Assembly: GCF_002113885.1 (NCBI RefSeq)
Contig: NW_018404492.1
Location: forward strand, 3,097,109-3,161,108
Reading direction: 5' to 3'
DNA from: Mizuhopecten yessoensis
Taxonomy: Eukaryota
Length of the DNA stretch: 64,000 nucleotides
A model generated the notes under the pieces. That model was not told where the DNA came from. It saw only the letters and a program-made list of their open reading frames with translations, and did not search any database. The position numbers and the translations under genes were made by a program. This document shows positions 1 through 64,000 of this stretch, in pieces (position 1 is the stretch's first letter; each line of letters begins with the position of its first letter).

Positions 1-246
1 TAGGGGAAGATTCTGTTGTTCATACTAAATAGAAATTACACTTGTTGTTCTCCGGTTATATATTCTTTTGATATCGTGATATATTTTCATGCCAAGGATA
101 CATTTTTTTTCGATAACAATTTCGTCAATAACATATTTTCGAATCGCAATGAAATGCATGATCATTTTTCTATTTCTTATTACAAGCATTACCAATTAAT
201 TCGTCAATACATATTTCTATAATGATTAATGTTGGTTTTCAAACAG

Positions 247-455
247 AGAAGCAGATATTCCCTGCGTGATTATCAGGGGTGTAGCTAAGAGTGCTGGGTA
301 CGAGGTAGGGGATGACGAGTCCAAAGTAAGAGAACTAAATAATCGTTGGGCTGGAGTGTCTGTGGCGGGTGAGTGGAGAATTGTTTTCCCACTTTGGGCT
401 TTCTCCGCTATTGCTGGACATAGTACTGGAAAATATACTCTCGTCGAATCAAAAG
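247..455 (+). CDS. KY/hillarin/LTD-1-like transglutaminase-like protein, first exon visible (gene starts upstream of window)
   Basis: Acceptor ttttcaaacag|247, donor 455|gtaag. Reads EADIPCVIIRGVAKSAGYEVGD...NNRWAGVSVAGEWRIVFPLWA, the TGase-like core of KY/hillarin proteins. Full model join(247..455,861..1792,2668..2833,2990..3270,3629..3823,5203..5262) has all-GT-AG introns with consistent phases (1,0,1,0,0). Confidence 0.85.
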
Positions 456-860
456 GTAAGGAAAAAGATGATTTGACAGATCGTATCTAAAAGCAAGCTT
501 TCATTTTGTAGAAACTGTCATGTTGACAAATCATGTATGTGTAAAAATAAAAACAAAAAAACTTCATTTTTACACATTTCATTAAATTCAAATTGGTAAT
601 GAGGGCTATTTCACATATCATATATCGAAAGTGTATATAATGTTGCTATTACACTACAAAGTCAGCGTTAATATATGATTAATTAGATTCCCTACCGAGT
701 GGTGCTGGCTTATTATGATGATCTAATTCGTGTTAGTGAGTTTTCAACGTTTCAACAGGGCCAACGATCGGGTAAACAAAGGGGTGCCCACAATGTTTTG
801 GTGTGCTATGTAAGTGATTTACTGGTTTTGATTAACCGATCACAATTGTTCTCTTTGTAG

Positions 861-1792
861 GAAAAGCAGCTCGAGAGAAGGAAAAGAGGTCGACAGGAGA
901 GAATATTGTTCAGCTAAATGAATATTATTTCCTGACTGACCCTGAAGATTTTGTGAATGTCGCTATGGCTACCGATCCAAGATGGCAGTTCATTGGAAAG
1001 CAATTCAATCTGGAACAATTCTGTAATATTCCGTTTCTCCGCCAGAGCTACTTTAATCGTAATGTGGAAATAACTTCGGGATTTAAATCATGTTTGCATT
1101 CTGAATACGGCGTGGTGAAGGTTGGATTCAAAGCAAGAAATGAGAAATGGGAAGGTTTCTTGACATACAAATTATACTTTAATGACGAAGAATCCGAATC
1201 AGTCTTGCCAACAGATTTGCAGCTGGACAGGTATGTTGTAATGGAGCGGAATTTTGAAAAATGGACATTTAATGTTAGATGCCCTGTCACCGGAGTGTAC
1301 AAATTGAGTATTAATTCCAAATCAAGCACATCAAATGATATATCGCTTTGCGACTTCAAAATGTTCTGCGATGAAGTGACGGAGGGTGGTACCAAAGCTC
1401 TTCCTTTGGATGTCGGTACAATTGGCTGGGGTCCCAGTAATGAAATGGTGAAGGCGGGGCTAACAACACCATCACAAAGTAAAGGAATCGTCAAGGCCAC
1501 GGCCAAAAAGAAAGTAAACTTCAGTTTTACTTGTACGAAAACAGTTTCCATAAGGACAGTCCTTGTTCACAACGAAACATCCTCAGAGGAACTTCAGTCA
1601 TATGTGTCTCATAAACATGACAAAAGTTCCAACAAGTTGAATGTATCAGTGTGTGTGCCCGATGAAGGGGAGTATGCACTGCAGATACTCACCAAAGACA
1701 AAAACACGAACAAAGAACTGAACGCATGTAACTACATTATCTCTACTGAACCGACACCACAACAAAAGAAGAAGAAAAAAAAGAAGCGGGAG
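861..1792 (+). CDS. KY/hillarin-like protein, large exon (NEYYFLTDP motif plus beta-rich KY-type C-terminal domains)
   Basis: Acceptor ctctttgtag|861, donor gag|gtaggt at 1792. Contains ORF 953-1825 with QLNEYYFLTDPEDF, DPRWQ, CPVTGVYKLSI, IGWGP and PDEGEYALQI. Confidence 0.88.
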
Positions 1793-2667
1793 GTAGGTGA
1801 CAGAAATGTACATGCTGGTTCGTGAATGCTTAAAGTTTAGCAAGACGATTATTAGTAAGTAACATATTTCAGCAGGATTAAAACTGGACCATATGTGAAA
1901 TTTATTAGAGTCATAGTAAACTTCATTTTATATACAGAAAAGACTCTTGAATGCAGTTTTCATCAGATTAGTGTTTAACTGGATGACTTGGCTAACGTAC
2001 GTATGGATTGTGTCTTTTGAAATTAAAAATATGTTGAATACACAAGAAACAACAAGAGAATACCGAAGTTTCAATAAAATCATAATTCGAACTCGACATC
2101 GATAAAACTAGGGTAAATATTATGAAATGAACGGTAGATCTACACGGATACCATTGCAAACAACAAAGATAATTAGACCAGGTATCCCGGAAGAGTAAGC
2201 GTACTTTGCTAGGTCAAAGCCAAAAAATGTTGCGTTCTTACATCGAAAATTCGACATCGACAACAACACCACAAGGCACACTAATGAGCATAATTAAATA
2301 ACATCAACCCCTTTATCACACAAAGAAATAGTTATTTCCCAATGAGTCCACGTCACGGTGCCTACCGCTTCCATAGTCTTGAATACCGAACCAAAAACCG
2401 TAGGTAGGGGAAGCAAAGCAGACTAAATGATTTGTATGGCTGGAAAAACGTAGGGTTCTACAGGGTTTGGTTTTGTCAAGATTGTTTTTTTAATTAAATG
2501 AATTTCATATTATTTATAAACCAAACATATCGTTTATATGAAGTCGATCGATGAGGATAATATTGAAATAAAGGGCAATTGATCAACGGAACAGTTAGTA
2601 ACGTACGACAATCCGGTTTACTTCTTCATACATTCCTTAGAGTTATAATGCCTGCTATATTTTACAG

Positions 2668-2833
2668 AACGTGACTGAAAGGAAGGCAAGAGATGATTTG
2701 AAGAAGGCATCGACTGGAAACGATTTGGAAATGTTATCAATATTTATAGTTAAGTTCCAGAGGATGGGTTTGGATGATAAGGGTGATTTAGAAATTGCTC
2801 TTAAAAGACAAAACTTTCTTGTGTTAGAGAAAG
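2668..2833 (+). CDS. KY/hillarin-like protein, helical exon
   Basis: tttacag|AAC GTG ACT ... AAA G|gtacgt; 166 nt, in frame with neighbours; same size in the duplicate (13506-13671). Confidence 0.85.
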
Positions 2834-2989
2834 GTACGTATTTCCTCTTTTAAACATAATGCTAACGTGTTGAAAATGCACGCTTTCGTACGTCTGTATT
2901 TATACACTTGTTTCGCCTTGCTTTCGAAGATTCTATAGTATGCTGCAGGTTATGTAGTATATATAATATCTGATATTGTTATTTCAAAG

Positions 2990-3270
2990 GTCTGAACGAA
3001 GCAATTATGAGGCGTTATATTGACGTTCTCGATACTGCAATTGGAAACGCAGAGAAGTCAAAGTTCAAGTCTCAGCTTGCACCAAAGATCAAAGAGGCGG
3101 ATCAGGTGAGGAAGGATCTGAACAAACTGAACAGATTTGCACACGACATACTGGCAATGCAGCAACCCACGGTGTCTGAGCTCCACCGCTACAAGATACC
3201 AAAACCCCCGATAGTGGACGTGATGGTGGCTACCTTCACACTACTTGGAGAATCAAAAGATAACCTAAAG
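2990..3270 (+). CDS. KY/hillarin-like protein, exon starting the dynein-MTBD-like region
   Basis: tcaaag|GT CTG ... AAG|gtaatt; 281 nt; ...SELHRYKIPKPPIVDVMVATFTLLGES; same size in the duplicate (13818-14098). Confidence 0.85.
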
Positions 3271-3628
3271 GTAATTCCCTGGTAATAGCAATAATTCAAA
3301 CTCTAAACGTCTTATAGCACAAAGGTATATCAAATATATCTGCAACTTAAAAATCCCAATTTCGTTTATATTTGTGTATTCCCATGTGTTTTGATGGATC
3401 CTCAGTCATTGCTGAACTTTTGTAAAGACATCGAGTTCTGAATTTGTTCTTGTGTATTGACGGTATGATACATATTTGCCTTTGTTTTGTAATTATACGT
3501 CAACAAATGGCTTTTTTAAAAGGATCGTGAAACAAATTTTAAAATTCCTGAAAGCAATTCTACATAACTGCCTTTCTTAAATTCTAAACTTTCCTAATGT
3601 ATTCTATACATATTGTATACTGTTCTAG

Positions 3629-3823
3629 GTTTGGAAGGGCATACAGACCTTGTTGAGGAAACTCGGTCTTAAATCCGTAATAAGTCGTGTCCGGCAGTTT
3701 CCTGAAAAACAAGCTCAGTATGTTGATGAGAGTACCGCGATGGAAGTCCAGGACATGATCCGGGTATATGACGAGGACACAGTCCGGCTTTGTAGTCCTG
3801 CTGCTGGAACCTTTTACGTCTGG
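3629..3823 (+). CDS. KY/hillarin-like protein, penultimate exon
   Basis: ttctag|GTT TGG ... TGG|gtaagt; 195 nt; VWKGIQTLL...VRLCSPAAGTFYVW. Confidence 0.85.
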
Positions 3824-5202
3824 GTAAGTACATGCTTTGGCCTTTCAATTGCTTACTTACAGCACGCCAATATATACTTGTGAATGAATATAAATGACCA
3901 TAAATATATAAAAACATGCGGTTTTTATATCAATCATTAATGCACGAGAAAGTAACATAAAACTAGACTTTAAGCACTGTATACGAACTCAAAGGACTAA
4001 TAATAAATACAGCATGAGGGTGTTAACTATAAAACATGTTGTGTCCAGGACGGGTTGATGAATTGGTTGGACTTGAAAAAAACCCAATAAATGTTGATTT
4101 TTTATTTATTTTTTATCAATAATTGCAACTTATGAAAGTCCATTCTGATAGTTTGTCACATATTTTGGAGCTTGTGCGAGCCTACGTATTGACGTAATGT
4201 ACAGAAATATAGTCCGTCATTGAAGAGCCATCATTCAATATGATGATGTACGCTGATGTTTCAGTACAGCCAAATTATGAAGAAACAAAACAAACAAAAA
4301 ACACACATTTTAAATGCCATATCCAAGTTTTGTTGATGAATTCATACGTTGAAATATAAAAACTTCTCTGACGCGTCATCGCGGAAGAATCATCTCCAGA
4401 CGCGGTTCGCAGGCTCAGCTGCAAGTCTATGACAGTCATCTTTATACTAGCTCAAAGGGGAGAGTCGCTAATTCCGAGGTTTTACATTCGGAATGTGAAG
4501 CTGCAGTTATTGAATGTCGAATTAAACAATAAACCAGACGTTAAATAAAATGACAAAACGATTTGATATGGCAGTTGACTGTTCGACTACATGGCATATA
4601 TGACTTGACGACATGTGTGAGCAACGTTGTTTTCTATTTGTACCGGGGGATGACACTGACATAAGAGGCAGAATGGGTGTTGGAGGGAGAATTTCTAGGG
4701 CAATACTTCGATTGTCACTATCGCTAGCAAACGCTGATATTGTTTTGCTGATTGATCGTTTTGGTCGCTTGACCAATTTCTTGTGTAGCTTCATCAAAAA
4801 TGTAAAATCTCATATAAGTGGTATCTTCTTTGTTTGCAAGTTCTGCTAAAAGTGTCAATAGTTACTGAATATGAACGGGTAAAATTTGGTAGTTGCATTT
4901 ATTCAAAGTTGAATAGAAATTGAATTTTTTATAATTTAAAGACATTATGATATTTTCTACACTGTATATACATATATTTACAATATACATGGTTACACGT
5001 GTATAAGAAAAACTAAGGTTTTATTATTGACCGAACGTGTTAATATGACATCTAAAAGCTACATGTAATTATGTTCCATGTCAAACACGTATTCTAAATA
5101 GATAACCAGGACAATAAAATTAGACGTGCAAAAACAATTCATGACCTTTCAAATAATAAACAATACGATAATGAACTTCTATTGCTTTATTTTCTTTTGT
5201 AG

Positions 5203-5262
5203 GTTAACAACATTGTGACAGATATCATCGCGAACGGTAATACAAGTTATAAGGGTACATAG
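5203..5262 (+). CDS. KY/hillarin-like protein, terminal coding exon
   Basis: Polypyrimidine tract tttcttttgtag|GTT AAC AAC ATT...; VNNIVTDIIANGNTSYKGT-TAG; homologous to the exon at 15919. Confidence 0.75.
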   Translation, partial: VNNIVTDIIANGNTSYKGT

Positions 5263-5459
5263 ACAATGAACCGTAGCCATTACAGGAAAATAGATCGGCG
5301 TCGATAGTTCTTCCTTGGTACAACACTCCCAGCACATGTACAACATTCTACAAAAACTGAAAACTCACACACTTCGAGTATAATTTTTTTTTTATTTAAA
5401 ACTACTGAAAATGTCATGGAATTGATTTTTCTAGTTCGCTATCCCTGAAGATGAGACTT

Positions 5460-5625
5460 GGTTGGTTTTGCATCTTACGTCCTATTAACAGCTATGGTAA
5501 TTTAAGGACATGTCAGGAGGTGGTTTTGGAGGAGAACCTGCGGTCAGTACATGACGACTGTCCAACATAGGCCTCCAACCTGCGACCATAGGCGGAAAGC
5601 TAGTGAAAATTTCATTTTAAATACA
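5460..5625 (-). mobile_element. Degenerate SINE fragment
   Basis: acgtcctattaacagctatgg...aaggac...acctgcggtcagtac... resembles the reverse complement of common mollusc tRNA-derived SINE bodies (recalled, not searched). Confidence 0.45.
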
Positions 5626-7369
5626 TTTTTATTGATTAAATAATCAATCGGATTGGGCAACAAGCATTGCCTATATAAGCCTTCTCCCCATCATATATGT
5701 CCACTCGTAGACAGACCTTGGATTTCATTTGATCATACTGATTTTGTTTATCCGAATGACGCGGAAGAATATTTAAATGAGGTATTGGTTGAGGAATTCC
5801 CTACAATGTTATTTGAAAGATCGCAATAATACGACATTTAAAACCGTAATGTATTCCAAATATTACTCTTAAAGTAAAAACCTAAAAACATGACGTAGCC
5901 ATACTAATGAGTGTTACATTAGGTCTGTCTCAGATCTTATGTAAATTGACAGTGGTGACGTTGTATTTTAGAATTTATTGTATTTATCTATTTTGTTTTC
6001 AAAACGACATAGTTATTTTACAAGATAAATTAATGACAAAACGGATCCCAATACAAGCAAATGTTATGTATAACATTTACTTGTATTCATACAATGGGTG
6101 ATACACTACGTAATGCCAAACAGCATGTAAATCATATTAGTTTATATTATACTTTATTTGTATACGTCTTTATCTTACGTTGTACTTTATTTGTGTTTAT
6201 ATTAATGCACATTATGTATATCAATTCATAGTTTATAAATGAAATTAAACTATGTTTATATTTATAGCAAGCATACATATATCTATTGGAGTTTTTTAAT
6301 TCTATTTGATGTCAGTTACATTCGAATGTATTTCGTGTGTTATTTACATTGATGAATATTTATTTTATGTTTTAGCTTCATGTACCAAGATAAATAAAAC
6401 TACCTACGCGTACCCTTCAACATTATCATATTTGTTAAACTCATCTTCAAGTTTCCTGTGATACAGCTTCGTCAGTGTCGTTAGATGCATTTCGTTTTCT
6501 TGTTATTAACTCCCCAGCTTCTCCCGCCTGCGGTGTAAACATGTTGTATATGAGTGATATGTATAGTCTTGCTCGTAATATCAAGTTTCCCATGATAAAT
6601 GTCGAATTCTGAAAGACAAACTTACAATACAGGGTTTTGAGACATGCACAATAACGAAGACTAAGGACATTTTTATAGTGATTTATATTTTTCTTTGTGC
6701 GATATGAATATCAACTTTTTATTAATCTCATTTGTATGCCTTGTTGTTTCATTGTTAACATCACATCTCTCGTTCTGAGGACGTAATATTACCTGGATGT
6801 AACATATATTTACTTTGCATATGCCGAAAAAAAAGCAGAAACCGTTTACCCTTCCGGACCTTCTCGTGTTGTTCTACTCGTGCTTTACAGGAGCCACCGT
6901 AAAATATTCTATTTTTGTTTGATTTTTATCCCTGAGTCATCATGTTTTAGTTAGAAAACGATTTGTGCATGCTTTGATATTTCTGTGTTATCTTTTCTGT
7001 TCTTTAAAAAAAACAAAAAAAAAACATAAATGCAAACAGACAGAATAAGCATAATTGGCGTTGTGTTATTCATTTCTCACCCTTTATTTTACTTATAGTC
7101 TGGACGTATAAAGACGGTGGTGATGCAGTTTTCTTATGTACTGATGTCACTGTTTTTAAAAAAGCTTACATTTGCAGGGACCACAAGATAACTATGATAT
7201 CATCTACTTAAACATCAGAAAGTCAGTGTTGGGTAAATTTCATATATCAAATCAAGACATAATGACTTATTTTCTGATTCAAAAATACTCTAATGTTACA
7301 CTTGTATACCTGACAAAAATCATAAAATGTTTACATATAAAGTATAAAATAAGCCATTTAAAGACTAGG

Positions 7370-7686
7370 CCAATACATCTTTGTAGATCGGTAACTTCGT
7401 AACACAGATCAATACATCTTTGTAACTCGGTAACTTTGTAACACAGATCAATACATCTTTGTAAATCGGTAACCTTGTAACACAGATCAATACATCTTTG
7501 TAAATCAGTAACTTTATAACACAGCTCAATACATCTTTGTAAATCGGTAACTTGGTAACACAGATCAATACATCTTTGTAAATCGGTAACTTTGTAACAC
7601 AGATCGATACATCTTTGTAAATCGGTAACTTTGTAACACAGATCAATACATCTTTGTAAATCGGTAACTTTGTAACACAGATCAAT
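7370..7686. repeat. 39-bp minisatellite, ~8 copies
   Basis: Unit cacagatcaatacatctttgtaaatcggtaactttgtaa is repeated in tandem; it explains the 13-aa repeat ORF 7365-7685. Confidence 0.95.
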
Positions 7687-10600
7687 AGTTAGAGGTAATC
7701 ATCTACCTACTACCTCTTTTATTTAACATACGGTGATAAGCTAGATAATACTTTACACTTTAACAGCTCAATATCTCAACATCTTGATCACTCTTGCCAA
7801 AAAGGAGAAAGTTTATTCCTTCTTTAAAGGCAAATAATTCCATATTGATTTTTTTCTTTGCTGATTTAAATCTCTATGGCTATAACCGGCACAATTTCTT
7901 TTAAATAAAGAAAGCATTCCCCTCCAAGCTACATGTAACGATTAACGTCTATTTGCAATGTAGTTGTCACTTATGCATTTGTTTATTTGCTATAATTATT
8001 ATTTTATATATAAACACATCTACAATAACACTACTGGAATGTAAGTTGGCCTATCGTCAACTAAAAGCCAATTTTGCCGTATTAACACTACTTTAATAAT
8101 TATGTTTTTTTTCATCGAACTCGCGTGTCATAATATTTTTCCGAAAAGTAGAGCTAATTTCGCCATTCATATTGGTAATGGAATGCTTGCCTTTCAAACT
8201 CTGATAAAAAACCAACACTTCTCATGCTTAATGTTAATTCAGTCGTGAACAGCTTATAGTCCTATATAATTTCTTTCTGAGAAACGGATTTGCAGAACAG
8301 ATCAACGTGTATTAGAGTACAAAGGACGCCAACAAAGCGTATTGGCTATTAAAATCTAAAGTGTCATTGAGTTAAGGTAAAACGAAGGTGTCAATTTATC
8401 AACATAGACAAAATAAAAATAAAAATAGTTGTGTCCAAGGTGTACCTCTGTATAGATACCGACACAAGCCCGGTGGCATGGCGGATCATATGGAGTTACC
8501 AGACAAACCAACAAGCGCACTGAGTGAGTAATAGGTGAGCATATTCTTTGTTTTTCATGCACACGTAAAGGATTTGTTATAACATCCCTGGTAAAACTTT
8601 CGATATCAGTATTTTCTTATCTTTCATTAGGATGATTTTATTAATTAATCACATAATATGTATAAGATTACTTTTTTAGATGAAAAGATGAACACCGTAA
8701 TCGTCACTCGCTTTACAATTAAATATATATATACATTTACACGCATAATTGAAAATTTGATTTTTTTTATTCACATCAATAACAGTGCATTTTAAGTAAG
8801 GAGTACTGAAGTAGATGTTGTTTGCATGTTTTTGGTTTATCGTCCTAGCAACAGATACTGTCATAATGAAAACGGGTGCGGGAGCCACCACAAAAAAAGT
8901 AGAGACGAGTGGGGAGAAAAGAAAAACAAATATACATATCACAAGTGGTGCAAGGGACAGCAAATCATGTTTGGTTTCTTTAATATCCACTCAGCAAAAG
9001 ACAAAGAAGATAACTCCAGATTCTGCAGGGGTTCAACATTATTCGCATCGTAAGAACACACGCAGTGGGATACAGAAGGACTACACTTTCCTCGAACCTG
9101 CTGGGGTTATACATCAATACAGACCATAAGTTTTTGTTTAATTGTTATTAAAGGGATTATCTATTTAAATCCCAGTTCTTGGCAAATGAGTCTGTTGAAT
9201 ATTAGACCACAATTAACATGCAATGCCATTTCATGTTGTTCTGCCTTTTGATTTTATGTCCCTTCGATCTCTGTTGTTGTCTTATAGTGACATGTTTCAA
9301 CCGCTTTCTTGTAAGTAGATTAACATTTTAATATTACTTAAAACAGTTTGGTTCTGAAGAATATTTTATGTTTTTTGGCGGCTGCAGCTTTTGTGAAAGA
9401 AATTATCAATCTTGAAACAGATTTTGGAAAAAATGTTTCGCAAATATTGGTAATGTGAGCAAATATTTTTGGGGTTCAGGATGTATCTTATTTTGCATGA
9501 AATGCGATTGTATATTTAGCAGTAAAATATAATATAATATTCTGTCTCATCGTAAATACAAAAGAGTCCATCGTAAAGAGTCCATATTTTAAGTGGATAG
9601 CCAAAGCCACATGGACTGAAGGACACTAAAACAAGCAAAAAGACATCAGAAACACCCACAAAGAACACTGATTAAGAATCGGGCAGCTTCAGGAGGGTTC
9701 TGAACCACATGTGATAACCGGGATGATGTAACTGACAAACGATCTAAGACATATACAGTACTCTTTATTTATGGTAGACAGTGAAATGGCTTCGGAAATA
9801 TACATCGACGTAGCTCTGGAAAAAAGTGTGTTCTTCGTAGGAAAATATATATATAAAAAGATGGTTTAATGTAGTATTTGGGATCTGCAATGCATCTAAT
9901 CTCCGGACTAAATAGCCCTTGTCTAAATGATTGTGTGTGGTATAGACCGACATATCATATCTAGATCTAAAAGTTTATCAGATATTGATAAGCTGACTTC
10001 TACAATCAATGGGAAATAGGTCAAGGATATGCGAATTGTTTGTTGTGGTTTTTCTTAGTCCAGATAAAAAAATATGACGCTGGTATTTTCATTAGCAAAA
10101 CATGCCGTATATACCGTTATCAACGAGACAATTTAGTCTTATTTTTGTCAACAAGTGTGCATCTTTAACTCTGGAGTATATGGCTTTTATTTGTAACTAA
10201 ATATATACGACAGTTCGTGAATCCATAAAACATAACCGGTAGATTAAGATATTGTTCGACAAAATGATCAGAACCCAAGACAGTCTATCATAGCCCTACA
10301 ATTTTAGCTTCCTTTTGCATCTTTGTTTCTTTCTTAAGTTCTTAAGAAATGCAGAGTCAGTGAAGTAGAGGTATATTGTATAAATGGAAAGCCAAATCAG
10401 AGGAGATATCTGTTTCATATGTACAGTCAGAACCATAGAGGATGGGGTGTGGTTCAAGTAGCAGTACCGATATTGGCACGGACAACCTGGTGGAGCCTCA
10501 GACAGATCCGGTACGTAACACATAATTACCTTCACGTTGCACTGAATCAGGTATATGGAAACCTCAGCTTACCAACATCAATTAAGAAAAGGGTCATTTA

Positions 10601-11319
10601 GCAGGGTATGACATTGTGTCATTTAAGTTAAATTTACCACCGCCATTAGGAGGGACATGGTAAAACGTTATGACGATGTAACACAAAACTGGTTCTACCG
10701 AAATTTTGGTTACATAAGACGGTGTGCCAATAAACAAAAGGGACAGTGTTATTGTATCGGATATGTCGATATATCGGTAAAGGTTTAAAGTCCGTGAACT
10801 CAGGAGTCATTGTATTCCAATTCAGATAGTTTACCATACATATATATATCAAGGATGACATGTTTTTCTATTTAGCGTTGTCCAAGGTTAAGGCTAATGT
10901 TGCCGATATCATATCGAACCCCCAGGATCGGTAGGCTATAAAAGGCGATAGGTATAGCATGCTCTGTGAAGGAAACGGACATATTTCCGCAAACAATGTT
11001 AATAAAGGTCAACGTAATTAATGTACTAGCTCATGCATAGGTAGTTTAAAAATCACTCCTGGTTTAATTATGATATAACTATCTCTCTATCGATTTAGAT
11101 ATAATCGCATGAAGCCTTAATTTGAACATATATATAATAGAGGTATGTAAAGGTCATGGACATAATATTTAAAGATCCATCAAGTAGGGGGAAACACAGT
11201 CAAACTGACATATAAAATAGGCCTAACACATTCTTTTTAAAAACATGCGAATCAGCAGCATATTACCTTATTGGGAAAAGGCGGTATTATACGACCCCGA
11301 AGCGGAGCGAAGCTATTTG

Positions 11320-12275
11320 ATGTACGTAACCGACAACAGTGAAGCTTAATAAGCATGCAGTGTAATCTTTCAGAAGTGTATGTAAACCAGTGGCAAGTAC
11401 TTCTACTTTAACTTCTAAATGGTACTGACCAACTTCAACAACTTGAAGATAAAATGTCAGACGAGGAGTGAAACATGGAAAGAGATTGTTTTTAAAAGAT
11501 ACGAGATGGTCTAATTTGCGTTTGAAAAGTGATGGTAGAGGGCTGATTTGAATAATTCCGTTGTGGGGCTCGAAATAATGTCAGGTGGGAGTTTATTCCA
11601 CTCGGGTATAGTTCGAGGGCAGAATGAGCCTTTCTGGTCTGGGTTTTTGAGTGGGGAATTTGATACGAAAACTGGTGGTTTGTTCGGGATTTTCTAACTG
11701 TAGGGATTAATCTGTCTGATTTTACGATAGCGACTTTCTGGTTTGCAATGTTATGAAGCATGGTCAGACGAGCATCTCTACGTCTATCTGCTAGAGGGCG
11801 CAGCTTTAGGTGGTCCAACATTTCTGACACACTGGAGGCACGATTGTTGTACCTGTGCTTATTGAGCACATAACGCGCTACCCTTCGCTTGACCATTTCC
11901 AACTTGTCAATATTTGTTTGGGTGTGAGGGTCCCATACTGTACAGGCATACCCAAGTGATGGTCGAACTAATGATTTATATGCCTGTACTTTGGCTGATG
12001 TTGAGCCATTTTAAGATTTCGTCTTAAAAAGCCTAGCGTAGAATATGCTTTTGGGCAGATAGTATTTATATGTGAATCCCATTCAAGGTCAGATGATAGT
12101 GTTACACCCAGATACTTGGCCTGACTAAGATGTTCCTGTATGTGTCCATGTAAAGTATAATTATGGACTATTTTTGTTTTGTTTTTAGTCACCGACAACA
12201 CATTGCATTTATTTGGGTGGAATATAATTTTCCATGTATTTTCCCAGAGCGCTAGTTTGTCAAGATCTTTTTTAA
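11320..12275 (-). mobile_element. 5'-truncated non-LTR retrotransposon (CR1-like RT C-terminus), frameshifted
   Basis: AKYLGVTLSSDLEWDSHI...TLGFLRRNL; WDPHTQTNIDKLEMVKRRVARYV...LADRRRDARL split across frames. Confidence 0.85.
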
Positions 12276-12580
12276 AGTGAAGTATAACATTTACAGAGTT
12301 CGTTCTTAAGTCCTACTAATTTTATAGAGCTTCTAGGATACTCGTATGTCCTTTTGAAAGATAATATATAGACACCATATTGTTCGGGGGCTAATAAAGA
12401 GCTTGGTAAATCAACCGGGTGTGTGTTTTACCAATTACAAGAATATAATGCTTTTTTCGGTTTGTTGTAAGATTACTTATTGCATGTAACGTATTGTCCC
12501 TCTAACAAAGCTTATAAATAAACAGCGAATGAGGCCCAAATATAAATGGGTATTCTAATTCATTTGCGACAATATAACCA

Positions 12581-24606: not shown

Positions 24607-27201
24607 ATGGAATCTCAAGATTCAATTGGCGAGCTACTTACACATGCCATAGATTTTGCCAATGTCATGAGCAACTCAGTGGATAGCATTTATCGGCCCA
24701 TTGCAGAGGAAGCCGTTGCCTATGGCAAGCGTCTCAATGTGGATGTGGTGAAATGTGGCAGTCATGCTGAGCGTTTGTATCTCCCCTACTTCAGCAGAGC
24801 GAACGATGATGCAATATGGGCGATTGACGCCAGTACAGATATAGATATGATGTTTGTGTTTGAAAACTATCATGTAGTTTCAGACGTGGAAAAATCACAT
24901 ATGAAAACTGACATCATTCAATATCAATTAGTGGAAGCAGCCCATCCAGGGTACTTCTTCATAATTCCTTCAAAAGATCTGTCTAGCGAGGACGTTACAA
25001 AACTTACAGTGTCACAGGTCCAGAATATTGCGTTATCGAGTGAAACGTTGAAGAGGCAATTAGAAGAATCTATCAAGCACAGCAGGAAAGGGGCAATCAA
25101 TCTTATATTTATGGAAACACCGACTCTGAATGGACCATCGGTTACCTTCGAGTCTCGTATGAACAGTGGAGTAATGGTTTCAATTGACTGCGTCTTCGGT
25201 GTGAAATGCTCATCGTGGCCAAAACAGCTGGACAACTTCTTCACTAGGGAAAGACATTGTGAATGGCCATGCGTCACACTACTGGGAGAAATTAGAGAAC
25301 AGGGGTGTCATCTGGTGGCTACCGGGGCACACGGCAGCTGCTTACGCCCCTTCGAGTGGAGATTATCGTCAACAAGGGCAGAGAAAATGTTAGCATGGTC
25401 TTTATCAGAAAAACAACGCCTTGCATATCAGATTGCAAAGTCGTTGATCAAATCACACGACAAGACGAAATGTATCGCATCCTACTACGTTAAGACGGCT
25501 CTTTTCTGGCTTTGTGAAGAACGTCAGCAAAGCGTCTGGACGGCATCCTCAAATCTTGAGAATATAAAATGCATACTGGAAAAAATATTTCATTTCTTTG
25601 CCAACAAAAATGTTCCAAACTATTTTGTAGAAGAAAACAATCTTGTCGACCACTTTGAAGACGAGATATTCGTGCATGCTATTGAGGGTCTTGTGGAGCT
25701 GAATGAAATGTTACTACCCAGACTTGCACAACTTTTACAACGCGTGTCAGTTATGCCAGTGGAGTTTCAGCAAACCCCAGCAGAAATGATTACATCGGAA
25801 AATTCAAAAGCGTTACTTGAGTATTTGTGTGTTAACTTTTGTTTTGGAAGTATAGCTCACACAATTTTATCTCAGATAGAAAACAAAACGCATGTCAACT
25901 ATTTGTACTTGGCTGAAACTATGTTCAAACATCTGACAAGTTCATCACACGTCGAACAAATTGACACAACTGTGAAACACGCAACAAATGAGCGTTTATC
26001 GTGCCAAGAGGTAAACAAGGACCAGACGCAAGACGTGTTATTGAACAAGATGTGGTCTCTATCAAGGTCAGGCTTACATTCTGCATGCAGTCTTCTAGAA
26101 AATATAATCCAATACTTCCAGTCAAAGGAATCCGACATGGAAATAATTTGGAAACTTTGTGTAGAACTGGAAAATATTGCAGCTACCCTTTTGAATGGTT
26201 ATTGTCAGCCACAAAATGCAGGAACAACTGTTGTAAATGACTGTATTTATTTGCTGGACAGAAGCGCGCATCTGCATCATGAGTATGCCTTCACATACAC
26301 ACAGAAATATTGGAAACAGTATCCTCGATATCGTATAGAACCAACAAATAATCCAAACAAACTCTCATTTTATTTCTTGGAAATGTGGATAATATTGCTT
26401 ATCAAATATCAACGAGAGGGTAACTGCCAATTTGGGATCATAGGTCGAGGGAACAAAGACAACATGCGACTTCCAATCTGTGTTCGACGACTGGTGGATT
26501 TCATGCTTTTCTATGACAATGATAAAACATGGGTTCTTTTGCAGATCGATTCAGCCTTGTTTGGTGGGAAACCAATTGCGAACTCCCTAAAGATAAAATG
26601 TATTCAGCATTCATCTACAAACTTGAAAATGGACGGGTTAATCAATTTAACAAAACTGAAAATTCGTGCGAAAGCATACAGGACGGACGTAGAAAAGGGC
26701 CACCTGCAGGTGGAACTTGGCAAACTGTGTTGCATCAAAGGAAAACAGTGCAACTACTCAGAGGACCAATCTAAATGGCACAGCCGGTCTCAGGAATATT
26801 TCAGAGATGCTCTCAGTTCTTGCCCCTCGGACATATCAGTGAAAGTTGATTTTGCGGCTTTTTTGTTTACAACCAACCGTAATAATGAAAGCATTGGCCT
26901 TCTTCAAGACGTCTTCACATGTGCAGGGGAAGGAACCACTGTGAATACGTACAATATCAACACATACCGTACCCTCCCTGAAGGGTTACAAGAACTCGTA
27001 GGCAACAAATTCCCAATAGTCATACCATCACTTTTGATCGGGTGCTACTACATTCTTGCAACTTACAAAACTATAAAGATGTCACGAGATCATTCTTTAT
27101 TTGGCAAAATAGTGGCTTGTCTAAAGGATGCAGTTTCTTCAAGTGACGAGGATACTCGGAAGCTAGGGCAGCACATAATTACAGCTTTCTTATCTCACTA
27201 A
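24607..27201 (+). CDS. Mab-21/cGAS-like receptor (cGLR-family nucleotidyltransferase) with long helical/TPR-like C-terminus, 864 aa
   Basis: Uninterrupted ORF. NTase motifs KCGSHAE...TDIDMMF and SIDCVFG. Mab-21 motifs GCHLVA, EWRLSSTRAEKML, SYYVKTALFWLCE, VPNYFVEENNL. TPR-like helices at ~aa 700-780. Probable short 5'UTR intron 24438-24491; AATAAA at 27433. Confidence 0.92.
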   Translation: MESQDSIGELLTHAIDFANVMSNSVDSIYRPIAEEAVAYGKRLNVDVVKCGSHAERLYLPYFSRANDDAIWAIDASTDIDMMFVFENYHVVSDVEKSHMKTDIIQYQLVEAAHPGYFFIIPSKDLSSEDVTKLTVSQVQNIALSSETLKRQLEESIKHSRKGAINLIFMETPTLNGPSVTFESRMNSGVMVSIDCVFGVKCSSWPKQLDNFFTRERHCEWPCVTLLGEIREQGCHLVATGAHGSCLRPFEWRLSSTRAEKMLAWSLSEKQRLAYQIAKSLIKSHDKTKCIASYYVKTALFWLCEERQQSVWTASSNLENIKCILEKIFHFFANKNVPNYFVEENNLVDHFEDEIFVHAIEGLVELNEMLLPRLAQLLQRVSVMPVEFQQTPAEMITSENSKALLEYLCVNFCFGSIAHTILSQIENKTHVNYLYLAETMFKHLTSSSHVEQIDTTVKHATNERLSCQEVNKDQTQDVLLNKMWSLSRSGLHSACSLLENIIQYFQSKESDMEIIWKLCVELENIAATLLNGYCQPQNAGTTVVNDCIYLLDRSAHLHHEYAFTYTQKYWKQYPRYRIEPTNNPNKLSFYFLEMWIILLIKYQREGNCQFGIIGRGNKDNMRLPICVRRLVDFMLFYDNDKTWVLLQIDSALFGGKPIANSLKIKCIQHSSTNLKMDGLINLTKLKIRAKAYRTDVEKGHLQVELGKLCCIKGKQCNYSEDQSKWHSRSQEYFRDALSSCPSDISVKVDFAAFLFTTNRNNESIGLLQDVFTCAGEGTTVNTYNINTYRTLPEGLQELVGNKFPIVIPSLLIGCYYILATYKTIKMSRDHSLFGKIVACLKDAVSSSDEDTRKLGQHIITAFLSH

Positions 27202-27549
27202 ACTCTATATCTGTATGTTTATTTTCATATAACAGCAAATATGACGCTCCCGAACTAACCTTACTAAATGGCATCTTTCCGTATAATTTTGACTACCATA
27301 AGCAGATCCGATATGCGTTTCTTATTTAAAATGCATGTATCTCTTTTATAAACAAAGAAAAACAAAAAGATACAAAGGCTTTCCTACTGGAAACTCTGAA
27401 CACCAGTGAATAATACTTTAACTGTTTTTTAGAATAAAGGTTAAGCTAAATAGAAAAATTGTCGAACCTATACTGGAACTTGACTACTTCTGAAGTGATT
27501 ACGGAGAATGTATTTGTACAAATGTTTAAATGACCCAAAGTTGCACGTC

Positions 27550-28155
27550 TATACTTCAATAGCGTTCAGTAAATGATAGGTAGCTCGTTTCGTCCCTGGT
27601 CCCTGCTGAGGGAATATTAGCCCCTTCCAATTCAATAACATACCTGGCGTTTAGCATGTTAGAGAGAGCAGAGTTCCCTATATTCTGTCCTACCTGCATT
27701 CCAAGACTTTGGCTGCAAGGGCACTCTGTGGCACATAGACTCCACACATCTGTACAGGCTATTATGTAAAGCTTTTGAAATTTCCCCTGAAGTTTTGTCT
27801 TTGGGTACTTCAAGTTTAGAAAATTAGATCTGAGGCAGTTCTGTGCTTTTAATGTACTGCTAACCCCAGTTGTTGTAAATCCTCATTAGACCTTAAGAAC
27901 TGACTGTCCGTAACGAATGGTTATAATGGAGCATTGACTGATCATCTAACACACCTCCGAGACCGGTAATTGGTCGGATTGTGTTGAAATGTTTCAATGT
28001 CTGAAAGGCCCTTTCCTCGTGGTCTTAGATCATAAGAGATTGATGTATTCACTGATGTTCTATATCCTTCATTGTGATGGTATGGCTCTGTGTAGTAGCG
28101 CTCTTACGGTACTTTTCTTGTGTTGCAGCCGATGATGGTAGTCGAATATTAATAT
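27550..28155 (-). mobile_element. Penelope-like retroelement remnant (RT thumb plus decayed GIY-YIG endonuclease)
   Basis: Minus strand LIFDYHHRLQHKKSTVRALLHRA, followed by YPKTK...LYIIACTD...NSALS. Confidence 0.65.
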
Positions 28156-28576
28156 AAGACACAGACATAAATATGCGAGGCTGTAGTCTATTTAAATGGG
28201 TATTTTGGAATATATAATTTGTTCACAGAAAATAACCAAAAACGTAAGCAATAACAATTAATAAAAACATATAAAACAATTTCAATATATCTTTATTATA
28301 ACAACCTTTATATAAATATATATTTGAATATAAATATTTTAACACAAGTTCACAGTTGATATGATAGATAATGTTAATTTACGAATTCATTTTCATCAGG
28401 ATACATTCCATTATTTGTGGGATGCGTAAACGTTTGAGTTATGTATTCTTAATATCTCAGTTCTACATTTAACATCTAATTTTAAATAATACAGGTAAGA
28501 CAATTTTTAACATTCTTTTTTGAGAAAAAATCGAATAGACGAATCCTCATATGGTTTAATATAATATATATTTGTT

Positions 28577-28697
28577 TCATTTGCTGTTGAAATATTTCAT
28601 ATGTTGATCCGGATCGACCTGGTTCACAATAAGGCCTTCGCCATTATTGTCGGTGTCGTTTAAAAGCTTGAAGAGTGCTTCTGTCATCACATCGGTA
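28577..28697 (-). CDS. HPGD: 15-hydroxyprostaglandin dehydrogenase-like SDR, exon 7 (terminal)
   Basis: ttgtctttcag|T ACC GAT...; TDVMTEALFKLLNDTDNNGEGLIVNQVDPDQHMKYFNSK-TGA; minus-strand AATAAA at ~28292-28297. Confidence 0.85.
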
Positions 28698-29172
28698 CTG
28701 AAAGACAAAATAAAAAAGTTACAATAAGTTTACTGTGTCTTCCCCTTTTAATTTGAACGTTATAAATTACAAATACCAGACCGTAAATTCGTGGGATACA
28801 CATGGGCATATCACTGATAATACAAAGGAGTCTCGATAAAGTGGCTGAAGTAGGAGATGACTGGACCCTTGGTACAATATACCTAAAGAAAATATGGACA
28901 TGTTCTTTTAAACACCCGATGTATAAAGGATTAACGGAGTTACGGATAGTTGTGACCGAGGTTAGGAATATTGACCGAGGAATGGATAGTGGTTACTGAA
29001 GTTATGAATCACATTTTTTGTTATTTTGATGCTATAATTAAATGCACGCCAATATATGTAAAAATAAAAAAAAAACATTGTACCTTTCTTTGTTTTTATC
29101 TATAAAGAGTTTTTTTCTCAAATAAATGTGGTTACAAACAATATGTGGAAATGAAATGGTGGCTGTCCCTAC

Positions 29173-29303
29173 CTCATCAGGCTCGTATCACCGAAGAACT
29201 TTTTCCTCATCTGCTGTATGTCATCAGTGATCATTTCGGTATCTATGGCTCCGGGACAGAGACAGGTAAACTTCACTCCGTTTTCTTTCATCTCCGGCAT
29301 TTC
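29173..29303 (-). CDS. HPGD: 15-PGDH-like SDR, exon 6
   Basis: EMPEMKENGVKFTCLCPGAIDTEMI...; phase 0 in, phase 2 out, donor gtagg. Confidence 0.9.
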
Positions 29304-30702
29304 CTTTGGGTAGGTATACGTAAGAATTTAAAAAAAAATCACAACAAAATGATAACAAATTATGATAGAACTGTGACAGGACCTACTGCTTCTATCGGGG
29401 ATCAAACTAGCGACTCTACTTGCCCAGCCCGCTGTTCTACCGACTGTAGGAATGAGAAACTTACTCTAGCTTGAAGCTTGAAGGCGACTTTGACTCTCAA
29501 GCTAACCCAAAACATGTTCATGTTTCCTCCCCGAACACCACTAGACAAAGTTTAAACATTTTATTTCATAATATTTTATGGCGTAAACAATAGGATTGAC
29601 AGCAGGCTAGGCCTATATAAGTTCTCTCCTTAGGTTGACATGACAAAGACAAAGATGAAACGGTTAGTAAGAAAATATTGATACAAATTATATATTATAA
29701 GTAGCATAACTCCCCAGTCTATATATAGCAGATGGCATAGGGGAGATAAATCCATGAATGTTTCAATTATAAATTATATATAGATATTTAATTGACATTT
29801 TGAGCTATACAATGCTCTTATTAAAAAGTCAATCAGAATTAATTAGTAATAGGCAAGCAATGCCCTAATGATATAACATAAAGAGAAATTGCTACAATTT
29901 TATTTTTATTTTTATGCAAGTCATTAATGCCCCCTGTTCATACCCTGCTGCTGTTACACAAAGTAGTTAAAAGTATAGAACCATGTAGTATCAATATATA
30001 TCCATTGGTATGAGTGATAAAAAAGTAAGGGATATAGCAACAACAAAATATAAAAGTAAAATGAGGCAATTCAGCTAGAAGATTTTGAAATACATGAAGT
30101 ATATGTGTAAGATGTATTGCCAGTGTTCTATGTGTAAATCTTTCATTCCATGGAGTTTCAGGCAAAAAATCTCTAACGGCCTCTACCGTTCACATATCAT
30201 CCACTCGAGAAGAATCCAGATTTAAACCCGGAACACTTAAGCATTCAAAGTTAGCACAATTTAGTTTTACTTTATTGCACCCATCAGTAAAAACAGAACC
30301 CAAAGCTTAATCCTTTAGGTGTATAGGATAAACATCAATGTATACATAACAATCAGTTGAATCACATAATGCCTTTCTGCTTTCACAATTTGTAAATACA
30401 TCAGAGATATCATTATTGAAACATATTTCATTATATTTAGTAGGGGAATGTAGATCTGCCGCGAAAATTAAGCAGTATATATAACGTTATTAATGTCCCA
30501 ATCAAAAGCATGTAAGTATCAAATACACTGCCAGTTTATTCTTAACAATCGTATCAAGCATGTCGTATAGAAACAATTCGGCAATCTCGGTTGAAACAAT
30601 TATGTTTTAATATTTCAAATAGTAAACAAAAGTGTTACACAGGTTTGATACTATACCATGATCGAAGTTTTGAATTTGATTCCTGTTAACGTTAGTACTT
30701 AC

Positions 30703-30779
30703 CGCAAAAGATTTCGTCAGGCCAAACACTCCATATTTACTGGCAGAATAAACTGGCAGTATCGAACACGGTTGGACAC
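30703..30779 (-). CDS. HPGD: 15-PGDH-like SDR, exon 5 (catalytic YxxxK)
   Basis: 77 nt; GVQPCSILPVYSASKYGVFGLTKSFA; tacag| and |gtaagt. Confidence 0.92.
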
Positions 30780-31707
30780 CTGTACAAAGGAAAAAGATAT
30801 TTCAATAATTTTATGTATCATCGACGTAAGTTGTTGTCTGCCCTTTCATGCTTGTATAGAATTCAGTGTCATAAAAATACAACAGTATACCAGCTAGAAC
30901 TAACGCAAAGTCCACATAGAATGTATCTAGCCTGTTCAAATCCAATTCGCAAGAACGTTGTAATATTCAAAAAAAATAAATGGATACTTTGTTCTTTTCA
31001 ATTTAAATCATTGAAACATTGGAGAAACAAGATAAAATTTTATTTATTCCAGTAAGAATACAAACAGTATTGTAAAAAAAACACACCTATATCATAAGTT
31101 CTTTTTATTCAATAGAAAGACGCTGGCGTTCTTCAGATTCACTTCATCGTACAATACCAACAAGTGTCATTCTCTCAATGGCTAGCAAATACAGCTCGAG
31201 TTTTGACCATGGTGAAAAGATTATAATTAAAGAGAACATTAAATGTGTACGAAAAATCCGGTTAAAATTGTTTCTAAGAGTGAAAAATTGTGTCCTATTG
31301 AGATAGAGAATCCCCGCACTACTGCCAGAAATGGTTACTATGTGTTGGAAACTTCTGTTTCCTGCATGACTATAGTGTTTTGATCTCATACAGACAAAAC
31401 AGAAACAAAAACAGAAAACTAGTCCTTGTGGAACTTATCAAGATGAAATATATTAGTAAAAAAAATCAAAAACAGTTTTCTGAGTGTTAAAACGCAATGG
31501 GGCCACCCCGGCTTTAAACCCTTTGATACCGATCATTCCGATAAAAGCCAAATTAAGGGGAGGTTACCTTGTGTACAAAAAACTTGATTTTAGGCAGATT
31601 CGACTGTTAAACATTAACAATTAATACTTGAAGAAAGCTTACCACTGTTAAAACCAACAAATCAACAAAAAGAATTCCCGGAAAGTTATGTATCGCTTAT
31701 ATCTCAC

Positions 31708-31804
31708 CAAATATGGAGCACATGTTGACCACTATACCACCATGGCCACCCCGGTCCTTCCTTAACGCCTCCGCAGCAAGTTGTGTTCCAAGTATAGATC
31801 CTTT
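31708..31804 (-). CDS. HPGD: 15-PGDH-like SDR, exon 4
   Basis: 97 nt; KGSILGTQLAAEALRKDRGGHGGIVVNMCSIF; caacag| and |gtgag. Confidence 0.92.
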
Positions 31805-32009
31805 CTGTTGACCATTTCAAATTAGATGAACAAATGAATAGTAGCTACTTTGTTATAATTACGTATTATTGAGCAAACACACATTTTTCTCGTGTTTACA
31901 ATATGTCCGTTTACAAGTTTTGGATGATTTCAGAAGTACATTTCTTAGATGTCAATGATTGTGTGAATAAGGACCAAATTTGATTTCTGAATCTGGAATA
32001 TAAGAATGC

Positions 32010-32140
32010 ACATACTGTATAGTAGAATTCGAATCTAATACAAAACCATGAAAATAAAGCGTTTTATCGCTGGCTCTGCTGGATGCTCAACCAATCTATT
32101 ATCCAAACTTCTAACTGCCATTCTTAGTACCATAATTATG
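32010..32140 (+). mobile_element. Short Penelope-like RT fragment (intronic)
   Basis: Reads KRFIAGSAGCSTNLLSKLLTAILSTI, resembling the RT finger region of Penelope-like elements. Confidence 0.5.
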
Positions 32141-32349
32141 TTCAGGGTCACTGTCATTATGTGACATCGTACTTCAGACGTAGAATCACGCCTTGCAGGA
32201 AGTTTCTCTCTTCATCGATGCCAACTAAAACTGCTCGGCTACTTGGACTTATAAATACTCATGATGGTGAGGCAGCAAACGATTTATAGAAAGGTAAAAA
32301 AAAACAGAGAGCATATTAAGGCAAAATAGATATGATTACACTGCTTATA

Positions 32350-32556
32350 CTGTATACCGGGAAACATTCGTCCAGTAAAATATCCGCCCTTCACTGGTAA
32401 AATCTATAGTCGCCCAGTGTTAATTTCGCCCTTCGCATGTACTAACTATAAAGGCTAAATTGTGTGCATACATTCACTGTTAGGATAAATTCGCCCTTAT
32501 TGCGGCGGGCGTAAAGGGCGAAAATTAAATTGGAGCCTTAATCTTCCGGTTTACAG
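32350..32556. mobile_element. Tc1/mariner-type MITE
   Basis: TA|CTGTATACCGG ... CCGGTTTACAG|TA with internal ttcgccc/gggcgaa repeats. Confidence 0.7.
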
Positions 32557-32662
32557 TATTTTCATGTTTCTGTTAAACTGCTTATGATAGAAATATCCAT
32601 ATGTATTAAATTAGGTTTTTAATGGAATACGAGTAAAAGAGTCAACGTTAAATCGATTTTAC

Positions 32663-32769
32663 CAAGTTTACGTCAACGACTTTCCCCCAGTTTTCCTCGT
32701 CTGCTACTCCAGCATTGTTTATGACGATGTCGACCCTTTTGAATTTGTTCTTAGTTACCTGAAACACAT
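32663..32769 (-). CDS. HPGD: 15-PGDH-like SDR, exon 3 (NNAG motif)
   Basis: 107 nt; VFQVTKNKFKRVDIVINNAGVADEENWGKVVDVNL; ttcag| and |gtaaaa. Confidence 0.92.
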
Positions 32770-34705
32770 CTGAATATGTATATTAAAATTAGTAAGATTT
32801 AATCCCATTTCATTTTTCAAGTAAAGCATCTGTATAAGAAATGATTATATTTTTGGTGTGGTAATCATTATTTATTAATTACCGGTAGGTGTTTAGTATT
32901 GCTTATTGATAGGATGTGCAGTATAAACTGATTAATGATAAGGTATTCAAACTTAATTGATTATCTGTATGATGTTTACCCTCAGTCATTATACCATAAA
33001 TTCCACGCCCGAACATTCACCTCTAGTTATATAGACTGCCTAATAGCGCCATGATAGTGCCATTACATAAAACATACAGCTACCGAGCTCAACAATGATT
33101 TTATCTTACACTCAACCGCTTGCGACAAACTTACGCTCTCATGGCCTTAGATCTGCATGTAGACACATGACATAGCTAAATTGCTATTATGGAATACAGG
33201 GTGACAATACAGGACTGTGCAGTATCTGAGCTGAAGGAGGTTCTGAACAAATATGAAAAGATATGTACTCATACTTCAGTTATTCACTAAGACCAACTAT
33301 GGTAAAGACTCAACCACGTTTATCAGATGATGATCGAGGTGAAACCGAACTAGGCCTAAATGAATTCCGGGATCCATTCTGGCAAAAATGACACACAAAC
33401 CTTTTCTATCGGTAAAAAAAGATAATATAAACCTACCTTTGTTTATTTGAGGAAATCCATTGTGTTTTTTTCGCATGAAGCCTAAAAGCTAACAAACAAT
33501 TCATTTCGAAACGAAAGTGAGTATTGCGCAGACTCTGTTAGTTGTTGCTAACGAGAAATGTATCTTCATCAAAACGAGTTCCAACGTTAGTTACGTTTGC
33601 GTCAACGTCTAAACCTACCTTTACGTGCAGTATTGTGAAACGGACTTGACGTAAACGTAAATATAATCGTAACTCGATTTACGTCTACGTTTACGTCTAC
33701 GTGTAATGTTACGACTTTTAGTGAAACTGGGTCCAGTAGTGTAAGTTTGCTATTATACATGTAGAAAATGCTGAACGTAACATAGAGTAATTGTTTTTTG
33801 AGTTCATTGGCATGATATTGCAGATGAAATAAAGATAATATTTGGATTAGAGCTACCTGCTGCACACGTAATACGTAGCGCAGACACTTTATTTGTTATT
33901 ATAGATTAGCAAGGTAACTCAATGCCTTTCTAGAGATGAACGTATGCTGTGTTTAGAGACTTGCTATAATAATTCCTTCTCTTCTTTTTGTTCATTTCAA
34001 AAAGACATTTTTATCATTGACACTTCGTCCTAAAGTGATAGGTATTTGTTTTAATAAAAGAAGTACCTTGCAGCTGGAAATCATTCTCGCACTGTTAACA
34101 TTAAATACTACATAGTAGTTTAAGAATATATTACCTCTTGTTACCAAATCTTGGTACCTTCTGTAATACCTCTATATATGTTTCGAAACACTTCACAAGT
34201 GGATTTTCATTCCTTTTTTGTCTTTCTTACTACTGATGAATATTAAATTGACAGAAATACCATTTAGTGCATTACAAATGTTTACGTTATTTGGCTGTGT
34301 CTGCGAGTGCAGCCACGTACACAGACCACCGTTCGGTTTTTTAATTCTTCTTCAAAATGGATTTTTGGCTTTTAACATGCTTGTGGACTTTCAAACAGCC
34401 GGTTTTTGTCACTGTTTTCATATCAATTTAGCTGTTGCGAGAATAAAAAATCTTAAACGAACAAATTGTAGTACGAGTTTATATAATGACATCCAGCGAA
34501 AATTGCTTCTATAGCAACACAGATTTCATCCCATATTTTTTTATTTTTTTTTAAATCGTACTGTTTATAAATATCGTATTGTTTACAAATATATTAGTCA
34601 TAACCCTCGACATGAATCCTCAATCATCATAGGCAAGACTTCAATAAGTATATTATGAGACAGGCGACTATCTAAAAGGCCAAGATAAAAACAACAGTAA
34701 CTTAC

Positions 34706-34829
34706 TTTTAAATTGGTCTTCATTCCTTACATCACATACTGCAAATATCACATTTTGTTCACCGTAAGTTGTTGCCAAACTCTGTCCGGTTGTAGTTACC
34801 AGTTCTTCATTTATATCTGATATGCAAAC
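34706..34829 (-). CDS. HPGD: 15-PGDH-like SDR, exon 2
   Basis: 124 nt; VCISDINEELVTTTGQSLATTYGEQNVIFAVCDVRNEDQFK; gttttag| and |gtaagt. Confidence 0.92.
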
Positions 34830-35156
34830 CTAAAACAAAACAAAGTACATATATATATGTAACTAGATAAAAGTATTATAGATAAAAAGCTTTTCCAACA
34901 CATCACTTATCAAAAAAAAAAAACTGTTGAAAATTGGTGACCTTTGACCCAACTACGAAGATTTTTTTTTTGTATTAATATGTAATGAGTCATTTTAAAA
35001 TTTTGATCTATGACCATTGGATTTTGACCTACTTAAAAATGTTTTAATGACACCTTTTGACCTTCGCCTACAATAAACTTGAAAGACTATAAACACATCT
35101 GCTACCAATCAAAAGATTAGGTGGCCACAAAAACATGGCAGAAGGAGAAGAAAGGT

Positions 35157-47998: not shown

Positions 47999-49039
47999 TT
48001 ACTTACAAAACAAGAATGGTCAAACAAATTTTGTATTATTTTAAATAAAGTTATGGACAATTTTCAAACAAGTGTCAAAACTAAAGGACCCGAAGGTCGT
48101 TGCCTGCTAGGCAACCTGACGAGCTCTTGCAGAGCAAAACGGTCAAACAGAAATCATACAAATACAATAAAATCTGTGGTTTGACTTACGTGTTTGTGGG
48201 TTTTTTTCATGGTTAGTCATTTCAATATTAAAACAATTTTTCAAACCATAAAAAATACTTATCATGGGTCCTCCAACTTCAAACTATGATGGTGTAACCT
48301 TCAGACTTAAGTATTAATCAGCATGTCATTGAGATATCTTGCAATTTCCAGTTTACACTTCCATTCACACAAATCACAGTTATCGCAAACCAGAGTTATT
48401 GCGTCATAACCTGACTATCAAATTTCTACGACATCAACAACAAAATATGTGGTTATGTAAACTCTACCAATGAGACCATCGAGTGACATCATTAACAGTA
48501 GATTCAATTTCAGGCGGTAAATATAAGGAAACGTTTTCTATTGTGGTCAGGTTATGAGGTTATAACTCCAATTGAGTATGAGTTAATTTATTGTAGATGG
48601 TTTCTGTGCCGTCTATGATAATTTCACTCATGATTAACTGGATTTATGATATCATAACCTGACCAAAATAGAAAACTATTCCTTAGCTGCAGCACACTTT
48701 GTAGTGCCAGCCGACTGAAGTACTGTGCCATATCAGATACAAATACCCTGCCAAAAACCATCAGAAGGCAAAACCTACAACACTGAAAGCGGACGATTTA
48801 TAACCAACTGAGCTTTTTGGGAGGGTTTTGACAGAACCAACACTGAATTAGAATATGAAAGCAGTTTATTTCACTGTTTCACCCTATGAGAGCTCATCAG
48901 GCTGTTTGGTAGACAACGACAATGTTTTTCCCTTCTTTTTACAAGTCAATTTACTTCCCATTATCACTTCAAAAGTACTTCAGATTTTTGTCTTCATTCG
49001 CTGGCTGGGCATTTTGGTCTGTTGATGATGACGAGGCCA

Positions 49040-49663
49040 GAGGTGTACATGATAGTCTTGAAAGCAGTTTTCCAACTTATTCTGGTAGAACCACACTTTT
49101 AAATGGAAGTGTTGCACTTGTCACCATTTCCTGACAGAATACGTGATCAAGATGTATCCTTTGTGTAAAAACACTCTGTTTTCGTCCAAACAACAAAGTC
49201 GCAATATTCCGCATTTGATAAAAGTAGCTGACACTGCACTTAATAAAAATAAGCATGGTTACGCTTTACGCAGAGTTGGTTCCAGACAATCTATGGCATC
49301 TGTTATTGCTGCATCTTTCTGACAGTAAGGACATTTCACCTCAAGTATAACCTCTCCACAGCAGTCACAGTAGGCAACTTCATCTGGAGATGCACCGGTA
49401 AAGGGATATCTTGGATTGATGATGATCATGAGGCCACAATCCCTCAAATGGAAATTCTCATGCATCTCTGTCATTTCCTGCTGGTATTGTTCTTTTGCTG
49501 TCTTCTTGTGATGACATCCCCACTTCGTAGCTGAATTTGAAAAGCTTTTGGATGTAGGGTAGCAAATGTCCTTCACGAGACTCAGTGATGGGGCTTTAGG
49601 AGAGTCCTGCAGGCTCCTTCCATTCTTGATGCTGTTATCTGTCCTGCACGAAACCGAAACCAT
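49040..49663 (-). pseudogene. YqaJ/lambda-exonuclease-like ORF, disrupted
   Basis: ATKWG, CGL..INPRYPFTGASPD, CDCCG, LEVKCPY, then HAYFY*VQCQL...YCDFVVWT after a frameshift. Confidence 0.82.
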
Positions 49664-50094
49664 GGTTTGTTGTTTGTCTTTGACCTTTTGTCCATCTCAC
49701 AATTTTATGCTTCTTGCTATGTAACTGTCAAATAATTAAAACACTTTTTCACATTTTATCATCAAAGTTTCTCAATCAATGGTTGCATATGAGTCGTCGT
49801 AGACCTCCGATAACACTTTTGGGTACCTTCTCACCCGGGTGAGAAATCGTGCAGAGGTGAGAAATCGTGTTGCGAACTCAGCATGTGAGAAATCGTGTCG
49901 GGGTGAGAAATCGTGCCGTAACACATGTAAGTTTGGGGAACATGTTAGTTGATGTAAAATGAAATGCATCCAATCAAAACTGCATTTAAAATTACCTAGC
50001 TGGCACGTCCAGGTGATTTGGGGTCAACAATTTTTCGAGAATGCAGTTTTTATAGTTACTGTATTTATGGCAGCTATTATATAGTGACATATAG

Positions 50095-50500
50095 TGACAG
50101 ATATTACAAATATACAAACTATCACAGACAGATATTACACATGTACACACTCTCACAGACAGATATTACACATGTACACACTTTCACAGACAGATATTAC
50201 ACATGTACATACTCTCACAAACAGATATTACAAATATACAAACTATCACAGACAGATATTACACGTGTACGAACTCTCACAGACATATATTACACATGTA
50301 CAAACTATCACAGACAGATATTACACATGTACACATCTCACAGACAGATATTACACATGTACACACTCTCACAAACAGATATTACACATGTACACACTAT
50401 CACAGACAGGTATTACATATGTACACACTAACAAATACAGGTATTACACATGTACACTCTCACAGAAAGATATTACACATGTACACACTCTCACAGACAA
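50095..50500. repeat. 31-bp minisatellite, ~13 copies
   Basis: Unit acagacagatattacacatgtacacactctc; explains three overlapping repetitive ORFs. Confidence 0.95.
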
Positions 50501-51799
50501 GTGTAATACTTATTTTTGATAATAAACAGTGTTCTACTTTCGTTTTCAAAGAGATACAACAAAACTAGAGAATAATTTCCATTACAAAATGATTTCACTT
50601 CAATATATATAATTATAAACACTTTTACCTGTTTGTGTCCGCATTTTCTTCATTGAAAGCGTAATACATGAACTGCAGCCGGTAATTTTAATTAGGAACA
50701 AAAATACGAAACTAAAACAAAATTTGTGTATAAAGGGAAATAGCTCGAGAGAACACATTTGACTGATACTCGTTACACTGTTGGTCGAACCGACTGTTTT
50801 CTGCACCAAATCACATATTTCCCGATAAGAAATGAAAGACTACCCCATACGACCCAGTTATGAACCAAATACTTCTTTATTACAGTGAAATATCACCTTT
50901 GTAGACGTATTTACTTCTATCTGCCATATTTTTTCGGGAAATATGCGATTTGGTGCCGAAAACATCACCGAATTGCCGTGACTATGACCCAATACTATAT
51001 TACTTCTTTGACCCTTACATATTACGTAATATATACGTCTTTGATCATCCGAAAGCAAAATACTAAAAAACATGAAAACTTGATCCATATATACTTTTAA
51101 TAACCCTGAGTTTGTGACACTAATTAGGAAATAACAGAAATCTGTTATCTGGAGTACGACTCCATTCTGGATTCGGGCAAATATCCCGGCTCTGTGCCCC
51201 CGGGCACTTAACAATCCAAGTTCCTGATGTCTTCCGAAGAATTACAAATTCCACTTGCAAACCACTTATATAATATGAACAGAAGACGTAGCAGTCTATG
51301 TGATTAGTTATAATTTTGAACAGTGTCATGTAAGCCATTTTAGGCTGAATATCATATACAATTACATTTTCTATGTTATGCATTTGTTAAATATGATACC
51401 AGGTGTCAATCAGAAACATTTTTTATGAAAATAATCTTCCGTTTAAATTATAATTAGCTACTAGTTAGTGTGAAGTTAGCAGACCTCGCTGGTAGGGGGC
51501 TCCCCAATCCTTGGAAACCTAAATTTCACTACAATGTAGAACGAGGAAATTATTCATTTCATTTATCACCATTGTTATTGGGTTTTTTAAAGGCATCATG
51601 TTTTAAGGCAGGAAATGTAAAAGAAACCTTTTAACTATTATAGTATTTAATATGTAAGGACAAAATCCAGGATTTTGTTAGATAGGGGCTGTCCCAATCA
51701 CCTGCTCTCTGGATTTTTTTTAAGTTATAACAACTATCGATATAATATGTATAAATATAGATTTGTTCCAATATATACTAAAGATACATGGTTGTGAAA

Positions 51800-53050
51800 A
51801 GTAAATCTACTCTTACTAAATACTCGTCAAATTTATTTAAACAAATTTAAGTCTTTAAAAACATCAAGTTATATGAATGCATAACCACGGACTTTATCCA
51901 ATTCCGTGTACAATATCTAATTTGAACATAAACTTAGTCCCGTGCAATTGAATAGATTCTTGATATATGAAATCCATTTAAAATCAGCGAAATCATTTTC
52001 ATGTAATGCATAAGCTTGTACATTATACTAGACAATTTATTTTCACCTGTAATTAGTTTATACCAAAACATTATCATTCTAGATTTAATTTCATTATTCA
52101 GAGGGTACTTAACCGTTTCACCATATACCATTATATTATATTTGCTGTGGAGCTTCGTATGTTTAAAATTCTTTTACAAAACTGTACATGTAATTTCTCA
52201 ATCATATTGGTATTTTTAAACACCAAAATTACAAATGGATTGGGGATAATAAAATATCAAACAATTTTAATTGTAGGTCAATTGGTAAAATAATATTTCT
52301 ATTTTTTTTATATAATGCATACATTGCTTTTTGAGCCTGTTCAACAAGTTTTTTTCTTGCTTTACAGAAACTGCCATTAAAATGAAACAGCAGTCCTAGA
52401 AACGAGTAGCTTTCATGTGTTTGCAACTCTTCACCAAAAAGAGTAAAACGAAAATTGTGTGCAATTACATTTCCTTTTTTCAAAGATAACAACTTTACTT
52501 TTATTGAGATTAACTTTAAGTTTCCAAATAATACAGTAAGTTTCAAATTCACGGAAAGCATTCTGTAGACCTTTAGCTGTTTCTGACATAACAACTGTGT
52601 CATCTGCATATGTAGCAGAATAAATAATTTAACAAATATACCCATGCGTTCTTGAAATAAATTGTCAATATACTGGAGTTGGTCAACTTTACTTTGCATG
52701 AAAAAATCTTCTAAATCATTTAAATATATTGAGAACAAAAATGGGGAGAGATTTTCACCTTGTTTTACCCCGACGTGACAAGTGAAAAAATCAGTCATAC
52801 CATTGCTAGATTTTACGCAAGTATTAGTGTTTGCATACAGATTAATTATAGCATTAAATATATTTCCTGTGATATAATTCTTTGATAATTTCTTCCATAA
52901 ACCTACCCTCCAAACAGTGTCAAACGTTTTTCTGAAATCAATGAATGAACAGAATAGCTTTTTATTTTTTGAAAAGTATATAGATATTAAAGCATGAAGG
53001 ATAAATATATTTTTAGTTGTAGAGTAGCCTTTCCTAAAACCAGCTAGAAC
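51800..53050 (-). mobile_element. Non-LTR retrotransposon RT fragment, frameshifted
   Basis: FIDFRKTFDTVWRVGLW, GVKQGENLSPFLFSIYLNDL, frameshifted YADD, YSFLG, MVYGE. Confidence 0.88.
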
Positions 53051-54863
53051 ATTGGAACAAGAAGTCTATTGTCTACTATTACGGAAATAGATAATCAGTT
53101 TTGACCACATCGGCCTTTGAAAAAAATTGAAACATAAAGCGTTTCGCCGTGTTTCTTTCTTCTTTACATATACAATTAATATACAGTATTGTTTTTTTCT
53201 AAAACAGATAAGGCCTAACAATCCAACATATGGACTTCAATATTTATTTACGTACAACACGTATTTCAATTAAATTATATTTACATATAGAATTATATTT
53301 AATTTTCAGATTGATGTCGCTTTTTTGTGTTGGAAAATTTCATATTTTATTTTATTTTAAGATCGTAGACGTGATGGGATTATAATCTACACATTAACAC
53401 CAATTAATTCACTCAAAATATATTCATGCTATTTATTAAAAGTTGAGTATAAGTTATGAAGTTATTAAAATTTAGTTATCATAATGTCATTTCCGATGTT
53501 TCAGGTGTTATGGCATCGCAATAACAATGTCATATATATAAATGAGAAAATAACCCAGATACATATTTATTATATATGTAATATATAATTCTCAGAACAA
53601 CCCTTTTTATAGAATAAAACAGAGACAAATATATGTATATGCGAACCTCGGCCTGGCAATTTATATATATATATATAGAATAAAAATAAATTTTTCAGAT
53701 CGTCCGCTAGGCCTTTCTGCCTTCTAGGGCTTCTTCAGGCGGATAAATATATATATTTAGTCCTATCCTGCCCCGTTCCTGTAATTGCAATTCTTTTATC
53801 AAATATACCTTATACCCGATAAGGATAATTAGATATCTACAATAAATATATATAAATAAGTCCGATCCTGCCCCGTTTCTGTCCATTCCTGTAAATCGTC
53901 GCCCGTTCTTGCCCGATCCATATCAATACAATACTTTTAATTCGTTGCAATCGTTTTATCAAATGACGTATCTTGTACCCGATAAAAAAGATATAATAAT
54001 ATAAATATATATAATTTAGTCCGATTCTGCCCCGATCATGTCATTGCAATCCTTTTATCAAATATATCTTATACCCGATAATGATACTTAAATGTATCTA
54101 ATATATAAATTCATTAATGTATATATAATAATTAATAGATTTCTGCCCGTTCCTGCCCGTTCCTGTAAATCGTCGAACCCCTATAGTCACGGCATTTCGG
54201 TGTTGTTTTCTGCACCAAATCGCATATTTCCAGATAGGATGTGACATATAGAAGTAAATAACTTCAAGAAATGTAATATTTCACAGTAATAAAGAAGTAT
54301 TTGGTTCATAACTGGGTCGTATGGTGTAGTATTGGGTCATAATCACGGCAATTCGGTGATGTTTTCGGCACCAAATCGCATATTTCCCGATAAAATATGG
54401 CAGATGCAAGTAAATAACGTCTACAAAGGTGATATTTCACAGTAATAAAGAAGTATTTGGTTCATAACTATTGGGTGGTATTGGGTAGTATTGGGAAATT
54501 AGACGCTCCCTAATTTTAAATCTATGTCGCTCTCACCGTGGACATGTTCGGTCTTGCATAATCCCCTCCACGCTTACGGTGATGTGTATTGCATTATCGC
54601 CTATTTACCTCCACATATTAATCCCTCCACACATTCTTTCCTATTGTGTTGCATATTAATCCCTCCACACATTCCATTGGTTTCCGTCTCCTATTGCGTC
54701 ATACATGCATATCTAGGTCAAAGGTCTGTTTTACCGGCTGGGCCTCCACACATTTCATAGGTTTTCCCTCCCCTATTGCGTCATACATGCATATCTAGGT
54801 CAAAAGGTCACCCTCCACACCCTCCACAAAATGTGTAGAGGCCTAGCCGGTAAAATACCACTA

Positions 54864-55046
54864 CTGCTTCCACTAATTGATATTGACTGATGTCAGAGTC
54901 TGTTTCCATATGTGAGTTTTCCACGTCTGAAACTACATGAAAGTTTTCAAACACAAACATCATATATATATCTGTACTGGCGTCAATCGCCAAAATTGCA
55001 TCATCGTTCGCTCTGCTGAAGTAGGGAGGATACAAACGCTCAGCAT
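54864..55046 (-). pseudogene. Truncated, internally deleted copy of the cGLR 5' coding region
   Basis: AERLYPPYFSRANDDAILAIDASTDIYMMFV...QYQLVEA matches cGLR aa ~54-111. Start codon and GS motif are deleted, DID is changed to DIY, and the rest of the gene is absent. Confidence 0.9.
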
Positions 55047-55835
55047 TTCTTATTTTCTGGATGCTTGTTGTGATCAAAATATCCAATTTTCACAGCTGCT
55101 GTATTTATTACATACATCGAGCAGTCGAGAAAAAATACAAAGGCTTTTCATTAAAATACAATTTGTACACAGTAATCTAAATACGACTTGCAAAAACAAG
55201 CACATCATGATAACAGCAAAATGTTACGAGGAAAATATTGGTGAAATTATTTTCATATTACGTTTATGAAAAAACAGCATGTATTATTTTCCGAGTTTAA
55301 GTATACATTAACTCTAAATATCTATTGGATACTTTGTTCACAACTCACTGATTGAAATAGCAAACTAAGTGGGACACACTGTAGACATAGAGTAACAAAT
55401 GAGATTGCATAAGTAAAATGGATACGGGAAGTTTGAGAGTGCGGTTGTGAATCCGCTGTTAAATCATTTAATATAGCTTTCTTTGGCATTTACAGGTCAG
55501 ATTCCACATGGCTAATGACGTATCGAGTCCATTAAACAATGAGAATATGCATGTATGCATTTTCCATCATTGTAATCGTGATACAGTGTATTTCATTTAG
55601 TCTACTATGGTACTTTAATACTGGTCTATAAAGGATCCATGCCATGCAGGCAACTTTTCTTCTATCACCACCTTGCTCTTCCTTTTTGGTGTTACCCCCC
55701 ACCCCCACACCACACCACCCCCACTCCCACCCAAAAAAAAGTATCTGAGGCTACGTCACACTCCTATCATCAAGCCTATTTATTATGCTGGATAGTACGT
55801 TTTGCGTAAGTCTACATTTTCCTACTTTGAATGTA

Positions 55836-57011
55836 CAGTTGGGAGCAAACTTAACTTGATATATAGTGCACTTTGTAGTGCAAACGTAGTGAACAAGGAA
55901 CTGCACTTGACAAAAACATTGAAGTGCACTCCAGTTTACTTAAGTGTTAACTCCAGTTCACTTAAATGTTACTCCAGTTCACTTCAGTGTTAGCTCCAGT
56001 GCACTACAGTGTTTACCAAAGTTTAAAAGACTGAAGTACATATTTCAATAATTGTTTATAATGAAAAGGGTTTCTTTGTGATATGAAAATTGAAAGAGAA
56101 AAGAAAGAATCATTCAACTGAATATTTCATAATATCGAATCAACGATACACATGTATTTTTTCTATTGCTTAAAATTTCAACTGAACATGTACATGTACA
56201 AAAAAGGAATGTGTACACTATCTCTGGTGATTATAGAAAATTTATAGATAGCTGTACTATTTCAAATGAAAAAGTTTAAAAGTATCATAGTAAGTTAAAT
56301 CACATTTCATATCAATGTTGTAGTGTCAGGATAGGGGATCAGTATCTGTTATGTGATATGGGTAAATGTGGTCAGTTTTCCTATAATTTTATACTTTTTA
56401 TGAAAGGTTTTTCTATAACACAACATCAATAGAGTAATTCGCTTATTTATTTTATATAAACAAGTCAAGAAAATATAAAATGTAAAACAAAAGCTTATAT
56501 CATGGCATGGACTATATAGATAAAAGGTAAATATCAAGCTAAAGATGTGTAATTAATCTAAGTTTGTTAATCCAAAGTTGCCTGAAGAAAAAATCTTTGA
56601 GTTAGTCTGATTTTGATATATTCTTTGTTATATATATATACACATCAGGTACATGTACATGCTGATGGTTGACTAAGAAAATACATCCCAAACCACCACC
56701 CCCTCCCCTGGTCTACTGTGTTCCCCTCACCAGTGTAGCAGGTATACAGCTGGCCTGGTGGTATTGTAATGCATTGCCACTTGTTAAAGTGATGATAAAA
56801 GTCATGGTTGCAGGGTGCAAGCACCTGTAGGTAAAGTTATATATATATGTACAAAAATGAAATAAGTTGATTGATTTACTAATAAAAAAAAACCAAATCA
56901 ATTAAGTTTCACAGGGAACTTCAAGTTTTAATCATACAGTTACAACTTTACTTCAGTGGCAGATTTAAAGATTGTTACCAGGGCAATGTAACCACCCCCT
57001 GACACATATTG

Positions 57012-57042
<31 letters not shown>

Positions 57043-58908
57043 TCACTGTTCTGTTCTTTATTTGCCAAAAGCCCTTATGCTTATAGGTACATACAAATAA
57101 ACATATAACATTCTCTAAACATAATTAGAATAGGCAGGAGAGTGACATCAAAGTATACATAAAACACCGTTCAATAATGTGCATATAACAATACTTAATT
57201 TAACGAATTACAATAATGGAACACCACAATACATAAACATTAAATTAACACCTCTTAAAAGCTAAATATAAATATTTTCCTAAATTGGATAGCTCTCTAA
57301 CATTATTATCTATATGGTATCTACCTGAGAATATATTGGCAATGATCACCCACTGACCATTCACCTGCGGTCACATGGGATTCTGATGGGCTGAACACCT
57401 TGTGTTAAGGCAATTAATTTTGTCAATTTATCCAGCCCATTGTTTGTCCAGTAGATACATAGGTAAATCAGTACACGATTACAGGTAAGATACTGTGGCT
57501 ACCCCTTTGTCCAGAAATGACAGCCTCGGGCACAATTCTATTTCAATACAGTGCCTTTGAAGTGTTTCACGCTACCTTATCCCTCAAATGGTTTACAAAC
57601 TGGGTGTTACATAAATAGTCAACACTAGTTGAAAACACACCCCAGCATCAATTAATTGGTCACTGAAACATGATAGAGCCTTTTTGTACATGTACGTTCA
57701 GGTTCCATAGTAGCCACAGGGCACACTGATGTTACAATAAAAGAACCAAAAGGTCACTTAGGAAATTAAAATTTTGAAAAAATCAAGATAAATCGGTAAG
57801 GATTATGAGAAGGTTCGATCTTACCTTTTTAAAACACACTCAAATCTGTTCTTTAAAAAAATATCCAAGGTCTTGGAGTTGTTAACATTATAGTTCATTT
57901 ATCTTTTTTTTTAAAACAGAATTACATACACACACATATATACATCACTATGGTATTTTTTATGCATAAATCATCTATTCTTTGGATAGGTGATCTGACA
58001 AAACCATTAGGTGTTTATTTTGATTGGATTATACACGTTTTTAATTTTTAGACATATTCAAAGTTAATTCTTATAATTTATTTTCATTGTTGACATGTAG
58101 TTAAATGTATTTTCTTACTAGAAACACAGACTTATAGAGAATCTAGTTTCGTACTAGAAAACTACACACTTCCTAGAATCAATATTATTTGTTTTTTAGT
58201 GGGGTTTTTTAAGAAAGTCTAAGTTTACTTGATAACTTGATTTACAAAGAGAGAAATGAAAAAAATAAGACAATTTTCTCCTGTGCTAGCTTCACGGTTC
58301 AGCGGGTGAAATTTACCTGTGGAAAAGTCAATTTGGATACCTACATATTTAATTCTTAACAAATAAATGTTGTGTTGTAATTCAGATCTTCATTCCTGTA
58401 ACTACAGTACATCATGAATGAGACAATACATATATTCATAGTATTTGTTCTTATTCACCTACATGAGCTCTCCATTTTTCTTCTTCAAAAAGAATATGCA
58501 GAAAAAGACTCACTATCATATACTGATAATATAATGCTATATTTGTATACTTAATGTAGACGTAATACTAGCACTGTGCTACTTATAAAGGAACTTCAAC
58601 GGTGATTATGTCTTTTATGTCTATTAACTTTAAACCACCAATACATGTATATATATGTACCATGGGTCCAAGTCGGTGCATGTACTAATAATCATATAGG
58701 TCATCACGCTCTATAGTTATTATGCTATTTTCCTAAAAGGATACTAAGAAAATTACCTTGTGAACGGTAGTTAACTCCAGTGGACATTGATGTGAACTCC
58801 AGTTAATTATTTCAGTGTTAACTCCAGTTCACAAGCTAGTGAGTTGGAGTTCACTTTTCTTGTTAACTCCAGTGCACTAGGCAATCAAGTTAAGTTTGCT
58901 GCCAGCTG
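55836..58908. mobile_element. Longer mirror copy of the Tc1/mariner-like non-autonomous element
   Basis: TA|CAGTTGGGAGCAAACTTAACTTGAT ... ATCAAGTTAAGTTTGCTGCCAGCTG|TA; ~0.9 kb longer than the left-arm copy. Confidence 0.72.
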
Positions 58909-61900
58909 TACAGCCACTGCATTGCTTTATAAATACTATAATCCTCGTCGAGACGTTCCCCAATACAGAAACACATCACCGGACATTTCATTGGCATTAC
59001 ATAACGATATTCTGATTACCGCTTTATTAAGCACCCTTTGTAAACAGTATACATCCCCTAACTCGACATGTGAATTAAACACTCACTAAACAAGAAGTAT
59101 ATAAAATATTTATCCCGTTCCATGACGTTATAATACAAAATGTTCAACACGCAGATGTGAACAATGCTTTATTCGTATTCATTGATCCCTGCCGGCTATC
59201 AAAACGTCTGCCATGAACACCCTATTCTCACATATTATGGTTAACCATGTACTGTCTGAAATTAATCTGACAGCAAGTTTATATTATATGTGAAATAGCC
59301 GAACTAACAAGTCAATACGGAATGAGGTTTACAATGTCCACCTCATTATGTGTCATCTGATTCCACCATTTTAAAAATCATGATTCGTCAGCAGCCTCCT
59401 CGTAAATGTTGGCAAGATTATGGTACGTCATCATACCGCAAAACAGTACACACTCAGACAAATTACATATGGGTGTTTCTGTTACAAAGCGGCTAGCACA
59501 TATGTGGTTCGTATATTAGTGAGTTCATTTCATATGATATTTTATGAAACGAGTCTTAGGAGTTTTTATTTTTGCGAGCCTTTGGGAGCAAACATTAAAT
59601 CTTCTAGACGAGTTTCATAAAATCTCATATGGAATGTAAACAAATCTAAGATACTTTTTATCACATAACTCAGAAAACTTACATTTTGACGGGTTTTAAA
59701 GCCAAATTGTAGAGGGCTTAATCAAACGGAGACAGCCATTTTGTTGCGCCATTCACAATTTATGAGGTCACGTCATTGTCCATATTATGACGTCACAATC
59801 GATTTCTGACTGGCACAGCCAATGAAAAACGCTCCAGGGTATATTACACTAGTGACATATGTAAAAATATTACACGGGCTAATTCACTGGATAACAGGCC
59901 GATTATATGATAAACATATATATCTATATTGTTAAAGCGTCCTACCCACAACCGCCCACCACTCACGTTTCTCTTTCAACAGTAGTGTAAAGCAATTTGA
60001 ACGTTGATCTTTTCTGTCTCTGGCACCACCAAGGAGTCACCGACAGAACGTAACATTTGTATTGTGCATGCAATTCATGGAATAATGCTTTTATTACAAA
60101 ATTTATTTTTGAAGATGCAATCATCAGAGTGTAACTTATGATCATTCTCTTGCGGAGAACTTTTTGAAGGGAATGATGTACATTAACCTGGATTGTTTTG
60201 TTAGGAAATGCATCTTTTGAATTATTACGGGAAGGGTAACTATAAAAAGTAAACTCTGTCAAGGATTTATTACTATAATAAGAAAAAAACTTACATGAAA
60301 TCCTCGCTACATCTAAATAATAGTGGAAAGCTGTTTTCATGTACTTTATGAAAGCATGATTGAATTCATGGACGACTCCGCGCTCTCGGAATCATGCGAC
60401 TGATTGTTTTTTCTTAGGGACTGTAATTTATTCATGTACATGCAGACAGACAGTCATATTCTTTATTTCCTCCATATAGAGATTACATGTCTTACATGCG
60501 TGAACTGCTACAATAATAAATTCGTTTCAATTATAGAAAACATTGTAAATAAATGTCATATTGTTATGTTATTAACACTGCAGATTATTTACATACTACA
60601 TTGTCAGTACAACTGACCTCTCCGAAATTGAGATTCACTTCCCAAGACAAATGATAACTTCAGAAAGCATGTGCTCTACACAGCGTGCGACTCCGATGAT
60701 GCAGTTCTCTCTTTCATCATCATCTTTTTCCATCACCATTCTACTACCTACGAGAAACAGGTACTGATCGTCTTCTTCCAACAAATCAAATTTGACATAA
60801 TCAGTAACCTTTAGCGTATTTAAAACATGCTCTGTAAGCTTATCCCTACTGCTACTTGCTTATGTACCTATCATGTTTTATGGCTTTTTATAACAAGATG
60901 TGTATATCGGTACCCTATTGTGATTTATGTTAAATCATGAAGGGCACTAACCAGATGTGGATATATGGCTTAATTCACACAGGGAATCAAATAACTTGTG
61001 ATGTTTGTGAAGTGCTATCAGCCTCGTGCATGGTATGTGTATTTGTACAAGTACGTTGTATGGCGCGTTCATTGAATATCATCACGGACATAACCCAGTG
61101 TGGTGTATATATTATATATCTCCTTGCATCTCTATTTGTCATAATTGAAAGCACAACAAAACATTACATCAAGATTAGGAATAGCTACCATTAAAGGCGG
61201 TATTTATTATTATTGACATATAAAAGTAACGTATGAACCATAAAGTAAGTTTGCACAAAAATATGATAATACCTAAAACTATCTTCATTCATATAAATGA
61301 GTATAGTGAATGGGGTCCAATCACAAATTGTTATAACCGCCTTTGTTCCAATATACAAACAATATGTATACAAAAGGCAACGTCACATTAGTTAGAATAT
61401 AAACATTGTGATGTTAACTCATGTTAAAGGTCATAAACAAACAAAACAGTTAGTAATCACATACTCTTACCTGTACAATATAACATAGTTAGAAAGGTAT
61501 TTTACAACTTGAACCAAATTTGTTTTATTGACTTTAATCTCAGACCACCCATCAAAGTCATGGAAAGCTTATTTTTATAAGTATAAGCATGTTTTCAAAT
61601 TTTATAACAATCCATGACCACGTTTGATGTGAAATCACAATAATGAACATGATACACAATTTAAGAAATCCTGTCCCACTGGATTTTTTCCCGTATGCAC
61701 AGTTAGTAACCTCCCTTCAGCTGCCGTTTGGGTATAACTACATGTATAGCACGGTTGGGTTAGGATACTTCCATTGACCAGGTAGCTCAATAGCTTAGAG
61801 CGAAAGTATAATAATCTCATGTGACCCAGTGTTCGAAACCCGGTCTAGCTCCGCTGAACTTTTGTTACTTCTTTAAACACTTTGTTGTTTTGGTGGTTTT

Positions 61901-62323
61901 TTTCGGTTTTTTTATATCTGTATTATTCCAAATCAAAGTCCCACAATATAACTTTTTCTTTTCAGAATTGATTTTTTAATCACAGTTATAGTGATACCGG
62001 AGTAAAACAATTTCTAACACCAAGTTACATTTTTGGCAGTGTGTCAGGATTCCTTAAGCAGACATTGATTAAACATTTTGGAATATGAATCATGATGATG
62101 TTAGACACCAAGACCATTGGAAGCAATAATTAGAAATAACCAATCATTTTTAAATTAATTGTCAAATTTTCAAAATGATTTTACCTCGATTTTTCATTAC
62201 ACGCACTGCCTTTAACGACATCTTTAAGCTTTTACTATTGGTGGAGGGGATACAACTCACATTTACAATGGTTAAGTTCCTGATTCAGTTAAGCTTGATA
62301 CAGTGCGTTTTAGGCAAAAAACT

Positions 62324-62600
62324 GATACAGGGTAGCTTACACAAGGTAACAGATACAGATTAGAAACAAATACAGGGTAGCTTACACAAGGTAACAGATA
62401 CGGGGTAGCTTATACAAGGTAACAGATACGGGGTAGCCTACACAAAGTAATTAATACCGGGGAGCTTACATAAAGAAGCTGATACATGGGTCTTACACAC
62501 TGTAACTGATTTAGCGTCGCTGATAAATAATAATTCAAACAGCATAGCAGATACTAAGTAACTGAAATAGGATAGCTGACAGAATATAACTGATACAGAA
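62324..62600. repeat. Degenerate 28-bp minisatellite
   Basis: Unit atacagggtagcttacacaaggtaacag, decaying rightwards. Confidence 0.75.
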
Positions 62601-63319
62601 CAGAAATATGGTAATATTTAAGTTCAAGTTTGTGGAGTTTATTTTATTTTAAGTCCCATCTTTTTTGGTTCTTTGTACACCTTATTATAAAAATCAACAC
62701 AAAGATGTATACATATGTTCGATTTCTGGCATTTAGAATAAATGCTCATTTTCGACAATTTAAGTGTTTGTTATTTTATCGACAAAAACATAGCAGAGTA
62801 TAACCTGTTTGTGCTGTTGGGTTTAATGCAGACTAAACACGATAATATAATTGTATTTATGCAATGCATAAAGTAATTTATATTATCTGGTTAGTATATG
62901 ATATTTTTATTTGTTATATTTTGTTGGTTCCGGATGGAGGATAACTTTCCGTTTTTGAAACTAGTCCATCCCTATAGAAGTAGTCACGTGATGTTTTGGT
63001 GTACTAAAGTCACGTGACCTGTGCAGAATATTTTTCCATGCTGACATTTTGAAAAATCTCCTTAAAAATCAGCTACCCTCCTCCTCCCCTATTTTGTATC
63101 CACCTTTATGTACTATTGTGTAAAAATGTAATTGTTGCACATCTTTGGTTTAAATTTTGTTTCATTTGTTGTACATCTTTTAATTACAAATGGTGCGTTT
63201 ATTTTGAAGCAAGCCCCATCTTTTTTGGTTCTTTGTACACCTTATTATAAAAATCAACACAAAGATGTATACATTGCAAAGTATCAGATACAGGTTAGCT
63301 CATACAAAGTATTTGATAG

Positions 63320-63445
63320 CGAAGGGGTCCTATGTAGAGGTAGTTTTAGTACCTTGGAAAATCCACGTGGTCGGTCAGATACTTTTTCACTTCCGATCTT
63401 GAAGTCGCACTCCAGCCATCCAGGTGAAAGGCTTGTGCGCTACTT
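63320..63445 (-). mobile_element. Degenerate SINE (V-domain-like) fragment
   Basis: Minus strand gcctttcacctgg...cgaccacgtggattttccaaggtact resembles a tRNA head plus V-type core (recalled). Confidence 0.4.
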
Positions 63446-64000
63446 ATATAAGGTTATTAATAGAGGGTAGCGTAATTCAAAATAATTACAATTCGATTTA
63501 CATATCTTGAATAACTAGAAATGAAATCACGAATGTTACACTAAGATAGCATGAGGCATACAGACTGCAACGCGCTAGCATGAAACAAGTGAATGTAAAT
63601 ATTCTATAAGTATGGCTGTAATGTAAGGCATTACAATGATTTACAGGTCCGTAATTCATGGAGACATCGAAACTGATGCCAACAATTAGTTCATCCTATG
63701 TCTATTATAGTCTTCCCACTCATTCCGCACGTCACATTATATTTATGTATTTTTTTCAAAACGAAGAATGACATAATGCATTATTATTTGTAACACTTAT
63801 TTCTATTATTTTAATGTAGTCTGTACGAGACCTTTATACTCCTCACTTGAATAATGATAATAATTCGAGTTTTTCTTATATACAACTGTACCGCTTGATC
63901 ACAACCTAGTCCGTAGGTCGTCTAAAAGCGTTTTACAAATTATTATCCGTGGTTATAGGGCTTTTGCAACCAGCCACTTTCTTTCTCAACTCCTTGTGGA

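Follow-up and report, generated by a model that had tools for sequence, protein, structure and literature searches.

A predicted dynein-type microtubule-binding domain without a motor at the end of a KY/hillarin-like pseudo-transglutaminase from scallop

Work on the dynein microtubule-binding domain (MTBD) usually treats it as a component that functions only by way of its stalk and motor. A gene at the edge of a 64,000-nucleotide stretch of DNA from the scallop Mizuhopecten yessoensis (the window) raises the question of what such a domain might do by itself. An earlier note, made from the letters alone, had read it as a pseudo-transglutaminase of the KY/hillarin type joined through a helical linker to a dynein-type MTBD, potentially a tether between cortex and microtubules.

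Gene structure and the transglutaminase-like part

The gene covers positions 247-5262 of the forward strand in six exons, all with AG acceptors, and its five introns are GT-AG (Table 1). The joined frame comprises 613 codons with one stop, at the end; the other two frames contain 38 and 49 stops. The 5' part of the gene lies beyond the window edge, and the 613-residue frame is thus N-terminally incomplete. The C-terminal peptides read earlier were found in this spliced frame where they had been placed. All five junctions are present in Logan contigs of run X1 and four in run X4, which belongs to a different study; both runs were called RNA-like from zero depth in bins lying wholly within introns, so that their RNA status is an automated guess. 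One contig of run X4 extends 556 letters upstream of the first exon in the window, and one is a mosaic of the window gene and its paralog. The last 122 residues are identical, letter for letter, to the M. yessoensis GenBank protein KP79_PYT15295 (P0161), which independently supports the joins of exons 4, 5 and 6. Searches were run exon by exon, the joined protein being translated and string-compared only; the whole-domain queries were natural proteins, namely P0161 and P0006, a Pecten relative that is 71% identical over the same 122 residues.

Table 1. Positions in the window of the coding exons and of a partial gene copy
Feature	Position	Strand	Content
Exon 1 in window	247..455	+	C-terminal half of transglutaminase-like (KY/hillarin type) domain
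Exon 2	861..1792	+	Two KY-like Ig domains (PF23265, best stretch ~1010-1381), lysine-rich end
Exon 3	2668..2833	+	All-helical linker, first part
Exon 4, portion	2990..3126	+	Remaining helical linker; terminal 25-residue helix in place of dynein distal CC1
Exon 4, portion	3127..3270	+	MTBD-like part 1: CC1 end, H1, H2
Exon 5	3629..3823	+	MTBD-like part 2: H3-H6, CC2 start
Exon 6 (last coding)	5203..5262	+	End of CC2-equivalent helix and stop
Headless partial copy of gene 3' half	12574..16040	+	Frameshifted Ig-exon remnant and open copies of the last four exons

The encoded order is a transglutaminase-like domain, two KY-type Ig domains, the linker and an MTBD homologue of ~125 residues. Against Pfam, the Ig exon matched PF23265 over two stretches (E 1.2e-35), and exons 1, 3, 4 and 5 gave no meaningful match; PF01841 was matched in full-length relatives with E values of 7e-7 to 0.01 (0.0014 for the paralog P0170). 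The columns of His and Asp were placed by reference to 9CRN and FAP246; the catalytic His position of the window protein holds Asn (341-343) and the catalytic Asp position Phe (386-388). Among 37 aligned rows the His column is never His, and, apart from amphioxus and a single limpet protein, no row has Asp in its column. The Cys column lies upstream of the window; in the 36 relatives in which it could be seen it is never Cys, provided that it lies, as we assume, where the usual motif spacing puts it. A Cys-His-Asp triad is therefore not present at the positions compared, that is, His and Asp in the window protein and Cys in the 36 relatives. By its residues, the transglutaminase-like domain is predicted to be catalytically dead.

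In KY, hillarin, LTD-1 and Cyk3, too, KY-type Ig domains (PF23265) follow a transglutaminase-like core (PF01841), and relatives of the scallop protein carry the database names 'hillarin-like', 'KY' and 'ltd-1-like'. Unlike hillarin and LTD-1, these relatives lack a LIM domain and have an acylation-type N-terminus; Pfam revealed neither LIM nor SH3 domains in the full-length relatives, P0170 included. We know of no KY, hillarin, LTD-1 or Cyk3 protein with a linker and MTBD at its C-terminus. Among solved structures, the transglutaminase-like domain matches FAP246 of the Chlamydomonas central apparatus best, over a 60-residue core only (7N6G; E 6e-11). FAP246 sits in a microtubule-based ciliary structure and, unlike the scallop protein, retains His and Asp where catalysis needs them; no MTBD match was reported for it. 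The transglutaminase-like domain of yeast Cyk3 is inactive as well (PMC3718969).

With PF23265 in the window, PF01841 in the relatives and the triad residues missing, the earlier assignment to a pseudo-transglutaminase of the KY/hillarin type holds. So does the proposed fusion, given one transcript in RNA-like contigs and the same domain order in many species. The earlier note did not name the two Ig domains as a part, nor did it mention the N-terminal acylation motif, the range outside molluscs or the existence of the linker and MTBD without the KY part.

The C-terminal domain and the dynein stalk tip

A profile of 49 relatives searched against PDB sequences gave a best E value of 2.3e-11, and the best 60 rows were all dynein heavy-chain MTBD regions (one is mislabelled by name, but is a chain of 4583 residues, the size of a heavy chain). 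PF12777 was matched by 30 of the 49 members at E values up to 1 (best 8.9e-7; two above the curated cut-off), and P0161 adjoins PF12777 clusters in an ESM Atlas feature search (0.97-0.98). Single sequences yielded little: P0161 had no detectable dynein MTBD match in Pfam, exon 5 alone found nothing among PDB sequences, and a single mussel relative found only dynein-2 (E 0.11). Identity to dynein is 13-22%, and four columns of the module alignment are invariant and nine nearly so. At the family level, the similarity to dynein is far above chance.

The predicted fold agrees. The AlphaFold model of the Pecten relative, the closest one (pLDDT 89), superimposes on the mouse MTBD with a VIA Z of 16.0 (1.7 Å over 115 residues), whereas unrelated helical bundles reach a Z of about 5. 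Foldseek returned no E value below 0.001; of the 35 rows at the top of its list, 34 are dynein-type by title or length (TM by query 0.58-0.79). Shared with solved dynein MTBDs (5AYH, 3ERR, 6KIO, 6RZB) are the six-helix fold and the distal CC1/CC2 helices (dynein 3280-3408), with an rmsd of 1.7-2.2 Å, as well as the motifs E..PP, LG...W and S..A...W and the acidic H1 contact. In the alignment to 5AYH, the first matched model residue is 98, corresponding to dynein 3280. The model, a single conformation, resembles free dynein structures (Z 16.0/15.0) slightly more than bound ones (12.8), which may reflect prediction bias. As for the donor dynein class, profile scores of yeast cytoplasmic, inner-arm and dynein-2 chains overlap.

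Absent are the AAA ring, the linker and the long coiled-coil stalk of the dynein heavy chain: Pfam detected no AAA+ ring in the full-length relatives (687-756 residues), and the window protein stops at CC2, where the dynein stalk would start. Its own linker is made of short helices (43-66, 69-80 and 89-113 in the model), not of a long antiparallel stalk, and has only generic helical bundles as structural matches (Z up to 8.2; atlas 0.79). The scallop family further differs from dynein in having no axonemal flap and a short basic insert after H3.

The profile and structure comparison that the earlier note had proposed for the C-terminal domain thus gave, with relatives as queries, a significant dynein MTBD match in sequence and a close one in fold. 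Its claims of a dynein-type MTBD without a motor (profile E value, Z, PF12777 matches, no AAA) and of a helical linker, all-helical in the model, are both borne out. On this sequence and model evidence, the C-terminal ~125 residues are homologous to the dynein MTBD.

The fold recurs in other proteins. Residues 462-586 of the Chlamydomonas radial-spoke chain 7JTK_C/7JRJ_I adopt it (Z 11.4, 2.3 Å over 118 residues) in a likewise motor-less protein; this domain is only 10% identical to that of scallop, belongs to the radial spoke and has other partner domains. We take the chain to be RSP2, which is a spoke-head component rather than a protein that binds the lattice. A motor-less MTBD-like arrangement is also seen in 9YA2_L of a Toxoplasma intraconoidal microtubule model (3.4 Å over 117 residues; no sequence similarity found), at a Z of 8.6 that falls in the grey zone for helical domains. 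From size and numbering, this chain is probably ICMAP2, which connects two microtubules and binds as a dimer between protofilaments with its globular domain on the microtubule surface, and the loss of which separates the two microtubules; the paper does not mention a likeness to dynein (PMC12819142).

Tubulin contacts and a possible membrane-to-microtubule tether

We compared the salt-bridge residues of yeast dynein on H1, H3 and H6, namely K3117, E3122, R3124, R3152, R3159 and R3201, of which E3122 pairs with α-tubulin R402 (PMC7042235). The corresponding columns of the window protein read Q, E, H, K, R and L; an Arg adjoins the first-helix His, and another precedes the H6 site by one position. 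The Glu equivalent to E3122 (coded at 3178-3180) is present in 48 of the 49 family members. The R3124 column is Arg or Lys in 29/49 and His in 15/49, the K3117 column is Gln in 34/49, and the R3152 and R3201 columns are variable, so that equivalents of K3117, R3152 and R3201 are not conserved. Basic residues stand at the end of H3 in 39/49 and just ahead of the H6 arginine column in 36/49. Most members have one exact basic match out of five, and the net charge of the contact face is near neutral (+0.6 summed). Polar residues on H1, H3, the H3-H4 loop and H6 are more conserved than those elsewhere (entropy 2.1 versus 2.9 bits; 24 versus 41 columns, Mann-Whitney p 3e-4, the columns not being independent), and may be so for structural reasons. 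Judged from the aligned residues, contacts to tubulin are kept only in part.

We consider it somewhat more probable than not (about 55%) that the scallop protein is a motor-less, ATP-independent membrane-to-microtubule tether or scaffold. The N-terminus would be myristoylated and palmitoylated and would anchor the protein in the plasma membrane or that of a cilium; partners would be bound by the inactive transglutaminase and the Ig domains, as Rho1-GDP is by the inactive domain of yeast Cyk3; and the C-terminal domain would dock on the tubulin dimer through its H1/H3/H6 face in the manner of dynein, clustering on the membrane raising a weak affinity per molecule. Since CC2 ends at the C-terminus, there would be no motor-driven registry switch, and binding would be passive. 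Membrane attachment is favoured by the N-termini of the relatives: of 53 Met-starting carriers, 29 begin with MGxxxS/T, 19 with a Cys nearby, and the paralog (77-85% identical to the window protein) and an Argopecten relative begin with MGCGSS. A ciliated epithelium or cilium would be the likeliest site, a guess that draws on the taxonomic range, the acylation motif and FAP246 as an axonemal relative. For a tether we count homology and fold, the H1 Glu, the basic residues around the H3 and H6 sites, polar conservation on the H1/H3/H6 side, the acylation motif, retention of the module from sponge to amphioxus and the fold of 9YA2_L; against it, three of five basic contacts lost or shifted, the near-neutral face and the same fold in a radial-spoke chain.

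Alternatively, the fold may have been kept and re-used, its H1/H3/H6 face binding some acidic protein other than tubulin, a complex with a small GTPase or an acidic lipid; the protein would then be a hillarin/Cyk3-type scaffold, anchored in the membrane and active in signalling or at the cortex, without microtubule contact. Such re-use, which we hold to be possible although rather unlikely, would fit the lost or shifted equivalents of K3117, R3152 and R3201, the family-specific basic insert after H3 (columns 59-62 and 67-68), which dynein lacks, the occurrence of the fold in the radial-spoke chain, the tandem expansion of the scallop paralogs and the CARD domain of the amphioxus members, which hints at signalling. 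It accounts less well for a near-invariant surface Glu and for the concentration of conserved polar residues on the very helices that face tubulin, and dyneins themselves shift the basic residues of H3 (PMC7042235).

Switched binding is an improbable variant, in which the linker would shift the CC1-like against the terminal CC2-like helix upon tension, partner binding or, in EF-hand-like members, calcium, giving a motor-independent affinity switch; alternatively, the protein could compete for the lattice site as a brake of dynein. The linker accompanies the MTBD in every architecture seen, the model retains both distal stalk helices, high affinity needs movement of H1/CC1 only (PMC6629372), and EF-hand-like N-terminal segments were seen by eye, although not at Pfam significance, in sponge, sea-slug and orthonectid members (atlas cluster with EF-hand_6 16%); the one modelled conformation, nearer to free dynein, argues against it. 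An artefact or relic (exons wrongly joined, helices that resemble dynein by chance, or a leftover dynein piece with no function), to which the silent single sequences, the low identity and the mosaic contig might point, is largely refuted by junctions from two studies, the order shared by dozens of mollusc and amphioxus proteins, a profile with dyneins alone on top (E 2e-11), the Z of 16 and the invariant columns.

Family range and a partial duplicate

The survey across molluscs suggested earlier finds the KY-MTBD fusion, in the same order in dozens of proteins, in bivalves and gastropods, and in amphioxus too; linker and MTBD without the KY part occur in molluscs, an orthonectid and a sponge. 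From sponge to amphioxus, the folded part of the proteins ends, almost without exception, with this module or shortly after it. A match to P0015 was a repeat artefact and was left out. KY-fused members do not form one group in the module tree (3-5 changes), which is unrooted and hence does not fix the order of fusion and loss. Literature searches found no paper on hillarin with dynein, KY with a microtubule-binding domain, or a non-motor dynein MTBD; "MTBD-like" matches concern TTLL11 and are unrelated. The family is undescribed in the literature searched.

More tentatively, at what we judge to be close to even odds, this would be an ancient family of animal proteins, present in sponge, orthonectid, molluscs and amphioxus, whose MTBD escaped the motor and now serves lipid-anchored scaffolds as a portable module for binding the lattice, joining microtubules to the membrane of cilium or cortex; it might also have a motor-independent affinity switch or compete with dynein. 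If true, a stable motor-free MTBD that has persisted from early animals onward would reveal the domain's own capabilities and would be a natural test of the stalk-registry model. The scallop family is a candidate for the poorly known membrane-microtubule links of ciliated invertebrate cells, and KY/hillarin-type pseudoenzymes would gain a first possible direct tie to microtubules.

Downstream of the gene lies the partial copy listed in Table 1. Its frameshifted Ig-exon remnant spans 12574-12929, and its open exon copies (63-87% amino acid identity) lie at 13506-13670, 13820-14098, 14496-14690 and from 15919, the last of them reading through the position of the original stop. The window contains a single N, at 22427.

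C-terminal dynein-type domain

A search of 1.84 billion proteins with exon 4 of the KY-MTBD gene yielded 213 relatives, of which 49 complete C-terminal domains were aligned to build a profile. Among PDB sequences this profile matched yeast dynein best (6KIO, E 2.3e-11), followed by inner-arm dyneins (E 3e-9 to 3e-8), dynein-2 (4e-8) and mouse dynein-1 (7e-8); all of the 60 best matches were dynein-type. Thirty members matched the Pfam MT model with E ≤1, the strongest at 9e-7, and in the ESM Atlas the window's own 122 residues adjoin PF12777 clusters (0.97-0.98). The AlphaFold model of the domain from the Pecten relative (pLDDT 89) could be aligned to residues 3287-3404 of mouse dynein (5AYH; VIA, Z 16.0, 1.7 Å), compared with Z ≤5.8 for unrelated helical bundles; Foldseek and a second VIA pass agreed with this match. 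A model of linker plus MTBD (pLDDT 93) revealed five helices ahead of the MTBD and one terminal helix. The structural match spans dynein residues 3280-3408 and then ends; we take this stretch, bounded by two stalk prolines, to be the MTBD without the stalk. The earlier note's proposal of a motor-less protein carrying a dynein-type MTBD behind a helical linker is thus borne out, and the feature and its dynein homology are real. Alignment to dyneins showed that the family domain lacks the axonemal flap, a 13-residue insert in DNAH7 (PMC6629372).

Distribution and motor-less relatives

The fused architecture recurs in other molluscs: KY fusions occur in scallops, pearl oyster, freshwater mussels, clam, limpet, sea slug and snail, and also in several amphioxus species, whose proteins carry a CARD besides as many as eight Ig stretches. 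The linker+MTBD module is further present in short mollusc proteins, a chiton's among them, where a disordered N-terminus precedes it, and behind EF-hand-like segments (without Pfam confirmation) in Plakobranchus, the orthonectid Intoshia and the sponge Oscarella; the sponge protein lies above the Pfam MT cut-off. No vertebrate or ecdysozoan member was seen among 30 clusters looked up (two unnamed), a minor part of the matches. In an unrooted module tree the KY fusions do not form a single clade. No literature on this animal family was found in a search outside most subscription journals; the architecture is undescribed and the family old.

The motor-less MTBD fold as such is not categorically new. 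Motor-less chains of the same fold are present in a radial spoke (7JTK_C, Z 11.4), the bovine sperm axoneme (9FQR_Xl, Z 9.9), Toxoplasma (9YA2_L, Z 8.6) and a trypanosome (Z 7.1), and the ESM Atlas contains an oomycete Impact_N+MT cluster. 9YA2_L is probably ICMAP2, because its 162 modelled residues and numbering up to 1457 fit a protein of 1678 residues whose resolved globular part makes up 10% of the chain and lies on the microtubule surface (PMC12819142). ICMAP2 is required for holding two microtubules together, and the text of that paper does not mention dynein (PMC12819142). 9YA2_L, 7JTK_C, 9FQR_Xl and 9E5C_2e, chains with a dynein-MTBD-like fold that are not among the recognised dynein heavy chains, make up a candidate wider set of motor-less MTBD domains.

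Conserved surfaces and readings of function

The tubulin contacts of yeast dynein are made by K3117, E3122 and R3124 (H1), R3152 and R3159 (H3) and R3201 (H6) (PMC7042235). Placed on the family columns through the profile alignment, E3122 is kept in 48/49 members, K3117 is Q in 34/49, and R3124 is R/K in 29/49 and H in 15/49. The R3159 column holds G (23) or R (14 of 49) and is followed by K/R in 39; R3152 and R3201 fall on variable columns, the latter preceded by R/K in 36/49. The window protein has Q, E, H, K, R and L at the six positions, in the order of the yeast numbering. A basic stretch after H3 is specific to the family. Conservation is higher in the polar columns of H1, H3, H3-H4 and H6 than in the remainder (p 3e-4, for columns that are not independent and include residues that may be structural), and the summed charge of these columns is near neutral. 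The H1/H3/H6 face is under selection, for a partner that may be tubulin or another molecule.

Exon 2 encodes two KY-like Ig domains (Pfam), and full-length relatives show a weak transglutaminase-core match. The catalytic His and Asp columns were anchored on two profile matches of the transglutaminase-like domain: FAP246, a protein of the central apparatus in Chlamydomonas (E 6e-11), and 9CRN (E 1e-5). None of 37 aligned rows has His or Cys at the respective column, and Asp is absent as well outside amphioxus and a single limpet protein; the window protein has Asn at the His and Phe at the Asp column. The KY/hillarin-type assignment stands, and the domain is a pseudoenzyme. In yeast Cyk3, too, the domain is inactive, and there it binds Rho1-GDP; Drosophila hillarin localises to the cleavage furrow (PMC3718969).

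Among 53 carriers that start with Met, 29 open with MGxxxS/T, and a Cys lies close by in 19; the close paralog belongs to both groups. Starts of this kind are in general known to be myristoylated and palmitoylated. Most likely the protein would act as a tether or scaffold that is anchored by lipid and holds microtubules passively (probability about 0.55). Redeployment of the fold towards a different partner is a weaker contender; the motor-less folds in solved structures are a possible precedent for it and for a lattice binder alike. A switched or dynein-competing microtubule binder seems unlikely, and an artefact or relic very improbable.

Gene, paralogs and neighbourhood

The exons join into a single open frame of 613 residues, the 5' part lying outside the window. 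Similarity searches were run one exon at a time. In Logan contigs of runs X1 and X4 (two studies; RNA status guessed by the tool) exons have depth and entirely intronic bins have none; 5/5 junctions are present in X1 and 4/5 in X4. One X4 contig combines this gene's Ig exon with a linker exon (2668-2835) carrying residues of the paralog P0170, either an assembly mosaic or gene conversion. The Ig exon occurs in 14 RNA-like runs from five studies. Expression may be tissue-restricted, because the exon is missing from two runs of one of these studies and two raw RNA-seq runs contributed 0 and 1 reads (without a control stretch). GenBank annotation in Mizuhopecten yessoensis seems limited to a 122-residue C-terminal fragment, P0161 (KP79_PYT15295), equal to the end of the window protein.

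Full-length P0170 (756 residues) is 77-85% identical per exon. P0170, adjoined by a further KY-type gene, and P0161 each lie on a scaffold of 7,498,238 bases. More tandem KY-type paralogs occur at L002:1-1141, L002:10001-22918 and L001:29377-29505, in Mizuhopecten and probably Pecten; the family is therefore locally expanded in scallops. For use of the headless duplicate as an alternative cassette, no loose end at 1792 is listed in two contig sets, whose covered stretch ends at 5500. The duplicate's final exon continues beyond the position of the stop into a basic tail with Cys.

Features of the window
Feature	Position	Remarks
KY-MTBD gene, six coding exons	247-455, 861-1792, 2668-2833, 2990-3270, 3629-3823, 5203-5262	canonical splice sites
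78-bp tandem repeat	7371-7687	
Broken LINE-like stretch upstream of headless duplicate	11492-12201	minus; by eye
Headless duplicate of gene's 3' half	12574-16040	four open exons, splice sites intact
Large inverted duplication around cGAS-like gene	17154-24940 and 54864-63996	91-96% identity in pieces
864-residue single-exon ORF, Mab-21_C domain	24607-27201	E 1e-11
Minisatellite, period ~52 bp	35157-37702	
Direct tandem duplication, 2.7 kb	37688-40416 and 40422-43144	98% identity
Broken mobile-element-like ORFs	42306-43789, 44807-45988, 46776-47998, 49259-49663, 52229-52798	by eye
Fragment, second copy of cGAS-like gene	54808-55086	minus

The Mab-21_C ORF is predicted to be a cGAS-like receptor. 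The 2.7-kb duplication is possibly an assembly artefact. By eye, the mobile-element-like pieces resemble LINE reverse transcriptase, gag/protease and Harbinger/THAP transposase, and one is YqaJ-like.

What the first reader, a model, noticed from the sequence alone, without database searches (positions are those of the whole stretch)
24607..27201. Intact cGAS-like receptor with an atypical active-site insert and a ~500-aa helical/TPR-like extension
Seen: the GS motif and DxD are separated by ~25 residues; the third Asp (SIDCV) is present; after the Mab-21 core (~aa 350) comes a long helical region ending in TPR-like repeats. Knowledge: the usual spacing is G[GS]x9-13[DE]h[DE]; cGLRs make cyclic dinucleotides for STING and are strongly expanded in bivalves. 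Inference: a likely active innate-immune sensor whose ligand may be read by the C-terminal solenoid and whose product could be non-canonical.
Basis: partly seen in the sequence, partly recalled or inferred. Interest (0 to 1): 0.75.

Follow-up and report, generated by a model that had tools for sequence, protein, structure and literature searches.

The report
Scallop cGAS-like enzyme with helical tail
A scallop gene encodes a cGAS-type immune-signalling enzyme that keeps its catalytic residues, carries an unusually long loop beside the active site and a 500-residue helical tail, and is closest to an acidic coral enzyme group whose trigger is unknown.

Summary
Window 24607-27201 (+) is an intact 864-aa ORF. 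RNA-library contigs show it spliced: two alternative non-coding first exons join one coding exon. Residues 1-365 model as a full cGAS fold (Z 28.8 to mouse cGAS; best Foldseek hit Sp-cGLR1). G51/S52, D78/D80 and D194 are invariant in all 24 aligned relatives. S52 and D78 are 25 residues apart, against 10 in 15 of 22 paralog ORFs from this genome; the extra residues model as a low-confidence loop. The protein fails the published cGLR motif on three counts (C for Q/T, X25, X111).

New here: the gene is not part of the main scallop radiation (112 Mab-21 matches). It groups (95/91 support) with anthozoan proteins that RefSeq names "cGAS-like receptor 2". Those share the acidic enzyme domain (pI 5.6 here), a lengthened loop and a ~340-aa helical extension. 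Scallops add a basic TPR-like tail. The acidity argues against dsDNA/dsRNA sensing on the usual surface.

A rearranged, broken duplicate lies nearby. Catalysis, ligand and product are untested. The scan noted other cGLR genes elsewhere in this genome, but not this one. I rate it a new variant of a known kind, of moderate interest.

The parts
21006..21035 (+). 3' end of alternative non-coding first exon 1a (start not mapped; the contig carried 171 letters upstream of the splice)
   Evidence: The loose end of RNA-library contigs at 24492 (X7, X15) maps exactly here. GTAAGT donor at 21036.
21555..21586 (+). 3' end of alternative non-coding first exon 1b, built of short 'GTGCACTGGAGTT..' repeats
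   Evidence: The loose end at 24490 (X1, X15) maps to 21555-21584. The next two bases, AG, are shared with the acceptor. GTAAGT donor at 21587.
24492..28148 (+). Single large coding exon (5'UTR 24492-24606, CDS, 3'UTR to about 28148)
   Evidence: Polypyrimidine tract plus AG at 24490-24491. Contigs of X7 (RNA-Seq) and X1 tile 24490/24492 to ~28148 with no internal joints, and there is no coverage at 23676-24451.
24507..24545 (+). Short upstream ORF (12 codons plus stop) in the 5'UTR, out of frame with the CDS
   Evidence: Read directly from the sequence.
24607..27201 (+). CDS, 864 aa plus stop
   Evidence: Full-length orthologs of 858-861 aa in three other scallop genera share the same N-terminus.
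24607..25668 (+). Mab-21/cGAS-fold nucleotidyltransferase domain (aa 1-354): spine helix 4-42, NTase core, helix bundle
   Evidence: AF2 model pLDDT 82, pTM 0.83. VIA Z 28.8, rmsd 2.7 A over 312 residues to mouse cGAS, model range 5-365. Foldseek 8gjy Sp-cGLR1 E 3e-16. phmmer 8gjy E 4.8e-16.
24757..24762 (+). G51-S52 of the NTase motif, preceded by C50 instead of the usual Q/T
   Evidence: G51 is invariant and S52 at least 90% conserved in 24 sequences. The motif sits right after strand 46-50 in the model.
24763..24837 (+). 25-residue GS-to-DxD spacer (aa 53-77), including the ~15-residue insert; acidic, modelled as a low-confidence loop
   Evidence: Spacing table. pLDDT below 50 at residues 62-65 and 69-74, coil from 55 to 76. 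14 of 25 positions invariant in 4 scallops. pI 4.66.
24838..24846 (+). D78-I-D80, first two catalytic acids, at the start of strand 77-91
   Evidence: Invariant in 24 of 24 aligned sequences. Strand assignment.
25186..25188 (+). D194, third catalytic acid, on strand 191-201
   Evidence: Invariant. The family profile aligns this strand to 'ISVDITLAL' of human cGAS. It aligns to the D in 'ysvDltlgik' of Sp-cGLR1.
25423..25665 (+). Pfam Mab-21_C (HhH/H2TH-like) match, aa 273-353, with K278 and S292-Y293-x-x-K296-T297
   Evidence: E 9.9e-12, 45.3 bits against a cut-off of 24.1. These motifs align to cGAS 'MKYLL' and 'SSYHVKT'.
25669..26568 (+). Middle helical extension (aa 355-654), fold unresolved, as conserved among scallops as the enzyme core
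   Evidence: Predicted helices but pLDDT below 50. 169 of 300 positions invariant in 4 scallops. Colinear with the whole anthozoan-type extension: hhalign 74%, E 2.7e-5, columns 3-346 against 3-331.
26569..27198 (+). TPR-like tail (aa 655-864), basic (pI 8.96), faster evolving
   Evidence: pLDDT 80-93 from about aa 685. VIA Z 10-12 to TPR domains over model 301-510. Weak phmmer hits to TPR proteins. Tail profile hits the C-termini of other long-loop Mab-21 proteins (E 7e-9 to 3e-6) and L026 (4.5e-5). 65 of 210 positions invariant in 4 scallops.
27010..27066 (+). Hydrophobic segment aa 802-820 (FPIVIPSLLIGCYYILATY) inside the tail
   Evidence: Kyte-Doolittle 19-aa mean of 1.67; 1.82-1.91 at the same place in the 3 orthologs. 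Modelled as a strand plus a TPR helix. Membrane insertion not tested.
54864..61891 (-). Inverted copy of the gene's upstream region, 5'UTR exon 1a and codons 53-111; it lacks 24403-24763 (start codon to codon 52). This is the 5' half of a broken duplicate.
   Evidence: blastn 92-96% identity to 18017-24940. Exon 1a copy at 59309-59338. The 3' half (codons ~108-864, three frames, 2 TGA) lies outside the window at G000:C1165:3188988-3191228.

Best explanation
This is a functional, transcribed scallop gene. It has two alternative non-coding first exons and one coding exon, and encodes an 864-aa three-part protein. Part 1 (aa 1-354) is a complete cGAS/Mab-21-fold nucleotidyltransferase. It keeps the GS motif, the three metal-binding acids and the nucleotide-pocket motifs, so it is most likely catalytically competent (inferred). 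Its surface is acidic, and a 25-residue acidic loop lies between GS and DxD, the position of cGAS's activation loop (recalled). This loop probably gates the active site (inferred). Part 2 (aa 355-~690) is a helical domain shared with anthozoan 'cGAS-like receptor 2'-type proteins, the sister clade. Part 3 (aa ~655-864) is a basic TPR-like module, also found at the C-terminus of other long-loop Mab-21 proteins. The most likely mechanism, all inferred: the helical and TPR-like parts bind a protein or another non-nucleic-acid ligand, or hold the enzyme autoinhibited. Binding repositions the loop and switches on synthesis of a cyclic dinucleotide. That signal is read by one of the STING proteins the genome encodes. 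The confidence given is for this mechanism as a whole; the descriptive part (identity, fold, clade, architecture, transcription) I hold at about 0.9.
For: Intact gene: 864-aa ORF. Full-length orthologs at 62-69% identity in Pecten, Ylistrum and Argopecten. Spliced RNA-library contigs with a canonical acceptor and GTAAGT donors. Fold: pLDDT 82; Z 28.8 and rmsd 2.7 A over 312 residues to cGAS; Foldseek E 3e-16 to Sp-cGLR1. Catalytic residues: G51, D78, D80, D194 invariant in 24 of 24 sequences and S52, E55, R252, S254, S292, Y293 at least 90% conserved. WRLS, K278 and SYxxKT align to cGAS. DSSP puts D78/D80 and D194 on strands. Clade: careful IQ-TREE groups the 4 scallop proteins with 16 anthozoan-type proteins at UFBoot 95 / SH-aLRT 91, apart from 16 of the 18 own-genome paralogs in the tree; the other two, L023 and L025, fall on the long-loop side. 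RefSeq names Montipora and Acropora members 'cyclic GMP-AMP synthase-like receptor 2'. Shared traits: the 'GSxxExLxLP' signature, a 17-21 residue loop, N-domain pI 4.75-5.49 in 11 members, and a ~340-aa extension. Extension homology: hhalign 74% / E 2.7e-5 to the anthozoan extension; tail 96.7% / E 3e-10 to the P0053 group. Constraint: the middle extension is 56% invariant among 4 scallops, the same as the core. Acidic domain, with Li et al. stating that acidic cGLRs (Pd-cGLR, Sp-cGLR2) are active with unknown, probably non-nucleic-acid ligands and that Sp-cGLR2 makes 2'3'-cGAMP (passages). STING_LBD exons are present in the genome: 7 matches over the cut-off.
Against: The protein fails the published cGLR active-site motif as written: C50 instead of Q/T, X25 instead of X8-20, and X111 instead of X50-90. 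No activity, ligand or product has been tested for it or, to my knowledge, for any ortholog. The link between the RefSeq name 'cGLR2' and the biochemically active Sp-cGLR2 is my inference; I never saw the Sp-cGLR2 sequence. No coordinates were available, so the geometry of the three Asp was not measured. The middle domain is modelled at pLDDT below 50, and its homology to the anthozoan extension is only moderately supported. TPR matches at Z 10-12 are within the range helical repeats often reach by chance (note), and no Pfam TPR model hits. Expression looks low: mean word depth 6-10 in contigs, and 0 of 36 laid reads of the raw RNA run X23 fall on the gene (19% of that run read). In RNA-library contigs of other individuals, 5 of 6 coding variants are amino-acid changes, 4 of them in the tail and 1 (E522A) in the middle extension; this could mean relaxed constraint there. 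Pfam's Mab-21 NTase model (PF03281) does not hit the window protein itself at E <= 1; it hits only the orthologs.
Confidence: 0.5

Rival explanations
1. Pseudo-enzyme or scaffold. The Mab-21 domain no longer makes a nucleotide signal (like Mab21L1 and similar family members). It serves as a structural platform, and the helical/TPR-like part recruits partners.
For: It fails the curated motif on three counts. The pre-GS residue is Cys in all 4 scallop orthologs. A long, low-confidence loop sits at the mouth of the active site. PF03281 does not hit the window protein. MB21D2 and Mab21L1 are among the matched structures. A crustacean study reports Mab21 proteins acting outside the nucleic-acid-sensing paradigm (PMC12928593; title and start of the abstract as shown in the search listing only).
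Against: All three acids, GS, E55 and the pocket motifs (WRLS, K278, SYxxKT) are kept across scallops and anthozoan-type relatives at 24% identity. That is hard to explain without catalysis or at least nucleotide/metal binding.
Confidence: 0.25
2. Nucleic-acid sensor. dsRNA or dsDNA activates the enzyme, perhaps through the basic TPR-like tail in the manner of IFIT proteins rather than through the usual back-face groove.
For: The tail is basic (pI 8.96). IFIT5, an RNA-binding TPR protein, is among the Foldseek matches (E 6e-3 to 9e-3). The best solved sequence and fold match of the core is the dsRNA-activated Sp-cGLR1 (activity from passages).
Against: The enzyme domain has pI 5.59 and net charge -11, and this is conserved in the orthologs. 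Nucleic-acid-sensing cGLRs are reported at pI > 8.5. The IFIT5 matches are weak (TM 0.16-0.18) and no better than dozens of unrelated TPR proteins.
Confidence: 0.12
3. A decaying or non-functional lineage-specific gene copy whose ORF is open only by chance or recency.
For: A neighbouring duplicate is clearly broken. Expression is low and absent from one raw RNA run. 5 of 6 coding variants are non-synonymous.
Against: The 2.6-kb ORF is intact in four scallop genera at 62-69% protein identity with no frame disruption. It has a spliced mRNA. No variants were listed in the Mab-21 part in contigs of X7 and X1.
Confidence: 0.03

Closest known systems
Anthozoan 'cyclic GMP-AMP synthase-like receptor 2' proteins (RefSeq names in Montipora and Acropora; presumably named after Sp-cGLR2 of Li et al. 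2023)
   Same: Sister clade in the tree (95/91). Acidic Mab-21 domain. 'GSxxExLxLP' signature with a lengthened GS-DxD loop. A ~340-aa helical extension colinear with residues 357-700 here.
   Different: Only 24% identity. The loop is 17-21 residues, not 25. The pre-GS residue is T (or A/S/Q), not C. There is no TPR-like tail: the proteins end near residue 712 of the scallop protein. Whether the biochemically tested Sp-cGLR2 belongs to this clade was not verified.
Sp-cGLR1 (PDB 8gjy) and Cv-cGLR1 (8gjw), characterised cGLRs; vertebrate cGAS
   Same: Same fold over the whole catalytic domain (Z 28.8 to cGAS; E 3e-16 to 8gjy). Same catalytic triad positions and pocket motifs.
   Different: By the paper's account those are basic, nucleic-acid-activated enzymes; the solved chains are 355-376 residues. 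Here the domain is acidic, has a 25-residue spacer (the canonical spacer in this genome's paralogs is 10; cGAS about 11 is recalled) and carries 510 extra residues.
Main bivalve Mab-21 radiation (about 650-790-aa single-ORF genes; 112 matches in this genome; mussel and pearl-oyster relatives)
   Same: Mab-21 plus Mab-21_C domains followed by a ~330-aa helical extension with a TPR-like end. The family profile hits consensus-TPR proteins at E 1.2e-6, and there are weak Pfam TPR hits in L009 and L016.
   Different: Canonical 10-residue spacer. Separate side of the tree. Their extension shows no detectable similarity to the one here (hhalign probability 0.5% or less).
cGLR-TPR / cGLR-ANK fusions mentioned by Li et al. 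2023
   Same: A cGLR core with an appended repeat module thought to mediate protein or ligand interaction (passages).
   Different: Those were called from conserved-domain annotation. Here no Pfam TPR model hits, and most of the extension is an unannotated helical domain. I could not see Table S2, so overlap with their list is unknown.
Human MB21D2 (PDB 7lt1), orphan cGLR
   Same: Significant sequence and fold match (E 3.7e-12; E 9.3e-14). An orphan with no known ligand (passage).
   Different: No long C-terminal extension in the solved chain. Not the nearest clade.

Membership tests
cGLR as curated by Li et al. 2023 (PMC9980059) | Active-site motif h[QT]GS [X8-20] [DE]h[DE]h [X50-90] h[DE]h | tested here: not met
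   The sequence reads K-C-G-S, X25, D-I-D-M, X111, I-D-C. The regex does not match it (criteria quoted). All catalytic residues themselves are present. Only 2 of 29 family members I tested match the regex, so the whole scallop family strains the X50-90 term.
cGLR as curated by Li et al. 2023 | Sequence homology across both the NTase core and the C-terminal helix bundle | tested here: met
   phmmer to 8gjy covers 173-352 (E 4.8e-16). Mab-21_C E 9.9e-12. The family profile hits 8gjy at 3.5e-37 and cGAS at 8e-24. Orthologs hit PF03281.
cGLR as curated by Li et al. 2023 | [quoted passage not shown] | tested here: met
   Z 28.8, rmsd 2.7 A over 312 aligned residues to mouse cGAS. Foldseek E 3e-16, TM 0.66-0.70 to Sp-cGLR1.
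cGLR (functional definition) | [quoted passage not shown] | not testable with these tools
   Needs biochemistry. Only the presence of STING_LBD exons in the genome was shown.
Mab-21 superfamily (Pfam) | Hits to PF20266 (Mab-21_C) and PF03281 (Mab-21 NTase) above the gathering score | tested here: inconclusive
   PF20266 is met (45.3 bits against 24.1). PF03281 gives no hit at E <= 1 for the window protein, but is met in the ortholog P0002 (38.8 bits) and in P0005/P0006.
Anthozoan-type 'cGLR2-like' long-loop clade | Monophyly with those proteins, plus shared acidic core, loop signature and extension | tested here: met
   UFBoot 95 / SH-aLRT 91 for the 20-row clade. pI, loop and extension lengths. 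Extension colinearity is only moderately supported (74%, E 2.7e-5). The scallop stem branch is long (1.44).
TPR repeat proteins | Recognisable 34-residue helix-turn-helix repeats (Pfam TPR clan hit) forming a solenoid | tested here: inconclusive
   No Pfam TPR hit at E <= 1. The structure matches are homogeneous TPR at Z 10-12. phmmer hits to TPR-rich proteins at E 7e-6 to 9e-4. Atlas leads are TPR with TM below 0.5.

The most novel reading that the evidence does not exclude
Scallop and anthozoan proteins together define an ancient (pre-bilaterian) branch of cGAS-like receptors. In this branch the enzyme is acidic, its activation loop is lengthened, and a dedicated ~340-aa helical domain, so far unannotated, is permanently fused to it. 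That built-in receptor or autoinhibitory module would sense a non-nucleic-acid (probably protein or cationic) ligand. Scallops stretched the loop further and carry a TPR-like tail (added, or retained where anthozoans lost it), creating a new input. If the coral enzyme Sp-cGLR2 belongs to this branch, the extension is the missing clue to its 'unknown ligand'.
Probability: 0.3. Interest if true: 0.75.

Novelty: new variant of a known kind. Interest (0 to 1): 0.5.

Why it matters
Non-nucleic-acid ligands of cGAS-like receptors are an open question; Li et al. state that acidic, apparently auto-active cGLRs must sense something unknown. This gene offers a concrete handle. It belongs to a conserved acidic cGLR lineage present in corals and scallops, and it comes with its own conserved helical domain, an extended loop at the position of the activation loop, and in scallops a TPR-like tail. 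Truncation, loop-swap and pull-down experiments on these proteins could identify the ligand or partner. It also shows that motif-based curation (X8-20, X50-90, [QT]GS) can exclude proteins that keep every catalytic residue. For scallop aquaculture immunology it adds a candidate sensor outside the large canonical radiation.

Tried and rejected
I used per-region protein conservation among 4 scallops instead.

2. Sequence-level link between this extension and that of the main bivalve radiation: hhalign found nothing (probability 0.5% or less). I rejected the idea that all bivalve Mab-21 extensions are demonstrably one domain; structure might still unite them.

3. Wider homologs: the full protein and its 6-row profile found only 7 proteins. 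The exhaustive search with the 504-aa extension found only the ortholog cluster plus 3 weak TPR proteins. These searches are word-prefiltered or length-limited, so absence elsewhere in molluscs is not shown.

4. Fold of the middle domain: the AF2 run with a 6-row alignment gave pLDDT below 50 for residues 355-~675. Both prediction jobs are used, so it stays unresolved. Atlas matches (TTC7B-like, TM 0.45 or less) are leads only.

5. TTCNNNGAA gives 19 against 20.8 expected. No support here.

6. Literature: searches 'cGLR' + 'scallop' (2 papers, both irrelevant by title and abstract), 'Sp-cGLR2/cGLR2/cGAS-like receptor 2' (22 papers, nothing beyond Li et al. on the coral enzyme by the listing) and 'cGLR/bivalve/Mab21' (26 papers). 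I therefore found no paper in this library on this gene or on the extension. Of Li et al. (PMC9980059) I read only passages through find mode. Its Tables S1-S4 (the list of cGLRs, fused domains, tested constructs, pI) were not seen and could show that an ortholog is already listed or was tested.

7. Asp convergence: no coordinates are returned, so this is judged only from strand assignment and alignments.

8. Human cGAS residue numbers and the term 'activation loop' are recalled, not taken from a call.


Full report
OBSERVATION. Window 24607-27201 (+) holds one uninterrupted 864-aa ORF, by far the longest in the 64-kb window. Pfam finds Mab-21_C at residues 273-353 (E 9.9e-12) and nothing else credible. 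phmmer against solved structures gives 'cGAS-like receptor 1' 8gjy (E 4.8e-16, residues 173-352), MB21D2 (3.7e-12) and two further Mab-21 entries. G51-S52 is followed by 25 residues and then D78-I-D80, and D194 sits in 'VSIDCVFGV'.

THE GENE IS REAL AND TRANSCRIBED. Full-length proteins of 858-861 aa with the same N-terminus exist in Pecten maximus (69% identity), Ylistrum balloti (68%) and Argopecten irradians (62%). The window therefore comes from a scallop (Pectinidae).

Nineteen runs from 10 studies hold at least half of the gene's sampled words; one of them is on record as RNA. I laid four runs on 22900-28700. Contigs of X7 (RNA-Seq) and X1 (RNA by guess) tile 24490/24492 to about 28148. 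They leave 23676-24451 empty and show no joints inside the ORF. At 24490/24492 the contigs continue upstream into letters that do not fit the genome there.

Those letters map exactly to 21006-21035 and 21555-21584. Each site is followed by a GTAAGT donor, and 24480-24491 is a polypyrimidine tract ending in AG. So the mRNA has two alternative non-coding first exons and one coding exon. That exon carries a 115-nt leader with a 12-codon uORF (24507-24545) and a 3'UTR of about 950 nt.

Expression looks low: word depth is 6-10. The one raw-read RNA run (X23, 19% read) put all 36 laid reads on a repeat at 23288-23675 and none on the gene.

THE ENZYME DOMAIN. An AlphaFold2 model of residues 1-365, built on 24 family sequences, has mean pLDDT 82 and pTM 0.83. 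It contains a spine helix (4-42), strand 46-50, the GS motif, a coil at 55-76 with pLDDT below 50, strand 77-91 carrying D78/D80, and strand 191-201 carrying D194.

Foldseek ranks Sp-cGLR1 first (8gjy, E 3e-16, TM 0.66-0.70), followed by dozens of cGAS entries, Cv-cGLR1 and MB21D2. VIA-align gives Z 28.8 and rmsd 2.7 A over 312 residues to mouse cGAS-ATP, covering model residues 5-365.

In the 24-row alignment, G51, D78, D80, G176, P177, D194, W220, P221, C234, V237, K278, K296 and E304 are invariant. S52, E55, W251, R252, S254, S292, Y293 and T297 are at least 90% conserved. The family profile aligns the D194 strand to 'ISVDITLAL' of human cGAS. It also aligns 'WRLS', 'K-x-L-L' and 'S-Y-x-x-K-T' to 'WRLSFS', 'MKYLL' and 'SSYHVKT'. 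From memory, these cGAS motifs hold D319, R376/S378, K414 and S435/Y436.

The catalytic and nucleotide-pocket residues are thus retained. The tools return no coordinates, so I could not measure whether the three Asp converge.

THE INSERT. I took 22 paralog ORFs from the same genome. Fifteen have exactly 10 residues between GS and DxD ('TGSxAEGhxhxGSDxD'). The window protein and its three orthologs have 25. The flanks of the extra residues ('LPYFS[RK]' and '[AV]ST') are conserved among scallops, and the centre varies. In the 53-77 spacer, 14 of 25 positions are invariant. The segment is acidic (pI 4.66) and is modelled as a disordered loop beside the active site.

Against the published curation motif h[QT]GS[X8-20][DE]h[DE]h[X50-90]h[DE]h (Li et al., passage), the protein fails three times: C50 for Q/T, X25 and X111. 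The last term is also exceeded by nearly all of the scallop paralogs I tested. Only 2 of 29 family sequences match the regex, so that term is a weak discriminator here.

WHERE IT BELONGS. The genome (G000) holds at least 112 Mab-21 matches. By my hand count of the table, 78 of them lie in open frames of 600 aa or more. A Mab-21 core followed by a ~330-aa extension is therefore the common local architecture.

The window gene is not part of that radiation. Its nearest non-scallop relatives, P0005 and P0006 (24-30% local identity; P0005 covers 72% of the query and P0006 36%; E 3.5e-37 and 1e-35), belong to a group of ~700-aa proteins. That group includes Montipora and Acropora proteins that RefSeq names 'cyclic GMP-AMP synthase-like receptor 2', plus Actinia and Oculina proteins.

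A careful IQ-TREE analysis of the Mab-21 domain (55 rows, 397 columns) unites the 4 scallop proteins with 16 such proteins at UFBoot 95 / SH-aLRT 91. The scallop clade itself has 100/100 support. This grouping is separate from 16 of the 18 own-genome paralogs in the tree; the other two, L023 and L025, fall on the long-loop side. The scallop stem is long (1.44).

The clade shares several traits:
- the 'GSxxExLxLP' signature;
- a lengthened spacer of 17-21 residues;
- an acidic core (pI 4.75-5.49 in the 11 anthozoan-type rows, against 5.39-5.76 in scallops);
- an extension of 333-348 residues.

Li et al. report that nucleic-acid-sensing cGLRs have pI above 8.5. They report that acidic ones, naming Pd-cGLR (pI 5.0) and Sp-cGLR2, have negatively charged grooves and unknown, probably non-nucleic-acid ligands, and that Sp-cGLR2 makes 2'3'-cGAMP (passages). 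That the RefSeq name derives from Sp-cGLR2 is my inference; I could not obtain that sequence.

THE EXTENSION. AlphaFold2 on residues 355-864, with a shallow 6-row alignment, predicts helices throughout. It is confident only from about residue 685 onward (pLDDT 80-93).

For that part, a Foldseek-independent scan of 48,161 chains returns almost only TPR domains at Z 10-12 (TTC7B, Sti1/HOP, PP5, p67phox, designed CTPR). Foldseek gives no hit at E <= 0.001, but its top rows are all TPR/ARM solenoids. The exhaustive sequence search with the 504-aa extension finds the ortholog cluster plus three TPR-rich proteins that hit residues 719-794 (E 7e-6 to 9e-4). Atlas leads agree but are weak. No Pfam TPR model hits. 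So 'TPR-like tail' is reasonable but not proven, and Z 10-12 is within the range that helical repeats can reach without kinship (note).

Profile comparison splits the extension into two parts. Columns 3-346 (protein 357-700) are colinear with the entire anthozoan-type extension (probability 74%, E 2.7e-5). Columns 336-483 (protein 690-837) match the C-terminal part of another set of long-loop Mab-21 proteins, the P0053 group (probability 96.7%, E 3.2e-10).

A tail profile hits P0059 (which carries Pfam TPR_2), P0053, P0052, P0054 and P0056 (E 7e-9 to 3e-6), and weakly the own-genome paralog L026. Elsewhere in the genome the tail has only the broken duplicate and one weak match. There is no similarity to the extension of the main bivalve radiation (probability 0.5% or less), although that radiation's scallop and mussel members match each other at 99.7%.

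Among the four scallops, the middle extension is as conserved as the core: 56% invariant, against 54-56%. The tail is less conserved, at 31%. The tail is basic (pI 8.96). It contains a conserved hydrophobic stretch at 802-820 (Kyte-Doolittle 1.67-1.91), which the model treats as a repeat helix.

VARIANTS. Contigs from other individuals show six differences inside the CDS, all in the extension: E522A, N581N, T682I, T771I, G793E and H829Q. Five of the six change the amino acid. Four of these (T682I, T771I, G793E, H829Q) fall in the tail and one (E522A) in the middle extension. None were listed in the Mab-21 part. The sample is small. It fits either relaxed constraint or diversifying selection on the tail.

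MECHANISM (INFERRED). The retained catalytic machinery across a scallop-anthozoan divergence argues for a working nucleotidyltransferase. The acidic core argues against the classical nucleic-acid groove. The long acidic loop sits where cGAS has its activation loop (recalled). The constrained helical domain and the TPR-like tail are the obvious candidates for ligand or partner binding, or for autoinhibition. STING ligand-binding-domain exons are present in the genome, with 7 matches over the cut-off, so a receiver exists.

The rival readings are a pseudo-enzyme scaffold, an IFIT-like RNA-binding tail, and a decaying gene. They are weighed in their own sections.

CONTEXT AND BROKEN DUPLICATE. 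A second copy exists in two pieces. The first piece is an inverted segment at window 54864-61891, which matches 18017-24940 at 92-96% identity. It covers the upstream region, exon 1a and codons 53-111, and has lost 24403-24763, the stretch from the start codon to codon 52. The second piece is a direct segment about 65 kb downstream of the gene, at G000:C1165:3188988-3191228. It covers codons ~108-864 at 91-94% nucleotide identity, is spread over three frames, and has 2 in-frame TGA. The two pieces abut at codons 108-111. This looks like one duplicate later split by a rearrangement, and it cannot encode the GS/DxD part in frame with the rest.

COMPARISON AND NOVELTY. The core fold and family are known, and cGLR fusions to TPR or ankyrin modules are mentioned by Li et al.. 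Three things depart from what I could find in print (searches; passages of one paper only; supplementary tables not seen):
- an acidic, long-loop lineage shared by scallops and anthozoans that carries a conserved, unannotated ~340-aa helical domain;
- a further loop extension and a Cys before GS in scallops, which put the protein outside the published motif while every catalytic residue is kept;
- a TPR-like tail present in addition to the anthozoan-type extension.

I therefore class it as a new variant of a known kind, of moderate interest. The scan had noted other cGLR genes elsewhere in this genome, but not this one.

Noticed in passing
window 54864-61891 (-) and G000:C1165:3188988-3191228 (outside the window; loci L002, L003, L005, L029): A rearranged pseudogene copy of the gene. 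Its 5' flank, exon 1a and codons 53-111 lie inverted inside the window, with the start codon region deleted. Codons ~108-864 lie ~37 kb further on in direct orientation, with frame shifts and 2 TGA. The inverted repeat may extend beyond 18017/61891, because my comparison started at 18000.
   Followed up: partly
window 23436-23615: A short repeat with very high depth in all four runs (word depth 100-120; all 36 laid raw RNA reads of X23 fall in 23288-23675). It shows 'goes back' and 'opposite strands' joints, which looks like an abundant transcribed repeat or hairpin element. Its 'CACTGGAGTTCAC'-type units recur in exon 1b (21460-21586).
   Followed up: no
window 24507-24545: A 12-codon upstream ORF in the 5'UTR of the coding exon, out of frame with the main ORF. 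It may dampen translation.
   Followed up: no
window 27010-27066 (aa 802-820): A conserved hydrophobic 19-mer in the tail that reaches the Kyte-Doolittle threshold for a membrane helix in all four scallop proteins. The AF2 model packs it as a repeat helix. The anthozoan-type P0005 has a different hydrophobic stretch at 511-533, but P0031 does not.
   Followed up: partly
window 19888-19898 and its duplicate at 59967-59977: An ISRE-like GAAAGAGAAAC about 1.1 kb upstream of the end of exon 1a. It is not enriched over chance in the window.
   Followed up: yes
window 42306-43454 (-) and 52229-52798 (-): ORFs that look to me like reverse-transcriptase fragments of non-LTR retroelements (a judgement by eye from the translations; no family search was run).
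   Followed up: no
G000, genome-wide: At least 112 Mab-21 matches. Many lie in tandem clusters on the same contigs (e.g. C5298, C4076, C4871, C5487), and several contain stops. Nearly all the intact ones I examined exceed the X50-90 spacing of the published cGLR motif.
   Followed up: partly
G000:C4063:2281861-2282223 (-), locus L035: The only other genomic match to the TPR-like tail (E 6e-4, 23% identity), inside a 1084-aa open frame. Not examined.
   Followed up: no
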